Source: Escherichia phage EPFV3-03/2025 | Reading direction: 5' to 3' (one strand) | Length of the DNA stretch: 64,000 nt | Sequence record: PV435126.1 | Shown: positions 1-64,000 of the stretch, in pieces | Layout of the letters: each line of letters begins with the position of its first letter | Numbering within the stretch: position 1 is the first letter of the stretch | The notes under the pieces: generated by a model | Seen by the model: the letters and a program-made list of their open reading frames with translations, nothing else | What the model was told of the DNA's origin: nothing | Databases searched by the model: none | Translations under genes and position numbers: made by a program

Positions 1-137
1 ATCCTATCGCTTACCGCTGCGGATTTAGCGACTACATCGACAGCTTGGATATTGAGGACGATGAAGAATATCAAGAATTGCAGGCAGAGCTGGAAGAAGT
101 GAAAGAGGAGCTTTCAGAGCTGGAAGAAAACGAGTAA
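1..137 (+). CDS. 3' end of an acidic coiled-coil-like protein (partial, start outside window)
   Basis: Open frame from window start to TAA at 135-137; translation ...EDDEEYQELQAELEEVKEELSELEENE. Confidence 0.4.
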   Translation, partial: PIAYRCGFSDYIDSLDIEDDEEYQELQAELEEVKEELSELEENE

Positions 138-200
138 AATTTATTTTTAGATGGCCTTGACTCTAGGGCCATCAATAAAGTAAACTTTACACTGTTAACA
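138..200. repeat. conserved intergenic element copy 1 (T-run + ATGGCC/GGCCAT hairpin + CAATAAAGTAAA)
   Basis: Near-identical to 3848-3910; diverged copy at 472-530; each directly follows a stop codon. Confidence 0.7.
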
Positions 201-225
201 CTGAACTGATGAGGAGTTAAAACCC

Positions 226-471
226 ATGGCAGCACTAATCACAAAATATTATGCGCCCACCAACACCAAAAGCGCCCGTATCATGGTAAAAGGCTTCGGA
301 CGTAAAAAGGTTTACGCCTGGGACTATTCCCTAGATATGGAAGACAATTATACCAACGTAATGACCGATTTTATTAATGATCTGAATAAACAGATCTTAA
401 CCGACTACAAAGTGACCGATATTGCTTACATAGGTGAAGGCGGGATCTGTTTTGTAGGCATTGTGAAATAG
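226..471 (+). CDS. hypothetical early protein (81 aa)
   Basis: ORF with GGAG RBS upstream of ATG. Confidence 0.5.
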   Translation: MAALITKYYAPTNTKSARIMVKGFGRKKVYAWDYSLDMEDNYTNVMTDFINDLNKQILTDYKVTDIAYIGEGGICFVGIVK

Positions 472-530
472 TTATTTTTTCGGTGGTCCTGGTTGCAGGG
501 CCATCTATAAAGATAATTTATTAACACCAT
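472..530. repeat. conserved intergenic element, diverged copy
   Basis: TTATTTTTT then hairpin TGGTCCTG/CAGGGCCA then TATAAAG, same layout as copies at 138 and 3848. Confidence 0.5.
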
Positions 531-547
531 GAAAGGAGAAAGTACAC

Positions 548-901
548 ATGATTAGCGGGGCTAGTTTTATTATTGGCGCTATTGCTACGGCTTTAATTGT
601 AAACAAGATCCAGGATAAAAAGGAAAGAGGAAGTACCGCCCTTGCAGAATATCCATTTTGGACATTTAACGATAACGAAGATTATATTATAAAGTATAAA
701 AATAAAGAAGGCGACCAAGTAACACCGCGACCGATCCCGGCTTACAAAATGCAGGAAACACTATACCGCTTGGAGGCGGGGGGCGCAAAAATTGTTGACT
801 TTTGGGGATACGACCACACAGATCAGGAAGTTATAAAGCGCCGTATCCGGGCTATTCAGGCCAATATTGAGGTTAACAAGGGGGGAATATATGAAAATTA
901 A
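548..901 (+). CDS. hypothetical membrane-anchored protein (117 aa)
   Basis: N-terminal hydrophobic helix SFIIGAIATALIV; RBS AAAGGAGA. Confidence 0.5.
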   Translation: MISGASFIIGAIATALIVNKIQDKKERGSTALAEYPFWTFNDNEDYIIKYKNKEGDQVTPRPIPAYKMQETLYRLEAGGAKIVDFWGYDHTDQEVIKRRIRAIQANIEVNKGGIYEN

Positions 902-1088
902 TTTCGAGAAAATTGTAAAGCGCCCTCATGATTCCGAAGAGTTGCCAGAACGCCGACAGCGCAACAATAAACTGAATAGGCCAAAAAGGTTTGGGAAGAT
1001 CTGGCGGAATCATTATGATCGTAAATTGCCCGGCCTACTTTTGGAACGTGAACGACAGGCAGAACGATACCGCCATAAAGACAAATAA
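891..1088 (+). CDS. hypothetical basic protein (66 aa)
   Basis: In-frame ATG at 891 with G-rich RBS 8 nt upstream (ORF track frame from 867); terminator follows. Confidence 0.4.
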   Translation: MKINFEKIVKRPHDSEELPERRQRNNKLNRPKRFGKIWRNHYDRKLPGLLLERERQAERYRHKDK

Positions 1089-1096
1089 CAACCAAC

Positions 1097-1124
1097 GCCC
1101 CGCCATTGTGCGGGGCTTTTTATT
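1097..1124 (+). terminator. intrinsic terminator
   Basis: GCCCCGC-cattgt-GCGGGGC stem-loop followed by TTTTT. Confidence 0.7.
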
Positions 1125-1247
1125 TCTATCCTACGAATAGCGCCCCTGGTTGGCCCTGTAAGCGCCAAAAAGGCCCCCACCTATGCAATCGCCCCCCTTT
1201 AACCTGAAAGCATCGCCTAGGGCCGTTTTATAGCGTTAAAAATATCA

Positions 1248-1275
1248 TTGACATCGTCAACAGGTTAGCTATAAT
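1248..1275 (+). promoter_or_regulatory. sigma70-like promoter
   Basis: TTGACA, 16-nt spacer, TATAAT; about 30 nt upstream of ATG 1308. Confidence 0.65.
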
Positions 1276-1307
1276 AACCACATCAAAGAGAGAAAGGAGT
1301 AAACGCC

Positions 1308-1568
1308 ATGCGTAAATTAAAAAATTTTGATAAAGTTGATGTTATCCTGAATAATTTTTACTACTGCAACAACAAGGCTATTTGGTGGCGTGATAGTTCC
1401 ACCGATAAAGTCAGGGCGCGCTTTCTCCAAGGTCACTGGCAAGGCCGCCCAGTGATTAAAATCATGGGGCAATTGGTAGCGTTTAAAAATTGCCGCCGTG
1501 TTGATGACGTTGAAGAGATTTTAAACATTTTGCGCCACAATAATTTAAAAAATAGTGTTGACAAGTAA
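1308..1568 (+). CDS. hypothetical early protein (86 aa)
   Basis: ORF with AAAGGAG RBS downstream of consensus promoter. Confidence 0.55.
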   Translation: MRKLKNFDKVDVILNNFYYCNNKAIWWRDSSTDKVRARFLQGHWQGRPVIKIMGQLVAFKNCRRVDDVEEILNILRHNNLKNSVDK

Positions 1569-1585
1569 ATCTCAATAAGTATAAT
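1558..1585 (+). promoter_or_regulatory. sigma70-like promoter
   Basis: TTGACA, 16-nt spacer, TATAAT; followed by GGCGGGA/TCCCGCC 5' hairpin and RBS. Confidence 0.6.
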
Positions 1586-1642
1586 TAAACACACAGGCGG
1601 GAAAACTTCCCGCCACTAACAAAGAAAACAGGAGAAAATATC

Positions 1643-2266
1643 ATGACCACCGTTAACATTACCACAGGTTACAATTTACCTTTCGACGTGCTGACCGACG
1701 AACAAAAAGAAAAAGCCATTGAAATGGTACGCGAAAGAGAAGAACACAGCGGGGATAATTTTTTTGCAGAAAGCGTAATTGAACACTATAAAGAATATGT
1801 CTTTCCAGAGTACGGCCTTGAAGATACCGAAGTACATTGGTCCGGCTTTTGGTGTCAAGGCGATGGCGCATCGATCAGTGCTGAAAATGTAGACTTAGAA
1901 AAATTCTTGCGTAAAGTCAAGGCCCTGACCAAGTTCAGATCAATTCGTCACTTGTTCGGCACAATGCACGATGGCGAACTATCCGCCAGTATTGAACGCG
2001 ACAAGTACAGCCATTACAGCCATGAAAACACTGTAAGCGGGTACATTGATACCACATGGCTAGATCTGACCGCTAAACAAGAAAACAAAGTGGAAGACCT
2101 GGAAGAACTGATCACCGAGACGGTACGGGAGCTATCCCGCAAGGTTTACGTAGACCTGGAGCAAGCCTATCTTGAACAATTCACTACCGAAAACCTGATC
2201 GGCCTTATCGAGGCCAATGATTGGCGGTTTGATGTGGATGAATATGGCGAGATGACTTTTTCATAA
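1643..2266 (+). CDS. hypothetical protein (207 aa)
   Basis: ORF with AGGAGA RBS; no family recognised by eye. Confidence 0.6.
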   Translation: MTTVNITTGYNLPFDVLTDEQKEKAIEMVREREEHSGDNFFAESVIEHYKEYVFPEYGLEDTEVHWSGFWCQGDGASISAENVDLEKFLRKVKALTKFRSIRHLFGTMHDGELSASIERDKYSHYSHENTVSGYIDTTWLDLTAKQENKVEDLEELITETVRELSRKVYVDLEQAYLEQFTTENLIGLIEANDWRFDVDEYGEMTFS

Positions 2267-2356
2267 ATAAAGTGTTGCAATAACCTAAAAACCTGCTATA
2301 TTAAAACTCAAGGGGGCAAGACGTTTGCCCCCACACAAAACAAAGAGGAAAACATC

Positions 2357-2737
2357 ATGAAAAACACTACTAAAGCTATTGACACCGTCATGTTTAACCT
2401 GGTTACCTTTCGCGAGGATATGAAAGATCTTCCACGTGAAACAGTGTGCGATCACATTGAAAACTATCGCAAACTAATCAAAGAGTTGCCTTTAAAACGT
2501 GATCAGTATGCGGCTAATGCCATGCTTAATGCCATGATCAAAAAGATGATCCAGTGTGATTTAACTCTGGCCTATGACTATGCGGGTGGTCGTTTTGCAG
2601 TATACAATCAGCCCGTGCCAGGTATGGGCACCACCGAAGAATTGCACGCGCTCAATCTAAAACAAGACGTGTGGGATAGTATGCCTCGCGTGGTGGTGTG
2701 GGCAGAAAGCGGAAAGATTTACGGCGATAATTTTTAA
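2357..2737 (+). CDS. hypothetical protein (126 aa)
   Basis: ORF with AAAGAGGAAAACATCATG RBS preceded by GGGGGCAA/TTGCCCCC hairpin. Confidence 0.6.
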   Translation: MKNTTKAIDTVMFNLVTFREDMKDLPRETVCDHIENYRKLIKELPLKRDQYAANAMLNAMIKKMIQCDLTLAYDYAGGRFAVYNQPVPGMGTTEELHALNLKQDVWDSMPRVVVWAESGKIYGDNF

Positions 2738-2801
2738 TCAGGTAACAGGCGGCATATTTGCCGCCTTATTGTTAAACAGAACTGCAAAAGAGGTACATAG
2801 A

Positions 2802-3173
2802 ATGGAATTTATTATTTTGGCTGTATTGGTTGCCTTGTTTAACGCCTGGATCGCTGGCAAGATGGGTAGATCCGCCTTTTTATGGTTTATTATATCTATT
2901 TTCCTGGGGGTGGTTGCAACTATTGTATTGGTTATCCTTGCAATTGTTGACAAGGGGAATAATAGAAAGGGTAAAGTATTTTCAGACCTGTACGACGCTC
3001 AAACGTTTGTCAACGCCTATTATAGTGATCTTCCGGTCTCCTTGCGTTGCAGCCTTGCACAACAAGTTTTCGATGAAGCTAAAACCAGAGATCAAGCCCA
3101 TGAGATATGTTTAACTGAGGCGGATCGCCTATTTGAGAGGAATAGAAAATATGTGGGCCAACCGTTTAAATAA
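2802..3173 (+). CDS. hypothetical membrane protein (two predicted TM helices)
   Basis: Internal ATG 2802 with AAAGAGG RBS; hydrophobic segments ILAVLVALFNAWIAG and FLWFIISIFLGVVATIVLVILAIV. Confidence 0.5.
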   Translation: MEFIILAVLVALFNAWIAGKMGRSAFLWFIISIFLGVVATIVLVILAIVDKGNNRKGKVFSDLYDAQTFVNAYYSDLPVSLRCSLAQQVFDEAKTRDQAHEICLTEADRLFERNRKYVGQPFK

Positions 3174-3396
3174 TGCCATGTTAATTAATCCCTTTAGTGA
3201 AGATTTGAAGCCAGCCGCCTGGCGTGACGGATTCAATAACGAACGCTTTATTTTCAGGCCTGATCTTGAGGAATTTTATAACAATGGATCGAACAACAGC
3301 GGAGATAATTTTTCTTGTGATGTGCGTGGTGATGGTACTCCTGGGGGCCATTGTAAACCACGTCACTACTACCAGAAGGGAAGGGGGAGACGATGA
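3151..3396 (+). CDS. hypothetical protein (81 aa)
   Basis: In-frame ATG 3151 with GAGGAA RBS; overlaps end of upstream ORF. Confidence 0.4.
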   Translation: MWANRLNNAMLINPFSEDLKPAAWRDGFNNERFIFRPDLEEFYNNGSNNSGDNFSCDVRGDGTPGGHCKPRHYYQKGRGRR

Positions 3397-3512
3397 CACC
3401 CAAGGATAAGCCCCGCACCGATAAGGTGCGCCGCGTTATGGTATGGCTTGAGATTATCGCCCTTGAAATATTGCTGGGCGTAGGGATGTACTTTATCGCT
3501 GTAAGTAACTAA
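3393..3512 (+). CDS. small membrane protein (39 aa)
   Basis: ATG overlaps upstream stop (ATGA); RBS GGGGGAG; hydrophobic core VMVWLEIIALEILLGVGMYFIAV; below ORF-track size cutoff. Confidence 0.4.
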   Translation: MTPKDKPRTDKVRRVMVWLEIIALEILLGVGMYFIAVSN

Positions 3513-3648
3513 GAACGGCCCCCGATCATGGGGGCCTATCTTTAAAAAAAATTCTTCCGGGGTGTTGCAATCCGGTCCGGAATGTGGATAATAACAATCA
3601 ACGGGGAGCTAATCCCCACCACCACAAAAACCAGAAAGGAGAAACAAA

Positions 3649-3849
3649 ATGAGCAACAATATCCGCGTTATTAACTTCAAAAAAGAAGAAAAAATTGCCG
3701 TGCTGATTGACGGTCAAGAAATCTTCAAGGGCGACTATGAAGATCATCAAACGGCGATTAGTATCACTCGCGTAATTGGTTATCATAATTTCTACCCCCA
3801 AGGCGCTGAGGCAGCAGTTAAACGAATCAAAGAGATTGTAGGCCTGTAA
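3649..3849 (+). CDS. hypothetical protein (66 aa)
   Basis: ORF with AAAGGAGAAAC RBS. Confidence 0.55.
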   Translation: MSNNIRVINFKKEEKIAVLIDGQEIFKGDYEDHQTAISITRVIGYHNFYPQGAEAAVKRIKEIVGL

Positions 3850-3910
3850 AATTTATTTTTAGATGGCCTTGACTTCAGGGCCATCAATAAAGTAAATTTA
3901 AACCCTGTTA
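3848..3910. repeat. conserved intergenic element copy 2
   Basis: AATTTATTTTTAGATGGCCTTGACTTCAGGGCCATCAATAAAGTAAA, near-identical to 138-200. Confidence 0.7.
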
Positions 3911-3940
3911 AAATAATCAGTGCAAAAAGGAGCAATGATC

Positions 3941-4240
3941 ATGTTTATACCCGCCAATAATCTTTATTTCTTTGATGGTCAGATCGTAGACGGCGTGGAA
4001 GTTGAGATCACTGGGTGCCTCGGCGGTCAGGTTATGACTTTTCGGAATAATGCCTTTGATGATTCTCGTATCGTTATGAGAATGGAAGTTACGAAGCTGG
4101 ACGACAAGAAAGTACTTATTGACTATTCTGTGAAAGATCATCCAGACTACCACATGATCTATGGTGATTTGTGCATTGTTGACCGTGACAAAGTGGGCGG
4201 CATTGTGATCGCTATTGTGAACGATGTTTTCTCTGTATAG
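3941..4240 (+). CDS. hypothetical protein (99 aa)
   Basis: ATG 3941 placed 8 nt after AGGAG; ORF track start 3920 is a GTG upstream. Confidence 0.5.
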   Translation: MFIPANNLYFFDGQIVDGVEVEITGCLGGQVMTFRNNAFDDSRIVMRMEVTKLDDKKVLIDYSVKDHPDYHMIYGDLCIVDRDKVGGIVIAIVNDVFSV

Positions 4241-4464
4241 TTCCGGCAAATGATGCAAAATAAGGCCCCTAGCAGGGCCTGCAGCGATATAATCACATAA
4301 AGGCTATGCGGTTGCATGGCCTTTATTATTTTAGCGTTACAGCGGCCCCCAAGGCGCTTAAAAATTCTTTAAAGAAGTACTTGCATCAAGCCCTACAATA
4401 TGGATAATAGGACGTGTCAGGGGGGCGGCCCCAATCATTAACCGGATAGATAGGAGTTAAAACC

Positions 4465-4749
4465 ATGGCTATTGTTACCGCTGGCGATGTAGTAGAAATG
4501 GAAGCAAAATACTTAAAAGCGGGTATGCATATCTTACGGAATGATCAAGAGTTATTATTAACGATGGTCGACTATAATCCCGGCCAGGATTATCCAAGCA
4601 TCGACTACTTTTTTGAGTATGTTGATGAAGAATTAAAAGAGGATGAGGCCTATTGCGGTGAGTTCTGCAATTTCTTTTGTCCTGATGAGGTTGTAAAGGT
4701 TATCTATCAACCTGGCGTAGCTTTCCCGCTGCACGCTATCAATAAATAA
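4465..4749 (+). CDS. hypothetical acidic protein (94 aa)
   Basis: ORF with TAGGAG RBS; promoter-like TTGCAT...GATAAT upstream. Confidence 0.55.
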   Translation: MAIVTAGDVVEMEAKYLKAGMHILRNDQELLLTMVDYNPGQDYPSIDYFFEYVDEELKEDEAYCGEFCNFFCPDEVVKVIYQPGVAFPLHAINK

Positions 4750-4814
4750 ACCTGGCGGGGCCGAAAAGGCCCCTACAGCATAAAATCATAAAAAATAAAG
4801 AGAGGCAAATCATC

Positions 4815-5048
4815 ATGATGGAACAAATTAAACGCGCTGAGGCTATTAATGGCAATGTGATCTATTTTGTCAGCAAAAACGAAAAAGGCGTACCATATGC
4901 GGCGGTAATAGTACAGCCTGACGGAGATTATTGGTTTACTGTATACGGATCTTATTCTTTTGGGCGTCCAGTGCATGATAAAATTTTGAAAGTAGCGAAC
5001 CCCACCGGGAAGAATATCACGGCAGAAAAATTTTTTGAAAAGTGTTGA
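4815..5048 (+). CDS. hypothetical protein (77 aa)
   Basis: ORF with AGAGAGG RBS. Confidence 0.5.
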   Translation: MMEQIKRAEAINGNVIYFVSKNEKGVPYAAVIVQPDGDYWFTVYGSYSFGRPVHDKILKVANPTGKNITAEKFFEKC

Positions 5049-5123
5049 CATGACCATATAAAACTGTAGTATATAAATCAAAGGGGGCAACAAGCCCCAC
5101 CAACCACAAAGAGGATAAAAATC

Positions 5124-5303
5124 ATGGCTATTATTGCAAAAACTGAGATCGTAGGCTTAGATTCTATTCTCCTCGCATATGAGGAAGCTATAGAAATGTA
5201 TGTGGTTTCCTATGGTGAGTATATCCGTGAATATAAATCTATTGATCTGGCTTTTGAATGTTATATTCGCCAGGTAAATAAAGCATATGATGATTATCGT
5301 TAA
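5124..5303 (+). CDS. hypothetical small protein (59 aa)
   Basis: ORF just under the track cutoff; TTGACA promoter-like site at about 5045, GGGGC hairpin, RBS AAAGAGGATAAAAATCATG. Confidence 0.45.
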   Translation: MAIIAKTEIVGLDSILLAYEEAIEMYVVSYGEYIREYKSIDLAFECYIRQVNKAYDDYR

Positions 5304-5394
5304 AATAGTTTGGCAACAAACAACCATCTAACAAAGCATAATACATAAGGTGGTAGAATGATCCTCCACCCGGAACAAAGAAGAGGTAAACACC

Positions 5395-5640
5395 ATGAAA
5401 AGCAATAAAGGTTATAACGGTTACAAAAACAAAACTCATTGGAATGTAAGCCTTTGGATTAATAACGATGAGTCATTGTACCGGTTGGCCCAAAGCTTTA
5501 TTAACGCTAATGCTAATCGTAATGATGCGGCGCGGGATATGATGCTTTTTCTGGAGCTAACCGGACAAGATAAGACCCCGGACGGCTTCAAGTACAGCAC
5601 TACGGCGATCCGCGCCGCTATGGTTGGAATGAAACACTAA
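5395..5640 (+). CDS. hypothetical protein (81 aa)
   Basis: ORF with AGAAGAGGTAAACACCATG RBS. Confidence 0.55.
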   Translation: MKSNKGYNGYKNKTHWNVSLWINNDESLYRLAQSFINANANRNDAARDMMLFLELTGQDKTPDGFKYSTTAIRAAMVGMKH

Positions 5641-5710
5641 TAGCCGCCTTACCCTGGGGCCGTGGCAGCGGCCCTATGAATAAGGTTACTAACAGAAGAG
5701 AATAAACACC

Positions 5711-5815
5711 ATGAAACAAAAATTAATTGATGCTGTGATCCTGGTTATTGCCCTGGGTATTGGCCTGATTGCAACCATGGCTAATGTGATCTTGTCTTCC
5801 AACGGTATCGGGTGA
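5711..5815 (+). CDS. tiny membrane protein (34 aa)
   Basis: RBS AGAAGAGAATAAACACCATG; single hydrophobic helix AVILVIALGIGLIATMANVIL. Confidence 0.35.
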   Translation: MKQKLIDAVILVIALGIGLIATMANVILSSNGIG

Positions 5816-5824
5816 GGTTGACAA

Positions 5825-6040
5825 ATGATCACTAACAAAACAGGCAAAACAGAATTTTTACGCAACTTACAGATCGGCAAGCCTGAGATCTGGTACTGCA
5901 CTAAAACACCGCGTGACGAAATGAAAGACTTCACCGCCACGCTGAAGCGGGTAAAGATATCCATTACGCAGAAAAAAGCCTTGATAGTGGTGGAAGGTGA
6001 GATCCCTCAAGCCGTTGTTATAGTTGAGCGTACAGCATAG
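5825..6040 (+). CDS. hypothetical protein (71 aa)
   Basis: ORF with GAGG RBS. Confidence 0.5.
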   Translation: MITNKTGKTEFLRNLQIGKPEIWYCTKTPRDEMKDFTATLKRVKISITQKKALIVVEGEIPQAVVIVERTA

Positions 6041-6129
6041 TTTAATCTATACCGTACGCCCCATTAACTAACAAAGCATAAACAGGCGGCGGTAACCGCC
6101 TTAAACGCAGCAGAAAGAGGATAGACAAC

Positions 6130-6414
6130 ATGAAAAAGATGATCGCAGTGGTTGCCCTGGTTATTGGACTTAATGCGCCTGTAATGGCTAAAGAGCTGGC
6201 AAAAGAGGTAGATCTAACTGATATCCATGCCGTCAATCAAATCGGTGTTACTTATCGGTTATGCCTTGCCGCAAAAACTTTCCAGGACGGCACAACAGAG
6301 TACTACGGATTCGAAGGCATCCGGTGCGGTGAGCTTGCTCGCGACCTTAAGGAAGATCCAGACCTGGAGGATCTGCCGATAACCGTAAACGGGAAAACTT
6401 ACGTGAACCGTTAA
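6130..6414 (+). CDS. hypothetical secreted/periplasmic protein (94 aa)
   Basis: Signal-peptide-like N-terminus MKKMIAVVALVIGLNAPVMA; RBS AAAGAGGATAGACAACATG. Confidence 0.55.
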   Translation: MKKMIAVVALVIGLNAPVMAKELAKEVDLTDIHAVNQIGVTYRLCLAAKTFQDGTTEYYGFEGIRCGELARDLKEDPDLEDLPITVNGKTYVNR

Positions 6415-6416
6415 CC

Positions 6417-6551
6417 ATGAGAAAGATAATTATTACCATGGGGATCGTGGCGGCAATGTTGGCGATCTTTCCCTTTATGGTTAGGTATGTGCTGATCGGT
6501 GTTGTCCTGGTAGTCAGCGATCTGGTGTTATATATTAACTCATTGTTTTAG
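6417..6551 (+). CDS. tiny membrane protein (44 aa)
   Basis: ATG 2 nt after upstream stop; hydrophobic throughout; below track cutoff. Confidence 0.35.
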   Translation: MRKIIITMGIVAAMLAIFPFMVRYVLIGVVLVVSDLVLYINSLF

Positions 6552-6559
6552 GTGCGATA

Positions 6560-6751
6560 ATGACAGCAGAAGAAGTTAAAAAAGTACTGGCGGTACTGCG
6601 TTATCATAATCATTGCAAGGTGAAGAATGATCCTGATTATCTTGATTCATCCCTTGAAGAGGATACACTACAAGCCATAAGCAACATGCAAGAATTGCTT
6701 AAGCGTATGACAGAGAAAAACCGACCGGACTATATAGGCGAAAAAGTATAA
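6560..6751 (+). CDS. hypothetical protein (63 aa)
   Basis: ORF with GGTG RBS, followed by terminator. Confidence 0.5.
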   Translation: MTAEEVKKVLAVLRYHNHCKVKNDPDYLDSSLEEDTLQAISNMQELLKRMTEKNRPDYIGEKV

Positions 6752-6761
6752 TCTTTATAAA

Positions 6762-6796
6762 CCATAAAACAGGGCTTGTAATGGTCCTGTTTTTTG
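6762..6796 (+). terminator. intrinsic terminator
   Basis: ACAGGGC...TCCTGT stem-loop followed by TTTTTTGTT. Confidence 0.6.
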
Positions 6797-6880
6797 TTAT
6801 ACTTGTTTCACGGGTGGCACCTGGCGACGGGGGGAGACAATCACCGGTGGTGCCTGTTATATAAAAAACTATAAAAACCG

Positions 6881-6909
6881 TTGACATCTGCCAGGTGGTG
6901 GGGTAACAT
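6881..6909 (+). promoter_or_regulatory. sigma70-like promoter
   Basis: TTGACA, 17-nt spacer, TAACAT. Confidence 0.5.
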
Positions 6910-6963
6910 TTATCTTGAAGGGGCAAAAGTGCCCACACAACAACCAGAAGAGAGGAAAACGCC

Positions 6964-7236
6964 GTGTCAAGCTGGATTAACCAAGAAGTCGAATCACGTT
7001 TTAATGCTATTTGGGATCTCATCGAAAAAGAGGACGGAACATCAAGCCCCTACCTTAATAATCTTGAATTCCATTTTGTGGAAGCGATGAACGCAGAACA
7101 TGATCACGAAGGCGGCGCGGATGAGTTCGCTAAAGGGTATGGCTTCACCAATGCCAACGAAATGATCGAGGCGGTTGTACTCCAGGCTGAGGAAGATTAT
7201 CAATTAAAAACACTTGAATTTTGCCGCCGTAAGTAA
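6964..7236 (+). CDS. hypothetical acidic protein (90 aa)
   Basis: GTG start with GAGAGGAAAAC RBS. Confidence 0.5.
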   Translation: MSSWINQEVESRFNAIWDLIEKEDGTSSPYLNNLEFHFVEAMNAEHDHEGGADEFAKGYGFTNANEMIEAVVLQAEEDYQLKTLEFCRRK

Positions 7237-7297
7237 TAAGATAATGACACGGGCCAAAAGGCCCACCAAACCAGAACCCCATAAAGAGGTAAACATC

Positions 7298-7561
7298 ATG
7301 AAACGTCTTGATCAGCTCAAACTAGTTCAGTACATGGCCTACAAAGTTCTTGAAGTCCAAAAAGGTAGCAAAAAAGAGGTTTGCGAGAAAGCATATAAGA
7401 TCTTTACCCGTAAAAAAGATGATTGGATGTTACGCCAGACCAAAAAGGCTGACATCTTGGGGTACCTGGAAGAAGAGATCCGGCTTGAAGAGCAAGAAGA
7501 GATCCGCCGCAGTGAGGCAGATTATCAGGCAGCTTGGGAAAGCTGGATGAGCAACAAATAA
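7298..7561 (+). CDS. hypothetical protein (87 aa)
   Basis: Internal ATG 7298 with AAAGAGGTAAACATCATG RBS. Confidence 0.5.
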   Translation: MKRLDQLKLVQYMAYKVLEVQKGSKKEVCEKAYKIFTRKKDDWMLRQTKKADILGYLEEEIRLEEQEEIRRSEADYQAAWESWMSNK

Positions 7562-7628
7562 TACAACAAGTTACGGTCAGGGGGGGCAATAAAGCCCCTT
7601 GATCACATAAAAATTATGCTATCCCTGG

Positions 7629-7657
7629 TTGACAGGGATCGGCAGTTTTGCTATATT
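7629..7657 (+). promoter_or_regulatory. sigma70-like promoter
   Basis: TTGACA, 17-nt spacer, TATATT. Confidence 0.6.
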
Positions 7658-7706
7658 CTTTTTTGAAGGGAAGTTGTAAGAAAATTAACTAAGAGGTAAA
7701 AACACC

Positions 7707-8126
7707 ATGAACATTAAATCTAATAATCCGGCATATAGCTTTGATAACGCTTTTTGTCACGGTCCGGCGGCGAAAGGATTCGAAATCGATGGTAAACTAA
7801 TTATTGTCAATGTTGACGGGGAAGAGGTTGCAGTATATCCGGTGGCAGACGTTAAAAGCCGTCTACAATGCCGCATGGATGTTACCGCCTATCAGCTTGA
7901 TCCGGTCCGCATAGTTGCCCTGGTCCTGGAAGAAGAAATTAAAGCAATGCACCACAGCAACAAGTTTATTGGTGACGCTCAAGATAATATGAAGGTATGC
8001 CGCCATAAAGTTAATGAAGTGCTTAAAGAATATGGCTTTAAAGATCTGATGATCAAACGTGAGGAAAAATTCCGCTACCGTAACGACCTGGCAAATCGGA
8101 TTTTTGAAATATACGAATCATTATAA
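7707..8126 (+). CDS. hypothetical protein (139 aa)
   Basis: ORF with TAAGAGGTAAAAACACCATG RBS; last gene of + strand block. Confidence 0.6.
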   Translation: MNIKSNNPAYSFDNAFCHGPAAKGFEIDGKLIIVNVDGEEVAVYPVADVKSRLQCRMDVTAYQLDPVRIVALVLEEEIKAMHHSNKFIGDAQDNMKVCRHKVNEVLKEYGFKDLMIKREEKFRYRNDLANRIFEIYESL

Positions 8127-8145
8127 TTTTTTAACTGAATTATCA

Positions 8146-8170
8146 AGGGGCTTAGGCCCCTTTCTTTTTG
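8146..8170 (+). terminator. intrinsic terminator
   Basis: AGGGGC-ttag-GCCCCT stem-loop followed by TTCTTTTTG. Confidence 0.7.
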
Positions 8171-8779
8171 TCTGCTCTTCCCCATACCATAAACGGCCCT
8201 ACCTGACAAGTGGAATAATTGACGAGCCATCAATCCCGCACACTGTACAAATATACATGTAAAATAGCTATTGCATAACCTTTCATTGTGTGGTAGCGGT
8301 GCTATTTTTACCCGTTTTCTCTCCCAAAATTGCACGTAATGCAGCTATTGCACAAAATTTAACCTGATGCACATCTTCAGTATACTGTCAACAATTAAAA
8401 ATCTTTATAAGTCATACACTTACACAAACCAAAAAGCGTGTCCTACGTGAAAAATCGGGTGTAACTATAGCCGACAGATCTCAGAATCCACGTACAATCA
8501 CCATTCTATAGCCTGCAAAGTATTTATTCCAACCACAGAATAACGGAATAGTCAATACTTGTATAAAATAATTATTCGTGTAAACTGCATAACATAAATC
8601 TTCTCATGTGTCAACATTTTTCGTAAACAGTCCGAAATTGTCACGATAGGTTACTATAATCAGAGAAATCTTTAGTCGTCTAATGTTTACTGTACATAAC
8701 TATACTGACTGGAATCATTAGATGACTAAGAGAAAGATAAGAAATAATTAACAATGTAATTGTTTTATCTGCAACAATA

Positions 8780-9040
8780 AGGCAACTATGCAAACGAATG
8801 GCATGGCGCGACGGAGTCGCGACATAATATAAAAGCAGTAACCATCACCCCCGTGATAGTTTGTCTGCAATCTATTAATCAGATCATAGTTGCCTTGTAT
8901 TTAGTTAATCATGACATAACAAGCAGGGCAACTATAGATCTTCTAATAGTTGCCCTGCTTTTATATTATGTCATATATTATTAACTTGTCAATTGTCACC
9001 TTGCTAATTGTTTTCATGCAAACGAATGTCATGGCTTATC
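8780..9040. repeat. cluster of inverted and direct repeats (GCAACTAT/ATAGTTGC units; GCAAACGAATGNCATGGC x2)
   Basis: 16-bp inverted repeat AAGCAGGGCAACTATA...AATAGTTGCCCTGCTT at 8921-8960; further copies at about 8782 and 8886. Confidence 0.7.
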
Positions 9041-9869
9041 ATCTCTGTGTAAACTGTCAATGTGTAAACAGTCTACGCAGGAACAATCTATACGTGAACA
9101 GTGAAACATGAAATAATAACAGTCGTTATTGTGTCGAAAGTGTCGTATTGTGTGACATTGTGTCAGACAAGTTTTTCTCCTCTTTGTCAAGTGCTGCATG
9201 GAAAATTTACAATCTGGTATGGTAGCATTTTTGCGGCCCCGTTTACATGCATGAGTGTATGTATAATCCTTGTTGTGTGGGCGTTTAGACGTCTGGACGG
9301 TCAGAAGTCCGCAGGTTAATATCTAATCTATTGGTCGCTAACTATATCCACCACAAATAATAAGAAATACAATTGTTATATTCGTAAACAGTAACCCATG
9401 TTATCAATCCCTGTATGTATCGCCAGTGGTGCGCATAATGGGTATTATGTTAAATTGCCCGTAATGATAACGATTCTCACAATGATAAGTATTCTCATTC
9501 ATCCACACAAAATAGCTTGCAAATGTTGTGCCACTGTGTGAACGGCCTCGCCTATTAATTTGCCTCACTGCCCCGATATTTGAGAATTGTTATAAGAATG
9601 AGAAGTATTCCCATTCCGTCCGCCTGGCAGCACTCCAGTCGCTACCGGCTCCTGACAGGGTAGCACTCCTGTAGGACAAGCACAAAATCTGGGCATAACT
9701 GGACCTGTTCAGATATTTCTGGCTGACTCTTCAGGTCTGTGTGGGAAAAGCCAACCTCTCCGGCGGGGCAGGGGGGGTCTGCATGGCAGATTTCACCTGG
9801 AGCGAAACCCTTAAGGGTAAGATGGGGTGGTATTACAGGAAAAATTGCAGGTCAATTAAAAAATTTACG

Positions 9870-10230
9870 TGGTGTATGAAGCCCTCTTCAGGCAGGGCGT
9901 GTATTATGGGATGAAACCCTCTTCAGGTGATGATATTTGTGGGTGTGATATTTGCTGGAAAGCCAGATATGACGGGGCTCCCGGCGGGGATGGGGTAGTA
10001 CAGGCAGGGAAAATGTGGGGATGTGGTGTGGTAAATTGATCAGGCAGGTAGGATATGGAATATGTTACAAGTATGTTAAATATGGAGGTAGGATATTTGT
10101 AAGATTTGTGTGTAAAATCAAATACTTATGTGGTGTTGTGGTATTTTCTATAAATAATTCAAGTTTAATAGGTGATATTTGTCTCCATCTACTTTGTGTG
10201 GTAAACAGATTCTAATTGAATTGGTTTACA
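9870..10230. repeat. GT-rich short direct repeat region
   Basis: Repeated GAWRCCCTCTTCAGG (x2), TGATATTTG (x3-4), GGTAGGATAT (x2); strand-asymmetric G+T composition. Confidence 0.6.
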
Positions 10231-10691
10231 AGTGTATATAAAGTATACAAATTAAAGATATAAGAAACCCCCCTCCCCCCTTCGGCTACCATTCACCTTT
10301 TCCTCTGACTGGTACTTAAACACTTATTCAGACTCTTCAGGTTATCACCCATATATCATATGGCAGTGACTGGTGTCCTCCGGCCCCTCTTTCGTCACCC
10401 GTCCGCTTCGCCATGCTAATGCCATAGCTAACTGTTCGGTTGTTCACCCTGTTCACTCAGGTGTATCTCCATACCCCTTCAAACCGAAGAGAACAGAAAA
10501 CCCGAATTACTCGGTAAAAGAAAAGAGAAGAACTTAATTTTATCAGGATAGGCAAGAATGTCAAGGCATGACTGCTCACTAAACAAGCAAACAGTCATGT
10601 GTGGGAGGTAAGTGATTGTGGTGGTAGGAAATTTAGTTGAAAGATGTGTTATAGGTGCTTCCAGCACTTTAGCCTGGCAGCTAATTGTGTG

Positions 10692-10907
10692 TCAGTCCAG
10701 CGGTTCATCCTCTACTTCACTGAAATCAATGTTCATGGTCTCTTCCCAACCATCGATCTCAGCACAAGAGTGGAGTTCTTTAGGGTTTACTCCCAAAGCC
10801 TCAGCAACAGAGTCTATATTTAACACCTCTGGCAGGTATGATTCATCGAATTCAAGGTAAATCAGGCCACGAGTGTTGTCAGCTCCACCAAATATTTCTA
10901 TCTTCAT
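10692..10907 (-). CDS. hypothetical acidic protein (71 aa)
   Basis: ORF, MKIEIF start; last gene of - strand block. Confidence 0.5.
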   Translation of the reverse strand: MKIEIFGGADNTRGLIYLEFDESYLPEVLNIDSVAEALGVNPKELHSCAEIDGWEETMNIDFSEVEDEPLD

Positions 10908-11027
10908 AAAATCTCCTCTGGGAATGAGAGTGTGAACAGGATTATACGTTCCAATGCACTGGAATTTATATACGTTTGCCTCTTCAGGCCATGCTTTAGC
11001 ATGATAAACTTGTGTGGGCTCGGTGCT

Positions 11028-11363
11028 TCATAGTCTGCCACCTCTGAACTCTTCGTTCTCAGGCATGATAGAGAACCAGATGGCTATGATGTCCTCCCAC
11101 GTCAGGTCATCAGCCTCAGGGTCCACCTGGGACGGAGATAGAGAATCCTCAGAATTGAAGTTTTTCTCTGCGGTCGCTTCTTCAGATGTCTCTTTAGGTG
11201 CATGTGTGTTGGTCATGTTCCACCCGTGAGTATTCCGGCAACAGCCGCTATGGACGTAATGATCATCAGGATCACCACCAAAACCTCGGACAATGTTTTC
11301 ATTGCGTATTCCATATTCTTCAAACGATGTGAGGATACTATCACAGGAGCTGTAATGTGTCAA
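11028..11363 (-). CDS. hypothetical acidic protein
   Basis: ORF; true start may be internal. Confidence 0.4.
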   Translation of the reverse strand: MTHYSSCDSILTSFEEYGIRNENIVRGFGGDPDDHYVHSGCCRNTHGWNMTNTHAPKETSEEATAEKNFNSEDSLSPSQVDPEADDLTWEDIIAIWFSIMPENEEFRGGRL

Positions 11364-11575
11364 CAGAAACGCCGCGAGGGTTGGTTAAAATCCGAGCGTA
11401 TGGTGATTTGGGTCAAAACGGACGTGCGTTCTCGCTACGCTCGAAATAGAGAGTTGTTTGTAAGCAGCTCTTAAACGCTCTGTAATGATATTAACTACCT
11501 AAGGTATGGAATCGTGCACCAGATAAAGAAAAGGACGCCACAGAGCGTCCTAGGTGCCTTAAATTTGATATTTTG

Positions 11576-11875
11576 CTATACCCATGAGGGCTTGTCTAGG
11601 TTGGAGTAGCTGAAGGGGGTCAAAAGGTGACTGTCAAAATCTTTCAAACTGTCCAAGTCTTTTTCCTCGTCCTGACACCATCTGTGCCTGCATTTATTGT
11701 TGTAGTGCATGGAATGCATAGCGTTCTGCAACTTAACAGGTACAAGTGATTCAGGAGTAGATAGAATTGTTGGGTATGCCAGGACTATCTCAAACAATGG
11801 AAACACATCGAAACTGAAGTCTATTTCTGCTGAGGTTGCTGGCATATAGGAGTATTTAGCTGTCGTTGTAGACAT
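11576..11875 (-). CDS. hypothetical protein (99 aa)
   Basis: ATG at 11875 with GAGGTGG RBS, 8 nt after upstream stop. Confidence 0.5.
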   Translation of the reverse strand: MSTTTAKYSYMPATSAEIDFSFDVFPLFEIVLAYPTILSTPESLVPVKLQNAMHSMHYNNKCRHRWCQDEEKDLDSLKDFDSHLLTPFSYSNLDKPSWV

Positions 11876-11883
11876 AATCCACC

Positions 11884-12210
11884 TCACACAGGCTTGATAA
11901 TACCTTCACCGAATAACTCTTCATATTTAATCTTATCAGGATCCCACTCCTGGATAATTTCGAAGACAATATCCAGCCCAGGGATAATCACTTCTCCGGT
12001 ATCAAGTCTGGCAAGAACAAAACCGGAAGGTTGAATGGTTTCCCAGTTGCGACGATTAGAATAGATAACTTCGAAAATATCGCCAACCGCAATCTGTTGA
12101 TCAAGGTGTTCAAGATTCTCTTTCATATAAACGCAGCGTATTTTCCGTGCAGGCCACAGGCCCCCTGCATCACGTTTATTTAGCTCTTTTACAGTAATCG
12201 GCATTAGCAT
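11884..12210 (-). CDS. hypothetical protein (108 aa)
   Basis: ORF in coupled array. Confidence 0.5.
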   Translation of the reverse strand: MLMPITVKELNKRDAGGLWPARKIRCVYMKENLEHLDQQIAVGDIFEVIYSNRRNWETIQPSGFVLARLDTGEVIIPGLDIVFEIIQEWDPDKIKYEELFGEGIIKPV

Positions 12211-12263
12211 TTCTGATCTTCTCCATAGATAGTAAAAAGAGGGGCCAAGACCCCTCTTCGTTG

Positions 12264-12569
12264 TTATTCTGCAGAGCGTTTGAACAGAATGTCTGCTTCA
12301 GACATGTGCTCAACCTCTTCTTCGATTTTAGCTCGACGTTTTTCAGCTTCGTAGCGGATATCGAATTCGGTAGCCACCAATGACTTGATAAACTTAGGAG
12401 AATACAGGTGATCCTGTTTCTCGACAAGAATAATATCCTTGATAGCGTCTTTCAGATCTTTAATCTGAAGCTGAAGTTCCACCAGCTCTTCAATTGTTTT
12501 ACGGAGGCGATCACGCTCTGCAGTGTCAGAAGGCAGAGAGGTGAACAGTTCAACTTTAGATTTAGCCAT
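12264..12569 (-). CDS. hypothetical coiled-coil protein (101 aa)
   Basis: ORF; heptad-like charged sequence. Confidence 0.5.
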   Translation of the reverse strand: MAKSKVELFTSLPSDTAERDRLRKTIEELVELQLQIKDLKDAIKDIILVEKQDHLYSPKFIKSLVATEFDIRYEAEKRRAKIEEEVEHMSEADILFKRSAE

Positions 12570-12597
12570 AGTAAGAGTCTCCTTATATTGTTTTAAA

Positions 12598-12915
12598 TTA
12601 ACGTTCTACAAAAATACCATTCAGTTCGATAACCAGGAATTTCTGATCTTCACTATCGTCACGTGCTAGCACCTCACAGACGTAACGGTCATCTCCGTCA
12701 TCATCACAGTCAAATACAAGGCTGAGGACTTTATCATGATAAATCTTCGACACTACTGCCTCGTAAGTATTGCCGATTGTGAATCCAAGATAATCCCCGA
12801 TGCATTTGACAACAACATGGTCGCCAGCATTTAAGTCAATCTTCGTCATTACTGTGCTCCTTGGGTGATAATATGGTATGTAAAACTTTAACCAGAGATG
12901 TGAATAACGCCCCAA
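12598..12915 (-). CDS. hypothetical protein
   Basis: ORF; probable start at internal Met (MTKIDLNAGD). Confidence 0.45.
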   Translation of the reverse strand: MGRYSHLWLKFYIPYYHPRSTVMTKIDLNAGDHVVVKCIGDYLGFTIGNTYEAVVSKIYHDKVLSLVFDCDDDGDDRYVCEVLARDDSEDQKFLVIELNGIFVER

Positions 12916-13004
12916 AACACACAGATAGCGCTAAAACGGATAAGGCCATCATTAAAGCTTCAGTAAAATCAGTCATTCCTCACCTCTTGTTAGTAACTAT
13001 ACTA

Positions 13005-13268
13005 TCATTTATCTTCGCCGTCAAGAACTTTTTTAAATATCTCAGGAATATCTCCTGTTCTTAGATAGCTCATGACCTCCCAAGGTTTCCACTTGAACTT
13101 CTTGCACAGTAAGGCAGCCGAGATCGTCTCGTTGCGAAAAGAAAGGATATTAATATCCCACTCTGAGAACCCCAATTTCCGAAGAGTGGCTATAGAAATC
13201 CTCACAGCAACCCAACAAGAGAGGCACGCAACAAACGCCACTGCCACAACCCACATCAGGATGTTCAT
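13005..13268 (-). CDS. hypothetical membrane protein (87 aa)
   Basis: N-terminal hydrophobic helix ILMWVVAVAFVACLSCWVAV. Confidence 0.5.
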   Translation of the reverse strand: MNILMWVVAVAFVACLSCWVAVRISIATLRKLGFSEWDINILSFRNETISAALLCKKFKWKPWEVMSYLRTGDIPEIFKKVLDGEDK

Positions 13269-13357
13269 ACAGCCCCCTTAATGAAATACAAGGCATAGTG
13301 TTAAGGTTGCTACCCAGCAAATAATTAACAGTGCCGTTGCAACCTTGGCAAGATTTA

Positions 13358-13645
13358 TCATAGTGTCTCTAAAATTTCATACCCTTCGGGTCGGAAAACA
13401 AGCCACTCAGGTGCTCCATTTGGTCGATACGCTTTATACAGAACAACCTGATCTCGGCACATGCACATGGCTACATAGTTTTCATCAACACCTGCCTCCT
13501 GCATTGCATCTTCTTCTCCGGCAACAGCCTTGCTTACAACTTCCTTGGTAGGCAGGTGGGCGATCAGCTCGTCACCATCGTTAATTCCAAAATGACTGAG
13601 TTCTCCATTGGTATCTTTAATCTTGATCTTAACCAAATCTTTCAT
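13358..13645 (-). CDS. small acidic protein, paralog family B (possible member)
   Basis: Stop/start coupled with next gene; C-terminal EGYEILETL tail. Confidence 0.5.
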   Translation of the reverse strand: MKDLVKIKIKDTNGELSHFGINDGDELIAHLPTKEVVSKAVAGEEDAMQEAGVDENYVAMCMCRDQVVLYKAYRPNGAPEWLVFRPEGYEILETL

Positions 13646-13974
13646 TAGTCTTCCTCCAGGTTCAAAGGTCCTAAGATTTCATATGCTAGATTAGAAGTTA
13701 CCAGAGGGTCTTCTGCATCTTTAGTATTATACCATCCGTGAATAACCAGAGTCCCACTTTGCTTCATGTCTAACTGGAACTGTTCTGCCGTTTCCTCATC
13801 CATCTCCAAGATCTCCATGAGGTATTTGATGTTAGGAAGGTATGCAGCTGTTACAGTCCCCTCTACCAGGCCTTCAGGCCAACCTACATCCGGATGACAA
13901 GTAGGGACCAGAGAGGTCAGCTTGATAGTGTATGCTTTTTCTGCACGAGCCTTCAGTAACGGATCAATTTTCAT
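13645..13974 (-). CDS. small acidic protein, paralog family B
   Basis: Coupled start/stop; C-terminal LAYEILGPL...EED. Confidence 0.55.
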   Translation of the reverse strand: MKIDPLLKARAEKAYTIKLTSLVPTCHPDVGWPEGLVEGTVTAAYLPNIKYLMEILEMDEETAEQFQLDMKQSGTLVIHGWYNTKDAEDPLVTSNLAYEILGPLNLEED

Positions 13975-14324
13975 TATTCTTCCTCCTCTTCGGTGCCTGC
14001 TTCCAGTAGTAAGTTAAGAACATCTTCAGCAGAAGGTTCGTAGAACTCTTGGCCTTCGTTGTCGATGATGCGATAGTCATCACCCCGAATAATCAGAGGA
14101 TCGTCATCAAAACCTTCAAGACCTTTAACAACGACAACACGGTCGATTGCCATCATTGTAAGAACTTTATCGACATCTTCCTCTGCTACACCATACTGCA
14201 GCAGAATGTCTTTGGTAGGAGGGACAGCATCCACCACAACACCGTTACCAAAACCTTCCGGAAGTTTAGCTAAAATATCTTCCGGAACCACATTCATATC
14301 AAAACCTGTGATCTCTACTTTCAT
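13974..14324 (-). CDS. small acidic protein, paralog family B
   Basis: LPEGFGNG motif shared with 14325-14585 and 15746-16015; poly-E C-terminus. Confidence 0.55.
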   Translation of the reverse strand: MKVEITGFDMNVVPEDILAKLPEGFGNGVVVDAVPPTKDILLQYGVAEEDVDKVLTMMAIDRVVVVKGLEGFDDDPLIIRGDDYRIIDNEGQEFYEPSAEDVLNLLLEAGTEEEEE

Positions 14325-14585
14325 TTACAGAACCTCTTCGTCAACTACTTCATAAAAATGGCTTGGGATTGCAATGGCGTTCTCGCCTTCACCTAAGAAC
14401 ACTGTCCCACTAACGATTAACATTAGAAGAACGTCTGCGATACCTTCCTCGGGGACGTTGCCAAAACCTTTAATCAGCTCGTAGGTTGGAAGATTTACCT
14501 CTAAGATGTCACCATCTTTGGAGCGGAAATCAACACCATCCTGAATCTCTGCCGTTTCAAGGTTTTTCAATTTAATCTTCATCAA
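14325..14585 (-). CDS. small acidic protein, paralog family B
   Basis: MKIKL start; KGFGNVPEEG and FYEVVDEE motifs shared with 15746-16015. Confidence 0.55.
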   Translation of the reverse strand: MMKIKLKNLETAEIQDGVDFRSKDGDILEVNLPTYELIKGFGNVPEEGIADVLLMLIVSGTVFLGEGENAIAIPSHFYEVVDEEVL

Positions 14586-14661
14586 TCAGTCTCCTGTCTT
14601 GTTAAGATGAAGGTATTATTGCACACAGGGTTGGTGTTGTCAACACCTGTGTGGAATAAAA

Positions 14662-15057
14662 TTACTGAAACAGTGCAGATAAATTACCTTCTGGTGGGAA
14701 CTTATCTGCCAAGAACGGAGTCAGAACAGTGGCCTTCTGAAGATCTGGAGTCCACTCGTTGTTCAGAACATCCCAGTAGTACGCAATGTTGCTGTGTGGG
14801 TGCCGCATTACGAACTTTTTCCCTTCGTAGTCAGTTGAAACCTCTACAGAAGAAATAACAACAGAATCTTCAAGAGTTTCTTCATAGAAAGATCCACCCT
14901 CGAATTTCCAACGAGATGCAAGAGCTCCTGCCTTAAACGCTGCAGATAACGGACTGTCGGCAAGAACATACATTTCTTGCACTCTGTCGCTACGATCTTT
15001 GCTTCTTACGTTGTATACAGTATCTGAGCTATACTCAACACGGTATAGACTTACCAT
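14662..15057 (-). CDS. hypothetical protein, paralog family C (131 aa)
   Basis: HPHSNIAYYWDVLNNEWTP resembles HPDSRVKHYWNARTKTWTP in 16860-17258. Confidence 0.55.
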   Translation of the reverse strand: MVSLYRVEYSSDTVYNVRSKDRSDRVQEMYVLADSPLSAAFKAGALASRWKFEGGSFYEETLEDSVVISSVEVSTDYEGKKFVMRHPHSNIAYYWDVLNNEWTPDLQKATVLTPFLADKFPPEGNLSALFQ

Positions 15058-15416
15058 TACCGCACCTCCTCAATAACTTCCACATCTGAACCTACCACAA
15101 ATGCAAAAGGGCAGGTTTCATGAAAGACATCCGGATCGCCGCCAAGCTTGCTAACTATTTCTCCACCACTAATAAACACAAGCTCACCGATATTCATCAG
15201 ATTGCTGAAATAGTATCCATAATGATTAAAGAATGCAGCAGGGTCAGGCAGACTAGTAGCCTCAAGCTCTACATCGGTTGAGATTACTTTCTTATCATAC
15301 CCTCTGGCCTTTTGAGATGCAAGATCTGCAGAATCCTCAGGCGACCGGAGATGCACAGGAATTGTTTCACCAATAAAGCGTACTTTCATATTCTCACCCA
15401 ACAACCATAGCTTCAA
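15057..15416 (-). CDS. small acidic protein, paralog family A
   Basis: LVFISGGEIVSKLGG and C-terminal VEVIEE resemble 17271-17742 and 21168-21401; start probably at internal MKVRF. Confidence 0.5.
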   Translation of the reverse strand: MKLWLLGENMKVRFIGETIPVHLRSPEDSADLASQKARGYDKKVISTDVELEATSLPDPAAFFNHYGYYFSNLMNIGELVFISGGEIVSKLGGDPDVFHETCPFAFVVGSDVEVIEEVR

Positions 15417-15657
15417 AAGGGGTCATAAACGAATAAACAGCATTATCATCTGCTTCAGGAAATGCCCCCAAAGACTTCATGTCTGAGCCCTTGACAAATA
15501 CAAGGTTCTGATCAAAAGCTTCTTGTGGATCAATCCGATACATATTTCGTAGGGTATCACTTACCTCATCATCAAGAGGCGAGTATGCTGTGCACGTTTT
15601 TCCAATCAAGCTTTGAGAATCAGGGTATCCACCTGAAGTTTTAAAATAAACAATCAT
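15394..15657 (-). CDS. small acidic protein, paralog family A
   Basis: LVFVKGSDMKSLGA motif. Confidence 0.5.
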   Translation of the reverse strand: MIVYFKTSGGYPDSQSLIGKTCTAYSPLDDEVSDTLRNMYRIDPQEAFDQNLVFVKGSDMKSLGAFPEADDNAVYSFMTPFEAMVVG

Positions 15658-15745
15658 ACAGTATCACCTCTGGTAAGAGATGGGGATTCCTTTCCCACAA
15701 ATAATTACAAACCTTTCTTGTCGAGGAAGTATGGCTAACCCAAGA

Positions 15746-16015
15746 TTACTCCTCTACAACCTCATACACATCCGGAGTTACAATCAACTCTTCTCCGTTG
15801 CCTGGAGCAACAAACACTACCAAACCTTCCGGTGTGTGCTTTTTAGCCATCTCGATGACATCTTCTCGCAGAGCTGGCTCCATCAAATCAAAACCTTCAC
15901 CCAGAGCATCACGAACCACCTTCATGTAGTCCACTGGTTGTGCTTCAACGATCATGCCTTCAACCAGTCCGCAGTTTTTGTCTGCCAGCTCAGTTTTGAA
16001 TAATTTAATTTTCAT
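15746..16015 (-). CDS. small acidic protein, paralog family B
   Basis: MKIKL start; GEGF motif; C-terminal DVYEVVEE. Confidence 0.55.
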   Translation of the reverse strand: MKIKLFKTELADKNCGLVEGMIVEAQPVDYMKVVRDALGEGFDLMEPALREDVIEMAKKHTPEGLVVFVAPGNGEELIVTPDVYEVVEE

Positions 16016-16152
16016 TTAGAGGTCTCCTCAATTATTTGATATTAATAGCCGTAACCTAACACATTAACTACAACTGCGATTGCAAACATAATTTCAAAGC
16101 ATGCAATCTCTACATTTGGGACTAATTTCTTAATCATACCCATTGTAGCACC

Positions 16153-16470
16153 TCAATCCCAAAAGTCAATCTTTACTTTACCTTTTCCCTTACCTTTCTT
16201 TCCACCGCATTTAGCCAACTGGCGTGCTGCAACATCCACCATACGGTCAGTTGCCTCGTAAGCATCGCTACCTTTAGCTTTGGCGATAACTTCTTTCCCA
16301 GAATTGTCAAAAATAAAAGCCATAACTTCCTGGTGATCATTTTCAACTTTTACACTCACACGTGCATAGTTGGCAGATGGGTGCAAACGCTCCAGTTTGG
16401 ACATTTTGTGGGAAATGAAAGACACCATACCTTCAGTGATCTCTACGTTGCCAGTGATTTCAATCTGCAT
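16153..16470 (-). CDS. hpf: ribosome hibernation promoting factor / RaiA-like protein
   Basis: MQIEITGNVEITEG...KLE...VKVE and ...AKGSDAYEA...ARQLAK follow my recollection of bacterial HPF/YfiA (MQLNITGNNVEITEAL...; AEGQDMYAAIDGLIDKLARQL); Lys/Gly-rich tail. Confidence 0.75.
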   Translation of the reverse strand: MQIEITGNVEITEGMVSFISHKMSKLERLHPSANYARVSVKVENDHQEVMAFIFDNSGKEVIAKAKGSDAYEATDRMVDVAARQLAKCGGKKGKGKGKVKIDFWD

Positions 16471-16551
16471 AACGTGCTCCTTTTAAAGAAGAGGGAACCA
16501 AACCCTCTTTGAAAATAATGATACTAAAGATCAAATGTTGTGTCAACAGTT

Positions 16552-16842
16552 TTACAGCTTGTCGTCGATAGTTTTTAAAATATCTACTGCAAGATCTGCC
16601 ATTTTACGAACATACTCTGCAAACTCAACAGGATCCTTGATCAATGAGTTCACAGGGTCGTACCCTAGAGCGTTCAAAATGGCTGCAGCATCTACAACCT
16701 TCTCATCATTTGCGAAGATCTCTCCGTCAAACTTGTAGGTCCATTTTGAGTCAATCTTGGCAGGGAAGGATTGGTCAACGCTTGTTACACCATCCTTTTT
16801 AAACGCTCCGGGGTTATCAGTGTCCAGAACTAAATCCATCAT
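16552..16842 (-). CDS. hypothetical protein (96 aa)
   Basis: ORF in array. Confidence 0.5.
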   Translation of the reverse strand: MMDLVLDTDNPGAFKKDGVTSVDQSFPAKIDSKWTYKFDGEIFANDEKVVDAAAILNALGYDPVNSLIKDPVEFAEYVRKMADLAVDILKTIDDKL

Positions 16843-16859
16843 GTTAGTACCTCACTGTT

Positions 16860-17258
16860 TCAGTTTAGCTTTTCTTCAACAACCCCATAACTTGGGGCAG
16901 AGTCAAGAGCTTTCTGGTTTAAAAGTGGCGTAGCAGAATCTGCAAACGGTGTCCAAGTTTTTGTTCTGGCATTCCAGTAATGCTTCACTCTAGAATCTGG
17001 ATGCACTATAACAAAAACTTTTTCACTTGTCAACACATTAATTTCTTCCACACCCTTGCTGATAATTTCTCCGTCATATCCTCCGGTCTGGTATCCTTCG
17101 TACCAGGTTCTTGCATAGGCATAGCCAGCCTGCCAGCATGCAGCCTCCTCCGAGGTGGAGACTACGTAGAAGTCTTTCTCAAATTCTGGGATACGCCCTT
17201 GCTTTACGCTCCAAGCTCCGCGAATTTTCATTGTAACTTTGAACAGTTTGTTTTTCAC
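16860..17258 (-). CDS. hypothetical protein, paralog family C (132 aa)
   Basis: Shares YW-x6-WTP region with 14662-15057. Confidence 0.55.
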   Translation of the reverse strand: MKNKLFKVTMKIRGAWSVKQGRIPEFEKDFYVVSTSEEAACWQAGYAYARTWYEGYQTGGYDGEIISKGVEEINVLTSEKVFVIVHPDSRVKHYWNARTKTWTPFADSATPLLNQKALDSAPSYGVVEEKLN

Positions 17259-17270
17259 AACGGTTACCTA

Positions 17271-17525
17271 TTACAGCTCTACAATATCTGCATCTGACCC
17301 TGCCCCAAAGGCATAATAGGACTCTTTCCCGAAATAATATTCAGGTGCACCAGCGGCGATCAGGTCTGATCCTAAGATAAACACCACGTTGTGGCCTACA
17401 TAACTATGATGTTGCCGCACAGGATCATCCCACGGTAACCCTTCAAAGTATACCGCAGGAACGACCTTTCCCTTCAGGAAGGATTGTCCCAAGTAGACGT
17501 TAGAATCAAGAATTTTAACCTTCAT
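17271..17525 (-). CDS. small acidic protein, paralog family A
   Basis: MKVKILDSNVYLGQ...GKVV...ILGSDLIAAGA closely matches 17515-17742. Confidence 0.6.
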   Translation of the reverse strand: MKVKILDSNVYLGQSFLKGKVVPAVYFEGLPWDDPVRQHHSYVGHNVVFILGSDLIAAGAPEYYFGKESYYAFGAGSDADIVEL

Positions 17526-17742
17526 GATCGTCCTCCACTATCTCTACATCCTCACCTAGGGCAAAGTTGTAGGTCCACTGACTGTCAAAGCAGTCCTGAG
17601 ATGCACCAGCGGCAATAAGATCTGCTCCTTTTATTTTTAAAAGGTCAGGGTAATCTTCGTTAGGGACAGCAGTAAACACTTTTCCTACTAAAGGCTCCTG
17701 ACCAATATAGAAGCTTGAATCTAAAACTTTAACTTTCATCAA
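17515..17742 (-). CDS. small acidic protein, paralog family A
   Basis: MKVKVLDSSFYIGQ...GKVF...IKGADLIAAGA; adjacent tandem duplicate of 17271-17525. Confidence 0.6.
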   Translation of the reverse strand: MMKVKVLDSSFYIGQEPLVGKVFTAVPNEDYPDLLKIKGADLIAAGASQDCFDSQWTYNFALGEDVEIVEDDHEG

Positions 17743-18026
17743 CGGTCTCCATCAGGTGGTTGTGGGACGTAAACACTGTTACGAATATCGTCCGCAGTAT
17801 AGTAATAAGTGTCTCCAACCCTATCTCTGGCTGCAATGTACTCTGCTATACCAATAAGTGCCATTGATTTGGTGGCGTATCTTCCCAACTCGTTAGCTCC
17901 CCAGTAGAATTTAGACCAATAGGGAATAAGACCGAACAAATATACCTTTTGACGAACTTCCCAGTAAGTGCCTTTCCCGACAAGTTTAAACTCGACTTCA
18001 CCACTGTTAATCTTTTTCATTATCAA
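17739..18026 (-). CDS. hypothetical protein (95 aa)
   Basis: Coupled ORF. Confidence 0.5.
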   Translation of the reverse strand: MIMKKINSGEVEFKLVGKGTYWEVRQKVYLFGLIPYWSKFYWGANELGRYATKSMALIGIAEYIAARDRVGDTYYYTADDIRNSVYVPQPPDGDR

Positions 18027-18319
18027 TCTCCCTCCACCGTGGTCGGATTGTCAGTAAGAAATTGAGCATTAGCTGGAGGCACACCTGACATTTTCCACAC
18101 AACCATAAGTTTGTAACCCGGAACCCTATTAAGTGCAGATCGAGTAGAGTTTGTGCACGTATACTTTCGCTTTCCAAACCCGTTCTCCATCATAATCCAG
18201 TACCCAGTATCTTTGTCACCAGGTATCGGTAGACCACCTTCATCAACCCACTGAATGGACCACGGCACGATGGCTACAGCTTTATATTTAAACTTTTTAA
18301 ACCACTCAAAAAGTTTCAT
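18023..18319 (-). CDS. hypothetical protein (98 aa)
   Basis: Coupled ORF. Confidence 0.5.
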   Translation of the reverse strand: MKLFEWFKKFKYKAVAIVPWSIQWVDEGGLPIPGDKDTGYWIMMENGFGKRKYTCTNSTRSALNRVPGYKLMVVWKMSGVPPANAQFLTDNPTTVEGD

Positions 18320-18414
18320 AATTCAGCCCCGCATAGACATAATCACTATAAACAGGCAAATAATAAATCCGAATGCCACGCCACCCATAAACGTTAATAT
18401 TGATGCAATCATAG

Positions 18415-18600
18415 TCAATCAGCCTCGCTTGGCAACTCTTCTACCTTAACATGCCGAAAAGTGTTACCGTAATGGTTGATCCATGACATCAGCTCGCTTT
18501 CTTGCTCTTCCTCTGGGATGAACTCTCGAATGCTGACAAGTTTTAAGAAAACCCAATCACAATCTGCACCCATTCTACCAGACAGGCAATAGTGCTTCAT
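18415..18600 (-). CDS. hypothetical protein (61 aa)
   Basis: ORF in array. Confidence 0.4.
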   Translation of the reverse strand: MKHYCLSGRMGADCDWVFLKLVSIREFIPEEEQESELMSWINHYGNTFRHVKVEELPSEAD

Positions 18601-18618
18601 AAAACCCTCCCGCCTGGT

Positions 18619-18813
18619 TTAGAATATTGCTTCTTCCATTGCACCTGAGAGCAACAAAGAGGTGATCTGGCTAACATTCATCTCAGACTCTACTTCCTCC
18701 CCTTTGAAAGGTTCGCGGCAGAATAGGACTGTTTCAGGACTTTTACTTCGAACAATATAATACAAATCATTCAATGTGTTGTAGTAATAAGTGTTAAAAC
18801 GTAAGTTTTTCAT
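18619..18813 (-). CDS. hypothetical protein (64 aa)
   Basis: Coupled ORF. Confidence 0.45.
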   Translation of the reverse strand: MKNLRFNTYYYNTLNDLYYIVRSKSPETVLFCREPFKGEEVESEMNVSQITSLLLSGAMEEAIF

Positions 18814-19097
18814 TTTCTAGTCCCCTTCTTAGATTTTTGTGTAGAAACGCTTTCTGCAATACGAGACAAACGTTCTTCTGAAGCCTTGCCTATTCCAGGT
18901 TTTTTGAGTGGATTATCTTTATGACCACAATCCAATTGGATATTGGATACCTCTCCAACCTTGTAAGTCAATTCTAGCAAAAGGTTGTCGTCCTTGTCAA
19001 ATGTTCTTACGATAAATTTTTTATCGTTCTCCTGAACTTCATATCTGGTACCTGCAGTATACAGCATGGTGCCATCAGCATAGGATATCCAGATCAT
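18810..19097 (-). CDS. hypothetical protein (95 aa)
   Basis: Coupled ORF. Confidence 0.5.
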   Translation of the reverse strand: MIWISYADGTMLYTAGTRYEVQENDKKFIVRTFDKDDNLLLELTYKVGEVSNIQLDCGHKDNPLKKPGIGKASEERLSRIAESVSTQKSKKGTRK

Positions 19098-19459
19098 TGA
19101 GCCTCCTTCTGCTGCAACAGCATTAACTCTTTGTTAGAGATCTTTACTGCTGTTTTTATTGTTCCGTCTTTACGGAACCACGACCAGAACTCTACAGTGT
19201 CCCCACTATCAAGCAAAGCATACCCGTGGTAGAAGTCTTTGTCCTTAGACAGTTTCTCATCTATGTCTGCATCGACACATTCGTGATCCATAGCATTTTG
19301 CCTGAATGCATCGGTTATGCCAATGCACGCCTTGCTCTCAAGACTGGTATATCCGGTATCTTTTAATTCGGTTTCCCAAACCCAGTATCCTGCAAAAGCT
19401 ACGACAGTTACCAGCCCCATAGCAGCTACCAACTTTAATACCGATTTAATCTTTGCCAT
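19094..19459 (-). CDS. hypothetical exported/membrane-anchored protein (121 aa)
   Basis: N-terminal hydrophobic segment LKLVAAMGLVTVVAFAGYWVW. Confidence 0.5.
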   Translation of the reverse strand: MAKIKSVLKLVAAMGLVTVVAFAGYWVWETELKDTGYTSLESKACIGITDAFRQNAMDHECVDADIDEKLSKDKDFYHGYALLDSGDTVEFWSWFRKDGTIKTAVKISNKELMLLQQKEAQ

Positions 19460-19519
19460 TCTCTCTACCTCTTTCTTAACTTATTTAACTATGGCACATC
19501 CTTTGTGCCTCATTGCACA

Positions 19520-19981
19520 CTACTTAAACAACAATTCAAAATAGTGAAAAATTAACAGAAGTTGAATTACGCCCAGCACAACGGCAAGTATGTTAATCTT
19601 AGAATCAAAAAACTTCTTAACTTTTACTCTAAAAGGTTCCTTAATGTCCTTTACGATCCTATCTATAGATGACCTCATATCTCTGATTACCATCCTGAAC
19701 ATTAAAGACGGATGATCCTTCTCTGTAACGGAATCGAAAACATACTCTCTTTGATCATAAGGGCCGCCAGCTCTGCGTATTAACCTCTCCACAGAGACCT
19801 CGAACGTCACACCTGTAACGTAATCATCTATGACAAGTAGTGACGGGTCTTTACCATCAAGAGGCATCAAAGTTATCTTTCCAGATTTTGTTAAAATTTC
19901 TCCTTTTTCAAGTAAGGTGTACCAATGCTCTCTGCCAAGGCTGTTGAGGCACGTTTTTACATATTTAACAAACATCGTCAC
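19520..19981 (-). CDS. hypothetical protein with C-terminal TM helix (153 aa)
   Basis: C-terminal ILAVVLGVIQLLLIF. Confidence 0.5.
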   Translation of the reverse strand: MTMFVKYVKTCLNSLGREHWYTLLEKGEILTKSGKITLMPLDGKDPSLLVIDDYVTGVTFEVSVERLIRRAGGPYDQREYVFDSVTEKDHPSLMFRMVIRDMRSSIDRIVKDIKEPFRVKVKKFFDSKINILAVVLGVIQLLLIFHYFELLFK

Positions 19982-20181
19982 CCCTCATCGCACGTCTGAT
20001 ATAACCACTCTATGAAATCTTGATACCATTCGCCCTCTGAGCGCTCCGTAGGCCAATAATCTTCACCCTCTCGTGCATTAAAATCTGAGTATTCAACTTT
20101 CCACTCCTTTACCAGCTCGTGGAGAAGGTTTTCAGCCTGCTCTAAAGATTTATTTTTTACCATTGCTGTCTCCTTTTTCAA
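19978..20181 (-). CDS. hypothetical acidic protein (67 aa)
   Basis: Coupled ORF. Confidence 0.45.
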   Translation of the reverse strand: MKKETAMVKNKSLEQAENLLHELVKEWKVEYSDFNAREGEDYWPTERSEGEWYQDFIEWLYQTCDEG

Positions 20182-20382
20182 GATAGTTATACATCAGAAC
20201 TGCACCACCTAAGATGGCTACCAGTAACAATATCCCAGATAGCATCTCAATAAACATGGCTTGAAACACTGAAAGGTCTCCCTAAATTAACGCACCATTT
20301 TAAATACATGCTCTTTTCCCATAAAGGTGCCTGGCTAAGATCTGCGTAGAACGCAATCTCTTTAAGAACAGTATAGATAGTT

Positions 20383-20610
20383 TTAGGTGCGGTCTCCATC
20401 CCTACTCTCCTTCCGGATATTCTTGTAGTAATCGACTAGGCACATTATTACGATGAAGATAACAACAGGCCAAAAAGGTGCAGCAGTGATGATGGTGATA
20501 AAATCATCAAACTTCACCCTTCGTCTGGACACGATGCATATACCTGTCAAGAATACCGCTGTTATAACGGATATTACCAAGTAACCTATTAGCACAACAT
20601 TTATACTCAT
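20383..20610 (-). CDS. hypothetical membrane protein (75 aa)
   Basis: Two hydrophobic helices. Confidence 0.5.
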   Translation of the reverse strand: MSINVVLIGYLVISVITAVFLTGICIVSRRRVKFDDFITIITAAPFWPVVIFIVIMCLVDYYKNIRKESRDGDRT

Positions 20611-20640
20611 TAGCCCTCCCTTTGTAGGTTAAATTTTATA

Positions 20641-21171
20641 CTACAGATGGTTGCTTATGGTGTCAAGAAAATTATCCCGTTCTTTCTTGGAGTTTTCACG
20701 GGTGTAGCTGAAAAACATATCTAGAATAACCTTATTGATATATTCCAGCTCCTCTGTGTTCAGGTACTTAGCAGGATCTACAATGACATCCCAAGTCTCA
20801 TACAGACCGCACTCATGATAACCCCAACGCTGCTCAATTGTCAAGCTGAGCGGCAAATCTTTACCGTCACAAACAACCTTCCATCTACAAATGCTGGTAT
20901 CTGGGCACACCTGTGTACGGTATACCTGTACAAAATCCAATCTGAATTTGAGGTACTCGTCATACAATTTAAGCACAAAGCTCTCGATTTGTGGAGACAC
21001 TTTTGCAGCAAACTGTGCGTATTTATACTTGCACTGGATGATCTTTCTGCGTTTTGCAGTTAAATTTTTTGCAGCCAGTTGTTCTTCAGTGTATCTCCAC
21101 CGATCAACAAACGCAACAGGGTCTTTGTCCCCATAAAGGTCTTCCCAGTTAATCAGAAGCATACCTGTCAC
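20641..21171 (-). CDS. hypothetical protein (176 aa)
   Basis: ORF. Confidence 0.5.
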   Translation of the reverse strand: MTGMLLINWEDLYGDKDPVAFVDRWRYTEEQLAAKNLTAKRRKIIQCKYKYAQFAAKVSPQIESFVLKLYDEYLKFRLDFVQVYRTQVCPDTSICRWKVVCDGKDLPLSLTIEQRWGYHECGLYETWDVIVDPAKYLNTEELEYINKVILDMFFSYTRENSKKERDNFLDTISNHL

Positions 21172-21401
21172 TCCTCCACAACTTCAAGACCTTTACCGCC
21201 TCGCTCTGGCAGATTACTTAAAGACAGGTAATACGTATAGTCAGGAGAGATCCTGCCAGACTCTGCACCTGCAGATAGTAAATCTTTTCCCTTAACCATG
21301 ACAACATTATCGTTTGCAGATAGTCGTTTTGCTTCCACAATTTTACCAACGCAGTCAACCAAGGAAGGGTACCCTAAATCTGTAAGAAATTTAACTTTCA
21401 T
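21168..21401 (-). CDS. small acidic protein, paralog family A
   Basis: MKVKFL...GKIV...MVKGKDLLSAGA...LEVVEE. Confidence 0.55.
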   Translation of the reverse strand: MKVKFLTDLGYPSLVDCVGKIVEAKRLSANDNVVMVKGKDLLSAGAESGRISPDYTYYLSLSNLPERGGKGLEVVEE

Positions 21402-21440
21402 GCTACCTCCTACTTCTACCGTCCCTGGTAAGATAAATTA

Positions 21441-21839
21441 TTACTGAACAAAGCGCGGAGCTGGGAAGGATAACTCTTCTAAAGAGAAGATTTCATTCCC
21501 CACAATCCATGTTGCAGGATCATCTGGGTTGACTGGATAGATAATCATCACCTCGTCAGTGTTACATACCCGCTTTTTACCTGTGGAGTCATCAGCAACC
21601 AGCATGCGCGGTTCTTCAGAAATGCACAAGTATCCTCCTCGGCCCACTGTTCCTTCCACAGGATCTTGTCCTTTGATCACGATGATTATCTTCTCTCCTG
21701 AGGCGATATTACCTTGCACACTCACCGTTTGACCAACCTTGGATGTGCCAATCTTAGTGACTTCGAACATTACATCCCGAATTACTGTTGCATAATCGCC
21801 AGACACTTTCTTACCTTCTTTAGTGATCTCAATCTTCAT
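21441..21839 (-). CDS. hypothetical protein (132 aa)
   Basis: ORF; MKIEIT start. Confidence 0.5.
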   Translation of the reverse strand: MKIEITKEGKKVSGDYATVIRDVMFEVTKIGTSKVGQTVSVQGNIASGEKIIIVIKGQDPVEGTVGRGGYLCISEEPRMLVADDSTGKKRVCNTDEVMIIYPVNPDDPATWIVGNEIFSLEELSFPAPRFVQ

Positions 21840-22075
21840 ACACTGGGCTCCTTAAATGAATCTATGTAATCAATTAAATCCCAAGCATCCCTATGACCTG
21901 TCAGAGGGTATACTTCTCCAAGAGGGATCATAGCAATAAGTCTATCAAAAACCCAGTCTGGACGCAACATTTTATGATGATATTCCCACTCACCTTCTAC
22001 AGACTTTTTCTGAGTGATCAGAATCTCTGTGTAGTGTTTTGCCTGTCTTGAGTAGATTGAAAATGACTTGTACAT
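21836..22075 (-). CDS. hypothetical protein (79 aa)
   Basis: Coupled ORF. Confidence 0.5.
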   Translation of the reverse strand: MYKSFSIYSRQAKHYTEILITQKKSVEGEWEYHHKMLRPDWVFDRLIAMIPLGEVYPLTGHRDAWDLIDYIDSFKEPSV

Positions 22076-22112
22076 AGATGACCCCCCCTCTTGTTGAAAA
22101 CAAAATACACTA

Positions 22113-22394
22113 CTACCAGGTTACTGTCAAGTAGGCAACCGTGTTATTTTTCTCCGGAGAGATGCCAACAACATCCACCTGCAGACCTCCTGCCCTCAAA
22201 TCCCCAACGATGTGTGGGAAGTAGTCTGAGAGGTGCGATGGGAGATTTATCGAAAATCCGCATCCCAGAAAGCCTGCTAACGCTTTATTTTGTATCTCCC
22301 CTACAATCGCATCATAAATGGAGTTAAGCTCGTCAGGGAGCGTTACAGGGCGTTTTAGCGCTAACTGGTGCAACTTGTCCTTAGCACTCATTTT
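22113..22394 (-). CDS. hypothetical protein
   Basis: ORF; start set at internal Met adjoining upstream stop. Confidence 0.4.
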   Translation of the reverse strand, partial: KMSAKDKLHQLALKRPVTLPDELNSIYDAIVGEIQNKALAGFLGCGFSINLPSHLSDYFPHIVGDLRAGGLQVDVVGISPEKNNTVAYLTVTW

Positions 22395-22927
22395 CATTTC
22401 AGGTCTACCTCTGGAGGTGCCAACCACATAAATGGCGGCAGGTCTAAACGGTTCTTCTTGTCCCACACAAAATATGCATATGCTTGCCCGTCAGTTCTGC
22501 CATTTGATTGGAATGATGGACGCTTAGATATTGTGATCACAGTGGTAGGTGCATTATCAAGCCACCATTCAAATCTGGCTTTGCTTTCCAGAAAATTAAG
22601 ACGCAAAAGCATAATAACTACGTCAGCATCTTTCAACGCCTTGTCTACAAACTCACGAGCCAGGCTGTACGGTGGGTTGGTGATAATACAGTCAACATGG
22701 TTGTATTCTGTATTCAGATAGTCAACACCTTCTTGGATTTCTCCCCATGCAGATCCTAACGGCATACGGGAGTAGAACACACCTGAGGCGCTATTTCTGC
22801 AAGGCTCTAGGTAGGTCCAGTCTTCTGGGAACGGAATAAGGTCATACAGCCCTTCTGCACACCACTCCGGTGTCACATACTCGTCGTAAGCGTTACGTTG
22901 TTCATCAGGTTTTCTAGCACAAGTCAT
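22394..22927 (-). CDS. putative DNA N6-adenine/N4-cytosine methyltransferase (small, NPPY type)
   Basis: Catalytic-type motif ITNPPYS. Confidence 0.5.
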   Translation of the reverse strand: MTCARKPDEQRNAYDEYVTPEWCAEGLYDLIPFPEDWTYLEPCRNSASGVFYSRMPLGSAWGEIQEGVDYLNTEYNHVDCIITNPPYSLAREFVDKALKDADVVIMLLRLNFLESKARFEWWLDNAPTTVITISKRPSFQSNGRTDGQAYAYFVWDKKNRLDLPPFMWLAPPEVDLK

Positions 22928-22978
22928 GCAAATCTCCAGATCATAAAAGCCCTCCGAAGAGGGCTTTAGAATTAATGT

Positions 22979-24028
22979 TTAAGCTTCTTCGACAATTCCT
23001 GCACCCAGGATTTTTTCATTGAGCTCTTTTGCTGTTTTAATAATATTGTCCACCAGACGCTTGCGGGTCTTATCTTTAACCTGAACTTCTTCACCTCCGT
23101 TCAGGGTGGTTTTCAATTGGGACAAAATGTCCTGAAGCTCTACCACAGAGAATCGCTGCAGATCTTCCGAGGTAATCTCACCAAGTGCAATCTTAACGGT
23201 CTCACCGCTCTCCATCTGTAGATTCAGGAACACAGTGTGAACATCACCTTTCACACCATTTGCTTTTGCAGACTCAACAGCATGAACCAGCTCGTCCAGA
23301 GATGTGCATTGGTGAATCTCTGGCAGGCCTGCTTCACCTAGCACACCTTCTTCATCACTTTTTGCCAAAAGCTTTTTCGGTTTCTGTCCATTCTGAATGC
23401 GCTGAATGTTTTCATCGTCCAGAATGATAGCACCAGTTCGAGATGCCAGCTCTTCTCCATCTAACCACACTTCGCCACCAGCTGTGATGGATGCGATTTC
23501 ATCTTCTGTTAACACCCCACCGTAGTATTTTTCAATCAGGCGTTCAAAACGTTTCTTCCAGTAGTTGATCTGGGTATTCATGTTCACACCGTTACCATAG
23601 GTGCCACCTTGATAGTAGTGGAACATAAATTCTGTGTCCGGAGCTACAGTTCGTTCTTTGCAACCCAGCCATAAGATTGTTCCTGCCGAGCAGCACATCC
23701 CTTCAGCGTGTACAACAACGCTTGCCTGAGACTCGCGGAATGCCTGCAAATACGCCATAGCAATGTGAACGCAACCACCGGGGCTGTTAATGATTACACG
23801 GATACTTTCTTCTGGCTGTGCCATACGAATTGTTTGCAAACGGGACATATGATCCTGCAAATCTTCAAGATCGTCAATATAAAGAACGTGGTCAACAACA
23901 GGTGTTGGGTAGCTGTATGTTTCCATAATACCACCCGGCATACCAAACATTTTGTTACTCATAGGTTCGAAACCGTTCTGTTTTTCTTTCATGCCGTGTA
24001 CCATGGTGCTGCGAGGTGTTAAATTCAT
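22979..24028 (-). CDS. ClpP-like serine peptidase (S14/S49 family) with C-terminal extension
   Basis: INSPGG, MCCSAG and FHYYQGG motifs parallel ClpP INSPGG / GQAASMG / HQPLGG; about 130 extra C-terminal residues. Confidence 0.65.
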   Translation of the reverse strand: MNLTPRSTMVHGMKEKQNGFEPMSNKMFGMPGGIMETYSYPTPVVDHVLYIDDLEDLQDHMSRLQTIRMAQPEESIRVIINSPGGCVHIAMAYLQAFRESQASVVVHAEGMCCSAGTILWLGCKERTVAPDTEFMFHYYQGGTYGNGVNMNTQINYWKKRFERLIEKYYGGVLTEDEIASITAGGEVWLDGEELASRTGAIILDDENIQRIQNGQKPKKLLAKSDEEGVLGEAGLPEIHQCTSLDELVHAVESAKANGVKGDVHTVFLNLQMESGETVKIALGEITSEDLQRFSVVELQDILSQLKTTLNGGEEVQVKDKTRKRLVDNIIKTAKELNEKILGAGIVEEA

Positions 24029-24088
24029 GAGAAATCCTTAATATTGGAAGTTGAAAGCTATTTATTTAAACCTGATTCACATTTACCT

Positions 24089-24448
24089 TTATTTAGCAAT
24101 CACTATAGAATACTTACGATTGTCAGAAGCATCACAGCTCAATGATTGCCAGTCTACCACATACCACGTATCATTGTCAACAATTACTTTATCGCCTGTT
24201 CTGTAGCAGGTGCTGCTTTCAATAATCCTAGACTCGATAAAGAATCTGTGTCGGCGCTCACGTAGCAACGCTAAGTTGATTATATTACCACCACTGTCCT
24301 TGGTCCACACATTCTTGGATCCTTTATTTGCCAAAATTGTCTCGCCGTTATATACAAACAGGCAGTATATTTTATTCAGTCTCTCTTGTATTGTAGCCAT
24401 ACTGTGTCCTTCTCCTTGTTTTGTCCAATAATAATATCTAAAGCTCAC
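24089..24448 (-). CDS. hypothetical protein
   Basis: ORF; start probably internal (MATIQERL). Confidence 0.45.
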   Translation of the reverse strand: MSFRYYYWTKQGEGHSMATIQERLNKIYCLFVYNGETILANKGSKNVWTKDSGGNIINLALLRERRHRFFIESRIIESSTCYRTGDKVIVDNDTWYVVDWQSLSCDASDNRKYSIVIAK

Positions 24449-24503
24449 CTGTTTGTCAACAACTGTTTTAGATATTTAAGGGTGGAATAACCACCCTTCT
24501 GTA

Positions 24504-25292
24504 TTACTCGGAAACAGGAGTCCAAATATGATTTGCACGATCCTCAATAAGATTGAGTGCAATCTGACGGCCTAACCCGGAACGAACGACATCGTCTGGA
24601 CTATCAAAGCTAATCATTCCAACCTCAGGATCTGGATGACGCGTAAAGAAATCTGTCACCCATGCAAGGCCAGATTTACCAGGGATGTCACGTTGGCTGT
24701 TATCGCCCATAATTACAAGGGTGGCCTGATCAGAGATCCTTGTGATAATTGACAACATTTCTTCAGGATTGGTTTGCTGTGCTTCATCAATAAGGACAAA
24801 GCATCGTTCATCAAAACTACGACCACGAATGCTTTCAACCTCACAAATCTCGATACGGCTGTTCTGACCGTCCCCAAGCATTGCTGCAAAAGCACCTTTG
24901 CCAACACGACGACAAATCGTGTCCATCATGCTTCTAAGATAGGGCCACAGTTTCTGCATTGCATTTCCAGGTTTAAATCCTGAAGTCTTTCCTGTCTGAA
25001 CGTAAGGGCGTGCAACAATGATCTTATCAATCTCGTTCTTGCGCAGAAGATCCCCCGCATATGCAGATGCCATGAATGTCTTACCGGATCCAAACACACC
25101 GTTTACAATGATAATCTTACGCGACCCTAGATAATCAAGATACTTTTGCTGCTTTTTATTCATTGGTCGGAGAGCTGGAGCGGTGTGCTCTCGTTCGTCA
25201 GCAAATTTTTCAGCAGCCTTACGCAGGCGATCAGATTTGCGAGCCTCTCTAGCTTCATCACGCATGCGTTTTGTTTCTTTAGCTCGACCCAT
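24504..25292 (-). CDS. phoH: PhoH-like ATPase
   Basis: Walker A GVFGSGKTF, IDEAQQ and GDNSQRD motifs. Confidence 0.85.
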   Translation of the reverse strand: MGRAKETKRMRDEAREARKSDRLRKAAEKFADEREHTAPALRPMNKKQQKYLDYLGSRKIIIVNGVFGSGKTFMASAYAGDLLRKNEIDKIIVARPYVQTGKTSGFKPGNAMQKLWPYLRSMMDTICRRVGKGAFAAMLGDGQNSRIEICEVESIRGRSFDERCFVLIDEAQQTNPEEMLSIITRISDQATLVIMGDNSQRDIPGKSGLAWVTDFFTRHPDPEVGMISFDSPDDVVRSGLGRQIALNLIEDRANHIWTPVSE

Positions 25293-25330
25293 GTTGGGAC
25301 TCCTTTCAGATTGAGATGTGCCAAGTACTT

Positions 25331-25681
25331 TTACTGCAATAGTTTTTCAATAGCCGCTTCCATGCTGCTTGCAACAGCCTGAACTCGGATATTCATCTCT
25401 TCTTGGTGGATCAGCTCCTTAAGCTCTTTAATGGTAAATTCTTTAGAGAAACCTTCCACCATAATCTTGTGTAAGGCTTCTTGCGTATCTACCTGCAAGA
25501 ACTTTTCCAGTTTGTTGGCAGAGGCTTCTAAATCAGCCCGAATACGAGGGTCATCTGTGCGATTCAGCATCAGGCGTAAGCCATCAAGATTAGTAGAAAT
25601 AGCGTCTGCATGTTGAGTAACTAACCGTGGCAAAATGAGATCTACAAACTTATTAGCCAAATCGATACGTTCTTGTGTCAC
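25331..25681 (-). CDS. hypothetical protein (116 aa)
   Basis: ORF. Confidence 0.5.
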   Translation of the reverse strand: MTQERIDLANKFVDLILPRLVTQHADAISTNLDGLRLMLNRTDDPRIRADLEASANKLEKFLQVDTQEALHKIMVEGFSKEFTIKELKELIHQEEMNIRVQAVASSMEAAIEKLLQ

Positions 25682-25853
25682 TGTTGCACCCCCTCTTCAT
25701 CCTCATGATGTTTCTTTTCACGCTTGTGTTTTTTCTTAAGCTCAAGCGCAATCTCTTTTTTGTACGCCTTCTTCAAGGCCTTTTTAGCCATTTGGCACCT
25801 CCTCTGCTTTCATTACGCTAATTATAACCAACTTAACAAGACTTTGTCAACAA

Positions 25854-26327
25854 TTAGTCAACCTGAACCCAACCGCCTGCTACCTTTTTAAACATTCTTT
25901 GGTTATCGCTGCCTCGGAATGGTTTCTTGGTTGGTAAATCTTTTACATACTTTCCATCAATGACGATATCAGCCAGTTTAAGAACATCACTAGAGATATG
26001 CTCAAATGTGAACCCAGTATACACAAGAATAGTTTTCTTGTCACCAAACTTTTCCTTAATTCTCCTCATAAGGTCAATAATACCTGGCTCATTATAAGTA
26101 GCCAAAGGCTCTCCACCAAGTAAAGAAATACCGCATACAGATTCATTGTCTAAATCCAACAAAATTTTCTGCAAATCTTCTTCGGTGAACTCTCTTCCTT
26201 TATCTTTTGACCAAAATGCTTGATTAAAGCAACCAGGACAAGCGTGTGGGCACCCAGATACCCACAAAGCTGTCCTAATACCTGGTCCCTCGGTGTAAGA
26301 TATCTCTGTATACCCGACAATATTCAT
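25854..26327 (-). CDS. nrdG: anaerobic ribonucleotide reductase activating protein (radical SAM)
   Basis: GPGIRTALWVSGCPHACPGCFN and SLLGGEPL follow the NrdG pattern; start at MNIVGY. Confidence 0.85.
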   Translation of the reverse strand: MNIVGYTEISYTEGPGIRTALWVSGCPHACPGCFNQAFWSKDKGREFTEEDLQKILLDLDNESVCGISLLGGEPLATYNEPGIIDLMRRIKEKFGDKKTILVYTGFTFEHISSDVLKLADIVIDGKYVKDLPTKKPFRGSDNQRMFKKVAGGWVQVD

Positions 26328-26440
26328 ACATACTCCGCATCGCATTTAGGACAATGCCAAATAAAATCGTCCAGTGCCTTACACCAACGAAGATTGCAAT
26401 GACAACCACACTTGCAAATTTTATAAATACCTGTAGACAT
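26324..26440 (-). CDS. small Cys-rich zinc-ribbon-like protein (38 aa)
   Basis: AGGAGG RBS; MSTGIYKICKCGCHCNLRWCKALDDFIWHCPKCDAEYV; stop overlaps nrdG ATG (ATGA); below track cutoff. Confidence 0.45.
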   Translation of the reverse strand: MSTGIYKICKCGCHCNLRWCKALDDFIWHCPKCDAEYV

Positions 26441-26503
26441 ACTGCACCTCCTAGTTTACTGTGTAACAACAATATGCCACATCCTTGTGACTTTTGTCAA
26501 GTA

Positions 26504-27496
26504 TCAGCAACCACAACTTCCGTAGTGCTTAACCCGTTCTATAACCTCCGCTTGCTTACCTTTATTGTAAGGACGAGAGTTTGGACTGGACAGATACCCG
26601 GATACGCGTCTGATCACACTGATCGTTCCTTCTTCATGGTTTCCACATTCTGGGCATACAAAGCCTTTAGCTGTTGCACTGAACTCACCAGAGAATCCAC
26701 ACTTAAGACATTTATCCACAGGCTGGTTAATACCAAAATACATAATGTGTTTATATCCGAAATCAACAAGAGCTTCCAAAGCATCTAAGTTGTTTTTCAG
26801 ATTTGGTGTCTCTATGTACCCAATGTTGCCACCAGAGGAGATCATAGCAAAACCTTCCTCATACTTCCACTTATCAAAAGGCGAGCTATTGATCCATACT
26901 GGCTGATGGAAACTGTTGGTGAGGTATTCATGCTCGTGCTTCAACACTTCTGGGTATTCACGATCCAGACAGGTTGCAGCTTTATAGCATAAACTCTCAG
27001 AAGGTGTGCCGTACAAGCTAAATGCTAGTCCACTTTCCTTCTTGTATCGCTCACAAGCATCTTTCATGTGCTGAAGGATTCCAAGAGCTAAAGCCTTGTC
27101 ACCCTCTCTGCCCAAAATCTGACAGGTTTCATACACACCAATATACCCAATACTGATGGAAGCGTACCCGTCATAGAAGAGTTTATCGATACTCTCTTCA
27201 GGATCCAGGCGAGCAAGAGCTCCTTCACACCACATGATAGGGTTCTGCCCTGCCTTTGTTCCTTTTAGACGGTTAACCCTTACAAGGTGAGCCTCATATG
27301 CCAAATCCAAATATTCGTCAAGAACTGCAAAGAAATCAACACCTTCCGTTTTAGCTTTTGCCGCAATCATTGGTAGGTTAAGGCTAACAACACCCAAGTT
27401 GAATCTGCCAAGGTATTTCTCCTCGCCTGTTACAGGGTCGCTATATTTCGATAAGAAACTTCTACACATTATGTTCAAGGTGGTTCGCAAGGCCAC
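26504..27496 (-). CDS. nrdD: anaerobic ribonucleoside-triphosphate reductase, C-terminal part
   Basis: Glycyl radical motif RVSGYL near C-terminus, Zn-ribbon CLKCG...CPECG; first codon in track is GTG, so start or splice junction is uncertain. Confidence 0.85.
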   Translation of the reverse strand: MALRTTLNIMCRSFLSKYSDPVTGEEKYLGRFNLGVVSLNLPMIAAKAKTEGVDFFAVLDEYLDLAYEAHLVRVNRLKGTKAGQNPIMWCEGALARLDPEESIDKLFYDGYASISIGYIGVYETCQILGREGDKALALGILQHMKDACERYKKESGLAFSLYGTPSESLCYKAATCLDREYPEVLKHEHEYLTNSFHQPVWINSSPFDKWKYEEGFAMISSGGNIGYIETPNLKNNLDALEALVDFGYKHIMYFGINQPVDKCLKCGFSGEFSATAKGFVCPECGNHEEGTISVIRRVSGYLSSPNSRPYNKGKQAEVIERVKHYGSCGC

Positions 27497-27616
27497 CCCC
27501 GCACCTTTACGTGCTGCTGCATGTCCCCATGCAGATCAGACTATATCTTCACACTTAGTGTGTCTACCATTTCGAGTGTCATCAGCTTACACCCTACACC
27601 GCTACATTCATCACGG

Positions 27617-28168
27617 TTAGTCGTTAGGCATTTCGTAACAGAACTCGTAATCATAGTTATTAGGTGCACCACGTTTCAGGATAGCAGATATTCTTTTTCT
27701 ATCTATTCCTAAAACATCAGCACAACATCTCAGACTCTTAAAGTGAATAACCACACCAGTTAATTTGTGGGTGGCTTTCACCCCGTGACATCTTGTGTAA
27801 AAAGCATAACAGTTGTTGTCGTATCCTTCTTGAGTATTGTCTGGGCAAGCTCCCCACTCAAGGTTGTATACGCTGTTATCTTTCCTGTTGTCACCTTTGT
27901 GCTTAACATATGGTAAATTGTCTGGATTTGGTAAAAACGCTTCAGCAACAAGTCTGTGAACCCTTAGGCAAACAGTCTTTTTGTTCTTGCGTATCCTGAC
28001 AAGACGGTAACCTGTGTTTATCTCTTCCCACGAATGAATAATTCTTTCATTTTCGTATCGGGTGCAATAAACATTGCCCATCTCGTCAATTTCATAACCT
28101 TCAAAATCACGAATTTGTTTTCTCATTTCAGGACTCCTCTTAGTCAGGAGTTCTGTTACGTTTAGCAC
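27617..28168 (-). mobile_element. HNH homing endonuclease gene inserted within nrdD
   Basis: HNH/AP2-like signature GYRLVRI...VHRLVAEAF...HKGDNRKDNSVYNLEWG; lies between the two nrdD halves. Confidence 0.8.
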
Positions 28169-28219
28169 GGGATTGTCCGTTCTGGAGTTTCCCCGTTTAG
28201 ATAGATTTTACATGAGCAG

Positions 28220-29389
28220 TTATAGTTTACCCATGCTTGTTACTTTGCCGTCTGTTGAACCTGTCACTTTACGATTCAGCGGAACAGAAACAAAGTCAGG
28301 ATAAATCCGCTCTGCAGAACATTCTAGAGCCAATCGTTTCAAATCGTAGTTAGGATCCCCAGGGTTCATGTTGACACCCTCCTCTAAGAAGAACAGCACT
28401 TTAGGGAACACAGGTGTGATCCGTTCTTCACCAAGACCCATTTTGTGAACTTTCAAGTAGTTTTTGGTAATCATTCTACCAAAGACCGAGGTATCTAGCC
28501 CTAAACTTAATGTGATGAATGGAGTTTGCCCGTTGACAGAAGTTAACGTATTGATTTGGTAGAGCAAAGTTTGCATACTATCAAACACGTCTTTATCTGT
28601 CATTTGCATTGCAACAGTCTCAGCATCTGGCAACCAATGTTCCTGACAAAATTTAAGGTTCTTCTCGTAGGTTGCTTCAGCATACTGTGCCAGATAATGA
28701 TCAATATGGCTCATGGTCTGACCACCATATTGAGCACTAGCTACTGCACTAGAGATTTGGCTAAGGATTGTTGTTGCAACCCCTATTGACTTCGGCTTAC
28801 TGACATGGGCGTTGCCAATGTTGAATCCGTTTTCCAGCATATCCGGATAATTTACCAAACAACAGTTTGTTAACGGACTGATCAGGTAGTCAAGATCATG
28901 CACATGGATGAAGCCTTTGTTGTGCTCTTCGGAGACACGGTCTGGCAGGATCTGTGTTGATGCAAGATGTTTGCTAAGGATTCCTGCAAGCAGGTCACGA
29001 TGAGTGTGTACATGATTAGTAGGCTTATTTGCGTTTTCTTTTGTAAATTCATCACAAGTACGATCCAAGAAGCCGCTAATATCTGCAAGCAGTTTTCCAC
29101 CTGCCTCTCTGTTATTATCCCTTGTCTGTCTATACTGGATGTATTCTCTGGCTGCACATTTTAAACCCATATCCATAAGAGCATCTTCAACAAGGATATG
29201 GATATTTTTTACAGAGATCGTGCACTGGTCAGTTGGCAGATTGTTGGCAACAACTTCATTAACCGCACAGGCAATCCGGTAAGCTTCTTCTTCAGTATGT
29301 CCAGACTCAAGTAAGGCGGACTCTGCCGCCTTGATCACCTTAATTCCGTTATAAAACTCTTCTCTACCGTCCCGTTTTACAACTTTCAC
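28220..29389 (-). CDS. nrdD: anaerobic ribonucleoside-triphosphate reductase, N-terminal part (ATP-cone)
   Basis: ATP-cone-like N-terminus MKVVKRDGREEFYNGIKV; halves total 719 aa, near full-length NrdD. Confidence 0.85.
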   Translation of the reverse strand: MKVVKRDGREEFYNGIKVIKAAESALLESGHTEEEAYRIACAVNEVVANNLPTDQCTISVKNIHILVEDALMDMGLKCAAREYIQYRQTRDNNREAGGKLLADISGFLDRTCDEFTKENANKPTNHVHTHRDLLAGILSKHLASTQILPDRVSEEHNKGFIHVHDLDYLISPLTNCCLVNYPDMLENGFNIGNAHVSKPKSIGVATTILSQISSAVASAQYGGQTMSHIDHYLAQYAEATYEKNLKFCQEHWLPDAETVAMQMTDKDVFDSMQTLLYQINTLTSVNGQTPFITLSLGLDTSVFGRMITKNYLKVHKMGLGEERITPVFPKVLFFLEEGVNMNPGDPNYDLKRLALECSAERIYPDFVSVPLNRKVTGSTDGKVTSMGKL

Positions 29390-29664
29390 TTTTTCTCTCC
29401 AAAACCATTCTTAACAAAAGAGATGAAATCGTCAGCACCACCTATGTGGATACTGTCAAGGTTGCTTTCCAAGAAGATCTGAGGCAACGTTCTGGGAACA
29501 AATGGGCTACACTTCTCGATAAGCTCTTCTTTTGTGTATCCTTCACCTAGCGTCTTGTATACGAAAGGTATGCCTTTACTGACTGCAAATTCTTTTGCTC
29601 TTACACAATGTGGGCAGTTATCCTTACCGTAAATGATGATGAAAAAAGATTTTTCGCAGCTCAT
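29386..29664 (-). CDS. glutaredoxin-like protein
   Basis: IIIYGKDNCPHCVRAK active-site context; coupled to nrdB. Confidence 0.7.
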   Translation of the reverse strand: MSCEKSFFIIIYGKDNCPHCVRAKEFAVSKGIPFVYKTLGEGYTKEELIEKCSPFVPRTLPQIFLESNLDSIHIGGADDFISFVKNGFGEKK

Positions 29665-29667
29665 ATA

Positions 29668-30756
29668 TTAAAACTCCCAAATTTCTTCTTCAGCGTCGTT
29701 AACAGTTGTGTTGACGCGGTAGTCAGTGTTCGACATTTCTTGGTTCGCCGTCTGTTGCAATGAAGGTTTCATCCACACCTGCATAAACGGTAGCGGGTCC
29801 TTTGTTGGCGGCACAAAGTCTTTGTCGATGTCGTAATAATCATAAATCGGTGAGCAGTTATAGTCAACCCATTCTTTAAGCAACGGTGAATTAAGACCTA
29901 TAATCGCTCTTCCTTCGCTGAAAATATAGTCACTCCAACCGTACTCCTTGGTCCGCACTTCGTCAAGAATTTCTTTTAACTCACCCTTAATCTCAAGAAA
30001 GCTTTGCTCCCATGCAGGATCATCAAGCAGGATATCGATGATAGCAAAATCACCTTTCGAATGCAGCATTTCATCAAGCATAATTTTTTGAACAAGTTGT
30101 GCCACTTGAACAAAAATACCTTGCTCAGCTACTGCGAACGTACATGCAAAACTTGCAATAAACTCAATACTTTCTAGAGCTAAAAGTGCAAAAAGTGCTC
30201 TAAGGATACATTTCCGTACAACATCTTCTTCAACACTGGAAGGATCCAGTCGGTATTTTGCACCAATAACCTCAAGCTCTTGCATATATTTGACAATAAC
30301 TCCAGATCTGCTCAGCACGTTCTGGTTTTCCTGAATCTCTTCTATAATCTCGCGAGCATTAGGAAGGCATTGTCTAACAATCTCTGAGTAAGTTAGTGCA
30401 TGAAGAACCTCAATCTCAGACTGCTTCATCAACAAGGTGAAAAGCTCACTGTTGGTGATAAATGGTGAAAACAGACAAATGATAGATCTTGCTGCAACAC
30501 TGTCTGCCTCCCATTGCCACATCAGTGTCTGCACCATCACATCGTAAGTTGACTTTGAGCATGTTACGAAATCAGAAATAGACTGTGACAAATCTACTTC
30601 GTCCTCTGCCCAATCTTGTTCTTTTTGTTTTTTGTATAGTTCAAACAGCTGTGGATACTTTTTGTTAATAGAGTCGTACATCCCCATCTGCTGTCCTAGA
30701 AACAGCGGATAATCACCAGTTTTATGAGCAGTGTTCTCAGTATTAAATACGGACAT
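29668..30756 (-). CDS. nrdB: ribonucleotide reductase class Ia beta subunit
   Basis: LESIEFIASFACTFAVAE...DEMLH resembles the NrdB di-iron/tyrosyl region. Confidence 0.9.
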   Translation of the reverse strand: MSVFNTENTAHKTGDYPLFLGQQMGMYDSINKKYPQLFELYKKQKEQDWAEDEVDLSQSISDFVTCSKSTYDVMVQTLMWQWEADSVAARSIICLFSPFITNSELFTLLMKQSEIEVLHALTYSEIVRQCLPNAREIIEEIQENQNVLSRSGVIVKYMQELEVIGAKYRLDPSSVEEDVVRKCILRALFALLALESIEFIASFACTFAVAEQGIFVQVAQLVQKIMLDEMLHSKGDFAIIDILLDDPAWEQSFLEIKGELKEILDEVRTKEYGWSDYIFSEGRAIIGLNSPLLKEWVDYNCSPIYDYYDIDKDFVPPTKDPLPFMQVWMKPSLQQTANQEMSNTDYRVNTTVNDAEEEIWEF

Positions 30757-30794
30757 TATTCTACCTCTAAAATGGGGCCGAAGCCCCTTTTAAA

Positions 30795-33110
30795 TTACAG
30801 TGCACAACTTTCGCAATACGGATCTTCAACTGAACTATCTGCAATCAAAGGATAGTTCTTTCTTGTTTCATCTTCAGCCTGTTTCTTCGCGTGAAGCTCC
30901 TCTGTCAAAGAGTCACCAGCACCAACCCTAGAGTTTAAGTAATACCATGTCTTCATCCCGAATTTAGTAGCACGGATAAGATACCCAAGCTGCTCCTTCA
31001 TTGAAATTTTACCATCTTTCAACTTGGTGTAATCAATATATAGGTCAGCACTGATTGCCTGTCCTGTGAATTTTTGAATCACAGCATACATATCAATCAT
31101 GTCGTTAGTATCAACGTCCCAAGCCGAGGTATAATACTCTTTCAGTTCATCATATTCAGGAACGATAAACAGCACCTGTCCTTGTGGCGACTTTTTAAAG
31201 ATAATGTGCTCACGGACAGGATAAACCCCGTTAGTTGTGTTTGTTGCCAACGAGGAGCTTTCATTAGGCATATATGCTTCAAGAACGCTATTACGTAGTC
31301 CACCGTTTTCAATAATTTCTTTACGTAACCCTTCCCAATCCTGCTTAAGAGAAGGATCTTTCACCACACTATCGACCTCTTTGTTATAAGTGTCGATTGG
31401 TAACCAACCCTCTGGGTATTTTGTTTTATGCATCCACTCGCAGACACCACGCTCTTTTGCCAATCGTAAACTTGCCTTATGCAAGCTGTAGCTGTGAAGC
31501 TCTGCAAGATCGTGAACAAGCTGTTTACTTTCAGGAGACCCGTAAGCAACCTTGTGGCTGGCAATAAAATGTGCAATATTGGTAAGGCCAACCCCGATGG
31601 ATCTGCGTTTTTTAACAGTGCTCTCCATATTTTCATACGGATATGTCATGATTTCCATAACATTGTCAATCATAAGCACAGTGTAGTATGCAACATCCTC
31701 ATACTCCTCTGGGGTAACCCTTCCAGCTACAAGGGATGATAGGAAGCACAATGCAACCTCACCATCATCAGCATCGTACTTGAAGATATTACGCATATCT
31801 GAATAGCCTTTTGTCGGAAGGGCTATCTCTGCACACAGATTACTTGAATAGATTACATCTTTAAAAGGTGTATGCCTATTCATCTCATCTGTCCAGTACA
31901 CATACAGCCTGCCTACCTCGGTACGCTGCGTGATCAGTTCAACAGCAAGGTCTCTAGCACGGATCCATGTTTTAGGAATGCTGTCATCTTTAGCGATACG
32001 ATCAACCTCTGCATCAAACTCCTCCATAGACATGGTGAAGATACCCTCGTGCAGTTGAGGTGCGTGCTTATAAGAAACAAGCATCCAATCTAAATTCTTA
32101 GCCACACGGTTGATAAATGATCTATTAATACCTATAGAGTAGTCCATAGTGTTGATTCTTTTTGAAGCAACAGTCATAGGGTTTCTCAAACGGATCAGTT
32201 CATCAATCTGTGGATCTAGCGCAAGGAATGATACCGTTGCCGAACCTCCACGTGATTGTTGTCTATTCTCCTTAACCCCAGCATCAATACCTCGATAATA
32301 TGGAAGCTTGCCCATATGTTTAATAGTGTTACCACGAACACCATCACCTGCAGATCTTGATGATAGATAGTAGCCAATACCTGCTTGGTTAACCGTCATT
32401 GTGTACGCAACTTCACGTGCCACACCAATAGATTTTGCTGTATCGTCAGCTTTTATTACGCAACAAGATGCATACCCTGTCTTACCTGTGCGTAGACCGT
32501 TTAAGTACGGTGTCGGGGCATTAATCTTCAAGTCCGACAGATAAGTGTATAATTTTACAACATCGTTGATACGACGTTCTTTCGGCATATTCTTCATGAC
32601 AGCCATTGCTATCCCCATAAACATCATCTGGGGAGATTCAAACAGGGTGTCTTTAAGAGTATCCTTGATCCCGTATTTGTCGCGAAACTGTTTAAGGACT
32701 GCATAGCCATAACCGAGATCTTTACTGTGATCAACAACAGCGTCTAAAGTGTTTAACTCGGTAAAGCTATAACCCATATCCTCCCAATACCCTTTATCAA
32801 CCATGGTATTGTAAAATGAGGGTAAGGAAGGGATCTTTGTAAATCCTCCAAAAGCCTCTTTATAAATCTGACCGATAAGAACACGACCAGCCATACGAGA
32901 ATGAGCTTCGTCTTTACGGCTAACACAGGAGTCTATGATAGCTTGGTTAACTTCTTTGGTTGTACACCCATCATACAGCCGTTTGTATGCATCAAGTGCA
33001 ATATGTGACCAATTGCCGTTACCGTCGTCACCGAAAATAGCTGCCTTATTTAAACGTTCTGGGTCGAATGCCACTTCACATCCGTTGCTTTTAATTACCT
33101 TGGTGATCAA
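30795..33110 (-). CDS. nrdA: ribonucleotide reductase class Ia alpha subunit
   Basis: 771 aa; NLCAEI active-site motif; C-terminal CESCAL. Confidence 0.95.
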   Translation of the reverse strand: MITKVIKSNGCEVAFDPERLNKAAIFGDDGNGNWSHIALDAYKRLYDGCTTKEVNQAIIDSCVSRKDEAHSRMAGRVLIGQIYKEAFGGFTKIPSLPSFYNTMVDKGYWEDMGYSFTELNTLDAVVDHSKDLGYGYAVLKQFRDKYGIKDTLKDTLFESPQMMFMGIAMAVMKNMPKERRINDVVKLYTYLSDLKINAPTPYLNGLRTGKTGYASCCVIKADDTAKSIGVAREVAYTMTVNQAGIGYYLSSRSAGDGVRGNTIKHMGKLPYYRGIDAGVKENRQQSRGGSATVSFLALDPQIDELIRLRNPMTVASKRINTMDYSIGINRSFINRVAKNLDWMLVSYKHAPQLHEGIFTMSMEEFDAEVDRIAKDDSIPKTWIRARDLAVELITQRTEVGRLYVYWTDEMNRHTPFKDVIYSSNLCAEIALPTKGYSDMRNIFKYDADDGEVALCFLSSLVAGRVTPEEYEDVAYYTVLMIDNVMEIMTYPYENMESTVKKRRSIGVGLTNIAHFIASHKVAYGSPESKQLVHDLAELHSYSLHKASLRLAKERGVCEWMHKTKYPEGWLPIDTYNKEVDSVVKDPSLKQDWEGLRKEIIENGGLRNSVLEAYMPNESSSLATNTTNGVYPVREHIIFKKSPQGQVLFIVPEYDELKEYYTSAWDVDTNDMIDMYAVIQKFTGQAISADLYIDYTKLKDGKISMKEQLGYLIRATKFGMKTWYYLNSRVGAGDSLTEELHAKKQAEDETRKNYPLIADSSVEDPYCESCAL

Positions 33111-33337
33111 TTTGCTTCCTCCACTTCATCAACGTATTTATCAAGGCAGGTATCAGTATCTTGTTGGATAAAGGTATCCTCTTCTACAGAGATATTTATA
33201 ATTTTACCTGTATATTCATCATAATAAACATCATCATACATTTTAATATCGTTTGTCAGACCGTTGAACCAAAGCCAACCAACATACTCTGCCCGACTTG
33301 CAAAACCAAGATCCTTCCACTTGGAGTTATGACTCAT
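33107..33337 (-). CDS. hypothetical protein
   Basis: ORF ending 4 nt into nrdA start; start at internal MSHNSKW. Confidence 0.45.
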   Translation of the reverse strand: MSHNSKWKDLGFASRAEYVGWLWFNGLTNDIKMYDDVYYDEYTGKIINISVEEDTFIQQDTDTCLDKYVDEVEEAN

Positions 33338-33347
33338 CTTCACCACC

Positions 33348-33848
33348 TTAGCTTTCAATACCGAATAATTTTTCCAGGCGATGCAGATCTTCAAAATTGA
33401 AAGGTTCATCAACAATATGAATATCTTCAGCCTTTTCAGATTGTTTTGTATACTTTCTCACATTAACACGATCTTCTACTGGGATATCATACGGAAGATC
33501 TTGAACAAGCATTGCCTCACCGGGTGCTTTATCTACATCTAAAATATCTACACCGTTATACATCTGCGGGTATCTAAAGTCTGCACGCATGACACCAGCA
33601 AATACATCTGCCTTTCGATAATGGGTTGGCTTATTTTTGCATCTAACGTTTTTTCCACGAAGAACATCAATATTTTTTAAATCAAACCCTACGGCGAAGA
33701 GTGCAGCTCGGAGACCGTTTCGTGTGCGAACGTTAAATCCGGGAACAGTAGATAGGAAATCTAAAGTAACTGAAATAAATGTCTTTTTAGGAATCATAAC
33801 ATTACTCATATCTGTCTCCATTTCTGGCTCACCAACAAAGTGAGCCAT
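33348..33848 (-). CDS. hypothetical protein (166 aa)
   Basis: ORF within nucleotide-metabolism block. Confidence 0.5.
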   Translation of the reverse strand: MAHFVGEPEMETDMSNVMIPKKTFISVTLDFLSTVPGFNVRTRNGLRAALFAVGFDLKNIDVLRGKNVRCKNKPTHYRKADVFAGVMRADFRYPQMYNGVDILDVDKAPGEAMLVQDLPYDIPVEDRVNVRKYTKQSEKAEDIHIVDEPFNFEDLHRLEKLFGIES

Positions 33849-33907
33849 TATTATAGATTATCTGATGCTATTAGTCAACACAAAAGTTACCTATCGCTGT
33901 GATAGGA

Positions 33908-34891
33908 TTAACCTTTCATGAAGTGGTTATTAAGCAGCTGTCTGTGCTGAACCCACCCACAAAAGTTGGCAGACCAGAATTTACCATCACGGTCTTGATG
34001 GGTTACACCTTCCTGCCAAACACAGCTGTCCTGTGTGATTTCACATGAAGACAGGTAGTAGTTTAAACGTTCCATTGCGTTATCGTGATCCATAGGTGTT
34101 GCCTGATGCTCGTAAGGGCTTGCATGAATACGATCCCCACCGATCAATTTTTTAGCCACACTGTCTGCCTTTTCAAACGTGCTGTCAATATTGCGATAAG
34201 ATACTTGTGCACAGCAACTAGCACTAATAGACAGAGCTTCTCCAGTGTCGAGAATACATAGCTTCCCTTCTGTGTCACGTACAGCATAGTTAAACTCACC
34301 GTCCAAATAAACGTGCTCCACATATGGGGTGTGCCATTGACCCGGTTTAAGGATTTCAGGAGTGCTATTTACAAGAGCCTCCCACATACAATTAGCCAAC
34401 ATCTGAATCGTAGGATCCGCATCGTGCCAGCAACGGAGGTGGAAAAAATTATTCCACTCGGTGCTTGTTACAACTGTTTTCATGCGTTGAAACGGCTCTA
34501 CTAGGCGGTTACATACTTGCTTATGGTAACCAGCAAGGGCGAACTTCTCTGCATGCCAAGCGGCGTTTTTTGCAGCTTCTTTCCAAAACTCTTCAGGGGT
34601 TAGCTCCATGTCAGTGTATTCTACACGGATCTTTTGATCGTGTTCCCCTCCATCTTCCATTCCTCGCTTATTTACACCGAAGCGAACTGGCATTGCCGGA
34701 TTCTCCACAATCTGCTGCAGCATCTTGCTGACAGGCACTGCACGAGAAGACATAGCGTTTCGGCTGAACATTCGATGTGTCATAAGCTCTGAGTGAATAA
34801 TTCGAGGATATTCTAGCTCAAAAGTGGTGATACGCTTACCTTTCTCTGAAATGCTGTCGGCAATAATCTTTGCAGTGCACAGTTTTAGCAT
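33908..34891 (-). CDS. thyX: flavin-dependent thymidylate synthase (ThyX-like)
   Basis: THRMFSRNAMSSRA resembles ThyX RHR-x7-S signature; 327 aa, longer than typical. Confidence 0.55.
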   Translation of the reverse strand: MLKLCTAKIIADSISEKGKRITTFELEYPRIIHSELMTHRMFSRNAMSSRAVPVSKMLQQIVENPAMPVRFGVNKRGMEDGGEHDQKIRVEYTDMELTPEEFWKEAAKNAAWHAEKFALAGYHKQVCNRLVEPFQRMKTVVTSTEWNNFFHLRCWHDADPTIQMLANCMWEALVNSTPEILKPGQWHTPYVEHVYLDGEFNYAVRDTEGKLCILDTGEALSISASCCAQVSYRNIDSTFEKADSVAKKLIGGDRIHASPYEHQATPMDHDNAMERLNYYLSSCEITQDSCVWQEGVTHQDRDGKFWSANFCGWVQHRQLLNNHFMKG

Positions 34892-35091
34892 TATTTAGCT
34901 CTCCTTGTTTTAATTTTGGAAATTTCGTCTGGGTTTATGTTGGCCTTAAATGCGAGGTATCTGTTAAACATATCGGAGCACATATCTTGGGTGATCCTAG
35001 AGGCATACACCAGCTTACCGCCCAGATCATACACCTCTAGCCAGTCACCGTATCTGACTACAGGATCGCCACCTTTAGAACATCTGCCCAT
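34891..35091 (-). CDS. hypothetical protein (66 aa)
   Basis: Coupled ORF. Confidence 0.45.
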   Translation of the reverse strand: MGRCSKGGDPVVRYGDWLEVYDLGGKLVYASRITQDMCSDMFNRYLAFKANINPDEISKIKTRRAK

Positions 35092-35092
35092 T

Positions 35093-35686
35093 TCAAATAC
35101 CTTCTAAAAACTTCCCTATTTTATACCAGCTGTTAGCGGTATAGTCAACACTAACCTTCAACTCCTCGAATTGCTCATAAGGAGTGTCTTTTAAGATTTT
35201 AATAACTTCAGGACGTGAAGCGAATTGGTTCAGGTATTCATGCCTGTCGTCAATTATAACATCTACAGCCACATTACCTTTGAAATGTGTGGCGTAGAAG
35301 CCGTGACCCTGGGTGTGATCGTCCAGATCCATAAAATCGCTGGTCCAACGCTTTAAGAACCTTGATTTAGATGCAAGGTGACCTTTCTTACATACAGAGA
35401 TAAATGCAAGCTTGTGACCACGAGCCACCAAATCTTTCATAACCTCAATAGCCCCCTCTTCAGGCTTAAGAAAGTCGTAGAGGAACGGGTCACTCCAGAA
35501 ATCAAAAGGCCCTATGATGTTTTCTTTGGGGCGATCAGGCCAATACTTTGACAGATCGTAATACATCAGTCCGTTAGAAGGTTTAGCGACTGTCTTGCTG
35601 GCTGGACCATATAAACGCTCTAGCCACTCCCACCATGCTGTTCCTGAGTCTACCAGTGTTAAATCTACATCAATTCCGATCAGCAT
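35093..35686 (-). CDS. HAD-superfamily hydrolase, putative nucleotidase
   Basis: N-terminal GIDVDLTLVD (DxDxT motif I). Confidence 0.45.
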   Translation of the reverse strand: MLIGIDVDLTLVDSGTAWWEWLERLYGPASKTVAKPSNGLMYYDLSKYWPDRPKENIIGPFDFWSDPFLYDFLKPEEGAIEVMKDLVARGHKLAFISVCKKGHLASKSRFLKRWTSDFMDLDDHTQGHGFYATHFKGNVAVDVIIDDRHEYLNQFASRPEVIKILKDTPYEQFEELKVSVDYTANSWYKIGKFLEGI

Positions 35687-35691
35687 TGTTC

Positions 35692-36294
35692 TCAGCCCTC
35701 TTTAGCATCAATATACTTGCACACAATCTCAGATGCGCACTCCCAAGGAGCTCCCTCAGGGTTAATAACATCAAACTCGATACCTTTTATCCCGTTCTTC
35801 TCTAGGCTAAGGTAAGTTCTGGAATCATTTCCCCAATCATATCCTGCACGGTGGATACGGAACAGTAGAAGATCGCCACCTGTGCTGTATGCGTACTCGC
35901 CAAGGCATGCCAGCTCCTCTTTGAAGCCACCATCGGAGTAAACAACAACCCCTTTACCTTCAGGGAAATCTTTCTTCAAGGATGCGACTGCGGCCTTACC
36001 GAAAGCATCTTCACCAAAGATAGGTTTAATCAGATTTTCACTACAATGGATCATCCATTCTCGCGGAGAAACATGCTTGCCGTCTATAATTAAGAACGGG
36101 CACGGTTCTTCTTTGTAGCGGCGATCATAAAGTGCATTCCACAACTGTGGTGAAATACCAGCTGCCTTAATTGCCACACTGAATAGCATTTCCTTTACCT
36201 CGCGGTGATGCGAGTTTGGAATGGCTTCCAACAAAAGATCTGCGATATGGTCTTTTCCAGAACTTGGTGGAGCATTAAGAACAATAATATCCAT
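35692..36294 (-). CDS. P-loop NTPase, putative (deoxy)nucleotide kinase
   Basis: N-terminal Walker A LNAPPSSGKD. Confidence 0.45.
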   Translation of the reverse strand: MDIIVLNAPPSSGKDHIADLLLEAIPNSHHREVKEMLFSVAIKAAGISPQLWNALYDRRYKEEPCPFLIIDGKHVSPREWMIHCSENLIKPIFGEDAFGKAAVASLKKDFPEGKGVVVYSDGGFKEELACLGEYAYSTGGDLLLFRIHRAGYDWGNDSRTYLSLEKNGIKGIEFDVINPEGAPWECASEIVCKYIDAKEG

Positions 36295-36497
36295 TAAAAA
36301 CCTCCGTGGTATTCTTCAACTGCATCAATAATACTTTTACACTTATCTACCAGCTCGTTAGCTACTACAGCATCGTCTTCCCAAACAGCCTCCTCAATCT
36401 GATCAAGCAATGATCGCATCTTATTCATCATTTCTGGGATAAAGCTTTCTGAAAAGCTGTCTGGAATTGTTAACTCTGGTGTCATTGCGGTCTCCAA
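36294..36497 (-). CDS. hypothetical acidic protein (67 aa)
   Basis: Coupled ORF. Confidence 0.45.
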   Translation of the reverse strand: METAMTPELTIPDSFSESFIPEMMNKMRSLLDQIEEAVWEDDAVVANELVDKCKSIIDAVEEYHGGF

Positions 36498-36512
36498 TCA
36501 TACTGTGCGTTA

Positions 36513-36971
36513 TTAGAAGTTTGTTTTTACACGTCCCTTTTCATCTACTTCGTTGTTAGCTAAAAGCGTTACAAAGTCTGTAAAACGAACATGAAGAACT
36601 CTTTTCTTATCCAGGTATCCTAAAGCCACACCTGAGAAATTTACCATCAAAGGTGCTAAAGAAGCTCTAGCACTGAAATGCTGCTGTTCCACTCTTCCAA
36701 CACCCTTAGTATAAGAAGGGTTGAGATTGTAAGTTCTGAATCCAAGTTTTGTTGGGGCTTTAGAATTAAAAACAACTTTATAACGTTTCTTACTCAACTT
36801 ATGTTCCAGAATAAGCATACCCTTTTCACCACGGATAAGCTGAAAATCTGTAAAATGCTCTTTTAAGACAAAAGGTAGTGCCAGCCCCATAGCCTGTCCC
36901 CTTTGCACGGCTGTTTCACCAAAAGCCTTTGCATCAGTAAGCTCTTTAGTCAAGTCTATACTTTTGATCAT
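36513..36971 (-). CDS. hypothetical protein (152 aa)
   Basis: ORF. Confidence 0.5.
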   Translation of the reverse strand: MIKSIDLTKELTDAKAFGETAVQRGQAMGLALPFVLKEHFTDFQLIRGEKGMLILEHKLSKKRYKVVFNSKAPTKLGFRTYNLNPSYTKGVGRVEQQHFSARASLAPLMVNFSGVALGYLDKKRVLHVRFTDFVTLLANNEVDEKGRVKTNF

Positions 36972-37752
36972 ACCTGGTCTCCAAAATGTATTGTAGTTCT
37001 TTCTTGCCTATACTCTTCATTCCAGCAGTCTTACCTGCTTCTTCTTGAAAAGAAGAATAGCATTCAGCAAACACTCTGTCAACACCCTCAACTAAAGATT
37101 TTATGAAATATGTTGATTCTTCAGATTTTGGGTCATCATCTCCCAATACTTTTCCAGCATTATACCCAACACGTCTTATGCAGAAGTCGTAGTCATCCGG
37201 TGTGCTAAAAGAAAATAGCTTATTCTCTCCAATCTCTACAGGATCCCTATTGCACACCTTTTTCTCCCAAATTTGGAAAACACATGGCACGTCATAAGGT
37301 TTGTCGTTAAGTAAAAACGAGTTCTTGGGGCACCTTTCGCTGTAGATAAGGTGCATTGACATGTCCAACTTGTTTGCAAAAAATATTTTTTCAAATGTCC
37401 GTGGCAAGATGAAGGCTATAGCCCCGCCAGGCTCTAGCAATGATGCACAGTGGTTAAAGAACTTGCAAGCTAAAGACGAATTTTTGCCGAATGGAGGATT
37501 ACCTATGAAGACATCAGCCTTAGGGTACACCTCTAAGAAGTTTGCCTTAATACACGGTGTTGGGCCTTCAAATTCAGGATCTGGTACCAAATCGTACGAC
37601 AGTATCTCTGAAAATAGTTTTGAAAAAGAACCCTTTCCAGCAGAAGGCTCAACGTATGCACAATTCCCATACCTAGCTTTTACTTTACCAACAAGATATT
37701 CTGCATACTCAGGGTCTGTGTAATATTTGTCGTTGGACTCTTTCTTGCTCAA
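36946..37752 (-). CDS. DNA methyltransferase (amino-MTase, NPPF type)
   Basis: SAM-binding-like EPSAGKGSF followed by catalytic GNPPFG. Confidence 0.65.
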   Translation of the reverse strand: MSKKESNDKYYTDPEYAEYLVGKVKARYGNCAYVEPSAGKGSFSKLFSEILSYDLVPDPEFEGPTPCIKANFLEVYPKADVFIGNPPFGKNSSLACKFFNHCASLLEPGGAIAFILPRTFEKIFFANKLDMSMHLIYSERCPKNSFLLNDKPYDVPCVFQIWEKKVCNRDPVEIGENKLFSFSTPDDYDFCIRRVGYNAGKVLGDDDPKSEESTYFIKSLVEGVDRVFAECYSSFQEEAGKTAGMKSIGKKELQYILETRYDQKYRLD

Positions 37753-37798
37753 GGTGCCTCCAAAATGAAAAGGGGAGGCGCAAGCCTCCCTCTACTTG

Positions 37799-38782
37799 TC
37801 AGATTATCTGAATCAGGGTGTTTTTCATCTCTTCTCGGGTACGGATGTTGTTACGATCACGAACAACAGATCCACAACCTTCGCAGCGGTAGGTTTTAAA
37901 TGCACTCAGTTGAGTATACGCCAAAGCCTCTTCCTCGTGAAGGTGTTCTCCACCACAACGTGGGCAACGAACTTTTGACTCCTCATCTTGGTAGTACAAC
38001 GACATGTTGGGGTGCTGCTTAGCAAACGGACGCGCCAGCAAATACAGACCTTCCAGAGACAAGATGTCCCCAACATTATACTCCCGCATCTGTTTAAACG
38101 CCTCAAGATCACCATGAACACACTTGATCCACATTTCAAATGTGTGGTCAATTAGTTTCTGTCGGGCCAGCTGGAAGTATTTACATGCATACTCTAACGT
38201 GTTTGCATTCAAACGGAATGCCTTTTTAATCATCTTGAGGGTGTCAACCTCTTTGTATGGGCTTGTTGGCGGCAAACCGTGAAATGCAAATCGTTGGTTG
38301 GCCCACCCACAGTCAAAACCAGAGTTGTGTGCTACTGCGACATCACATTTATCCAGATAATACCACAAATCTTGAATCAGCTCAAGATCGTTGTGGATAT
38401 CCTCGCCCCACATTTTGTAATCAGGAAGAGCACAGTCAACCACACTGGGGCTGTCTAACCATTTACCTGCGAAAGTTAGCATATAGGGCATAATTTCAAT
38501 ACCGCAGGTTTGAATGTTGGTCTTATAATGCCCAAAGAACCAGCCGTTTGTTGGGGATGTCTCTGTATCATACACCCAAACTTTAGCACCTTTGTGTTCT
38601 TCAAGGAAGCGCTCCGTTGCCTCTCCTACAATCTCTGACATATTCTCTTGTGCACGTTTAAGCTGTAGCCGGATCCAGCTCTCACGTGACTCACGACCTA
38701 GAAATTCACGAGCAATTTGTCTATTGGTGTATCCTTGTTGCTTTAGTGTTAAAATTTGCTCAAGAGTTAACTTTGTCATCAT
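37799..38782 (-). CDS. DEDD-type 3'-5' exonuclease with N-terminal HTH and C-terminal Zn-ribbon
   Basis: Exo I-like VYDTETS, Exo II-like AHNSGFD; C-terminal CPRCGG...CEGCG. Confidence 0.6.
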   Translation of the reverse strand: MMTKLTLEQILTLKQQGYTNRQIAREFLGRESRESWIRLQLKRAQENMSEIVGEATERFLEEHKGAKVWVYDTETSPTNGWFFGHYKTNIQTCGIEIMPYMLTFAGKWLDSPSVVDCALPDYKMWGEDIHNDLELIQDLWYYLDKCDVAVAHNSGFDCGWANQRFAFHGLPPTSPYKEVDTLKMIKKAFRLNANTLEYACKYFQLARQKLIDHTFEMWIKCVHGDLEAFKQMREYNVGDILSLEGLYLLARPFAKQHPNMSLYYQDEESKVRCPRCGGEHLHEEEALAYTQLSAFKTYRCEGCGSVVRDRNNIRTREEMKNTLIQII

Positions 38783-38794
38783 CGTTAAGATTCC

Positions 38795-39016
38795 TTAGTA
38801 AAACTGAAGAATGTCTTTTAAAGCGAAGTCACGATATTCGCCCTTGTCTACATCAAATGCATGCATCAACCACTGCTCTTCTTTATGATACTCTGTAGAT
38901 CCAAACCATAAACTAGGCTCAGTAACGCAGCGATCTGCAACAACACCTTTCCAGTTACGGTATTTCATTCTGATCAGAACTGAATCGCAAGGATTGAATA
39001 CCTTTTTCATCCCCAT
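38795..39016 (-). CDS. hypothetical protein (73 aa)
   Basis: ORF. Confidence 0.45.
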   Translation of the reverse strand: MGMKKVFNPCDSVLIRMKYRNWKGVVADRCVTEPSLWFGSTEYHKEEQWLMHAFDVDKGEYRDFALKDILQFY

Positions 39017-39560
39017 AGAAATCTCTCTCCTCAGTTTTCTTTATAAACTCCTGCATGTATGCCTCAATAGCCTCATGCTTGGTGTACTCTGAATTAATGA
39101 CAAGATCGAGATCCGATTCTGCCCGTGCAATAATCGTAGCCTTAGAGCATCTCCTCAAGAACTTTGTCATATCATCTCTGTAGTTTTTGTGGAGCGGGAA
39201 GTCGCTGTAGTCTTTCTCCAGATAGTCAGCCATCCGGCGCAACGCCTCTGATAAACTGCAATCTGTATACTCGTTACAGTATTTCATCCAGTATTTAAGC
39301 ACATACCCCTCAAAGGTATTAGTGCATTGGGACAAAACACCTCTACAACGACCAGTCAGATGATCATGATCTAAACAAGGCTTACGAAGTGGTTCGCACA
39401 AGATCGGATCAAGACCATCCTGCTCTTCTGACAATTCTTTCCGAAAGTTGGCTATGTCCTTAGAATCTTTTAGCCACCCTCTATTAACGGGGGCTTTGAC
39501 AGCTTTCTTTCTTATTTTACGCTTTGCGATAATCCCTCCAGATGCGCCCTGCCTATCCAA
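38955..39560 (-). CDS. recombination endonuclease VII-like Holliday junction resolvase
   Basis: CLDHDHLTGRCRGVLSQCTN matches Endo VII His-Cys box. Confidence 0.7.
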   Translation of the reverse strand: MDRQGASGGIIAKRKIRKKAVKAPVNRGWLKDSKDIANFRKELSEEQDGLDPILCEPLRKPCLDHDHLTGRCRGVLSQCTNTFEGYVLKYWMKYCNEYTDCSLSEALRRMADYLEKDYSDFPLHKNYRDDMTKFLRRCSKATIIARAESDLDLVINSEYTKHEAIEAYMQEFIKKTEERDFYGDEKGIQSLRFSSDQNEIP

Positions 39561-40141
39561 TAAGCATCTGCGAGATCGGCCTTACCTTGTACCAAATTGA
39601 TCCCATCTAGGAACCCAGGTTCAGATACTTCACAGGCCTTAACCATCAACTTTTTATCCATCGTAACAGGCTTCTTCACAGTATGCTCTTTACCCGTCCT
39701 TTTGTCAAGCTTTTTCTTCTCCTCAAAAGCAAGTTCTTCAGGAAGATGACTACGAGCAAACTTTTTGGCAGTTGTTGGTGTCACTGTGTGGACCTTAAAC
39801 AGGCCGTCATTTTCACAATCAGCTAAGGCATCCCAAAGCATAACTTCAAGACCGTAAAACAACCCAGCCAGTTCACGTGTGGCATCCCCGCGTGATCCAA
39901 AGGAAAGCCCTTCCATAACTACGGTGTCAACGCCGTGCGTGTGGATATAATATCTGACCTGTTTGCAGATCCAGTCAATACGCTCAGCAGCTGTTGCAAA
40001 AGAAACCGTCCCTGGTTTCTTCTCTTTTGCAGATGAGCTTTGAGTTCGTAACACAACCTTATGAACAGGCTTTCCATCGTCCCATACAACGCAAGCTGTG
40101 TGTGTCAACGACTGGTCTATGGATAATAGACGCTCTCTCAT
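39512..40141 (-). CDS. RuvC/YqgF-fold nuclease, putative junction resolvase
   Basis: LSIDQSLTHTACVV and VVMEGLSFGSRGD resemble RuvC-family acidic motifs. Confidence 0.4.
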   Translation of the reverse strand: MRERLLSIDQSLTHTACVVWDDGKPVHKVVLRTQSSSAKEKKPGTVSFATAAERIDWICKQVRYYIHTHGVDTVVMEGLSFGSRGDATRELAGLFYGLEVMLWDALADCENDGLFKVHTVTPTTAKKFARSHLPEELAFEEKKKLDKRTGKEHTVKKPVTMDKKLMVKACEVSEPGFLDGINLVQGKADLADAYWIGRAHLEGLSQSVK

Positions 40142-40473
40142 GCTTCCTCATCCTCCTCTCCTTCATCAGGAGCATAAGCCTTATCTTTGAACAAGACGAG
40201 AGAGCAAAGCTTAACATCTGTTTCCACACTGGTGAACATGCATAACCGCTCGCCCTCAATCAGCTCACAATCCTCTTTTAAAACAGCAGACCATACACGG
40301 TCATCTGCGTAATCATCAGTGTACAGGATGTATGAAATGGTGTCATCTTCATACAACCGCCACATACCTGTGGCAACAACGAATGTGTTTTTTGTTTTAA
40401 GTGTCCCTGTTGTATGATCATCCTCAAAAACAGCTTCCATAATTGCGTTATCTACAGCATTTTTAGTCATCAA
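40138..40473 (-). CDS. hypothetical acidic protein (111 aa)
   Basis: Coupled ORF. Confidence 0.5.
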   Translation of the reverse strand: MMTKNAVDNAIMEAVFEDDHTTGTLKTKNTFVVATGMWRLYEDDTISYILYTDDYADDRVWSAVLKEDCELIEGERLCMFTSVETDVKLCSLVLFKDKAYAPDEGEEDEEA

Positions 40474-41609
40474 ATTGCTCCAACATTTCTAAGAACGTTA
40501 ACAAGTTTTGTTTGATCATTGAATGTTCGCTTCATATACAAACAGTCAAAAATTATACTCATCCATTGACCTACGGAAATTCTGCGATCAATACCATTGA
40601 AGTCAGTATACTTAACAACACCTTTCGGGAACCACTTCTTGTACTGATCAATAATAGCCACCCACATCTCCTTTGGAGTGCTGCACTGAGACAGTAGGTA
40701 GAATGCTGAGGCATCCCCGAACTTACCCTTACCGATAAGTCCTTGATACGGCTTGATATTGTCAGCAGAGTCACCACACAGCATTTGGTATCCGAAGAAC
40801 AGCATCCCGTAACCACCAACCTCTCCATTAGGCTTCATGAAGATGTTCCCCATACCGTTATCGATCAGCATAGGGGTTTCCCTTACAAAATCTCCCTTAT
40901 CGTTTCGCATGGGATCGAACACAAGCCCCGGTAGTGTTCTTTGGTCCTTATCAATAGAGATAATAAACTTGTTGAACTTACCCGTTTTTTGGTAGTGGTT
41001 CCAACCTTCAAATTGCTGGATAGCTAACCAGTCGTCAGCCTCGATACCGTTGATCACTTGAGCATTATACTGCTTTTGGAGATACTGTCTTGCATCTCCA
41101 AGCAGCAGTGGTCGAAGAGTATTGTTACGGTTGGCTTTATATCTTTCCGGCATGGGAAGATCTAGTCTGAAATTACCTGTGCCTCCAAGTACCCCCACGC
41201 ACCGATCTTCCGGAATACCGAGATAATTAAGGACTGCATTAGCTTTACACTTAATTGTGTGCAAGCAGTTCTCTACAGGATCAGGGGTTTGGATATCCAA
41301 GACATCGAAATCTTCTCGTGTCCACGGAATAAACTCCTTGCCAGCCTTTTTACATGCAGCTTCACGGTTGGTATTCTCAGCTTTTAACCAACCACCAACG
41401 GTGTTCTTCTGCCGCCCCCAGAACTCTGTTCGTGTTTTAAACATCTTCTTACGTCCGGAGGCTTTGTGTGTTACCTCAATTGTCCTTTTTTCACAACTTG
41501 CTGCAGCTTGATATGCAACCTGATCGAAGTCATAATAAACTATAGCGTCAGGTTCAAGAAGATCAGCCAGACAATCTATGGACTCAATAAGTGGATATTC
41601 TCTACTCAA
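40470..41609 (-). CDS. 5'-3' exonuclease / flap endonuclease (FEN/RNase H family)
   Basis: NGIEADDWLA (EADD) and SIDKDQ motifs typical of phage 5' nucleases. Confidence 0.55.
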   Translation of the reverse strand: MSREYPLIESIDCLADLLEPDAIVYYDFDQVAYQAAASCEKRTIEVTHKASGRKKMFKTRTEFWGRQKNTVGGWLKAENTNREAACKKAGKEFIPWTREDFDVLDIQTPDPVENCLHTIKCKANAVLNYLGIPEDRCVGVLGGTGNFRLDLPMPERYKANRNNTLRPLLLGDARQYLQKQYNAQVINGIEADDWLAIQQFEGWNHYQKTGKFNKFIISIDKDQRTLPGLVFDPMRNDKGDFVRETPMLIDNGMGNIFMKPNGEVGGYGMLFFGYQMLCGDSADNIKPYQGLIGKGKFGDASAFYLLSQCSTPKEMWVAIIDQYKKWFPKGVVKYTDFNGIDRRISVGQWMSIIFDCLYMKRTFNDQTKLVNVLRNVGAI

Positions 41610-41910
41610 AGACCCTCCTGTTAGTTATTCTGCAAGATGGTTGGATGCTGTAATGGAATGCATCATCACTCTCTGCAATAAGTGACTCAACATCCCAATA
41701 CTTTTCAAAAAGGAACGGATTAGACCCCCAGTGGTGGGTTATTTTCATCAAGGAGTCTGGTATCATATAACCACAGATCTTAATTACATCGCCAGGTTGA
41801 ATTGTGTTTTCATGAAGGTTGCTTGCCTTCTTCAGAATCATACCTTTATGATTCTCGTTTGCATACAACTGGACAATATCTTTATCTTCAACAATAAAAA
41901 TTTTAAGCAT
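41602..41910 (-). CDS. hypothetical protein (102 aa)
   Basis: Coupled ORF. Confidence 0.5.
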   Translation of the reverse strand: MLKIFIVEDKDIVQLYANENHKGMILKKASNLHENTIQPGDVIKICGYMIPDSLMKITHHWGSNPFLFEKYWDVESLIAESDDAFHYSIQPSCRITNRRVFE

Positions 41911-41969
41911 ATCTAGTTCTCCTAGTTTATAGATATCTGACCGATAATATCAGATTAATAACACTTTTG

Positions 41970-42263
41970 TCAAGACTTTTTAGTCTTTCTTGGAGAGCTT
42001 TTTGTTGATCTTTTCCTTTTGTGGTAGATTCCAAGTGCAGCGTTTTCTTGGGCGCACGTTTTAACAGTTCTCAGACAAGAACTTTCAGCTTTAGGCAGGT
42101 TTAACTCCCACCAACCAAGCCAGTAAAGTTCTGATTCAGACAACTGCTCAGATTCAGCCTTACGATACAAGGCTTGCATACCTCTGATGATATCGTCCAG
42201 AGGTGTATCGAATACAAAAGCTGTCTTATCGAATTTCTCTTTTACAGGTTTCTTAGCCATCAA
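41970..42263 (-). CDS. hypothetical protein with basic C-terminus (97 aa)
   Basis: ORF. Confidence 0.45.
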   Translation of the reverse strand: MMAKKPVKEKFDKTAFVFDTPLDDIIRGMQALYRKAESEQLSESELYWLGWWELNLPKAESSCLRTVKTCAQENAALGIYHKRKRSTKSSPRKTKKS

Positions 42264-42717
42264 GGTAACCCTCTATCCACGAAAAGTCAGTCTTCCATTC
42301 TGGAACTTTACTAAGCTCGCGCCACTCTGCAAAGCAGTCTCGGTAATACGCCTCTGCCATACCTCTGGTGATCTTATTCACCTTAGCCAACTGATTAACT
42401 GCCTGAGCATACTTTCCACGGATATTTGCTAACCCAGGATGCACCGATGTGTGACAATCTGGGCACAACGCTATCAGTCCGACAAGCCGGATCACTCCCT
42501 CTTCGAAAGTGTAAAGTTCATGACACTCCACTGGGTGTTTGCTGCCTTTACCGCCGCACACCTCACAAGTGTAGTTGGCTTCTCTATAGCACTTCTTGCG
42601 GATCTTATCCCACTCACTCTTCTTCACAGCGTTTCGGAGGTTATTATACCAAGCTGTTTCTGGGATCAGTTGTACGATAAGCCTGCGTTCAGACTTCATT
42701 AAACGTCCGTCTTCCAC
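42253..42717 (-). CDS. HNH-like zinc-finger nuclease
   Basis: CEVCGG...HPVECHELY...CPDCH pattern. Confidence 0.45.
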   Translation of the reverse strand: MEDGRLMKSERRLIVQLIPETAWYNNLRNAVKKSEWDKIRKKCYREANYTCEVCGGKGSKHPVECHELYTFEEGVIRLVGLIALCPDCHTSVHPGLANIRGKYAQAVNQLAKVNKITRGMAEAYYRDCFAEWRELSKVPEWKTDFSWIEGYLDG

Positions 42718-42726
42718 GTATCCTCC

Positions 42727-42933
42727 TCATTCAAAGAAATGGGTGCGAGGGCAGGAACCTGCCTCACCTTGTTTCACAAGCTCATATAGCTCACCTTGGC
42801 TTGTCTCATAAAGGCAAATACGTTTACCATTGTCCCGATATACATCCACAAGATACGCTGTTTCACCTGCAAACACGACACCACAGACAAGGCATGCTGC
42901 CATGAACAAAATTGCCAACAGAAAATCTTTCAT
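42727..42933 (-). CDS. small membrane/lipoprotein-like protein downstream of endolysin
   Basis: N-terminal hydrophobic segment LLAILFMAACLVCGVVFA with Cys residues. Confidence 0.45.
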   Translation of the reverse strand: MKDFLLAILFMAACLVCGVVFAGETAYLVDVYRDNGKRICLYETSQGELYELVKQGEAGSCPRTHFFE

Positions 42934-42996
42934 GGTTAAACCCTCCTGAACATTCTATGAGGCAACAATACCACGTCCGTGTGGTTATGTCAATGA

Positions 42997-43467
42997 TTAA
43001 TCCAGGACAACGCCGCCTGACTTTTTGAACACCTCGATCAACTTTTCAATCTTCTGTTCGTGCTGACCGTACCCTGCACCTGGAAGGCTTGCCCATCGGG
43101 ATCGGCAAAGATGGATGGCCTGGTGAATACGACCTTCATCAATATCATCGAGCGCCTTACACTCACGGATCAGTTGCAACGCAATCTTGTCCTGACTGGT
43201 AGGGCCAAAATCTGGTAATCCTAACTGCTCCATATAGTGTTTAGCAAACTTCTCCAAAATCTGGTAACGCCCAGCAGCAGAGGAGGTAAGTTTAGCATTT
43301 AACTTAACGTAAACACCTGGATGCTTACTGTAATCGCTAAACAGCTTGCCACCGACTATGACATCATAGCCCCGATCCTTGGTAGGTTGTCTACCGTTAT
43401 CTGTACCTTCTGAATATGCGATCATATCCAAGAAAGCTTTTCGTTGAACATTTTTATCAAGTTTCAT
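42997..43467 (-). CDS. endolysin, lambda R-like lytic transglycosylase
   Basis: QRKAFLDMIAYSEGTDNGRQPTKDRGYDVIVGG...ASLPGAGYGQHE closely parallels lambda R as recalled. Confidence 0.9.
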   Translation of the reverse strand: MKLDKNVQRKAFLDMIAYSEGTDNGRQPTKDRGYDVIVGGKLFSDYSKHPGVYVKLNAKLTSSAAGRYQILEKFAKHYMEQLGLPDFGPTSQDKIALQLIRECKALDDIDEGRIHQAIHLCRSRWASLPGAGYGQHEQKIEKLIEVFKKSGGVVLD

Positions 43468-43618
43468 TTTTCATACTCTCCAGTTCACTCATAACGAGCC
43501 CGATCAGCACCACTACATAGTGTGGCTATGTTGCACAGTGCATACATCAGAGCATATGTAGGTGCCAATTGAAAACACTCATTCAATTGGCTACCGTTAT
43601 CTACTAAACATACCTACA

Positions 43619-44902
43619 CTATTCCAGAACCTCCCAAGTGTCTGGATTAACATTTCGGACGCAGATACCGACAGGGAATTGGTAGTTGTTGTCTTCTGTC
43701 CTTGCTTGATATTTAAAGGTGACAAACTTGCCGATCATTTCCTGCATCCTGCCATAGCTACGCTCCTCGTGCGTGCCTTTCATCTTCATTTTAACAACGA
43801 TGCCTTCCTTGTCAACGCAGATAAGAACACCCTCATCATTCTTATCTTTCTCAACGTCAATAACTTTCACCTCTGCGTCGTTGAACTTTTTCCATTTCAA
43901 TGCTTCAGATGTTCGCTGACCGTATTCGTATTTACCACAGAAGTTACGCATGATAGTACCTTCATACCCTTCGGACATGAATACACCAACAGATTCTTCG
44001 CAATGATCAACTGTGTACGCAATCTCTGCGTCAACAACCCTGATATGGTCAAGCATCAGAGTGGTAATGGTATCTTCTGCATCCATAAGATCCTTGCAGC
44101 GTCCAGACTCTGTTTCTGGATCCCACCACACCTTGTCACTAGGGATATCAAAAATGTGATACTCTAAGTCATAGCTACAGTACCCTCCGTAACGCAAATC
44201 ATCACGAACAGGCTCAACATCAACAGGAATATCTACCTTATTGAAGTTTTTGTATGTTGATAAGCCTGCCTTAATTGCGGCATGACGGCGTTTTTTATCT
44301 GCCTCGTAGTCTTTATCGATCTCGGCCTGAATCTCTTCCTGTGTGCGCCACCGTTTAGCAAGAGACACTATTTTCTGCAGAGGCAGACCATGAATATAGA
44401 TCTCTCCGTCGAGCTGTTTAATCCCGGTGGTGAAGTGGAAAGAACGAAGTTGCTCCAGAAGCTTTCCTTGAATAGGGTAGGACTTATTACCACGGGAAAT
44501 AAATTTAGGCTCCCCATTTTGGAAAACAACAAGTAGACGAAGGCCATCTAACTTACGCAAGATCCAGCAAGGTAATTTAAGTGCCTTTCCACGCTTCAGG
44601 TAGTCATGCACCAGCATGGGTAAAAGGTCAACGCCCTGCTCGCAATCTTCCATATTTTCAACATACCCCAGACGGACTTGTTTTTCCCACTTACTGATCG
44701 CTTCCAGCTCAGCCTGTTGCTCAGCTGTAGTTTCATTGGCACGACCCACGTTCTTAGGTGTGCAGATCGTCTCTTTGTATTGCAGTTTACCATCAAGCTT
44801 GCCAAACTCTACGATAACCTTATCACCATCCGTGAATACTTTCCACTGTTGGTAGCTGTCATCTTTGTTCAGTGCGTACAGTGTTGTTTTGATCTGATGC
44901 AT
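43619..44902 (-). CDS. ATP-dependent DNA ligase
   Basis: Motif I RKLDGLR (KxDGxR), motif IV-like EGYEGTIMR, motif V-like LKWKKF, about 90 aa OB-like tail. Confidence 0.6.
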   Translation of the reverse strand: MHQIKTTLYALNKDDSYQQWKVFTDGDKVIVEFGKLDGKLQYKETICTPKNVGRANETTAEQQAELEAISKWEKQVRLGYVENMEDCEQGVDLLPMLVHDYLKRGKALKLPCWILRKLDGLRLLVVFQNGEPKFISRGNKSYPIQGKLLEQLRSFHFTTGIKQLDGEIYIHGLPLQKIVSLAKRWRTQEEIQAEIDKDYEADKKRRHAAIKAGLSTYKNFNKVDIPVDVEPVRDDLRYGGYCSYDLEYHIFDIPSDKVWWDPETESGRCKDLMDAEDTITTLMLDHIRVVDAEIAYTVDHCEESVGVFMSEGYEGTIMRNFCGKYEYGQRTSEALKWKKFNDAEVKVIDVEKDKNDEGVLICVDKEGIVVKMKMKGTHEERSYGRMQEMIGKFVTFKYQARTEDNNYQFPVGICVRNVNPDTWEVLE

Positions 44903-45171
44903 TACTCAGCCTCTTCCTTAAAAATTTTAAACATCTCTTCTTTGCTCATTACCAACCAGTCTCCCATAAAGTCAACTAACCAATCCCCTTGGTACAAGAC
45001 CAGGTTACCAAACGGCTCGACAAGCTCACACATGCGAAGAATATCTCTGGTTCGAACAGGTGACGATGTAAACACACCTGTATCAATCCACCGTTGCAGA
45101 TCAGATACTGATGAAGAGCTTCCGTCAAACTGGTGTGCTTCTACAGGTTTAGCAAGATTAAATAACGGCAT
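44902..45171 (-). CDS. hypothetical protein (89 aa)
   Basis: Coupled ORF. Confidence 0.5.
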   Translation of the reverse strand: MPLFNLAKPVEAHQFDGSSSSVSDLQRWIDTGVFTSSPVRTRDILRMCELVEPFGNLVLYQGDWLVDFMGDWLVMSKEEMFKIFKEEAE

Positions 45172-45466
45172 TGCAGTCCTCCTTCTCTAATAGGTCTTTT
45201 ATCGGGTAAACAAGCAGGTGCGGATCGTAATAACTTATAGTCTTATTCTGCCACACTATGAACTTAATTACAACTAAATTTACCACATCTTTATCCCCAT
45301 GTAGTCCAACACACAAATTTGTCCATATTTTGTGGTTGAATACTTTGCTGTCGATGTAGATCTTAGTGTCAAACTTATCCTCTATCCTACCTATAAGTTT
45401 AACCAATTCTTTCATCTGATCACCAAACACAGCATCGTTTTCAAGATCTCTAGAGTGCTTGTACAT
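45158..45466 (-). CDS. hypothetical protein (102 aa)
   Basis: Coupled ORF. Confidence 0.5.
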   Translation of the reverse strand: MYKHSRDLENDAVFGDQMKELVKLIGRIEDKFDTKIYIDSKVFNHKIWTNLCVGLHGDKDVVNLVVIKFIVWQNKTISYYDPHLLVYPIKDLLEKEDCNAVI

Positions 45467-45530
45467 AACTTTCTACCTCACTTGCATACTTTCCGAAACA
45501 AGTAAAGCCGGGATCGCCCCGGCTATGTTA

Positions 45531-46244
45531 TTAAATATATTCTGTTACATCCTTGAAGCTCGAAGGCTTCATAATCTTACCTTTACTGTCGAGGAATATG
45601 ATAACTTTATTTCCGTTGTAGAATTCTTCTTTAGCAACAAAACCTTCATAGCGACCATCAAAGCGTCGCTCAAGATCTTTAATCTCCAACTCGATGAGTT
45701 GTTCAGCAGGCATATCTGCACTGGCACCGTGTGAATACCGCAGATGGTTGACGCGTGCAAACTTGCTGTCATTAGATTTTAGAACCTTCCGCATCATCCC
45801 GCACACATCACCGCGAAGCTGGAACAGCAAAGCTGTTGACAACTCTGCTAAGCGGTAAGCAGACGCTCTTTGCTTAGAGGTATTTTTCGCAGCGATCAGT
45901 GTATCATAAAATTCACCGATCTTAAACTTAAGACCTCGCGGATTATCAAACAGGTTTGACCACTTTTCATGGTTATCGTTAACAAGATAAGCGGCATAAC
46001 TTGTGACAACGTGAAGATCGCAGGCCTCTTTTAGGAGATGATCCCCACCATCACCTTTCTCCAACTCTTCCAAAACTTCATTGAACTCTTCCTCAATGAA
46101 ACTCAGCTGAAGTTCGAATGGTGTGTATGATTTTTTCACTTTAGCTGCTACACGGTTCCAATTTTCCACCCAGTTGGCAGACCAAAGGTAGTTTTCAGGC
46201 TGAGACAGTTTTTCCAGGTTGTCGATCAGTTTAGTATTCAGCAT
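45531..46244 (-). CDS. MazG-like nucleotide pyrophosphohydrolase (putative)
   Basis: Acidic helical motif EEEFNEVLEELEKGD...EACDL. Confidence 0.4.
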   Translation of the reverse strand: MLNTKLIDNLEKLSQPENYLWSANWVENWNRVAAKVKKSYTPFELQLSFIEEEFNEVLEELEKGDGGDHLLKEACDLHVVTSYAAYLVNDNHEKWSNLFDNPRGLKFKIGEFYDTLIAAKNTSKQRASAYRLAELSTALLFQLRGDVCGMMRKVLKSNDSKFARVNHLRYSHGASADMPAEQLIELEIKDLERRFDGRYEGFVAKEEFYNGNKVIIFLDSKGKIMKPSSFKDVTEYI

Positions 46245-46258
46245 TAAAAGGCCTCCGC

Positions 46259-47020
46259 TTACAGTTCCATAAAGTTTTCTACGATGTCAATAAATGTTTT
46301 ATCAGAGAAAGCGTCAACCGCCCCGTTAAACCAAACTGGGATGCCGCGATCCTCATACTGGTAAATGTCACTACGTGAAATGCCATTCTCCCCTAAATGC
46401 TGTGAGTCGTATTTGTTAACGATCAGTAGTTTAGTCCCCTTATTACAGGCAGGGAATAGCTCCCAGTTAAAATTGATAACTGTGTTGGAGCACCCTACAA
46501 GGATAACCATATCATTGCTCGTCAGAGAAGTCAACAGGTCATACATGTCTACATACTTTGGAGCTACTTCTCCGAAGAACACTACATTAGGCTTGACCCA
46601 AGTATACTCGCTTGCATCTACCTCAGAGTATCCAATGTCTTTAATTACGTCATTCCCTTCATCATCCTCATAAACTATTTCTGGCAAATACCCGTGGACA
46701 TGCAAAATATCTTCATGTTTTACACCAGCACGCTCCAGCAAATCATCTACATTGGTGGTCAGGTTGATCACACGACCAGACCAGCGGGAATACCACTCAG
46801 CGATCCGGAGATGTGCAAGGTTAGGCTCAACACTCCCCAAAGCTACACGCCGTGCATTGTAAAAGTCATGTACCTTATAGTAGTTCTTGGCAAAGGTGTG
46901 GATGTTACACACCTCATCGATGCTGAAATTCTCCCACATTGCAGTGCCACCAGATCGGAAAGTTGGGATACCAGATTCAGCGCTCAAACCAGCACCGGAG
47001 ATAATGATCAGTCGTCGCAT
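46259..47020 (-). CDS. Sir2-family (sirtuin-like) NAD-binding protein, apparently lacking Zn-ribbon
   Basis: GAGLSAESGIPTFR, TNVDDL, HVHG and VVFFGE motifs; no CxxC pairs. Confidence 0.7.
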   Translation of the reverse strand: MRRLIIISGAGLSAESGIPTFRSGGTAMWENFSIDEVCNIHTFAKNYYKVHDFYNARRVALGSVEPNLAHLRIAEWYSRWSGRVINLTTNVDDLLERAGVKHEDILHVHGYLPEIVYEDDEGNDVIKDIGYSEVDASEYTWVKPNVVFFGEVAPKYVDMYDLLTSLTSNDMVILVGCSNTVINFNWELFPACNKGTKLLIVNKYDSQHLGENGISRSDIYQYEDRGIPVWFNGAVDAFSDKTFIDIVENFMEL

Positions 47021-47028
47021 AAGTGTCC

Positions 47029-47379
47029 TCAGTAGATGTTTTGTTTAATCTCTATTCCAAACTTTTTAAACGAGTCAGCAGCAAGCATGAATTTACGAGC
47101 CGCTGATGGGTTAGAAGTATGCACGAAAATCTTCACGTTGTCAACTACAGGAGGCTTACCAAATACAAATTTTTCTTCCAGCATAGATAGGCAATCGTAC
47201 CCTTCAAATACCTCTCCAAGGTCGTTGTCCATGTGCCACTCAGAAACGCGCCTGTAGAGCTTTCCCTTATCGTTAATAAAATCAATAAACTCAGAGGAAT
47301 TCTTTAGCCAAAGAGCATCTGGGAGCCCATAATTTGACGGATCTCTCAAGTCATCCAGCCACACAATCAACTTCTTCAT
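47029..47379 (-). CDS. hypothetical protein (116 aa)
   Basis: Coupled between RNA ligase and Sir2-like genes. Confidence 0.5.
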   Translation of the reverse strand: MKKLIVWLDDLRDPSNYGLPDALWLKNSSEFIDFINDKGKLYRRVSEWHMDNDLGEVFEGYDCLSMLEEKFVFGKPPVVDNVKIFVHTSNPSAARKFMLAADSFKKFGIEIKQNIY

Positions 47380-48311
47380 TGCATATAGTCCTCGTTGTGG
47401 AAATAGCAGTCAAGTATCTCACGGCGTTCCTGCTCCAGGAGGCAATTCCACACATCTTCTGTGTAGTTTCTACGAATGAAGTTTACCATGCCGTAAAACT
47501 CTTCGTCAACACGTTTAAAGATATCATCATCCCAAATCTTCCAAGCTCTACCCCTCATTACGACCTTCCGTGCCAGATAGTAGGGAGACTTGATCTTTAG
47601 TTGCAGGTCATAAGGGTAGTAAGACTTACGGATCATATACCCTTCGCCCCTTGTTTCTGCAGCCAACTCTTTTGCATAGCTGAACGGAATTTCACGCACA
47701 GTGTGAGGACGTTTTGCACCAAGGTATTTGGCAATACCGTCTAAAGCTGCTTCTGGTAGCATTATTCCAGAATCATTGTATCGGCAACCGATCAAATAGG
47801 CACCATGATCTTCCTGAACAATATGCGGGTCTGAAGGGTGACAAATTTCAAACATGAATGTCATGTTTTCATGGCCCATAACCTTCTTGATAAGATCTAA
47901 ATTACCACATTGCTCCTGGATTGTTTCCTTTGCGAGGTTACAATATGGAGAATCAAGAGACCCTGTTGTTGAGAACAACAGTTCACCTTTGTGAGATGAT
48001 ACCACACCAAGGAATCCGTTCTTTTTCTCTACCGCCGTCACAAGTTTATTGTCAGGCAGGTTGGTGGAATTTTCTCCCAAGTTAAATACTTTTGTGAAGG
48101 GCCATGCCACAACATTTCCTTCATTACCGACAACAATTCCTCGGCACTCTAGTAAACGCGGAGACAAATGCCATAGATTGTTGTAAAATACTTTTCTGGC
48201 ATATTTATAGATCTTTAACCCAAGATCTGGATAATACCGACTGGTTACAAGACCTTTATCCACTAAATCATCTGCATTAAAATACTTCATCATACATTCC
48301 TCGTTTGTCAT
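47376..48311 (-). CDS. ATP-dependent RNA ligase (nucleotidyltransferase ligase without OB domain)
   Basis: Motif I EKKNG, motif IV EGYMIRK, motif V LKIKS; divergent from PNK kinase/phosphatase genes. Confidence 0.55.
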   Translation of the reverse strand: MTNEECMMKYFNADDLVDKGLVTSRYYPDLGLKIYKYARKVFYNNLWHLSPRLLECRGIVVGNEGNVVAWPFTKVFNLGENSTNLPDNKLVTAVEKKNGFLGVVSSHKGELLFSTTGSLDSPYCNLAKETIQEQCGNLDLIKKVMGHENMTFMFEICHPSDPHIVQEDHGAYLIGCRYNDSGIMLPEAALDGIAKYLGAKRPHTVREIPFSYAKELAAETRGEGYMIRKSYYPYDLQLKIKSPYYLARKVVMRGRAWKIWDDDIFKRVDEEFYGMVNFIRRNYTEDVWNCLLEQERREILDCYFHNEDYMQ

Positions 48312-48411
48312 TTTGTCACTCTATCTTGCCACACAAATAAACTAGTGTCAACACTTGAAATGAACAAAAGAGTTATGTATACTACCATTAAAATTAAAAC
48401 GGAGGATTACT

Positions 48412-48822
48412 ATGTCTAAAATGCTGTATATCGTGCGTGGTCTACCAGGTTCTGGCAAATCAACACTGGCAAATGCACTATCTTTAGAGGGGCTGTACCC
48501 ACATTTTGAGAACGACATGTTCTGGTACGACGACGATGGAAATTACAACTGGGATGCAAGTAAAGTAACACTTGCAGCAAAATGGTGCAAAGATAACGTA
48601 GAAGATATGATGCGTATGGGATACGACCGTGTCGTGGTAAGTAATACGTTTACAAAAGAAAAACATGTGCAAGAATATGTTGACATGGCAATCAGTCATG
48701 GGTATAGTTATACTGTGATCGTGGTTGAAAACCGCCACGGTAATAAGAGCATTCATGATGTTCCAGATAGGGTTGTGGACCGTATGGAGCGTGAGCTTAA
48801 AAACTGCATTAAACTAAAATGA
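48412..48822 (+). CDS. polynucleotide 5'-kinase-like P-loop kinase
   Basis: Walker A VRGLPGSGKSTLA resembles T4 Pnk kinase domain; no fused phosphatase. Confidence 0.6.
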   Translation: MSKMLYIVRGLPGSGKSTLANALSLEGLYPHFENDMFWYDDDGNYNWDASKVTLAAKWCKDNVEDMMRMGYDRVVVSNTFTKEKHVQEYVDMAISHGYSYTVIVVENRHGNKSIHDVPDRVVDRMERELKNCIKLK

Positions 48823-48829
48823 GGGATGT

Positions 48830-49384
48830 ATGAAATATTTTGTAACAAGCGATACACACTTTCTCCACCAGCGAGTCATGGAGTTTGATTCATGTCAAAA
48901 ACACAGATCTCAGTATGATCACAATCTTGACAGTATGAACGAAGGAATCATTGCAGAGTGGAACTCTGTTGTATCACCAGAAGACACTGTGTTTCACTTG
49001 GGCGATATTGCATGCACTAAGGATAAGAATATCAACAACTTATTTCCAGATATTCTAAATATGTTGAACGGACATATTATTCTTGTTCGTGGTAACCATG
49101 ACACAAGGACGACTGTCAGAATTATGAAAGAGTTCGGTCATGAGGTTGTAGATTATTACGAGCTTCGCCACAACAAGAATTTGATCTGTATGAGCCATTA
49201 CCAGTTTGCAAAGTGGAACAGAAAGCCTCACGGATCAGTCCAACTGTTCGGTCATGCTCACGGAACCACACAGCAGTTGTTTGGCAGGCAGTTTGATGTC
49301 GGTTGGGATGTGTGGGGGAGACTCTTACCATTAGAAGAGGCATACCGTATTGCAATGAGTCTTGCTATTGACAGCGGGGAGTAA
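48830..49384 (+). CDS. calcineurin-like metallophosphoesterase
   Basis: SDTHF (DxH), GDIACTKD, GNHD, GHAHG motifs. Confidence 0.7.
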   Translation: MKYFVTSDTHFLHQRVMEFDSCQKHRSQYDHNLDSMNEGIIAEWNSVVSPEDTVFHLGDIACTKDKNINNLFPDILNMLNGHIILVRGNHDTRTTVRIMKEFGHEVVDYYELRHNKNLICMSHYQFAKWNRKPHGSVQLFGHAHGTTQQLFGRQFDVGWDVWGRLLPLEEAYRIAMSLAIDSGE

Positions 49385-49431
49385 TCCCTGCTATTTTAAA
49401 GAAAATTGCCACACAAGGAGAATCAGGAGAT

Positions 49432-49782
49432 ATGAAAGAGGAGGATAAGCTGCCATACCTTAAAGTCCCATTTGGAATACTGTCTATGTCAAAAGTTTTG
49501 AATGATACAACTGGAGAGGTTGTTGTTCTTGACTTGTATGACAAGATCGTATACTGCTACCTGCACAACTGGTATAAGCTTGGAGGAAATTCACGCTTCA
49601 CACCCAGCACAAGGAAAATTGCAGCAGATGTTGGGATAAAGAAAACAAAAGCAGCAGCGTGCGTTAAAACTTTAGAATGTGCAGGCGTGGTTGAAATATC
49701 CACACAAGGGAGAGGTAAAAGATGCACATTTTCCAAAGTTTTGCCACCAGAAGAGGTTATTCGAATGTCAACAACTGGTTAG
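49432..49782 (+). CDS. putative winged-helix DNA-binding protein
   Basis: 116-aa ORF; wHTH-like segment STRKIAADVGIKKTKAAACVKTLECAGVVE; directly upstream of iterons. Confidence 0.45.
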   Translation: MKEEDKLPYLKVPFGILSMSKVLNDTTGEVVVLDLYDKIVYCYLHNWYKLGGNSRFTPSTRKIAADVGIKKTKAAACVKTLECAGVVEISTQGRGKRCTFSKVLPPEEVIRMSTTG

Positions 49783-49857
49783 ACCAGTAAAAACTTAAAT
49801 ATCTGTACTATAAGGATTCGTATGTTTTATGTCCATCCAAGAGCAGAGGGTAGTAAC

Positions 49858-49945
49858 TGTCCGTAATACGGACACTACTGCCCGTCACGCGGACACATCT
49901 GCCCGTAATACGGACACTAACTGTCCGCAATACGGACACATAAAG
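49858..49945. repeat. four tandem iterons of about 21-22 bp, each with palindrome CCGTAATACGG + ACAC
   Basis: TCCGTAATACGGACACTACTG / CCCGTCACGCGGACACATCTG / CCCGTAATACGGACACTAACTG / TCCGCAATACGGACACATAAAG. Confidence 0.8.
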
Positions 49946-50443
49946 AATATAACTAAAATAACTAAATAATAAAAAATAAAAGATCTAGTACTTATGGTAC
50001 TAAAGTACATATACTTAACTTATGTAGAATATACTAGATCCTAAGTACCATGTTTTAAATTTATTACTTACTATTGGTAGTGTCGGCCCTTCATTGGCAC
50101 TCGCCTACGAGGGGCGAGATGCCGGGCCTCCATAGTGCACACAATAACAGGAGTGCATACATGCAGGACTGTTAACATGTGTGGGAGCGAAGCGATAGCG
50201 CAGGCCAAAGGCCGAGCACTAATGTGGACCACCGACGAAAGCTTGCCAGCGCCGTAAGGAGTCGGTTGAGAGCCTCCCGCGAGAGTTTAGTTAAAGTTTA
50301 TGTGTGGAAACGGACAGGAAGGCCCCTAAATCGCCACACAGCTGCGTAAACTATACCAAGTAAGGCAATCGCACCAGTTTGATAGAAAAGCTCGTTACAA
50401 AGCGATACAGTGAGTTTTTCTATAACTTGAAGAGGAGGCAGTT

Positions 50444-51022
50444 ATGAGTTCACGCAAAGATGACCGCGAAAAGATTGCAAAACGTTATCAGAATGAAGAA
50501 CAGATGGAGAAAACTTTCAAGTGGAAGCCAGGTTTCCAGCGTAATCATTCTAACGCTCGTGATCGTAAGCATCCGGATAAGTGGCTAACACCGCCAAATG
50601 ATGGCATGCAGGTTGGTGATGAGAAGGAGCTATCGCCTGGAAAAGATGGCAACTACATTCGCACTAAGGACGCTGGTCCAAAGGATGACAGCTATCTTGT
50701 AGATAAGGTTCTTGATGGTATTGATGTAGATGTTGACACCACACGGAACTTTTTTCTTGGGTGGTATCGCACAGGTTTTTTCGACATCAAGGCCATTCGT
50801 CGTGTTTGTGATATTAAAAAGTCTGCATATGATGACGACTCGTTACATCGCACCCTGAGGCAATATTCAGAAAGATATGGTCATCCGGTTATCACTCTTG
50901 ACGATGTTGACGAAGTGATGTATCATGCAGAGGTTGTTGCAGGCAGATTTGGTGATGCATATCTTGATATCCTTTCTGCAAACGATGAGGTAATGTTGAA
51001 TAAGATTTACTACGAACGTTGA
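50444..51022 (+). CDS. hypothetical protein (192 aa)
   Basis: ORF with GAGGAGG RBS. Confidence 0.55.
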   Translation: MSSRKDDREKIAKRYQNEEQMEKTFKWKPGFQRNHSNARDRKHPDKWLTPPNDGMQVGDEKELSPGKDGNYIRTKDAGPKDDSYLVDKVLDGIDVDVDTTRNFFLGWYRTGFFDIKAIRRVCDIKKSAYDDDSLHRTLRQYSERYGHPVITLDDVDEVMYHAEVVAGRFGDAYLDILSANDEVMLNKIYYER

Positions 51023-51032
51023 GGAGAGCTTA

Positions 51033-51221
51033 ATGAACAATCCGGTAGCAAAGAACTGTAATAAGTTCAACAAGTCTGCAATTCACACTGACAGGAAAAA
51101 GAGCTGGTCACCGGACATTGACGAGGAGCTTGAGAATTACTTTGAAGATCTGGTTACCAATGCAGGTGAGGTTGCGATTAAAGAATACGCAGACAGGAGG
51201 GATAAGGCCGGAATCTGTTGA
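51033..51221 (+). CDS. hypothetical protein (62 aa)
   Basis: ORF with GAGGAG RBS. Confidence 0.45.
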   Translation: MNNPVAKNCNKFNKSAIHTDRKKSWSPDIDEELENYFEDLVTNAGEVAIKEYADRRDKAGIC

Positions 51222-51297
51222 CAAAAATAATGTTACCTGATAAGATCTGCAATATGATGTGATACAATTTTAACTTACGAGGTCTACAGGTAATGCT

Positions 51298-51540
51298 ATG
51301 TTTAAGGTTAAGCTCGTTTTCCGTTCCATGAATGAGGATTATTTAGAAGATGAAGGTGAATTTCGTGCACTAGATGATGCAATAGATTTTGCCAACGACT
51401 TAGCTTGTATGAACACGGGTTATGGGTTGTGTTGTTGGGACGGTGGTATTCAGATCGGTGATAGCAAAATCTTCTACTTCTACCCTGAGCCGGATAACAA
51501 ACAAATTAAGTATGTTTTATTTATTTGTGCTTTACAATGA
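51298..51540 (+). CDS. hypothetical protein (80 aa)
   Basis: ORF. Confidence 0.45.
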   Translation: MFKVKLVFRSMNEDYLEDEGEFRALDDAIDFANDLACMNTGYGLCCWDGGIQIGDSKIFYFYPEPDNKQIKYVLFICALQ

Positions 51541-51884
51541 GGTTGTTTTCGTGTATCATGATGAATATCCAATTTAAAGATGAATTTGATGGCTTTATCT
51601 CCGGATGCTTTGAAACAGGGTTCGGAGAATGCTGAGTTCCCCTTAGAGGGCTTGATAGTGCACCACACTTAAAATGGTAGGGGCAGCCAGCACATGACGA
51701 TGTGACCCCAGCCAACCTGTAATAAGGTCGAGCCAAAGCGCGGTAATGGGTCTCTGGTAACCCACTTGTTGGGTCTTGTGGTCCAGGACGCTGGGCAAGT
51801 CGCAGGGAATACCACCCTGCGGCGAACTTGACAATCAGTATTTGCCGTGATAAAATCCACCTATCACGTGATAATGGAGGAAAC

Positions 51885-52223
51885 ATGGCGGATACAACTA
51901 AAAAGCGTCGCCGTAGAGGCAGACCTCTGAAAGAGGAGTCCAACGCCATTCAGCTAGAGAAGAACATTCTTGATATGAAGGAATCTTTTATAGCGATGGT
52001 TCCAGAAGCTCACAAAGTTTTAAGAGAGCTGATGTTGGATCCGAAAACCAAGCAAAATATTCGTCAAAGCATTGCAGAGTATGTCCTTGATAAGGCAGAC
52101 CGAATGCAGGAAGAATATGATGAGATGTTTGGTGAAGAGGAAGAGGTAGTAGTAGAAGAGGCTGAAAAACCAGCACCTTTTATGCCATTTACCACAGAGA
52201 TACAGCCTGTTGGCAATAGTTAA
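51885..52223 (+). CDS. hypothetical DNA-binding protein with basic AT-hook-like N-terminus
   Basis: ATG 51885 with GGAGGAAAC RBS and TTGACA promoter-like site upstream; KKRRRRGRP then acidic tail; small terminase is one possibility. Confidence 0.4.
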   Translation: MADTTKKRRRRGRPLKEESNAIQLEKNILDMKESFIAMVPEAHKVLRELMLDPKTKQNIRQSIAEYVLDKADRMQEEYDEMFGEEEEVVVEEAEKPAPFMPFTTEIQPVGNS

Positions 52224-52319
52224 AATATTTTCTTGACAAACTTTGCTTAACAGTGTAATATTGTAAACATGGTCTCCCACCTTTTCTGGCGGCTCAGGTG
52301 TAAAAGAAAGCCACCCAGT

Positions 52320-52394
52320 GCCCTGTTAGCTTAGTGGATAAAGCAGCGGCCTTCTAAGCCGTTGACACTGGTTCGAGTCCAGTACGGGGTGCCA
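52320..52394 (+). tRNA. tRNA-Arg (anticodon TCT)
   Basis: Manual cloverleaf: 7-bp acceptor GCCCTGT/ACGGGGT, 4-bp D-stem, anticodon loop CTTCTAA, T-loop TTCGAGT, CCA encoded. Confidence 0.75.
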
Positions 52395-52398
52395 AATT

Positions 52399-52485
52399 GG
52401 GGAGTTATCCCGTAGAGGTAGCGGTGTAGACTGTAAATCTATTGTCATTGCGACTCGGGTGGTTCGACTCCACCACTCCCCACCA
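52399..52485 (+). tRNA. tRNA-Tyr (anticodon GTA), long variable arm
   Basis: Acceptor GGGGAGT/ACTCCCC, anticodon loop CTGTAAA, T-arm GGTGG-TTCGACT-CCACC, CCA encoded. Confidence 0.7.
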
Positions 52486-52599
52486 AATTTATATTTTTAA
52501 ATGCATAAATCATACAGATAATGACATTGATATTTATCGTCGTTTATACTAGTCACTAACTGCTCGAAAATCAGTGTCATTATCAGTGTAATTTATAAA

Positions 52600-52690
52600 G
52601 GAGGGTAGGGAGCAATGGTGCTCAAGCGGTCTTGAAAACCGTCCCGTTGAGGATGACTCGATGATGGTTCGATTCCATTACTCTCCGCCA
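52600..52690 (+). tRNA. tRNA-Ser (anticodon TGA), long variable arm
   Basis: Acceptor GGAGGGT/ACTCTCC, anticodon stem GCGGT/ACCGT with loop CTTGAAA, T-loop TTCGATT, CCA encoded. Confidence 0.7.
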
Positions 52691-52788
52691 CATTGTTGAC
52701 CTTGTAATTAAGCGAAAGCCGGAAGCAGAACCGGATTATCAAATGTTACAGTCGTCATCGCCGACTAGCCACATGGTCAACATATTGC

Positions 52789-52887
52789 GCTAGGTAAGCC
52801 CTTTGGCAAGGGCGAGGATTTTTAATCCTGAAAATAGACGAGGTAGTCGTTGAATACATAGGTGGTTCGATTCCATCACCTAGCACC
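52789..52887 (+). tRNA. atypical tRNA-like gene (possible anticodon TTT) with about 30-nt insertion before T-arm
   Basis: Perfect 7-bp acceptor GCTAGGT/ACCTAGC, D-arm GCCC-TTTGGCAA-GGGC, T-arm GGTGG-TTCGATT-CCATC, but 4-bp anticodon stem and over-long variable region; CCA not fully encoded. Confidence 0.45.
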
Positions 52888-52892
52888 TTTTT

Positions 52893-52968
52893 GCTGATGT
52901 AGCACAATTGGCAGTGCAATTGATTTGTAATCAATAGGTTGCAGGTTCGAGTCCTGCCATCAGCACCA
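52893..52968 (+). tRNA. tRNA-Thr (anticodon TGT)
   Basis: Acceptor GCTGATG/CATCAGC, D-stem GCAC/GTGC, anticodon stem ATTGA/TCAAT loop TTTGTAA, T-loop TTCGAGT, CCA. Confidence 0.8.
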
Positions 52969-52969
52969 T

Positions 52970-53044
52970 GGCCCTGTAGCTGGAAGGTTCAAGCAAGCGA
53001 CTCATAATCGCCAGACGGTGGTTCAATTCCACCCAGGGCCACCA
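52970..53044 (+). tRNA. tRNA-Met (anticodon CAT; Ile-lysidine type not excluded)
   Basis: Acceptor GGCCCTG/CAGGGCC, anticodon loop CTCATAA, T-arm GGTGG-TTCAATT-CCACC, CCA. Confidence 0.7.
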
Positions 53045-53055
53045 AATAATAAATA

Positions 53056-53132
53056 CTCCGCGTAGCTCAGCTTGGTAGAGCGCCTGATTTGGGATCAGGA
53101 GGTCGAGTGTTCGAATCACTCCGTGGAGACCA
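53056..53132 (+). tRNA. tRNA-Pro (anticodon TGG)
   Basis: C1-G72 acceptor CTCCGCG/CGTGGAG, D-arm GCTC-AGCTTGGTA-GAGC, anticodon stem CCTGA/TCAGG loop TTTGGGA, T-loop TTCGAAT, CCA. Confidence 0.8.
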
Positions 53133-53178
53133 CCTTTAGTTATACTTTAAATATATACACACAAAAGGAACCTTTAAA

Positions 53179-53448
53179 ATGTATACACTTAAAATTGTAG
53201 AGCGTGTAAATCCAACCCATACTGTAGATTTTCGTGACGATTTCAACCCTCTTGCTGTAAATCTTCGAGAGTCGTATCATGAACTAAGCTGCGATGCAGT
53301 TGTGGTCTTCTTTGAAGACAACTCTGAAGGGGCAGTGGCTTGTGTTGTTGATAGCGAGCAGAAGTTTTATATTTACAGAGATGTGGATGCTTACTTGATG
53401 AATGAGAATGCGGTTACTGTCAGAATCATCCACCGAGTGCCTCGATAA
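53179..53448 (+). CDS. hypothetical protein (89 aa)
   Basis: ORF with AAAGGAAC RBS after tRNA cluster. Confidence 0.5.
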   Translation: MYTLKIVERVNPTHTVDFRDDFNPLAVNLRESYHELSCDAVVVFFEDNSEGAVACVVDSEQKFYIYRDVDAYLMNENAVTVRIIHRVPR

Positions 53449-53501
53449 GTATTAGTCTCCTTTTAGTTAGTTTCGATCTATTTAGGTTACTCAATTTTAA
53501 C

Positions 53502-53537
53502 CCGCCCCGTTAGCTGTATAGCTGCGGGGTTTTTTCG
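53502..53537 (+). terminator. putative intrinsic terminator
   Basis: GCCCCG...CGGGG stem with long loop followed by TTTTTT. Confidence 0.45.
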
Positions 53538-53553
53538 TTTCTGGAGCCTTAAA

Positions 53554-53952
53554 ATGATTTCAGTTTTAACATTGATGAGTAAATACAGAGGGATCATAAA
53601 AGGTTTAGTTTTTGCAGCTGCTCTAGGCACAGCATACTTGGGGGCCGTGTATTGGTTTAACTCTAAGCTCAACGCTGCTTATCAGGAAGGCGTAACAGCA
53701 ACAGAGTTAAAGTGGGAACGGATCCTTGACCAGCAACAAAAGCAGGCCGACAAAATTAAAATGGGCCACGCAGAGGAGGTTAAAAACCTTGAAAAATCTC
53801 TTTCTGACCTACAGGATAAATTAAATATGGCTGAGAAGGCAGGTAAAGAAAAGCAGATTATCTACCTCCAATCACCTGAAGGTAAGAAGTCAACACTCCC
53901 TGACCAGCTTATAGATATCTATAATGAGAGCATTAATCAGGAGGGCAGATGA
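53554..53952 (+). CDS. i-spanin (Rz-like inner-membrane spanin)
   Basis: N-terminal TM LVFAAALGTAYLGAVYWF then charged coiled-coil periplasmic domain; 3' end overlaps next gene. Confidence 0.65.
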   Translation: MISVLTLMSKYRGIIKGLVFAAALGTAYLGAVYWFNSKLNAAYQEGVTATELKWERILDQQQKQADKIKMGHAEEVKNLEKSLSDLQDKLNMAEKAGKEKQIIYLQSPEGKKSTLPDQLIDIYNESINQEGR

Positions 53953-54236
53953 GAGCCACCGTATTATTAGTTGCTTGCTTGCTGCTGTGCGGGTGTGCGA
54001 CAAGTGTCGAAAAAGAATACAAGATTGACCCTCCGGATGTAGGAAGGTTGATTGTTAAACCTCCCGAGGGTGCTATGAAACCACCTGCTAAAGCTATCCC
54101 TTTGAAGAAAGGTGCGCCAGATGCGGTGAATTCTGGCATTATGAGGGATAATAACCTGTCTTGTAGTAATGATAGAGCTAAATTGATCATTTTGCAAGAC
54201 TATATAAGAACACTGTTTCCAAAGGAGAGAGGTTAA
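53949..54236 (+). CDS. o-spanin (Rz1-like outer-membrane lipoprotein)
   Basis: Signal peptide with lipobox-like LLLCGCA; Pro-rich mature part; ATG overlaps i-spanin stop. Confidence 0.65.
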   Translation: MRATVLLVACLLLCGCATSVEKEYKIDPPDVGRLIVKPPEGAMKPPAKAIPLKKGAPDAVNSGIMRDNNLSCSNDRAKLIILQDYIRTLFPKERG

Positions 54237-55783
54237 TGTCTAAGATTTACGGACCGTGTTCTGAAAAGCAGAAGATGATCCTTGAGAACGATGCAGATAT
54301 TTTGGTGATCGGAGGTGCAGCAGGTTCTGGCAAGTCGTTCCTCTTGCAGCTAATGCCACTTAAAATTATTGATGACCCACACAGCTCTGTGGTTATGTTC
54401 CGAAGAACAACTCCACAGTTGGAAGGTGAGGGTGGGCTATGGCCTAAAGCAGTAGCTATTTACAGTGATCTGCCTGAAAACATTAAACCAAAGTTCAGAG
54501 AGAAGGATCATAAGTTTATTTTTCCACGGTTTGATCCGAGCACTGGCAAGTGGGACAGGAGCAAAAAAGGGGCCGTTGTAAAATACTGCCACATGGAGTA
54601 TGTCCAAGATAAGCTTAACCATCAAGGCCTTGAGTACACCATGGTTTGCTTCGATGAAGGCACGCAATTCGAATGGGAGCAGATAGACTATTTGATGTCT
54701 CGTCTGCGATCTCAGTCAAAGTATCCATCAAGAATGGTTATCAGTTGTAACCCCGACTCAGAACACATGCTTGCCAAACTGGTTAGGTGGTGGTTGGACG
54801 ATGAAGGGTATCCAGATCCGGAGAAATGTGGTAAGAAAAGATATTTTATCCGACGCGACGGTGAGTTTATCTGGGGAGACTCTAAAGAGGAGTTAATAGA
54901 GAAATACACCACGGTTAACGGACTGGGTGTGGAGATCAAGCCAAGACCGTTGTCATTCTCGTTTATAGGTGCAACAATTTTCGATAATCCTGTCTGCTTG
55001 AGAGACAACCCAGAATACCTTGCTTTCCTTGAAGGTCTACCAGAGCTTGAAAAAGCCCAGCTTCTTCATGGCAACTGGTTTGCCAAACCTGAGGGTGCAA
55101 ACTATTTCCAAAGATCTTTCCTTCGTGATGCCGATAGAGTACCTCTTGGATCAGTATCTTGCAGGGCATGGGATAAGGCAGGAACCGAGAGAACTTCCGG
55201 TAATAAATTTCCTGACTTTACTGCCAGTGTTAAGGTAAGTAAAGATAGCGACGGTTTTTATTACCTGTCCGGGGATTATTGTCCTGAGAACGTGGATGAC
55301 GGTAGGTATTCCACAGGTCTGGAAGGTAAGTTCTGTAAAAAGGCTGGGGAACGAGATGTGATCATCAGGAAACAGGCGCAGTTTGATGGAGATGATTGCA
55401 TAATCGTATTTTCTGTGGACCCCGGTCAGGCAGGTAAGAGTGAGTTCTTAACCTCGTCCAGATCCTTGCTCGCCGAAGGGTTCAGGGTTGAAGAAGATCC
55501 GATGCCTTCCAACAAATCTAAACTGACAAGGTTCTCACCTTTTGCCAATCTTGCCCAACAAGGAATGGTGAGGATTGTAAAATCCAGTTTCCATCCTGAC
55601 ACTCTGGAAGCATTTCTGACTGAACTTGAAAAGTTCAACGGGGAAAGATCAACATTTAACAGAAAAGACGACTGGGCCGACTGTGTAGCTTCTGCGATTA
55701 ATTTCTTGGAGAAAGAGGAGGTAGCACTGCCTTGTGTGATTCCATCAATCTCATCACCTTCTATGTTCAAGCGTTTTATCTAA
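54236..55783 (+). CDS. terL: terminase large subunit
   Basis: 515 aa; Walker A ILVIGGAAGSGKSF, Walker B-like MVCFDEGTQ; directly upstream of portal-sized gene. Confidence 0.85.
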   Translation: MSKIYGPCSEKQKMILENDADILVIGGAAGSGKSFLLQLMPLKIIDDPHSSVVMFRRTTPQLEGEGGLWPKAVAIYSDLPENIKPKFREKDHKFIFPRFDPSTGKWDRSKKGAVVKYCHMEYVQDKLNHQGLEYTMVCFDEGTQFEWEQIDYLMSRLRSQSKYPSRMVISCNPDSEHMLAKLVRWWLDDEGYPDPEKCGKKRYFIRRDGEFIWGDSKEELIEKYTTVNGLGVEIKPRPLSFSFIGATIFDNPVCLRDNPEYLAFLEGLPELEKAQLLHGNWFAKPEGANYFQRSFLRDADRVPLGSVSCRAWDKAGTERTSGNKFPDFTASVKVSKDSDGFYYLSGDYCPENVDDGRYSTGLEGKFCKKAGERDVIIRKQAQFDGDDCIIVFSVDPGQAGKSEFLTSSRSLLAEGFRVEEDPMPSNKSKLTRFSPFANLAQQGMVRIVKSSFHPDTLEAFLTELEKFNGERSTFNRKDDWADCVASAINFLEKEEVALPCVIPSISSPSMFKRFI

Positions 55784-55885
55784 GTGTTGCCAATCTTAAT
55801 TAGATGTGGTAGAATAGAGTAATCGGAGATACTAGCCCTCTGACACGAGGGCTATTTTGTTATACTGTTTTGAGGGGTAAAGCTT

Positions 55886-57442
55886 GTGTCCAAAAAGAAC
55901 CGCAGGAAACACAACGCCACAGCCAAAACTGTGAATAAATCTGGGAACGCAGGCGCACCAACTCATAATGTTCGTATGAGTGAGATCGGTTCTGGCGCAC
56001 TTTCCCAAATTATGGCAGAATCACAATCTATGATGGTTGAGGAATTGCGTTGGCCTCAGCTGATTGCCACAGTGGAGACTATGAAATGTGATTCCACAGT
56101 TGCTACTGCCTTAGATACAAAATATGTTTTCATCACGAAAGCATTTAATGATTTTAAGATCCTTTATAATGTTAAAAGTGAAGACTCTAAGAAAGCTGCC
56201 GAGCTTATAGAGTATTCTTTGCGTAATTTGGCAAACCAGCAAACTCTTCGAGATATTGCAAGAAGCGCAGCTACCTTTAACGAGTATGGTTTTTCACTGT
56301 TTGAGAAAGTATACCGCAGAGAGAAAGAAGGTAAATATGCCGGGATGCTTCTTATTGATAAAATTGCATTCCGACCTCAGGCCAGTTTGTCCAGATCAGA
56401 GCCGTTTGTCTTTGACAAGAATAGTAGAACACTGACAGGTATTTATCAATCACCTAATGCATTTCTAAACACGCAGAATGCACGCTGGGCTGGCCCTCTT
56501 GCTGCAATGCCTTCAAAAGGCTTTAATGAGCCTGAAATTTTCATCCCTGCCAAGAAGCTTATGCTCATGACCTTGTCAGGAACAGAGTCTAATCCTGCAG
56601 GTGTGTCACCGATGATAGGTTGCTACAGATCTTTCCGTGAGAAAGTTCTGATTGAAAACCTTGAGGTTGTTGGCTGCTCCAAAGACCTTGGTGGTGTGCT
56701 TGAGCTGAAAATTCCTTCCAATATTCTGAACAAGGCCAGCATTGACCCGAATTCAATGGAAGGGAGAATGGTTGCAGATCTTATGCTTGACGCAGCAAAT
56801 GCCCACAGTGGGGAGCAAAGTTTCTTTATACTTCCGTCTGATAGAGATAAGTCTGGTAAAGAGCTTTACTCCATGACCCTGAAGGGGGTTGACGGCATGG
56901 GTAAGCAGTATTCCACTAAAGATTTGATTGATGCCCGTAAGAAGGCGATTCTTGACCGTTTCGGTGCTGGCTTTATTAACCTCGGTAACGATAACGTTGG
57001 ATCCTTCTCTCTGTCTGAGTCAAAACAATCTATCCATGGTCATTTTGTTCAGCGTGATATAGATATTATCACTGAGGCCTTCAATAAAGATCTTATTCCA
57101 CAGCTTCTGGCATTGAATGGTATCATCCTTGAAGATGATGATATGCCTAAACTGAAACCTGGTCTGATTGAAGAAGTGGACATGGAGAGCTTCTCCAAGT
57201 TTGTCCAGAGGATCGGTGCTGTAGGTTACTTGCCAAAAACTCCTGCAGTAATTAATAAGATTCTTGAAGTAGGCGGGTTTGATGAAAGATTTGACGAAGA
57301 CATGGATCAGGAAGAGCTGATGAAGCTCTTGGGCCAGGATATCAGCAGGGCTGGTGATGGTATGGCTGCAGGATCCACTGGCAACGGCACTTCTAAGATG
57401 TCATCAACCAGAGATAATTCCATATCTAACATGGAAAATTAA
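55886..57442 (+). CDS. portal protein (putative)
   Basis: 518-aa ORF after terL; GTG start with GAGGGG RBS; call from size and synteny. Confidence 0.6.
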   Translation: MSKKNRRKHNATAKTVNKSGNAGAPTHNVRMSEIGSGALSQIMAESQSMMVEELRWPQLIATVETMKCDSTVATALDTKYVFITKAFNDFKILYNVKSEDSKKAAELIEYSLRNLANQQTLRDIARSAATFNEYGFSLFEKVYRREKEGKYAGMLLIDKIAFRPQASLSRSEPFVFDKNSRTLTGIYQSPNAFLNTQNARWAGPLAAMPSKGFNEPEIFIPAKKLMLMTLSGTESNPAGVSPMIGCYRSFREKVLIENLEVVGCSKDLGGVLELKIPSNILNKASIDPNSMEGRMVADLMLDAANAHSGEQSFFILPSDRDKSGKELYSMTLKGVDGMGKQYSTKDLIDARKKAILDRFGAGFINLGNDNVGSFSLSESKQSIHGHFVQRDIDIITEAFNKDLIPQLLALNGIILEDDDMPKLKPGLIEEVDMESFSKFVQRIGAVGYLPKTPAVINKILEVGGFDERFDEDMDQEELMKLLGQDISRAGDGMAAGSTGNGTSKMSSTRDNSISNMEN

Positions 57443-57509
57443 AAATTATCAACACAGGGGGTTGCAAAACCTCCTTTGGCGTGATAAAATAATCCACATG
57501 GGGAATAAG

Positions 57510-57929
57510 ATGCCACAGGAAGAAATGATTTCCTACGAAATCATCTACGAACCTGACACTAAAGATGCTCACGGTGAGTGGATGAGTAAAGACACCATCA
57601 AAAAGGCTAAAGATAACTGGGACGCAGCATACGCCGCAGGCCTAGTTTCTGAAAACCTTTTTCACTTGACCTCTACAGATGCTTTCACCATTGAAAAGAC
57701 GTGGATTCAAGAAGAGTTTGATGTTGTAGTGATTGGCACTGAGCAGGTCATCAAGGCTGGCTCTTGGGTTGCTAAAGTTAAATACAATAATCCTGAATTA
57801 TGGGAAGCTAAGAAGGCTGGCATTGTTGGTGGCCTAAGCATTCAGGCAACAGGTAATGTTGATGAAGAGACTGGTGAAATTACCAACGTAAACTTCGGAA
57901 TCAGTGTTGTAGAAGAGGGCAATGAATAA
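57510..57929 (+). CDS. head morphogenesis protein (possible XkdF-like prohead protease)
   Basis: ATG 57510 with GGGGAATAAG RBS; between portal and scaffold; DAHGEW motif; assignment tentative. Confidence 0.35.
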   Translation: MPQEEMISYEIIYEPDTKDAHGEWMSKDTIKKAKDNWDAAYAAGLVSENLFHLTSTDAFTIEKTWIQEEFDVVVIGTEQVIKAGSWVAKVKYNNPELWEAKKAGIVGGLSIQATGNVDEETGEITNVNFGISVVEEGNE

Positions 57930-58906
57930 TGTCTGAAAAAACGATTACTATTAAAGAGAAGGGGATTGCCCTGTGCCATAAGGCGCAAGGCTATAGCGCT
58001 AACAACAGACCTGTATCTCTTTTGATGAAGAGTGATCTTCAGCCTGAGCAGTTAACAGAAGATATTGTTAAGGCACTTCGCCAAGTTACTGTGGAGCTTA
58101 GTTTTGAAGAATACCTGCGTCGTTTCTTCGATATGTGGTATGACGATGCCAAGGCACTTGCACACATGCTTGGTTTTGAGGTTGAAGAGGAAGCTTGGGC
58201 TAAAGAGCATCCTGATTGGGAATGGGCGCAAGCTGACGCAGAGTCTTGTATTGCATGGCTGGAAGAGCGTTGTGATAACGTGACCATTCATAAAGCTGCA
58301 AAAGAAGGCAAGCAGCTTAGTGTGGTAGATCAGTACAGCCTGTTAAAAACACAACAGATTTTTGAACAAGTAACCGCTGATCTCTTCGATAAAGAAGGGA
58401 ACCTGATCAAGGCGGTACAGGAACCTACTGAGGTAGATAAAACTACCGAGGTGGATGATGTTGCAAAATCCGCAAATACCGAGGAGAATCCGGTGGACGT
58501 AACCAAAACTAAAGAGTATCTGGATCTGCTGAAGCAAGTAGAAGAGCTGAAAGCAACCCAGAGTAAAGCTGAAGAAATCATCAAGGCCCAGGTTGAAGTT
58601 GAAAAAGCTAAAATGCTGACTAAAGCTCAAGCTTTAAGCTTTGTTGGTGAAGAAGATCATGCAACCCTGGTTGACTTCATGCTGGAAAAAGCTAACGAAC
58701 CTATTGTAGCTATGCTGGAGAAAGCTCAAGCCAAAATTGAAGAGCTGGAAGCAGAGGTGCATAAAACCAAAGAAGAGTTTGCCACCACTGAACATGGTAA
58801 TGATGGCGAACCTGTTGTGGATGATATTGCAAAATCCGCAGAAGAAATTCTTGCTGAAAACGTTGCAAAAGCACTTGCTCGTGCACGTGCAGAATCTACC
58901 AAATAA
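57929..58906 (+). CDS. scaffolding protein (putative)
   Basis: 325 aa, acidic and helical; between portal and capsid genes. Confidence 0.5.
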   Translation: MSEKTITIKEKGIALCHKAQGYSANNRPVSLLMKSDLQPEQLTEDIVKALRQVTVELSFEEYLRRFFDMWYDDAKALAHMLGFEVEEEAWAKEHPDWEWAQADAESCIAWLEERCDNVTIHKAAKEGKQLSVVDQYSLLKTQQIFEQVTADLFDKEGNLIKAVQEPTEVDKTTEVDDVAKSANTEENPVDVTKTKEYLDLLKQVEELKATQSKAEEIIKAQVEVEKAKMLTKAQALSFVGEEDHATLVDFMLEKANEPIVAMLEKAQAKIEELEAEVHKTKEEFATTEHGNDGEPVVDDIAKSAEEILAENVAKALARARAESTK

Positions 58907-58926
58907 GACATTAACGGGGGAAATAA

Positions 58927-59316
58927 ATGATTACCGCTCAATATTCTGATATCGTGCTCGGCAAAGTTGATTCTAGCGATGCTGGCTACAATTTTAAAGA
59001 GATGGAAATTACACTGACAGAGCATCACCACGCTGGCACGGTTGTGACCAAAGATGGTAGCATTGCCAATCAGGACGGTTCAGACGCTTACGGCGTTCTG
59101 GTGGATCGTGCTTTAATTCCAGACTCTGCTGGTAAAGTGCATATCGCTGAACCTCTTGGCACAAAGAAATATAAACTGGTTGTTGCCGTGCGTGGTGTTA
59201 CTTTTGCCAAGGATAAATTGCTGGCAACTGGTGGCGCTAAAGCAGCACAGGCTGTGTTAGACAAGCTTGAGGCTCTGGGTAACAAGGTTCAAGTCCAGAC
59301 CCTTGGTGATGAGTAA
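58927..59316 (+). CDS. head protein (decoration/accessory, putative)
   Basis: 129-aa ORF directly upstream of major capsid gene. Confidence 0.4.
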   Translation: MITAQYSDIVLGKVDSSDAGYNFKEMEITLTEHHHAGTVVTKDGSIANQDGSDAYGVLVDRALIPDSAGKVHIAEPLGTKKYKLVVAVRGVTFAKDKLLATGGAKAAQAVLDKLEALGNKVQVQTLGDE

Positions 59317-59364
59317 GCCCTAAATTGTTCGGGAAAATATTTAAGTTTTACTTTGGAGAAATAA

Positions 59365-60375
59365 ATGATTACTCGTAAAGATGAATTTGGCATTGTTGAT
59401 TTAGGTGCTACTCTGGACCTTGTTCCGCGTCAATTTCGCCTGATCACTGGTATGGATCTGTTCGAAACCCGTCTCGGCACCTCAACAATTGCTCAGATCG
59501 AGCGTGTTGATGAAGTTGTAACCGACATTCCGGCACGCCGTCGTGGTGGTGAGCGTAACTACGTTGGTAGTGAACGTGCTCAGGTTAAAAACCTGAACAT
59601 CCCGTTCTTCCCTCTGGACAAAGGCATCACTGCCGCAGATGTTCAGAACTTCCGTCGTTACTTCACCCCTGATGCTCCGAAAACTGTTCAGGACGTAGTA
59701 ACCCGCGTTGTTCGCCGTATCCGTGTTTCTCATGAAGCACTGCGTGAGAAAGCGCTGTTCCAGGCTATTCTGGGTAAATCCTATGCACCGGGTGACACAA
59801 CCTGTCAGTATGACTATTACACTCTGTGGGGTGTGACTCAGAAGTCTGTTGAGATTGACCCTGCAAAAGCAGATCAGGATCCTATGGAGGTTCTGGAAGA
59901 AGCTCGTCTGCACATCGCACTGCAAGCTGGTGATAACGCAGCTGGCTATCGTATTGTAGCTCTGTGCTCACCAGAGTTCTTCAGCGCTATTACCCATCAC
60001 CCGCTGGTAGAACTGGCATACACCTACTACGGCTCTGCTCAGGAACCTCTGCGTCGCCGTCTGGGTGCTGGCGGTCAAGACAGCGTATACCGTGTGTTTG
60101 AACATAAAGGTATCACCTTTATCGAAGATATCTCTGGCAATATTCCTAAGAAAGAAGCTCGCATTCTGCCGATGGGTATTGATCAGATGTTCCAGCTGCA
60201 CTTTGCTCCGGCAGATGATGTTAACGAAGCAAACACCCCAGCACAGGAACTGTACATGTGGTATAAACACTCTGCATACCTGCGTGAAGAGAAGATTGAA
60301 TCTGAAACTTCCATGCTGGCAGTTAACACCCGTCCAGAGCTGGTTGTTAAAGTAACTCTGAAAAACGGTGGCTAA
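59365..60375 (+). CDS. major capsid protein (putative)
   Basis: 336 aa; synteny; strong bias to high-expression codons (CTG, CGT, GGT, GAA); strong terminator follows. Confidence 0.6.
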   Translation: MITRKDEFGIVDLGATLDLVPRQFRLITGMDLFETRLGTSTIAQIERVDEVVTDIPARRRGGERNYVGSERAQVKNLNIPFFPLDKGITAADVQNFRRYFTPDAPKTVQDVVTRVVRRIRVSHEALREKALFQAILGKSYAPGDTTCQYDYYTLWGVTQKSVEIDPAKADQDPMEVLEEARLHIALQAGDNAAGYRIVALCSPEFFSAITHHPLVELAYTYYGSAQEPLRRRLGAGGQDSVYRVFEHKGITFIEDISGNIPKKEARILPMGIDQMFQLHFAPADDVNEANTPAQELYMWYKHSAYLREEKIESETSMLAVNTRPELVVKVTLKNGG

Positions 60376-60399
60376 TCACTAAGGTGATTCATCCCATAT

Positions 60400-60430
60400 G
60401 GGGAGGGGGTTCTCCCCCTCCCCTTTTTAT
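60400..60430 (+). terminator. intrinsic terminator
   Basis: GGGGAGGGGG-ttct-CCCCCTCCCC perfect 10-bp stem followed by TTTTT. Confidence 0.85.
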
Positions 60431-60456
60431 TTATTAGGGTTTAACAGGAGTGTCCC

Positions 60457-61272
60457 GTGAAGAGAGCCGTATATCCAGTTGAGTATGATCCTCTATTAAG
60501 AGTTTTCAACAATCAGTTAAGTTTCTATCAATTTTTAGCACAATATAACCCAGAAATCAATGTTGGTTTATCAGCCCTGCTGCCACCAACAGAATTCGTT
60601 ATTGGCAGTGTTCACTATCCGTGCAGAACTATTGTAGACTTCTTCGAGAAGATTGCAAAACATACAGGCCTGCCAATTGATACTGGTATTTCAACTATCC
60701 GTATGGGTGTTATTCTTCTGTTCTTCACAGAGAACCTTGATGAAAGCACTTTAACACTGCAAAGCGGGGATGTCAATATCACACTCACTCCGTCAGTGTT
60801 TAAAGAGGTAGATGCTGCTTTCAAAGTTTCCGTGGCAGAGGGACATCTGTGGGACCCTGTAGGGATGCCTAAAAAAGTGACCATAAACGATGAGCAATGC
60901 AGCATTGTTTATGAAGAAGATACTCAAACTTTCACTATTGAGTGGCCTAAGAAACGTTCTCAGGTTGTAAATCTTGGACTGACCTCTACAGTGGCTCCAG
61001 AGCCTGAACCTGAAGTGCCGGAACCACCTCTTGAGGGTGACAGTGAAGGTCCTGTAGCAGATCCACAAGATGTGGCTGTAGCCTCTTTCGCATCTGCAGC
61101 TGTTGAGAATAAGGATGAAATCCTTAAACAGGCCGCAGCTCTTAACAACGAAGATGACAAAAGTGGTTCAAAAGATGCACTCCAAACCTTTGCTAAAGAG
61201 TACGGTGTTACCTTAAGTAAGGCAAAAACTTTCCAAAATATGATGAAAGATTTTGAGGCTGCACTGGCATAA
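60457..61272 (+). CDS. structural protein (putative head/neck) with Pro/Glu-rich linker
   Basis: 271-aa ORF; VAPEPEPEVPEPPLEGD linker. Confidence 0.45.
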   Translation: MKRAVYPVEYDPLLRVFNNQLSFYQFLAQYNPEINVGLSALLPPTEFVIGSVHYPCRTIVDFFEKIAKHTGLPIDTGISTIRMGVILLFFTENLDESTLTLQSGDVNITLTPSVFKEVDAAFKVSVAEGHLWDPVGMPKKVTINDEQCSIVYEEDTQTFTIEWPKKRSQVVNLGLTSTVAPEPEPEVPEPPLEGDSEGPVADPQDVAVASFASAAVENKDEILKQAAALNNEDDKSGSKDALQTFAKEYGVTLSKAKTFQNMMKDFEAALA

Positions 61273-61331
61273 TTTTGTTAAGGCCCCTTCCAAATCAGGA
61301 ATGGGGCTTTATTTTTACGAGGTATTTTCAA

Positions 61332-61952
61332 ATGGCATGGTATGAAGATGAAGAGATTATCCCGTCCCCGCCTAACCAGGATGGTGTAGTCGATACCCCA
61401 GAAGAACCACCAAAAGAAGATCCTGCACCTTCTGAACCTGATCCAGACCAACCTCTTATTGATATTATGAGGTTATTGCTTGGCAATGTTGATGAGGAAA
61501 CACTTCCTGATGAGGTAATTAAAACATTCCTTGACATGGAGAAGCTGAAACTAAATTATCCGGCAGATCCTGATAAGCTACCTCTTCTTAAATACAATGT
61601 GCTTGTGCAGCTTGTGCGGTGGCTGATGATGCAGGAAGTGTCCAGCGGTAATGCAAGTATAACTTCTCGTCTGGAAAAAATAGGTGATGAGACCATAGAG
61701 ATTCGTGGCGGGTCTTCTTACGCCCAGTGGAAAGATTTCCTTGATTGGCTGCTGGCACATCCGGATTATGTAGACTCTGAGCTAGACGCTTACAGCAGAA
61801 TGATTATCATCGGTGGTGTTCGTGTAGACGAAGGTATTCGGGTTAAATTTAATGAAAACAGTAACGGCCCGTTCGATGTTCAGGGAATTACACCTATCAG
61901 TGGTCTAAATAATCAACCTCCTCGCCACCCAAGACGCAAACGCAGTTTTTAA
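61332..61952 (+). CDS. structural protein (putative head-tail joining)
   Basis: ORF starting MAWYEDEEI; acidic Pro-rich N-terminus. Confidence 0.4.
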   Translation: MAWYEDEEIIPSPPNQDGVVDTPEEPPKEDPAPSEPDPDQPLIDIMRLLLGNVDEETLPDEVIKTFLDMEKLKLNYPADPDKLPLLKYNVLVQLVRWLMMQEVSSGNASITSRLEKIGDETIEIRGGSSYAQWKDFLDWLLAHPDYVDSELDAYSRMIIIGGVRVDEGIRVKFNENSNGPFDVQGITPISGLNNQPPRHPRRKRSF

Positions 61953-62005
61953 AAATTGTTGCTTTTGATGTATCTTTGTGGTAAAATACATTAGTGAGGA
62001 ATATA

Positions 62006-62470
62006 ATGCTAAAGGTTAAATGTCAAACCAGGTTCAACCTAAAGCGTTTAGATCGCTTTTACAAAGACCTTGTGAAACTCGAAAGCAAAACAATAACCTA
62101 CGGCTTTTATGATGAACCTCACCCGTCAGGCTTAAATATGGCAACATTGGCAGCTATTCACAACTTCGGTTGGAACGGACTGCCTGTTCGCAATTTCATG
62201 GAGACGGCCTTTGCATTTCACAGCACGCAACTGCAGACCTTGACAGAAAAATTGTTGAGAGCTATGGCTAGAGGATCAAGTGCAGAGGCTGTTCTTAAGC
62301 AGATGGGAGACACAGGGGCCAAAGCTATCCAGTTTGTTATTGAGGCTGGGCAGTTTAGTAACCCTACTGTTAGTGAGCAGTGGGCACAAGAGAAGGGCTT
62401 CAACGAGGCTATGCGGCATTACGATGTGCTGCTGGAATCTGCAACCTTTAAAATTGGACAGCAAAAATAA
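62006..62470 (+). CDS. structural protein (putative head-tail adaptor/completion)
   Basis: ORF with GAGGAATATA RBS; late-module synteny. Confidence 0.4.
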   Translation: MLKVKCQTRFNLKRLDRFYKDLVKLESKTITYGFYDEPHPSGLNMATLAAIHNFGWNGLPVRNFMETAFAFHSTQLQTLTEKLLRAMARGSSAEAVLKQMGDTGAKAIQFVIEAGQFSNPTVSEQWAQEKGFNEAMRHYDVLLESATFKIGQQK

Positions 62471-62479
62471 GGGGGTTGA

Positions 62480-62905
62480 GTGGCAGCAGGTTATAAGCTG
62501 ATAGGAAAGAACAGGCTAATACCCCGTAAAACATTCAAAGGTCGCCACAGAGTGTATAACAAAACAGTTGGTGGTCCTTTTGCTAACGAGGGGTTAGAAC
62601 TTGAGTATGAAGAGTTTGATGTCTTAGAGTGTGTTGTGCAGCCGTTGACAGGAAGGGCAGCTAAAGACTACTCCTCTCAAATAAATCCTGAAGGTGACAG
62701 ACAGTACGAGGCTTTTACGGTTTACTCCTCAACCAAGTTGTATAGTCCAGATGAAGGAACATATGCAATGGCTGATCAAATTCAACTACCTGACATCCGT
62801 GGTGACTTGAAATGGTTTACCGTTTTAAAATGCGATGCATATGTCACGTCTGGTGGTGGAAGATATAGATTTTTTGTGGTAGAAGAGCCTGAAGGAGAAA
62901 ACTGA
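62480..62905 (+). CDS. structural protein (putative)
   Basis: 141-aa ORF coupled to next gene. Confidence 0.4.
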   Translation: MAAGYKLIGKNRLIPRKTFKGRHRVYNKTVGGPFANEGLELEYEEFDVLECVVQPLTGRAAKDYSSQINPEGDRQYEAFTVYSSTKLYSPDEGTYAMADQIQLPDIRGDLKWFTVLKCDAYVTSGGGRYRFFVVEEPEGEN

Positions 62906-63456
62906 TGGAAGCTTTCGAAAAAGTTTTTTCTGATCTTGAAACAACCATTGCTAAGCTTGTCAAGGTTGCCACAGGAAGAACTGTAGTTCTGGCAGAAAGC
63001 TCTACCATACCGAAGCCGGAAGGTGAGTTTGTACTTTTACAAACCTTGGCGATCAATCCCACCACTTGGGAAGATAATGAGTTTCAAGATGCGGAGGGTA
63101 ATGCTTACGTAACACACAGTTACACTGTTACCTATCTGTTAACAGCTTATCGTGGCAGGGCACATGCTGCACTTAGCAGAGTATTGCAAGCAATAAATCT
63201 TCCAATGTTTTATGACAAGTATTTCCCTCTGGGATCGTGCTTTGCTTACTCTAACAATTCAACAATCTCCCCTCAAAGGGTGCCGTTGAATAAGCAGACG
63301 TATGAAAATAGAGCCACGGTAATGCTGACATTTAACGTAAGGTTTGTTGAGACAGACATTGGGGCTTTTGAGGATCTTCAGGGAATTAAGGCTGAAATAA
63401 CCACGCACTTCCCTTCACCCAATTCTGATAAATCGGTTACAGACAGTGGTCAGTAA
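62905..63456 (+). CDS. structural protein (putative tail completion/neck)
   Basis: 183-aa ORF. Confidence 0.4.
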   Translation: MEAFEKVFSDLETTIAKLVKVATGRTVVLAESSTIPKPEGEFVLLQTLAINPTTWEDNEFQDAEGNAYVTHSYTVTYLLTAYRGRAHAALSRVLQAINLPMFYDKYFPLGSCFAYSNNSTISPQRVPLNKQTYENRATVMLTFNVRFVETDIGAFEDLQGIKAEITTHFPSPNSDKSVTDSGQ

Positions 63457-63528
63457 TCGTTATAATTGTGTAGTGTAATGATTACACTGCGTGTTTGATA
63501 TCCGTGCACAGATATTAAGAGGAAACAA

Positions 63529-64000
63529 ATGCCATATTTAGATAAAGTGGTAGATGTTACAGTTAACCTCGGAACCCAGCCTATTGACACTGTAGGTTTC
63601 GAAACCCCGCTGTTCATCGCTATCCACAACAACTTTACTGAGCGAGCTCGCGTATATGCTGAGCTGGATCAGATGGTGGAAGACGGTTTCGCACAAGGCT
63701 CTGCAGCGTATGAGTTTGCAGCAAAAGCTTTTGGTGGTGTATTCCCTCCACAATACGTTATAATCGGCAGACAGGCTAAAGAAAAAACCACTGTAGATTT
63801 TAAAGGTATTGCTGCCGCAGCTGATACCGATGTCGTAATGACTATTGCAAAAGGTAGCTACAATACTTCTCTGATAGTGCCTATCTCTGGTGGAACAGGT
63901 GCAACTCAGATTGCAGAGTCAATGAAGACTAAAATTGAAGCAGATGATAGCTTGAACGATATCACTGTAGCGGCTGAAGACGGTGTTCTCACCATCACGG
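63529..64000 (+). CDS. putative tail sheath/major tail protein, N-terminal fragment (continues past window)
   Basis: Frame open from ATG 63529 to window end (157 codons); RBS AAGAGGAAAC; high-expression codon bias. Confidence 0.4.
   Translation, partial: MPYLDKVVDVTVNLGTQPIDTVGFETPLFIAIHNNFTERARVYAELDQMVEDGFAQGSAAYEFAAKAFGGVFPPQYVIIGRQAKEKTTVDFKGIAAAADTDVVMTIAKGSYNTSLIVPISGGTGATQIAESMKTKIEADDSLNDITVAAEDGVLTIT

What the first reader, a model, noticed from the sequence alone, without database searches (positions are those of the whole stretch)
138..200. Near-identical 60-bp intergenic element repeated after three early genes
Copies at 138-200 and 3848-3910 are near-identical: AATTTATTTTTAGATGGCCTTGACTYYAGGGCCATCAATAAAGTAAA. 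A diverged copy at 472-530 has the same T-run, hairpin and TAAAG layout. Each follows a stop codon directly. The T-run precedes rather than follows the hairpin, so it is not a canonical terminator on either strand, and the TTGACT inside the loop has no properly spaced -10. It may be a protein or RNase recognition site or a phage-specific promoter.
Basis: seen in the sequence. Interest (0 to 1): 0.5.

Follow-up and report, generated by a model that had tools for sequence, protein, structure and literature searches.

The report
Repeated early-gene RNA hairpin with embedded promoter
Three copies of a ~60-base element between early genes of an rV5-like E. coli phage fold into a conserved two-part RNA hairpin shaped like the RNase III cutting sites of phage T7; two of the three also carry host-type promoter boxes, which makes it a new but not unprecedented kind of phage regulatory cassette.

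Summary
The window is a Vequintavirus (rV5-like) genome. It holds exactly three copies (134-190, 470-518, 3849-3899), all on the sense strand of early genes. A fourth copy lies just upstream of the window in relatives.

The T-run is not a misplaced terminator tail. It pairs with the AAAG-UAAA that follows the hairpin. The result is a two-part RNA hairpin: an A-U lower stem that contains the upstream stop codon, a 2x3 internal loop (UA or UC / NAU), a 10-bp G-C upper stem and a tetraloop. Forty-six distinct copies from relatives keep 90% of pairs, with compensatory changes. G-U pairs and model scores favour the + strand. It is not a terminator and matches no Rfam family.

Its geometry matches the folds I obtained for T7 early RNase III sites, especially R1. 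I therefore propose RNase III cleavage after NAU. That is inferred, not shown.

Copies 1 and 2 also carry TTGACT-18-TAAAYT. In distant relatives TTGACA stays 17 nt from TAAACT although the stem tip was rebuilt, so an embedded sigma-70 promoter is likely in about half the lineages.

Copies also mark recombination junctions. The closest known analogues are the PeSL cassettes of T4-type phages.

The parts
134..147 (+). Copy 1, 5' strand of the lower stem (the T-run). It includes the stop codon TAA at 135-137 of the upstream gene, the homologue of rV5 ORF192.
   Evidence: MFE fold of 132-196: 134-138 and 140-147 pair with 186-190 and 177-184. ORF 45..137 ends here.
148..149 (+). Copy 1, 5' side of the internal loop (UA).
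   Evidence: Fold. Conserved as UA or UC in all 46 distinct relatives.
150..173 (+). Copy 1, upper stem of 10 bp (150-159 with 164-173) and tetraloop ACUC (160-163). The -35-like TTGACT lies at 157-162.
   Evidence: Upper-stem pairs are 98.7% maintained across relatives.
174..176 (+). Copy 1, 3' side of the internal loop (AAU). Proposed RNase III cut after U176.
   Evidence: Fold. NAU is kept in 43 of the 46 distinct rows. The cut position is inferred by analogy with the T7 R1 and R1.1 folds.
177..190 (+). Copy 1, 3' strand of the lower stem (AAAGUAAA, C, UUUAC). The -10-like TAAACT lies at 181-186.
   Evidence: Compensatory changes in the lower stem.
470..518 (+). Copy 3 (type B). Lower stem 470-479 with 509-518, internal loop UC 480-481 and UAU 506-508, upper stem 482-491 with 496-505, tetraloop GUUG 492-495. 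The upstream stop codon TAG is at 469-471. There is no good -35 (CTGGTT); the -10-like GATAAT is at 512-517.
   Evidence: Fold of 466-528: -22.4 kcal/mol, z -4.77. Model hit of 68.3 bits.
3849..3899 (+). Copy 2. Lower stem 3849-3859 with 3889-3899, internal loop UA 3860-3861 and AAU 3886-3888, upper stem 3862-3871 with 3876-3885, tetraloop 3872-3875. The upstream stop codon TAA is at 3847-3849. TTGACT is at 3869-3874 and TAAATT at 3893-3898.
   Evidence: Fold of 3844-3908: -23.6 kcal/mol, z -5.86. Model hit of 75.2 bits. Promoter scan.
191..228 (+). Leader of the downstream gene after copy 1. The predicted start of a transcript from the embedded promoter is near 193, with GGAG at 210-213 and ATG at 226.
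   Evidence: Sequence. The transcript start is an inference from the position of the -10.

Best explanation
The element is a composite regulatory cassette of the early (host-polymerase) transcription units of rV5-like phages. Its conserved core acts as RNA. Read-through transcripts fold into a two-part hairpin: an A-U lower stem formed by the T-run and the AAAG-UAAA flank, a 2x3 internal loop, a 10-bp G-C upper stem and a tetraloop. This hairpin has the size and geometry of E. coli RNase III single-cut processing signals. I propose that host RNase III cuts after the conserved NAU, at window 176/177, 508/509 and 3888/3889. That would separate the upstream short-gene message, which would end in a protective 3' hairpin, from the downstream message. 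In copies 1 and 2, and in about half of the lineages in relatives, the same DNA also carries a sigma-70 promoter: -35 in the tip of the hairpin, -10 in the 3' strand of the lower stem, and the T-run in the position of an UP element. That promoter would restart transcription about 30-35 nt before the next gene. As direct repeats, the copies also serve as recombination points for cassette loss, gain and exchange. Shown here: the repeat, the conserved and covarying strand-specific structure, the lack of a terminator tail, the promoter-box pattern and the recombination junctions. Inferred: RNase III cleavage, promoter activity and any effect on expression.
For: Structure: all three window copies and five divergent relatives (the four L130/L129 loci plus L130:9599) fold to the same lower stem / 2x3 loop / upper stem architecture. 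Energies are -22 to -29 kcal/mol and z-scores -3.2 to -6.1 where shuffles were run. Two further divergent variants (L130:6560 and L121:2767) keep both stems but have a larger apical or internal loop. The + strand folds better than the - strand (-23.0 against -18.7, and -23.6 against -16.0). Covariation: in 31 sequences 90.6% of cells pair, against 37-51% when partners are slid. There are 48 double-change cells against 24.5 +/- 4.2 in shuffles, with 0 of 500 shuffles reaching the observed value. In 46 distinct sequences the figures are 90.0% paired and 81 double-change cells against 36.8 +/- 5.5. Upper-stem changes are mostly one-sided G-U substitutions that are tolerated only on the + strand. 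One divergent copy (L130:9599) shows a compensatory C-G to U-A change. Model scores are about 75 bits on + and 38 bits on -. RNase III likeness: folded T7 early sites have 9-12 bp upper stems with loops of 3-5 nt. T7 R1 folds as a 5-bp lower stem, a UA/AAU 2x3 internal loop, a 9-bp upper stem and a tetraloop, which is the same topology and the same loop letters as copies 1 and 2. R1.1 and copies 1 and 2 share the UU/AG step next to the loop-closing pair. [quoted passage not shown] Promoter: TTGACT-18-TAAACT and TTGACT-18-TAAATT. TTGACA is kept 17 nt from TAAACT in three orthologues whose stem tips differ (L129:2563, L196:979 and L130:6560, the last with an A7 tract inserted just upstream). In KKE7M the element is followed, 11 nt after its -10, by the same GC hairpin / ACAAAG / ribosome-binding-site module that follows the canonical promoters of this region at 9-10 nt. 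Recombination: ECP26, ime and one metagenome contig lack exactly the ~630 bp between copy 4 and copy 1 and carry a chimeric element. A Justusliebigvirus carries the promoter-ORF192-element module with its junction inside the element.
Against: No transcript-end data exist for any rV5-like phage, so neither cleavage nor initiation is shown. RNase III proximal-box rules were not evaluated. The T7 cleavage coordinates I used come from memory of Dunn and Studier 1983, because the held T7 records do not list RNase III sites. The seven basal upper-stem pairs are far more conserved in sequence than RNase III should require, which could instead indicate a sequence-specific protein or gene conversion between copies. 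The promoter match is only 9 of 12; matches of 9 of 12 or better are common by chance (26 found against 17.3 expected in the 8 kb scanned). The -10-like letters are partly forced by pairing with the T-run. Copy 3 and about half of the lineages lack a -35. Two of three orthologues of one lineage have TCGACA.
Confidence: 0.45

Rival explanations
1. The conserved hairpin works as RNA but not through RNase III. It could be a barrier to 3' exonucleases or a stability and decay-boundary element, with single-strand cuts by RNase E in the A/U-rich flanks. It could also be a pause or attenuation signal that lowers read-through into the next gene.
For: The same structural and covariation evidence applies. 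The stem is stable (-22 to -24 kcal/mol). Each copy sits directly after a short early gene; copies 1 and 2 (after ORF192 and ORF179) follow the first gene downstream of a strong promoter. PeSL stem-loops of RB49 reduced downstream reporter expression (PMC2839356).
Against: A pure barrier would not need a conserved 2x3 internal loop with fixed letters or a constant 10-bp upper stem. The geometry matches the T7 RNase III site folds closely. There is no U-tract for intrinsic termination.
Confidence: 0.2
2. It is simply a host sigma-70 early promoter with an UP-like T/A tract. On this view the inverted repeat is incidental, or is an operator for a phage or host DNA-binding protein that shuts the promoter off.
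For: TTGACT-18-TAAAYT. TTGACA is conserved at 17 nt spacing in remodelled orthologues. PhagePromoter calls the sites in phage Gotham. The KKE7M downstream module also fits.
Against: Copy 3 and about half of the lineages keep the whole hairpin but have no -35. The spacing between the two arms varies from 7 to at least 20 nt, which does not suit a dimeric duplex-DNA binder. The lower stem covaries and uses G-U pairs valid only on the + strand. The spacer and flanks are conserved far beyond what a promoter needs.
Confidence: 0.15
3. It is the recognition site of a sequence-specific phage-encoded RNA-binding protein or nuclease, such as a translational or stability regulator. The protein would read the invariant base of the upper stem together with the internal loop.
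For: GAUGGCC/GGCCAUC and NAUAAAG are almost invariant across copies whose flanking genes are unrelated or only 68-78% identical. The conserved part is the stem base and the loop, not the tip.
Against: No candidate protein was identified. The flanking genes are all of unknown function. T7 RNase III sites show comparable sequence conservation among themselves (AAGGUC...GUGGCCUU) without a dedicated protein. Gene conversion between copies could also keep the sequences alike.
Confidence: 0.1
4. It is a Rho-independent terminator, as two copies are annotated in phage Murica, or a promoter for a phage-specific polymerase or sigma factor.
For: Murica annotates the equivalents of 472-530 and 3848-3910 as terminators. 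A G-C-rich hairpin is present.
Against: The hairpin is followed by AAUAAAG on the + strand and by UAAAAAUAAA on the - strand, and no terminator-like site is called on either strand. The rV5 paper lists none of these sites among 20 terminators and reports only sigma-70-type promoters plus an extended -10-like late motif.
Confidence: 0.04

Closest known systems
PeSL (promoter-early stem-loop) cassettes of T4-type phages RB49/phi1, PST/T4 and nt-1/KVP40 (Arbiol et al. 2010, PMC2839356; Comeau et al. 2014, PMC4122927)
   Same: Both are repeated intergenic cassettes among small early genes of unknown function. Both begin at the upstream stop codon in an A/T-rich stretch. Both carry sigma-70-type -35 and -10 boxes, with a stem-loop that may overlap the -35 and uses G-T pairs. 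Both end with the ribosome-binding site and start codon of the next gene. In both, copies mark deletions and cassette exchanges.
   Different: The host phage belongs to Vequintavirinae, not the T4 group. The stem-loop here is a two-part, sequence-conserved hairpin with an internal loop and no U-tract, whereas PeSL stem-loops are described as variable polyG/polyC terminators. There are only 4 copies per genome. Only part of the copies have a good -35. Promoter, attenuator and mini-circle activity are untested here.
RNase III processing signals of the T7 early region (R0.3, R0.5, R1, R1.1, R1.3)
   Same: Both sit between early cistrons transcribed by the host polymerase. Both have upper stems of about 9-12 bp with small loops (3-5 nt), an internal loop and a lower stem, and the sites within one genome share sequence. 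The T7 R1 fold has the same 2x3 UA/AAU internal loop. R1.1 shares the UU/AG step under the loop (PMC1540722). Weak E. coli promoters B and C are annotated within about 25-50 nt of R0.5 and R1 (for the promoters; site positions are from memory).
   Different: There is no sequence homology. The lower stem here is almost pure A-U and contains the stop codon. A promoter lies inside the hairpin rather than next to it. Cleavage is not demonstrated.
Bidirectional intrinsic terminators (A-tract, hairpin, U-tract)
   Same: Both have a G-C hairpin whose A/T-rich flanks are complementary and extend the stem.
   Different: The polarity is inverted: the U-tract is 5' and the A-rich flank is 3'. Neither strand therefore gives a hairpin followed by a U-run.

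Membership tests
PeSL cassette (T4-type phages) | Intergenic, and begins at the stop codon of the upstream gene within an A/T-rich stretch | tested here: met
   The stop codons at 135-137, 469-471 and 3847-3849 lie in the lower stem. In all 46 distinct relatives a stop codon sits 10-13 nt before the upper stem.
PeSL cassette (T4-type phages) | Sigma-70-like -35 and -10 boxes about 17 bp apart | tested here: inconclusive
   Copies 1 and 2 have TTGACT-18-TAAACT and TTGACT-18-TAAATT, each 9 of 12. Copy 3 has CTGGTT-17-GATAAT, so no real -35. About half of the lineages in relatives lack a -35.
PeSL cassette (T4-type phages) | A stable stem-loop overlapping or adjoining the promoter boxes | tested here: met
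   The -35 lies in the tip of the upper stem and the -10 lies in the 3' strand of the lower stem.
PeSL cassette (T4-type phages) | Repeated and clustered among small variable early genes | tested here: met
   rV5 has four copies within about 4.4 kb of its early region and none elsewhere in the genome. The window has three. All flanking genes belong to PHROG families of unknown function.
PeSL cassette (T4-type phages) | Copies act as recombination points for deletion, insertion or exchange of the flanked genes | tested here: met
   ECP26, ime and contig L120 lack the ~630 bp between copies 4 and 1 and carry a chimeric element. KKE7M has a module junction inside the element. This is comparative evidence only, and the three deletions may be a single event.
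PeSL cassette (T4-type phages) | Measured promoter activity and terminator or attenuator activity of the stem-loop | not testable with these tools
   Reporter assays are needed. The sequence has no U-tract.
E. coli RNase III single-cut processing signal (T7 R-site type) | About two helical turns of double-stranded RNA, possibly by stacking of two helices | tested here: met
   The upper stem of 10 bp plus a lower stem of 8-13 bp gives 18-23 bp. The requirement is stated in PMC1540722.
E. coli RNase III single-cut processing signal (T7 R-site type) | An internal loop at the target site, about 11-13 nt from the apical loop, that limits cleavage to one strand | tested here: met
   A 2x3 loop lies directly below the 10-bp upper stem in copies 1-3. 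The T7 R1 fold has the same arrangement. This shows geometry only, not cleavage.
E. coli RNase III single-cut processing signal (T7 R-site type) | Favourable distal-box and proximal-box base pairs, with no antideterminants | tested here: inconclusive
   Copies 1 and 2 have the UU/AG step under the loop-closing pair, as R1.1 does. Copy 3 has CU/AG. The proximal box was not evaluated.
E. coli RNase III single-cut processing signal (T7 R-site type) | Cleavage that depends on RNase III, in vivo or in vitro | not testable with these tools
   No transcript-end data exist for rV5-like phages.
Intrinsic (Rho-independent) terminator | A U-rich tract immediately 3' of a G-C-rich hairpin on the transcribed strand | tested here: not met
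   The hairpin is followed by AAUAAAG on the + strand and by UAAAAAUAAA on the - strand. The terminator scan does not list it, although it finds the genuine terminators at 1097, 2747, 3517 and 4297.
Any described RNA family (Rfam 15) | A match at or above the family's gathering score | tested here: not met
   The best overlapping hits (rhtB sRNA) score 23 bits against a gathering score of 55, at E about 2.

The most novel reading that the evidence does not exclude
One 60-nt cassette encodes four functions at once: the stop codon of one gene, an RNase III-type processing hairpin for read-through RNA, a sigma-70 promoter, and a portable recombination site. The promoter's -35 sits in the tip of the hairpin and its -10 sits in the 3' strand of the lower stem. 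The recombination site moves promoter-gene modules between phage subfamilies. Because the stop codon lies in the lower stem, a terminating ribosome would melt that stem, so cleavage would be coupled to translation of the upstream gene.
Probability: 0.25. Interest if true: 0.6.

Novelty: new variant of a known kind. Interest (0 to 1): 0.45.

Why it matters
rV5-like phages are widely isolated and are used against pathogenic E. coli, yet their early gene regulation is unmapped. The rV5 genome paper lists none of these sites, and later annotations call the same sequence a terminator in one phage and a promoter in another. The analysis resolves that conflict by showing a covarying, strand-specific RNA structure that is not a terminator. 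It gives exact nucleotides to test for RNase III processing and for transcript starts. It also extends the idea of promoter/stem-loop cassettes that shuffle early genes from T4-type phages to an unrelated myovirus group. If confirmed, the element would also be a compact insulator and restart part for synthetic operons.

Tried and rejected
- A 15-base pattern (GGGCCATCNATAAAG) scanned over viral contigs gave more than 120 mostly chance hits. Longer two-arm patterns were needed.
- A T-run plus two-arm pattern without ATAAAG gave about 30 unrelated hits, including a true bidirectional terminator of another phage.
- Rfam gave no family.
- Literature searches found no transcriptome or end-mapping study of rV5-like phages.
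- A protein search with the ORF191 homologue, meant to locate the region in other genera, found only unrelated siphoviruses and Pseudomonas phages.
- Both held T7 records lack RNase III site features, so the cleavage coordinates could not be verified.
- The terminator reading was rejected because there is no U-tract.
- A dimeric duplex-DNA operator was rejected because the spacing between the arms varies from 7 to at least 20 nt and G-U pairs are used.
- A host origin was rejected: there is no match in 5,426 complete E. coli genomes.
- The 5.5-kb deletion in rV5_ev146 was checked and is not bounded by the element.

Full report
Identity of the window. The first 6 kb match 277 phage records at 80-95% identity. 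Nearly all are Vequintavirus, the rV5-like E. coli myoviruses of about 137 kb. The + strand of the window corresponds to the minus strand of rV5, within its early leftward transcription unit. The genes around the element are small proteins of unknown function.

The repeat finder groups 134-187, 466-519 (67% identical) and 3846-3899 (94%) into one family. The two-arm stem pattern matches exactly at 150-173, 482-505 and 3862-3885, against 0.64 matches expected by chance even with 3 mismatches allowed. A covariance model built from relatives finds only these three sites in the 64 kb (68-75 bits); the next hit scores 14.7 bits at E 1.5. The complete rV5 genome has four copies, after ORF194, ORF192, ORF191 and ORF179. 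The fourth lies about 630 nt before the start of this window. The element occurs in 120 phage records. It is absent from 5,426 complete E. coli genomes and matches no Rfam family. The rV5 genome paper lists it neither among its 33 promoters nor among its 20 terminators. Murica annotates two copies as terminators, and Gotham annotates the same places as predicted promoters.

What the T-run is. Folding shows that the T-run pairs with the AAAG-UAAA that follows the hairpin. Every copy forms the same two-part hairpin. It has a lower stem of 8-13 mostly A-U and G-U pairs, an internal loop of 2 nt (UA or UC) opposite 3 nt (NAU), a 10-bp G-C-rich upper stem and a tetraloop. Energies are -22.4 to -23.6 kcal/mol, with z-scores of -4.8 to -6.1 against shuffles. 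The opposite strand folds less well, at -18.7 and -16.0 kcal/mol. The stop codon of the upstream gene lies inside the lower stem in all copies. No other local structure in the first 8 kb has this architecture.

The structure is conserved by selection. Divergent copies were recovered from uncultured rV5-like contigs of 136-141 kb, whose neighbouring genes are only 68-78% identical or unrelated. In a MAFFT alignment of 31 sequences, 90.6% of cells pair, against 37-51% when the partners are slid by 1-3 columns. There are 48 cells with changes on both sides, against 24.5 +/- 4.2 in shuffles (0 of 500 reach the observed value). Eight lower-stem pairs show compensatory changes, for example U-A / G-U / A-U / G-C at one position. 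With 46 distinct sequences aligned to the model, the figures are 90.0% paired and 81 double-change cells against 36.8 +/- 5.5. That second alignment leans towards the model. Changes in the seven basal upper-stem pairs are only one-sided (A-U to G-U, C-G to U-G), which works only on the + strand. The one double change in the 46-row count lies at an inner pair near the tip. A more distant copy, L130:9599, shows a C-G to U-A compensation. The distance between the two arms ranges from 7 to at least 20 nt. That variation fits a hairpin and does not fit a dimeric protein bound to duplex DNA. I conclude that the conserved object is a hairpin in the sense RNA.

It is not a terminator. The hairpin is followed by AAUAAAG on the + strand and by UAAAAAUAAA on the - strand. 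The scan that picks up the genuine terminators at 1097, 2747, 3517 and 4297 does not list it on either strand.

What it most resembles as RNA. I folded the intergenic regions of the T7 early operon where the RNase III sites lie. The site positions are recalled from Dunn and Studier 1983, because the held T7 records do not annotate them. The T7 sites have upper stems of 9-12 bp with loops of 3-5 nt, and they share sequence with one another. T7 R1 folds as a 5-bp lower stem, a 2x3 internal loop with UA opposite AAU, a 9-bp upper stem and a tetraloop. That is the same topology and the same loop letters as copies 1 and 2. R1.1 has a UU/AG step under the loop-closing pair, as copies 1 and 2 do. Pertzev and Nicholson state that substrates typically span two helical turns. 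[quoted passage not shown] With a 10-bp upper stem plus a 3-nt loop strand, a cut after NAU would lie 13 nt from the tetraloop on the 3' strand. That is the expected offset for an 11-bp measure with a 2-nt stagger; this step is my inference. The proposal is therefore host RNase III cleavage at 176/177, 508/509 and 3888/3889.

The promoter layer. TTGACT at 157-162 and 3869-3874 is followed after 18 bp by TAAACT and TAAATT. On its own this is weak. Matches of 9 of 12 or better are common by chance (26 found against 17.3 expected in shuffles of the scanned 8 kb), and the -10 letters are partly dictated by pairing with the T-run. Relatives add support.
- In one lineage, three orthologues have very different stem tips: GGTCGGGTGTTGACACCAGGCC, GGTCGGGGGGTTGACACCAGGCC and GGCCTTGAAAAAAATAGTTGACACGGGGCC. 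All three keep TTGACA exactly 17 nt from TAAACT, and the third has an A7 tract inserted just upstream.
- Within Vequintavirus, the loop varies mainly at and after the sixth hexamer position (TTGAC followed by T, A or G).
- In the Justusliebigvirus KKE7M, the element is followed, 11 nt after its -10, by the same GC hairpin / ACAAAG / ribosome-binding-site module that follows the canonical promoters of this window at 9-10 nt.
- Against the promoter: copy 3 and the TGGCG-loop lineages have no -35, and two of three orthologues of another lineage read TCGACA.
I judge an embedded sigma-70 promoter likely for copies 1 and 2 (about 55%) and unlikely for copy 3.

The recombination layer. ECP26, ime and a metagenome contig lack exactly the ~630 bp between copy 4 and copy 1 (ORF193, promoter P192 and ORF192). 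They carry one chimeric element with the 5' flank of copy 4 and the 3' flank of copy 1. KKE7M, from a different subfamily, carries P192-ORF192-element at 89.8% identity, with the right-hand junction just after AATAAAGTAAA. The three deletions may stem from one event.

Comparison with known systems. The closest described class is the PeSL cassette of T4-type phages. These are repeated intergenic units that start at a stop codon in A/T-rich sequence. They hold sigma-70 boxes and a stem-loop that may overlap the -35, end at the next gene's start, and mediate cassette shuffling (PMC2839356 and PMC4122927). The present element meets most PeSL features. It differs in phage group, in having a conserved two-part hairpin without a U-tract, and in lacking a promoter in part of its copies. 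As RNA, it works most like the T7 early RNase III sites.

Verdict. This is a real, conserved cassette that has not been described for this phage group. It is a new variant of known kinds and not a new principle. Its structure is well supported. Its processing and promoter activities remain to be shown.

Noticed in passing
window 1558-1640, 2275-2356 and 3565-3648: Each canonical sigma-70 promoter of this region is followed, 9-10 nt after its -10, by a G-C hairpin without a U-tract (1596-1614, 2312-2332, 3603-3617). An A/C-rich stretch (ACAAAG in two of the three) and the ribosome-binding site come next. This looks like a standard 5' leader module, perhaps a 5' stabiliser. The same module follows the element in phage KKE7M.
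   Followed up: partly
window 5633-5696: Another stable two-part hairpin (-25.3 kcal/mol) lies after the gene that ends at 5640. It has a CCUUA/UAAGG lower stem around a GGGGCCG/CGGCCC upper stem. It is unrelated in sequence to the element and the model does not find it.
   Followed up: no
phage records MG0656xx: About 20 records named 'Campylobacter phage' with host Campylobacter jejuni are 93-97% identical to this E. coli Vequintavirus region. The host labels look doubtful.
   Followed up: no
L165 (rV5_ev146), junction at about 6895-6909: This rV5 derivative lacks about 5.5 kb of the early region (rV5 113,709 to 108,201), including copy 2 of the element. The deletion ends are not at element copies.
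   Followed up: partly
window 891-1088: Murica's annotators labelled the homologue of this 65-aa gene 'T7 gp1.1-like'. It lies in the operon just downstream of copy 3 of the element. PHROGs gives no function.
   Followed up: no
window 30481-36466 and 17343-17629: Two other short direct-repeat families turned up. D2 has three copies ending in CACTGTCTGCCT-like sequence, and D3 has two copies 256 nt apart. They are probably inside genes.
   Followed up: no

What the first reader, a model, noticed from the sequence alone, without database searches (positions are those of the whole stretch)
1248..8170. Stereotyped early-gene unit: promoter, GC-rich 5' hairpin, extended RBS
Across the + strand block most genes are preceded by a near-consensus sigma70 promoter (1248, 1558, 6881, 7629), a short GC hairpin without a U-tract (for example GGCGGGAAAACTTCCCGCC at about 1597 and GGGGGCAAGACGTTTGCCCCC at about 2313), and an extended ribosome-binding region with consensus AAAGAGGWAAACAYCATG (2357, 5124, 5395, 5711, 6130, 7298, 7707). 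The hairpins lie inside the predicted 5' UTRs and may stabilise transcripts or act as processing sites.
Basis: seen in the sequence. Interest (0 to 1): 0.4.

Follow-up and report, generated by a model that had tools for sequence, protein, structure and literature searches.

The report
Mobile early-gene expression cassettes of rV5-like phage
The block is the variable early-gene region of an rV5-like coliphage: small genes of unknown function preceded by repeated promoter / GC-hairpin / ribosome-site units, a variant of the 'PeSL' cassettes of T4-like phages, and gene gains and losses break inside these units.

Summary
The window is a Vequintavirus (rV5-like, 93-95% nt identity). There are 24 GC hairpins in 1-8200 against 4.9±2.2 expected, and the extended RBS consensus matches 5 times against 0.28 expected.

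"Most genes" is overstated. Nine of 23 genes have a well-placed sigma70-like promoter. Only five units are complete (promoters at 1558, 2275, 3565, 5045, 6881). Promoters 1248 and 7629 have no downstream hairpin.

In the complete units the stem starts 9-11 nt after the -10 hexamer. That leaves 2-5 unpaired nt after the predicted start, followed by an A/C-rich unstructured leader and a strong SD. The same geometry recurs in rV5, phi92 and phAPEC8, on the sense strand only.

Stems are conserved among relatives (8% variable columns) while loops (38%) and flanks (22%) vary.

Indels between relatives break inside the repeated RBS or hairpin sequences. Whole cassettes are shared with phi92-like phages.

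Best reading: self-contained, mobile early expression cassettes, close to the PeSLs of T4-like RB49/phi1. Here the hairpin is transcribed and most likely acts as a 5'-terminal mRNA stabiliser and RBS insulator; this function is inferred, not shown. Novelty: new variant of a known kind. Interest is moderate.

The parts
226..8126 (+). Block of 23 small + strand genes (34-207 aa). Starts: 226, 548, 891, 1308, 1643, 2357, 2802, 3151, 3393, 3649, 3941, 4465, 4815, 5124, 5395, 5711, 5825, 6130, 6417, 6560, 6964 (GTG), 7298, 7707.
   Evidence: ORFs and SD sites. Orthologous to rV5 ORF164-192. All 20 proteins tested fall in PHROG families of unknown function.
1558..1645 (+). Complete unit 1. TTGACA-N16-TATAAT (1558-1585), 10 nt, hairpin GGCGGGAAAACTTCCCGCC (1596-1614), 28-nt A/C-rich leader with AGGAG, ATG at 1643.
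   Evidence: Fold z = -5.4.
2275..2359 (+). Complete unit 2. TTGCAA-N16-TATATT with TG (2275-2302), 9 nt, hairpin 2312-2332, leader ACACAAAACAAAGAGGAAAACATC, ATG at 2357.
   Evidence: Fold z = -3.9.
3565..3651 (+). Complete unit 3. TTGCAA-N16-GATAAT (3565-3592), 10 nt, hairpin GGGGAGCTAATCCCC (3603-3617), CA-rich leader, ATG at 3649.
   Evidence: Fold z = -2.5.
5045..5126 (+). Complete unit 4. TTGACA-N16-TAGTAT (5045-5072, overlapping the stop codon of gene 4815), 11 nt, hairpin GGGGCAACAAGCCCC (5084-5098), leader, ATG at 5124.
   Evidence: Fold z = -2.5. The orthologous hairpin is annotated as a 'terminator' in phage HdK5.
6881..6966 (+). Complete unit 5. TTGACA-N17-TAACAT (6881-6909), 11 nt, hairpin GGGCAAAAGTGCCC (6921-6934), leader, GTG at 6964.
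   Evidence: The fold signal is weak (z = -1.0). The promoter is annotated as P168 in rV5.
1248..1310 (+). Consensus promoter (1248-1275) followed by an extended RBS, with no hairpin. ATG at 1308.
   Evidence: Annotated as P186 in rV5.
7621..7709 (+). Promoter TTGACA-N17-TATATT (7629-7657). Its -35 hexamer overlaps the loop and 3' arm of hairpin ATCCCTGGTTGACAGGGAT (7621-7639). Extended RBS, ATG at 7707.
   Evidence: A compensatory C-G to T-A change occurs in Murica and rV5. The same arrangement is seen in phAPEC8.
134..187 (+). 54-nt composite element: an AT-rich UP-like tract, hairpin ATGGCC...GGCCAT (151-172) enclosing the -35 TTGACT, and -10 TAAACT. Further copies lie at 3846-3899 (94% identical) and 466-519 (67% identical, degenerate promoter).
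   Evidence: (D1). Murica annotates these elements as terminators.
2747..2766 (+). Intercistronic GC hairpin with no sigma70 promoter upstream, in the same class as 4263-4280, 4757-4773, 5657-5674, 6084-6101, 7251-7264 and 7583-7598. The imperfect hairpin at 5349-5370 is similar, but follows a TTGGCA / CATAAT pair with a non-functional 21-nt spacer. Each lies 5-25 nt after a stop codon and about 25-45 nt before the next start.
   Evidence: Stems are conserved and loops variable.
1097..1124 (+). Canonical intrinsic terminator (GC stem followed by a U-tract). Others lie at 3517-3545, 6766-6800 and 8145-8170.
   Evidence: Annotated as terminators in Murica and HdK5.
5380..5400 (+). Extended RBS/start repeat GAAGAGGTAAACACCATGAAA. 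Paralogous copies lie at 2342-2362, 7283-7303 and 5694-5714. It acts as a recombination junction for cassette gain and loss.
   Evidence: (D5). Junctions E1 and E3.

Best explanation
Positions 1-8170 are the hyperplastic early region of an rV5-like myovirus. It is built from self-contained expression cassettes for small genes of unknown function.

A full cassette has these parts, in order:
- an AT-rich UP-like tract and a sigma70 promoter read by host RNA polymerase;
- a start site predicted 8 nt after the -10 hexamer;
- 2-5 unpaired nt;
- a 5-8 bp GC stem-loop with no U-tract;
- a 24-31 nt A/C-rich, U-poor, unstructured leader carrying a strong SD (AAGAGG or AGGAG) 7-9 nt before the ATG.

Proposed mechanism, step by step.
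(1) Host RNAP initiates at the cassette promoter. Inferred from consensus matches.
(2) The nascent RNA folds the 5'-terminal hairpin. Pairing is shown by sequence and by conservation of the stems.
(3) The hairpin shields the 5' end from RppH and from 5'-end-dependent RNase E attack, and keeps the leader and SD single-stranded. The result would be stable, efficiently translated early mRNAs. Inferred from established E. coli mRNA-decay rules.
(4) Promoter-less copies between cistrons would do the same for processed or read-through transcripts and would also block 3' exonucleases. Inferred.
(5) Because the promoter, hairpin, leader and RBS sequences are repeated along the genome and shared with related phages, they act as short homology patches where cassettes are deleted, inserted and exchanged. 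Shown by the junction sequences.
For: Identity and context.
- The block is 93-95% identical to Vequintavirus genomes and orthologous to rV5 ORF164-192.
- All tested ORFs belong to PHROG families of unknown function.

Unit geometry.
- The gap from the -10 hexamer to the stem is 9-14 nt, on the sense strand only. Counts are 5 units in the window, 7 in the rV5 early region, 10 in phi92 and 5-6 in phAPEC8, against 0-1 on the antisense strands.
- Y-R at positions 7/8 after the -10 in all five window units. The tract upstream of the -35 has >=75% AT in 7 of 10 promoters, against 8.7% of random windows.
- Predicted leaders are unpaired apart from the hairpin. The leaders of the five complete units total A 80, C 31, G 20, T 6; folds are.

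Selection on pairing.
- In non-terminator hairpins, stem columns vary in 17/204, loops in 33/88 and flanks in 177/800 (Fisher 9e-9 and 2e-6). One compensatory C-G to T-A change was found. Changes to G·U outnumber changes to A·C, 6 to 3.
- Next to perfect stems across 82 distinct units, G·U against A·C is 8:2 (outer) and 10:2 (loop-closing).
- Orthologous genes carry hairpins of unrelated sequence in phi92 and in the window, for example upstream of the gene 2357 / gp227 pair.

Cassette mobility.
- Gene 5395 is present or absent between two TAAACACCATGAAA RBS repeats.
- ECP32 lacks 4815-5822, with a junction between two RBS/start regions.
- An extra gene in rV5 and Mangalyan at 7274-7301 is flanked by a duplicated 28-nt leader plus RBS.
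- HdK5 lacks 7601-8145 through a crossover inside two GGGGC...GCCCC hairpins, giving the chimera GGGGCTTAAAGCCCC.
- Mangalyan and JEP1 carry a complete phi92 gp243-type cassette (promoter, GCGGCAATAGTGCCGC hairpin, RBS and ORF).

Published counterpart: PeSLs (PMC2839356, PMC4122927).
Against: - No TSS, half-life or termination data exist for this phage group. The start sites, and therefore the '5'-terminal' status of the hairpins, are predictions.
- The strand-specific signal is weak: G·U against A·C is 6:3 among orthologues. The family-level counts are not phylogenetically independent.
- The sense-versus-antisense MFE bias (59 of 80) is confounded by flank composition. An earlier version of the test was not significant.
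- Two strong promoters (1248, 7629) do without a 5' hairpin.
- Some hairpins are thermodynamically marginal (6921, 6084).
- In RB49, a PeSL stem-loop behaved as a strong terminator in a reporter assay, so a termination or attenuation role cannot be dismissed.
- Viable indels have to fall between ORFs in any case, so breakpoint enrichment in intergenic DNA is partly a selection artefact.
Confidence: 0.6

Rival explanations
1. The hairpins are transcription terminators or attenuators, as proposed for PeSL stem-loops. They would insulate each cassette from read-through originating at upstream promoters.
For: - A PeSL stem-loop from RB49/phi1 reduced lacZ expression as much as the rrnB T1 terminator (PMC2839356).
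- Every hairpin lies downstream of the preceding stop codon.
- The depositors of HdK5 and Murica annotated several of them as terminators, including the orthologue of 5084 and the 134/3846 elements.
Against: - The non-terminator GC hairpins have no U-tract. Six have A/C-rich 3' flanks (ACTAAC, ACACAA, ACCACC and similar), and the others start with TA.
- In the five complete units the hairpin is 9-11 nt downstream of the unit's own -10. A terminator there would abort the cassette's own transcripts.
- In RB49 the stem-loop sits between the -35 and -10 or over the -10, and so is absent from the cassette's own RNA.
- Four canonical terminators with U-tracts already punctuate the block (1097, 3517, 6766, 8145).
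Confidence: 0.17
2. The palindromes act at the DNA level. They could be operators for a dimeric phage repressor that shuts off early promoters (a roadblock at about +3 to +25), or cruciform or hairpin targets of a recombination function that moves cassettes.
For: - They are perfect inverted repeats placed where classical operators lie, immediately downstream of the start site.
- One deletion junction lies inside two hairpins (HdK5).
- The 18-nt hairpin at 6084-6101 is exactly reverse-complemented in 8 of the 9 relatives aligned at that site, which is a DNA-level event.
- The PeSL authors speculated that a protein might recognise GGGG...CCCC.
Against: - Half-site sequence, arm length (5-8 bp) and loop length (3-6 nt) differ from unit to unit: GGCGGGAA, GGGGGCAA, GGGGA, GGGGC, GGGCA.
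- Loops are the most variable positions (38%), while pairing is what is conserved.
- G·U is tolerated more often than A·C.
- Most junctions lie in the RBS or leader repeats, not in the hairpins, which fits ordinary homology-driven recombination.
Confidence: 0.13
3. The hairpins are endoribonuclease processing sites, RNase III-type as in T7 early mRNA, which cut polycistronic early transcripts into stable monocistronic units.
For: They are intercistronic and repeated before most cistrons.
Against: - Stems are 5-8 bp, rarely 10 bp with wobbles. That is far shorter than the roughly two helical turns RNase III needs (established knowledge).
- No Rfam family matches the region.
- In five units the hairpin already sits at a predicted primary 5' end.
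Confidence: 0.05

Closest known systems
PeSL (promoter-early stem-loop) mobile regulatory cassettes of T4-like phages RB49/phi1, PST and nt-1 (Arbiol et al. 2010, PMC2839356; Comeau et al. 2014, PMC4122927)
   Same: - A strong sigma70-like promoter with an AT-rich tract upstream.
- A GC-rich (GGGG...CCCC) stem-loop.
- An SD and start codon at the 3' end.
- Many copies, concentrated in a hyperplastic region upstream of ORFans.
- Stem-loop position relative to the promoter is variable; here some overlap the -35.
- Indels and replacements between close relatives break in the repeated elements, including inside a stem-loop.
- rV5 genes in this region have RB49 homologues.
   Different: - The phage lineage differs: Vequintavirinae and Stephanstirmvirinae, not Straboviridae.
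- The dominant position of the stem is 9-14 nt downstream of the -10, so it is transcribed from the cassette's own promoter. In RB49 it lies mostly between the -35 and -10 or over the -10.
- The hairpin sequences are unrelated.
- Many junctions use the leader and RBS repeat rather than the promoter or stem-loop.
- Terminator activity and mini-circles were not tested here.
5'-terminal stem-loop mRNA stabilisers of E. coli (ompA 5' UTR type; Emory, Bouvet and Belasco 1992, cited from my own knowledge)
   Same: A stable hairpin within a few unpaired nucleotides of the 5' end, followed by a single-stranded leader and SD. The predicted overhang here is 2-5 nt.
   Different: The 5' ends here are predicted, not mapped, and no half-life data exist. 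Here the element is a short, repeated, interchangeable module rather than a gene-specific UTR.
Phage 'morons' (Hendrix et al. 2000; discussed in PMC2839356)
   Same: Single accessory genes that carry their own promoter and are added to or removed from phage genomes as units.
   Different: Morons are not bounded by conserved repeated linker sequences and usually carry a true terminator. Here the repeated regulatory sequence is itself the recombination substrate.
Intrinsic (rho-independent) terminators
   Same: A GC-rich stem-loop in intergenic DNA. Four real examples lie in the block.
   Different: The unit hairpins have no U-tract and sit downstream of their own promoter.

Membership tests
PeSL cassette | Sigma70-like early promoter with near-consensus -35 and -10 hexamers | tested here: met
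   Scores of 12/12 at 1248 and 1558, 11/12 at 7629, 10/12 at 5045 and 6881, and 9/12 at 157, 2275, 3565 and 3869.
PeSL cassette | AT-rich tract upstream of the -35 | tested here: met
   The -59..-36 tract has >=75% AT in 7 of 10 promoters, against 8.7% of random 24-nt windows.
PeSL cassette | Stable stem-loop, often polyG...polyC | tested here: met
   24 GC hairpins against 4.9 expected. Fold z-scores down to -5.4. Stems conserved among relatives.
PeSL cassette | Stem-loop embedded in or overlapping the promoter. In RB49 it is mostly between the -35 and -10 or over the -10; five positional subclasses are described. | tested here: inconclusive
   Four elements overlap the -35 (151-172, 482-505, 3863-3884, 7621-7639). 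The main class starts 9-11 nt after the -10, downstream of the predicted start, whereas the nearest RB49 subclass is 'just before the site of initiation'.
PeSL cassette | SD and start codon at the 3' end of the element | tested here: met
PeSL cassette | Clustered in a hyperplastic region, next to ORFans | tested here: met
   All 20 tested proteins are PHROGs of unknown function. Gene content differs among 9 close relatives. Outside this block the window's GC hairpins are mostly canonical terminators or lie in the tRNA cluster, and none was seen as part of a promoter-hairpin unit.
PeSL cassette | Indel or replacement junctions between close relatives lie in the repeated elements | tested here: met
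   Of 10 events, four have both ends in RBS/start regions (three of them at recognisable leader/RBS repeats), one has both ends in hairpins, three others have an end at a hairpin, terminator or promoter, and three ends lie in coding sequence.
PeSL cassette | Stem-loop terminates or attenuates transcription; promoter is very strong in reporter assays | not testable with these tools
   Needs reporter or in vitro transcription assays.
PeSL cassette | Formation of encapsidated cassette mini-circles | not testable with these tools
   Needs inverse PCR on phage DNA.
PeSL cassette | Described host lineage is T4-like phages; sequence relatedness to RB49 PeSLs | tested here: not met
   The taxonomy is Vequintavirinae. 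RB49 PeSL hairpins (GGGGATC...GATCCCC, GGGAGTA...TACTCCC) are unrelated in sequence and position.
5'-terminal stem-loop mRNA stabiliser | Hairpin no more than about 2-4 unpaired nt from the 5' end of the transcript | tested here: inconclusive
   The predicted overhang is 2-5 nt, based on the -10 position and the Y-R start motif. No experimental TSS is available.
5'-terminal stem-loop mRNA stabiliser | Removing the hairpin shortens mRNA half-life in an RNase E / RppH-dependent way | not testable with these tools
   Requires an experiment.
Intrinsic terminator | GC stem immediately followed by a U-tract | tested here: not met
   Not met for the 12 unit or intercistronic GC hairpins, whose flanks are A/C-rich or start with TA. 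Met only for 1097, 3517, 6766 and 8145.
RNase III processing site | About 20 bp or more of double-stranded RNA | tested here: not met
   Stems are 5-8 bp, and at most 10 bp with wobble pairs.
Any curated RNA family (Rfam 15) | Covariance-model match at or above the gathering score | tested here: not met
   Only two sub-threshold chance hits in 1-12000.

The most novel reading that the evidence does not exclude
The transcribed 5' hairpin could be a functional 'self' tag and mobility signal, not only a passive stabiliser.

One version concerns RNA decay. The hairpin would exempt phage early mRNAs from a phage-induced boost of host RNase E. The rV5 paper reports an Srd homologue, gp11 (PMC3606486). 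That T4 Srd stimulates RNase E is from my own knowledge.

The other version concerns recombination. The DNA palindromes would be preferred, possibly protein-assisted, crossover sites that make these cassettes an integron-like exchange system shared across unrelated phage families.

Hints for the second version:
- A crossover inside two hairpins (HdK5).
- An exact hairpin inversion at 6084.
- phi92-type cassettes present in Vequintavirus genomes.
- Gene 5395 occurring in jumbo phages.
- Analogous promoter-hairpin-SD units in Gordonia phage Pupper.
Probability: 0.12. Interest if true: 0.7.

Novelty: new variant of a known kind. Interest (0 to 1): 0.4.

Why it matters
If correct, composite promoter/stem-loop cassettes are not peculiar to T4-like phages. 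They would be a recurrent way in which large lytic phages package, express and trade small accessory genes; many such genes elsewhere are anti-defence or host-takeover factors.

The rV5/phi92 version moves the hairpin into the transcript. It may therefore couple cassette mobility with mRNA stabilisation and RBS insulation.

Practical consequences:
- Annotation improves, because public records label these hairpins inconsistently as 'terminators' or as 'PHIRE promoters'.
- Early transcription units can be predicted from sequence.
- The units are compact natural parts (promoter, 5' hairpin, leader and RBS) for engineering therapeutic Vequintavirus phages.
- The RBS and hairpin repeats mark the places where genes can be inserted or deleted with the least disruption.

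Tried and rejected
- (stem/loop substitution test) used three mis-registered hairpins (148-170, 484-501, 3862-3884). The coordinates were corrected and the test repeated. Only one search should be used.
- Sense-versus-antisense MFE as a test for RNA-level function gave no signal over all hairpins (30 against 18, p = 0.31). It was significant for 82 promoter-linked units (59 of 80). I do not rely on it, because the ±4-nt flanks differ systematically in composition between the strands.
- A protein-seeded search of IMG/VR with the 207-aa gene found only 2 close relatives and 6 very distant ones, too few for covariation analysis.
- The IMG/VR pattern scan for promoter + GGCGGGAA returned mostly single chance hits.
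- Rfam gave nothing.
- tblastn with gene 6964 did not list the RB49 homologue mentioned in the rV5 record among the rows shown. A direct comparison of orthologous PeSL and unit sequences was therefore not possible. I compared the first 50 kb of RB49 instead.
- Literature searches found no TSS or RNA-seq study of rV5- or phi92-like phages and no paper linking PeSLs to them.
- The candidate hairpin at 4420-4432, after a weak promoter at 4380, was rejected (z = +1.2).
- The idea that the hairpins terminate antisense transcription was considered, because their reverse complements are followed by T/G-rich sequence. I set it aside because the T/G-rich tails are simply the complement of the A-rich -10 and start regions, and no genes lie on the minus strand.

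Full report
**Source and context.** The 7-kb query (1200-8200) matches 293 phage records. Ninety-nine cover at least 80% of it at about 92-95% identity, and all of those listed are Vequintavirus-type (rV5-like) genomes such as SophiaRose, AlexBoehm and rV5. In rV5 the block corresponds to ORF164-192, part of the proposed transcription unit '10-1-238-164'. I curated 23 + strand genes of 34-207 aa. Twenty were scanned, and each belongs to a PHROG family of unknown function. Beyond 8170 lies the 'non-coding' region described for rV5. After it come minus-strand genes whose hairpins are ordinary U-tract terminators.

Both quoted hairpins are at the stated positions.
- GC hairpins are about five-fold enriched: 24 against 4.9±2.2 expected. 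Sixteen are intergenic.
- The ungapped RBS consensus with up to 3 mismatches occurs 5 times in 64 kb, all in this block on the + strand, against 0.28 expected. AAGAGG-N6-9-ATG occurs 6 times against 0.29 expected.
- A blind repeat search recovers the regulatory sequences as the main repeat families. D1 is a 54-nt UP/hairpin/promoter element present three times. D4 is the hairpin 3' arm plus CA leader plus SD. D5 is the extended RBS plus ATGAAA. D11 is the -10 plus the hairpin 5' arm.
- 'Most genes' is wrong. Nine of 23 genes have a promoter of at least 9/12.
- Only five units are complete, with promoters at 1558, 2275, 3565, 5045 and 6881.
- Promoters 1248 and 7629 have no downstream hairpin.
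- Seven hairpins have no promoter upstream.
- Four hairpins overlap or enclose a -35 region.
- Four further hairpins are canonical terminators.
- Fold z-scores range from -5.4 (1596) to about -1 (6921). A candidate at 4420 fails.

**Anatomy of the complete unit.**
- The perfect stem begins 9-11 nt after the -10 hexamer.
- Positions 7 and 8 after the -10 are C-A (four units) or T-G (one unit), the preferred pyrimidine-purine start motif. The predicted RNA therefore has 2-5 unpaired nt before the stem.
- The 24-31 nt between stem and start codon total A 80, C 31, G 20, T 6 across the five complete units. The Gs are essentially confined to the SD, and the leader is predicted unpaired.
- The tract upstream of the -35 has at least 75% AT in 7 of 10 promoters.

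**Conservation beyond this phage.**
- The same geometry, with a -10 to stem gap of 9-14 nt, recurs on the sense strand only. Counts are 7 units in the rV5 early region, 10 in phi92 genes 225-248 and 5-6 at the left end of phAPEC8, against 0-1 on the antisense strands.
- In phi92 and phAPEC8 (Stephanstirmvirinae) the unit is highly stereotyped: TTGACA-N16/17-TAnnnT-(g/t)tATCACATAGG-[GCGGCAatagTGCCGC or GGCGGGAAAtggTTTCCCGCC]-about 10 nt-AAGAGAGA-ATG.
- The phAPEC8 record labels 20-nt 'PHIRE promoter' features immediately upstream of four of these genes, which coincide with or adjoin the hairpins. HdK5 and Murica label some of the window's hairpins 'terminator'. Public annotation is therefore inconsistent.
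- Orthologous genes can carry hairpins of unrelated sequence. Window gene 2357 has GGGGGCAA..., while phi92 gp227 has GGCGGGAAA.... Gene 4815 has a promoter-less GGGGCC hairpin here but a full promoter plus GGCGGGAAG unit in phi92.

**Selection on the hairpins.** This analysis uses 11 relatives and corrected coordinates. The earlier run had three mis-registered hairpins and should be ignored.
- Non-terminator stems vary in 17/204 columns (8.3%), loops in 33/88 (37.5%) and 25-nt flanks in 177/800 (22.1%). Fisher tests give 9e-9 and 2e-6.
- Distinct stem changes: 6 to G·U (sense strand), 3 to A·C, 2 disruptive, and 1 compensatory (C-G to T-A in 7621-7639).
- Across 82 distinct promoter-linked units from all fetched loci, the pair flanking a perfect stem is G·U against A·C in a ratio of 8:2 (outer) and 10:2 (loop-closing). 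These copies are not independent.
- Pairing is clearly selected. The evidence that the selected molecule is sense-strand RNA is suggestive, not decisive.

**Cassette turnover.** BLAST blocks between the window and nine relatives define ten indel or replacement events.
- E1: gene 5395 and its downstream hairpin are absent from rV5 and CM1. The junction lies within AGAAGAGG(T/A)AAACA..ATGAAA, the RBS/start repeat shared by genes 5395 and 5711.
- E2: ECP32 lacks 4815-5822. The RBS of 4815 is fused to the start of 5825.
- E3: rV5, Mangalyan and ECP32 have an extra gene at 7274-7301, flanked by a duplicated 28-nt CA leader plus RBS.
- E6: HdK5 lacks promoter 7629 and gene 7707. The crossover lies inside hairpin 7583-7598 and terminator hairpin 8145-8162 and leaves the chimera GGGGCTTAAAGCCCC.
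- E7 and E10: Mangalyan and JEP1 carry a complete phi92 gp243-type cassette, including its promoter, the GCGGCAATAGTGCCGC hairpin and its RBS.
- E5: in AlexBoehm, Murica and CM1, terminator 6766 is replaced by a gene plus a promoter whose -35 lies within GGGG-TTGACT...-CCCC.
- Three breakpoints lie in coding sequence.
- Selection for intact ORFs would by itself push junctions into intergenic DNA. The microhomologies at repeated unit sequences indicate the recombination substrate.
- Gene 5395 also occurs at 82-90% nt identity in Phapecoctavirus, Klebsiella and about 350-kb jumbo phages. In the jumbo-phage and Klebsiella hits the homology stops at the ORF borders.

**Comparison with PeSLs.** Arbiol et al. 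(PMC2839356) and Comeau et al. (PMC4122927) define PeSLs by the following features:
- a strong sigma70 promoter with an AT-rich upstream tract;
- a GGGG...CCCC stem-loop in one of five positions relative to the promoter;
- an SD and start codon;
- clustering before ORFans in hyperplastic regions;
- reporter evidence for promoter and terminator activity;
- recombination between copies, including inside the loop, which produces indels and mini-circles.

Every feature that can be tested from sequence is met here, except lineage and the dominant stem position. I scanned 50 kb of RB49. Its stem-loops lie between the -35 and -10 (for example TTGACAggggatcggtgatccccTATACT) or over the -10, so the cassette's own RNA lacks the full hairpin. 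In the rV5/phi92 group the whole hairpin is transcribed. That difference matters for function. A U-less hairpin downstream of its own promoter is poorly suited to termination. It is well placed to act as a 5'-terminal stabiliser, following the ompA-type rule that the hairpin must lie within a few nt of the 5' end (my own knowledge), and as an insulator that keeps the SD accessible. No paper in the searched library connects PeSLs with rV5- or phi92-like phages or maps their transcripts.

**Verdict.** The feature is real. It is best described as PeSL-like mobile early expression cassettes with a transcribed 5' hairpin. The cassette architecture and its role at indel junctions are shown by sequence comparison. 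Promoter use, the 5'-terminal location of the hairpin and the stabiliser function are inferred. Rivals are an attenuator role (0.17), a DNA-level operator or recombination site (0.13) and an RNase processing site (0.05). Novelty is 'new variant of a known kind', and interest is moderate at 0.4.

Noticed in passing
window 6084-6101: The 18-nt hairpin AGGCGGCGGTAACCGCCT is exactly reverse-complemented (AGGCGGTTACCGCCGCCT) in 8 of the 9 relatives aligned there. Only Mangalyan shares the window's orientation. This is a hairpin 'flip', a DNA-level inversion or template-switch event.
   Followed up: partly
L127:6600-11300 (= Gordonia phage Pupper, 131.6-137.7 kb); also L068, L039, L053, L059, L105, L120, L122: Analogous units occur 3-5 times per locus in actinobacteriophage-like contigs: TTGACA-N17-TATAGT/TATTGT, 10-13 nt, GGCGGGAAnGGCCCGCC, SD, ATG. 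The L127 stretch also has weak (60-80% identity) blastn matches in about 300 Mycobacterium phage records. They were found only because the scan was seeded with GGCGGGAA, so ascertainment is biased.
   Followed up: partly
window 5395-5640: This 81-aa gene (PHROG 871) is present at about 82-90% nt identity in Phapecoctavirus, Klebsiella phage ZCKP1 and about 350-kb jumbo phages (Ecwhy_1, Sharanji, slurp01). In the jumbo-phage and Klebsiella hits the homology is confined to the ORF, which suggests recent cross-family transfer of a single gene.
   Followed up: no
window 5310-5342: Promoter polymorphism. The window has TTGGCA with a 21-nt spacer before CATAAT and is probably inactive. Relatives have TTGACA, and AlexBoehm also has a 4-nt deletion that gives a 17-nt spacer. 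The motif CTAACAAAGCATAA precedes both hairpin 5349-5370 and hairpin 6084-6101.
   Followed up: partly
window 8170-11000: This is the 'non-coding' region of rV5. It is rich in short direct and inverted repeats. Examples are the palindrome AAGCAGGGCAACTAT/ATAGTTGCCCTGCTT at 8921-8960 and the 18-nt inverted repeat 8821-8838/8955-8972. A near-consensus minus-strand promoter (TTGACA-N16-CATAAT with TG, 8992-8965) points into the early block. It may be an origin or a regulatory hub.
   Followed up: no
window 52320-53132: A cluster of seven tRNA genes. One is a 99-nt tRNA-like gene at 52789-52887 that ARAGORN calls with a four-base anticodon (atcc).
   Followed up: no
window 49858-49930: A run of short repeats and palindromes built on CCGTAATACGGACAC (for example TGTCCGTAATACGGACA and CGGACACTAACTGTCCG), lying between + strand genes.
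   Followed up: no
window 1089-1247: This 220-nt gap upstream of promoter 1248 contains a degenerate copy (1155-1180) of the hairpin family at 4751-4776 and 6913-6938 (D3). Several relatives carry an extra TTGACA-containing 24-nt insertion just upstream of the promoter. It looks like the remnant of a lost cassette.
   Followed up: no

What the first reader, a model, noticed from the sequence alone, without database searches (positions are those of the whole stretch)
8171..10690. 2.5-kb ORF-poor, repeat-dense divergent region between early and middle blocks
The + strand early block ends at a terminator at 8170 and the - strand block ends near 10692. In between are an AT-rich stretch (8280-8700), a cluster built from GCAACTAT/ATAGTTGC units including a 16-bp inverted repeat at 8921-8960 and two copies of GCAAACGAATGNCATGGC, a strongly GT-skewed stretch of short direct repeats (9870-10230), and a C-tract AAACCCCCCTCCCCCC at about 10265. 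Such architecture fits a replication origin, packaging site or control hub; the two track ORFs here have no RBS.
Basis: seen in the sequence. Interest (0 to 1): 0.6.

Follow-up and report, generated by a model that had tools for sequence, protein, structure and literature searches.

The report
Genome-end (terminal repeat) region of rV5-like phage
This gene-free 2.5-kb stretch is the place where the linear DNA of an rV5-like (Vequintavirus) E. coli phage begins and ends: its middle 459 bases are the repeat present at both ends of the packaged genome, which was already known for this phage genus, though the conserved motifs around it have not been explained.

Summary
Window 8171-10690 is the most repeat-dense and most ORF-poor 2.5 kb of the 64-kb window. 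The flanking genes converge on it; they do not diverge.

The window is a Vequintavirus (rV5-like myovirus). In rV5 the same stretch was published as a "non-coding" box.

Window 9166-9624 aligns without gaps to the 459-bp direct terminal repeat (DTR) found at both ends of the Gotham and HdK5 GenBank records. Korf 2019 reported 458-bp terminal redundancies from reads that ended abruptly. A third record is linearised exactly at 9624|9625. The independently mapped 514-bp DTR of Klebsiella phage KPP-1, a sister genus, aligns to the same two boundaries within 0-1 nt.

So this is the genome-end (concatemer-junction) region: a DTR flanked by two non-coding arms. This is already known. "Origin" and "control hub" remain untested.

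Undescribed details:
- Hypervariable short-repeat arrays lie just outside both cut sites.
- A 253-nt block is at least 97.6% identical in 117 genomes and sits behind a consensus orphan promoter.
- An invariant inverted-repeat cluster lies at 8777-8975.
- Fur-box-like palindromes are present.
- Sister genera carry a covariation-supported four-way-junction element beside the DTR.

Interest is modest.

The parts
8145..8170 (+). Intrinsic terminator that ends the + strand gene block.
   Evidence: Hairpin AAGGGGCTTAGGCCCCTT plus a T-tract. Relatives annotate it as a terminator.
8171..9165 (.). Non-coding arm that precedes the right-end DTR copy in the virion, in window orientation.
   Evidence: There is no consistent ORF. 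The arm is conserved at 85-100% in 13 relatives.
8777..8975 (.). Invariant inverted-repeat/iteron cluster. It holds GGCAACTAT four times, an 18-nt perfect inverted repeat at 8821-8838/8955-8972, and a 15-nt inverted repeat at 8921-8935/8946-8960.
   Evidence: define the repeats. Identity is 95-100% in 13 relatives. The fold z-score is -8.7 on the + strand and -9.2 on the - strand. It is the only part of the region with a strong fold signal.
8965..8992 (-). Promoter-like site TTGACA-16-(TG)CATAAT. It points away from the DTR into the inverted-repeat cluster.
   Evidence: It matches 11 of 12 consensus positions. The -35 element is not conserved in relatives; only TGACATAAT is.
9040..9165 (.). 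Hypervariable array of short repeats that abuts the left cut site. The units are GTRAACAGT and (T/G)TGTC, the latter every 9-10 bp.
   Evidence: Copy number and sequence differ between relatives, with indels of 17-62 alignment columns.
9166..9624 (.). Direct terminal repeat (459 bp). The boundaries are ...TTGTGTCA|GACAAGTTTTTC and ...CATTCCGTCCGCC|TGGCAGCAC.
   Evidence: It aligns without gaps, at 94.1% identity, to the annotated Gotham DTR. HdK5 has exact 459-bp identical record ends at the same positions, and bov11CS3 is linearised at 9624|9625. Korf 2019 reports 458-bp terminal redundancies. The KPP-1 DTR aligns to both boundaries.
9184..9213 (+). Promoter-like site TTGTCA-18-TACAAT, 18-47 nt from the physical end. 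Its hexamers lie in blocks conserved across genera.
   Evidence: The site was found. Conservation of CTTGACAAG and TTGTAAATTT in KPP-1 and PVP-SE1 is shown.
9401..9460 (.). Most conserved core of the DTR. It includes the promoter-like site TCGCCA-17-TATTAT at 9420-9448.
   Evidence: Identity is 99% within the genus. It is detectably homologous in KPP-1 (75% over 53 nt, E 3e-4) and in PVP-SE1 (86% over 35 nt).
9465..9497 (.). Two tandem 15-nt pseudo-palindromes 18 nt apart, TGATAACGATTCTCA and TGATAAGTATTCTCA. They resemble the Fur 7-1-7 box.
   Evidence: Some relatives annotate this stretch as 'repeat_region'.
9581..9613 (.). Second pair of the same box type, TGAGAATTGTTATAA and TGAGAAGTATTCCCA, next to the right cut site.
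9625..9700 (.). Variable 33-nt repeat units (GGCAGCACTCCAGT...) that abut the right cut site.
   Evidence: Relatives carry zero to three copies, and indels occur at 9633 and 9661.
9721..10341 (-). Four copies of CCTGAAGAG, all on the - strand (+ strand coordinates 9727-9735, 9884-9892, 9919-9927, 10333-10341).
   Evidence: The same motif, in the same relative orientation, forms the loop of terminator-type hairpins in KPP-1, PVP-SE1, GAP31 and 4MG.
9870..10230 (.). G/T-skewed short-repeat stretch. On the - strand the RNA would be C-rich, G-poor and nearly unstructured, like a Rho utilisation (rut) site.
   Evidence: Composition is given, motifs. The - strand folds at only -0.4 to -4.4 kcal/mol per 100 nt at 10000-10125.
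10265..10280 (+). C6-T-C6 tract.
   Evidence: The homopolymer length varies between C5 and C7 among relatives.
10283..10535 (-). Invariant 253-nt block downstream of the orphan promoter.
   Evidence: All 117 Vequintavirus records that match it are 97.6-100% identical with essentially no length variation, whereas the whole region is 86-95% identical. It has no unusual fold, no Rfam match and no E. coli homolog. It is not detectable in KPP-1 or PVP-SE1.
10537..10564 (-). Near-consensus sigma-70 promoter TTGACA-16-(TG)TAAAAT with no gene behind it. It points toward the DTR.
   Evidence: It matches 11 of 12 consensus positions, the same quality as this phage's gene promoters. It is invariant in 12 of 13 relatives.
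10692..10907 (-). Last gene of the converging - strand block (71 aa, PHROG 12108, function unknown).
   Evidence: It is annotated in all relatives examined.

Best explanation
The region is the genome-end, or concatemer-junction, region of a Vequintavirus (rV5-like myovirus). Its centre, window 9166-9624, is the 459-bp sequence carried at both ends of the packaged linear DNA as a direct terminal repeat.

Inferred mechanism: in replicating concatemers one copy of the repeat lies between the two non-coding arms. Terminase cuts sequence-specifically at 9165|9166 and 9624|9625. The repeat is then duplicated so that every virion receives a copy at each end. This follows the T7/T3 model and was not tested here.

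Shown here: both flanking transcription units run toward the ends and stop short of them. The + strand block stops at an intrinsic terminator. The - strand block runs into a series of small hairpins with CUGAAGAG loops and a C-rich, unstructured stretch that looks like a Rho-loading site; that role is inferred.

The arms carry short repeats that abut the two cut sites. They also carry an invariant inverted-repeat/iteron cluster and an invariant block behind an orphan promoter. These are the candidates for terminase recognition, for priming of repeat duplication or replication, and for end-proximal transcription. Which element does which job is not known.
For: - Identity of the phage: 121 phage records match at 86-95% identity, and the named organisms are Vequintavirus.
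- In rV5 the homologous stretch lies between gp158 and gp159. It was published as a 'non-coding' box between converging transcription units.
- Gotham annotates a 459-bp repeat at both record ends. That repeat aligns without gaps to window 9166-9624.
- HdK5 has exact 459-bp identical ends at the same positions. Its authors linearised genomes where most reads ended abruptly, and they report 458-bp terminal redundancies.
- bov11CS3 (.2) is linearised exactly at 9624|9625. ECP2309, YN3 and Pr121LW break at 9166.
- Sister genus: the KPP-1 514-bp DTR, called from two-fold coverage and PhageTerm, lies in the same convergent gene-poor zone. It aligns to both boundaries with offsets of 0 and 1 nt.
- Klebsiella phage DP annotates the same 514-bp repeat, and the KP12 record starts at that point.
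- PVP-SE1 has a 2.27-kb ORF-free convergent gap with the same boundary motifs.
- Sequence conservation changes sharply at both boundaries. The DTR is conserved, while hypervariable repeat arrays lie just outside it.
Against: - No raw reads or virion DNA of this particular phage could be examined, so the ends are inferred from relatives that are 86-95% identical.
- Two papers on Vequintavirus isolates report PhageTerm calls of 'circular permutated' and 'headful (PAC-type)' packaging.
- The window holds only one copy of the repeat. That is expected for a collapsed assembly but is not in itself proof.
- The T7-like duplication step and the role of each motif rest on analogy only.
Confidence: 0.85

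Rival explanations
1. The region, especially the AT-rich stretch 8500-8800 together with the invariant inverted-repeat/iteron cluster 8777-8975, is the origin of replication. A phage initiator would bind the GGCAACTAT repeats and melt the adjacent AT-rich DNA. This could coexist with the terminal repeat.
For: - GC content is 30.6% at 8500-8800.
- Four GGCAACTAT copies in inverted pairs are invariant in 13 relatives.
- GYAACTAT motifs recur in the terminus zones of sister genera.
- The rV5 authors could not locate an origin by skew analysis.
Against: - No conserved DnaA boxes: the two near-matches seen by eye vary among relatives.
- GC-skew changes here coincide with changes in transcription direction.
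- No replication data exist for this region.
- The cross-genus enrichment of GYAACTAT is modest.
Confidence: 0.2
2. The region is a non-coding transcription and regulation hub. Orphan sigma-70 promoters would make non-coding RNAs, one of them from the invariant block 10283-10535. The palindromic TGAKAA-N3-TTMTCA boxes would be operators for host Fur or for a phage repressor. This could also coexist with the terminal repeat.
For: - Two promoters matching 11 of 12 consensus positions have no gene behind them; the same quality is seen at this phage's gene promoters.
- The promoter at 10564-10537 and the 253 nt behind it are essentially invariant in 117 genomes.
- Fur 7-1-7-like boxes are enriched in the non-coding terminus zone of five phages in three genera. 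Counts at two or fewer mismatches are 2, 5, 5, 2 and 2, against about 0.03 expected in local shuffles.
Against: - There is no Rfam match and no unusual fold for the invariant block.
- The -35 element of the 8992 promoter is not conserved.
- The classical 19-mer Fur consensus is not enriched.
- The best Fur-like box of the sister genera is a stem (P3) of a covarying structure. It drifts away from the Fur consensus through compensatory changes, and in phage Mydo a 53-nt insertion splits it.
- No transcriptome data were found.
Confidence: 0.3
3. The region holds a pac site for headful packaging. The genome would be circularly permuted and terminally redundant, and the 459-bp 'repeat' in some records would be an assembly or linearisation convention.
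For: PhageTerm calls of 'circular permutated' for bovine Vequintavirus isolates and of 'headful (PAC-type)' packaging for BpE1AUH.
Against: - Independent groups place their record ends at identical nucleotides.
- Long reads ended abruptly there.
- The bovine record was later re-linearised exactly at the boundary.
- In KPP-1, two-fold coverage is confined to the 514-bp DTR.
- The boundaries are homologous across genera.
Confidence: 0.08

Closest known systems
Short exact direct terminal repeats and concatemer-junction processing of T7/T3-type phages (recalled from memory: Dunn and Studier 1983; Chung, Nardone and Hinkle 1990; Fujisawa and Morita 1997)
   Same: - A fixed, sequence-specific repeat of a few hundred bp lies at both genome ends.
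- The arms beside the repeat are non-coding and built from short repeated sequences.
- A strongly self-complementary element sits in the arm that precedes the right-end repeat. This recalls the hairpin-forming inverted repeat proposed to prime repeat duplication in T7.
   Different: - The repeat is 459 bp here, against 160-230 bp in T7/T3.
- The phage is a 137-kb myovirus that uses host-type sigma-70 promoters.
- Both terminal gene blocks are transcribed outward toward the ends, rather than in one direction.
- Nothing here is known about terminase recognition or the duplication step.
514-bp DTR of Klebsiella phage KPP-1 and phage DP (Mydovirus, Vequintavirinae), and the ORF-free gap gp179/gp180 of Salmonella phage PVP-SE1
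   Same: - Same subfamily.
- The same convergent, gene-poor setting.
- Boundaries homologous within 0-1 nt, and a homologous DTR core.
- The CCTGAAGWG motif lies in the same arm and orientation.
- TGAKAA-N3-TTMTCA boxes are present.
   Different: - The arms are not alignable between genera.
- The Vequintavirus arm 9625-10690 is about 400-730 bp longer and contains the genus-specific invariant block.
- The four-way-junction element of the sister genera is not detectable here with a covariance model.
Arrays of short repeats beside terminase cleavage sites: P1 pac hexamers, lambda cosB R sites (from memory)
   Same: Several short phased repeats directly abut the cut site. Here (T/G)TGTC recurs every 9-10 bp up to 9165|9166.
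   Different: These arrays are hypervariable in copy number and sequence between close relatives. That is unexpected for an essential recognition site. Binding has not been tested.
E. coli Fur box, 7-1-7 reading TGATAATnATTATCA (Baichoo and Helmann, as summarised in PMC2189734)
   Same: The boxes have the same outer hexamers and spacing. Two boxes lie 18 nt apart, a multiple of 6. They are enriched in five phages.
   Different: - The window's boxes have 2-4 mismatches.
- The classical 19-mer is not enriched.
- One of the best boxes in the sister genera is demonstrably a base-paired stem that covaries away from the Fur consensus.

Membership tests
Phage genome end with short exact direct terminal repeat (T7-type ends) | The same sequence is present at both ends of the virion DNA. 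| tested here: met
   This was tested in relatives, not in this phage. Gotham and HdK5 have exact 459-bp identical record ends that map to window 9166-9624. Korf 2019 reports 458-bp terminal redundancies.
Phage genome end with short exact direct terminal repeat (T7-type ends) | The end positions are fixed, sequence-specific and conserved among relatives. | tested here: met
   Six or more records from different laboratories break at 9166 or 9624|9625. The boundary sequences are invariant in 14 genomes. The boundaries of the sister genus align within 0-1 nt.
Phage genome end with short exact direct terminal repeat (T7-type ends) | Two-fold read coverage over the repeat, and read-start pile-ups at both boundaries, for this phage. 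| not testable with these tools
   No raw reads were available. The literature is mixed: KPP-1 gives a DTR call, while two Vequintavirus papers report permuted or headful packaging.
Phage genome end with short exact direct terminal repeat (T7-type ends) | The large terminase subunit belongs to a clade that makes exact DTR ends. | not tested
   TerL is present at 54236-55783 (PHROG 979). No phylogeny was made.
Replication origin | An AT-rich unwinding element lies next to repeated initiator-binding sites. | tested here: inconclusive
   An AT-rich stretch (30.6% GC at 8500-8800) lies beside four invariant GGCAACTAT repeats. Neither the initiator nor its binding is known.
Replication origin | Host DnaA boxes or a strand-skew switch that is independent of transcription. 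| tested here: not met
   No conserved DnaA box was found by reading the alignments. The skew changes coincide with gene orientation.
Fur-regulated operator | Match to the Fur consensus beyond chance. | tested here: inconclusive
   The 7-1-7 form is enriched, but the 19-mer form is not. The best homologous box in sister genera is conserved for base pairing, not for the Fur consensus.
Fur-regulated operator | Fur binds, and expression depends on iron. | not testable with these tools
   This needs EMSA or ChIP and infection of a fur mutant.
Known RNA family (Rfam 15) | A covariance-model match. | tested here: not met
   There was no match at E <= 1 in window 7000-12000 or in the KPP-1, PVP-SE1 and Erwinia phage loci.
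Four-way-junction element beside the DTR of Mydovirus/Seunavirus/Henunavirus (defined here) | Match to covariance model R1, which describes stems P1, P1a, P2 and P3. | tested here: not met
   R1 finds all 11 sister-genus loci at 130-269 bits, but finds nothing in the window, rV5 or APCEc02 at E <= 1. Only position and strong self-complementarity are shared.

The most novel reading that the evidence does not exclude
The invariant inverted-repeat cluster at 8777-8975 may be the Vequintavirus counterpart of the structured element found beside the DTR in sister genera. That element is a perfect four-way junction supported by covariation. Together they would define a new class of folded single-strand element, RNA or snap-back DNA, that works at phage genome ends. 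Possible roles are priming duplication of the terminal repeat, acting as a packaging cofactor, or acting as an origin.

A separate possibility is that the 253-nt invariant block behind the orphan promoter is a genus-specific non-coding RNA needed for end processing.
Probability: 0.25. Interest if true: 0.7.

Novelty: already known. Interest (0 to 1): 0.3.

Why it matters
Knowing where the true ends lie matters in practice. Most of the 121 public Vequintavirus records are opened at arbitrary points and leave this stretch blank or filled with spurious small ORFs. Two papers also call the genus headful or permuted. Correct ends affect annotation, genome engineering and packaging models for a group that is widely proposed for therapy against E. 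coli O157 and other pathogens.

The biology of the arms is still open. The conserved cut-site sequences, the invariant block and the folded elements beside the repeat give defined targets for asking how a large myovirus makes exact terminal repeats. That question has been worked out in detail only for T7-like podoviruses.

Tried and rejected
- Known RNA families: Rfam found nothing.
- Small proteins: the gene calls in six relatives disagree with each other, use GTG starts without ribosome-binding sites, and are shifted by indels. The APCEc02_065 'structural protein' label has no mass-spectrometry basis in its paper.
- An sRNA from the 8992 promoter that ends at the 8861-8840 hairpin: the fold is strong. 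However, the -35 element is absent in 13 of 13 relatives, and most relatives have a mismatch in the 15-nt stem without compensation.
- Classical 19-mer Fur box: the matches are no better than chance hits elsewhere in the window.
- A Fur reading of the best boxes in sister genera: undermined by covariation and by a loop insertion.
- G6AG6 tract as an mtDNA CSBII-like primer-forming site: the tract varies in length, and the similar tracts in KPP-1 and PVP-SE1 are in the opposite orientation.
- Host origin of the invariant block: no E. coli match was found.
- Homology of the invariant block in other genera: none was found by blastn or nhmmer.
- TTGACA...TGCTCAAAA repeats of KPP-1 and PVP-SE1 as promoters: the scan does not call them, and their -10 element lacks the conserved A2 and T6.
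- Contig-end pile-ups as a proxy for termini: IMG/VR gave two contigs and the metagenome collection gave one, which is too few.
- A related-locus scan with the 71-aa flank protein returned only three loci.
- One literature search was wasted on loose terms.
Full report
**1. The observation**

- A terminator lies at 8145-8162 after the + strand ORF 7707-8126. The - strand ORF 10907->10692 ends at 10692.
- The AT-rich stretch reaches 30.6% GC at 8500-8800, against 42.8% for the window.
- GGCAACTAT occurs four times at 8781-8954, against once elsewhere in the window.
- A perfect 15-nt inverted repeat lies at 8921-8935/8946-8960. Two copies of ATGCAAACGAATGNCATGGC are present.
- The G/T-skewed stretch 9870-10230 is 29.4% G and 10.5% C.
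- The C6TC6 tract lies at 10265-10280.

The region is the most repeat-dense 2.5 kb of the window. It scores 100 repeated 9-mers, against a median of 48 and 37.8 +/- 6.9 in shuffles. It also has the shortest maximal stop-free run, 97 codons against a median of 261.

One correction is needed: the two flanking gene blocks converge on the region.

**2. What genome this is**

The stretch matches 121 phage records at 86-95% identity, and the named organisms are Vequintavirus (rV5-like myoviruses of about 137 kb). Almost none of these records annotates anything here.

In rV5 the region lies between gp158 and gp159. The rV5 paper draws it as a grey 'non-coding' box between transcription units that end there. 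The authors found no origin by skew analysis.

**3. The core finding: the genome ends lie here**

Several GenBank records are linearised inside the region.
- Gotham annotates a 459-bp repeat at both record ends. The two copies are identical and align without gaps to window 9166-9624 at 94.1% identity.
- HdK5 has exact 459-bp identical ends at the same positions. [quoted passage not shown]
- bov11CS3 (.2) is opened exactly at 9624|9625.

The boundaries read ...TTGTGTCA|GACAAGTTTTTC and ...CATTCCGTCCGCC|TGGCAGCAC. Both are invariant in 14 genomes.

**4. Cross-genus replication**

Klebsiella phage KPP-1 (Mydovirus) has a 514-bp DTR called from two-fold coverage and PhageTerm.
- It sits in the same convergent, gene-poor zone.
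- It aligns with the Vequintavirus DTR at both boundaries, with offsets of 0 and 1 nt.
- Phage DP annotates the same repeat, and the KP12 record starts there.

PVP-SE1 has a 2.27-kb ORF-free convergent gap with the same boundary motifs.

Parts of the DTR interior are detectably homologous between genera. These are window 9414-9465 and 9173-9212.

Against this, two papers report 'circular permutated' or 'headful' PhageTerm calls for Vequintavirus isolates. I weigh these below the nucleotide-exact agreement between laboratories, sequencing technologies and genera.

**5. Anatomy around the repeat**

I aligned 14 genomes. Conservation switches sharply at both boundaries.
- Just outside the left cut lies a hypervariable array of GTRAACAGT and (T/G)TGTC units. 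The latter recur every 9-10 bp.
- Just outside the right cut lie zero to three copies of a 33-nt unit.
- Window 9777-9850 is present only in this genome and in one metagenomic relative.

Three blocks are nearly invariant: 8801-8950, 9401-9450 and 10283-10650.
- The 253 nt at 10283-10535 are 97.6-100% identical in all 117 matching records, with essentially no length variation.
- Directly upstream, on the - strand, lies a promoter that matches 11 of 12 consensus positions. It is of the same quality as this phage's gene promoters but has no gene behind it.
- The block has no unusual fold, no Rfam match, no E. coli homolog and no counterpart in sister genera. Its function is unexplained.

**6. How the converging - strand transcription may end**

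CCTGAAGAG occurs four times on the - strand in this arm.
- In KPP-1, PVP-SE1, GAP31 and 4MG the same motif, in the same relative orientation, forms the loop of small hairpins whose stems differ.
- Some of those hairpins are clear terminators placed right after genes.

The G/T-skewed stretch would give a - strand RNA with about 29% C and 10% G. That RNA is almost unstructured, at -0.4 to -4.4 kcal/mol per 100 nt. This is the signature of a Rho-loading site, as an inference.

Together these features could keep transcription out of the repeat.

**7. Fur-like boxes, and a self-correction**

The DTR holds four pseudo-palindromes of the form TGAKAA-N3-TTMTCA.
- The Fur 7-1-7 form is enriched in the terminus zones of five phages in three genera. 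Counts at two or fewer mismatches are 2, 5, 5, 2 and 2, against about 0.03 expected.
- The classical 19-mer is not enriched.
- The best box in the sister genera turned out to be a stem of a folded element. It covaries away from the Fur consensus, and in phage Mydo a 53-nt insertion splits it.

Host Fur binding therefore remains only a lead.

**8. A folded element beside the repeat**

In Mydovirus, Seunavirus and Henunavirus, a 210-280-nt element lies 300-620 bp beyond one DTR boundary. It folds as a perfect four-way junction.
- Across 11 phages, 98.4% of cells are paired.
- 12 of 51 pairs show compensatory double changes, against 3.9 +/- 1.4 in shuffles (0 of 500 reach 12). Slid controls give 0-4.
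- A conserved U.G pair that becomes C-G in one phage hints at folding of one particular strand.
- The element is not in Rfam.

The window's invariant inverted-repeat cluster at 8777-8975 occupies the equivalent arm, at a similar distance from the boundary, and is strongly self-complementary (z = -8.7 and -9.2). The covariance model does not detect it, and it shows no variation on which to test pairing.

As I recall, T7 uses a hairpin-forming inverted repeat just inside the right terminal repeat as a proposed primer for duplicating the repeat. That is the most economical analogy, but it is untested.

**9. Verdict**

The finding is a real feature and is already explained at its core. It is the terminal-repeat region of the genus, published as a non-coding box in 2013 and as a 458-bp terminal redundancy in 2019.

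'Origin' and 'control hub' are neither shown nor excluded.

Still open are the roles of the cut-site arrays, the invariant block with its orphan promoter, and the folded elements.

Noticed in passing
L020 3639-3844 (KPP-1), L021 3266-3484 (PVP-SE1), L026 2573-2805, L027 2640-2874, L028 2075-2311, L029 1683-1896, L030 1654-1896, L031 1392-1627, L032 1728-2006, L033 1727-1950, L022 743-968: A structured element not found in Rfam or in my literature searches lies beside the DTR of Mydovirus, Seunavirus and Henunavirus phages. It is a perfect four-way junction: a P1 stem of 18-21 bp, a P1a hairpin, an invariant 13-bp P2 stem and a P3 hairpin. In 11 phages, 12 of 51 pairs show compensatory double changes. 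It has no Rfam match. Whether it folds as RNA or as single-stranded DNA is unknown.
   Followed up: yes
window 9465-9497, 9581-9613, 9002; L020 3216-3975; L021 2736-3850; L026 2230-2765; L027 2303-2979: Palindromes that resemble the Fur 7-1-7 box (TGATAATnATTATCA) are strongly enriched in the non-coding terminus zones of five phages from three genera. At least one of them is conserved for base pairing rather than as a Fur site.
   Followed up: partly
window 10283-10564: A 253-nt non-coding block is at least 97.6% identical in 117 Vequintavirus genomes. It lies behind an invariant consensus sigma-70 promoter that points toward the genome end. It has no ORF, no strong fold and no homolog outside the genus.
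   Followed up: partly
window 9293-9306: Inside the DTR there is a small stem, CTG-GACGGT-CAG. In four relatives the changes G->A at 9296 and CA->TG at 9303-9304 keep the pairing. Two other relatives carry only the first change. An AGACGTCT palindrome lies next to it, at 9287-9294.
   Followed up: no
window 7707-8126: The last + strand gene before the region (139 aa, PHROG 12277, function unknown) is absent from 8 of 13 aligned relatives, so it is an accessory gene.
   Followed up: partly
window 52789-52887: Within the cluster of seven tRNA genes, ARAGORN reports a 99-nt 'tRNA-???' with a four-base anticodon (atcc).
   Followed up: no
window 54236-55783: The large terminase ORF matches only positions 147-621 of its 642-position PHROG profile. 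Its N-terminal part must therefore be encoded separately. This fits the split, intron-containing terminase gene described for rV5.
   Followed up: no
GenBank MG0656xx records (hits H48, H50, H53, H66, H67, H71, H72, H74): Nineteen records named 'Campylobacter phage' are 86-89% identical to this E. coli Vequintavirus region. They are probably mislabelled or contaminating coliphage genomes.
   Followed up: no
Literature: PMC8407724, PMC13211470 versus PMC6563267 and GenBank MT682716, MK373780: Published packaging calls for Vequintavirus disagree. Some report permuted or headful packaging and others report a 458/459-bp exact terminal repeat. Most public records are opened at arbitrary positions, and several fill this region with spurious small ORFs.
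   Followed up: partly
window 9777-9850: A roughly 74-bp insertion in the right arm is shared only with one metagenomic relative (IMGVR_UViG_3300010279_000001).
   Followed up: no
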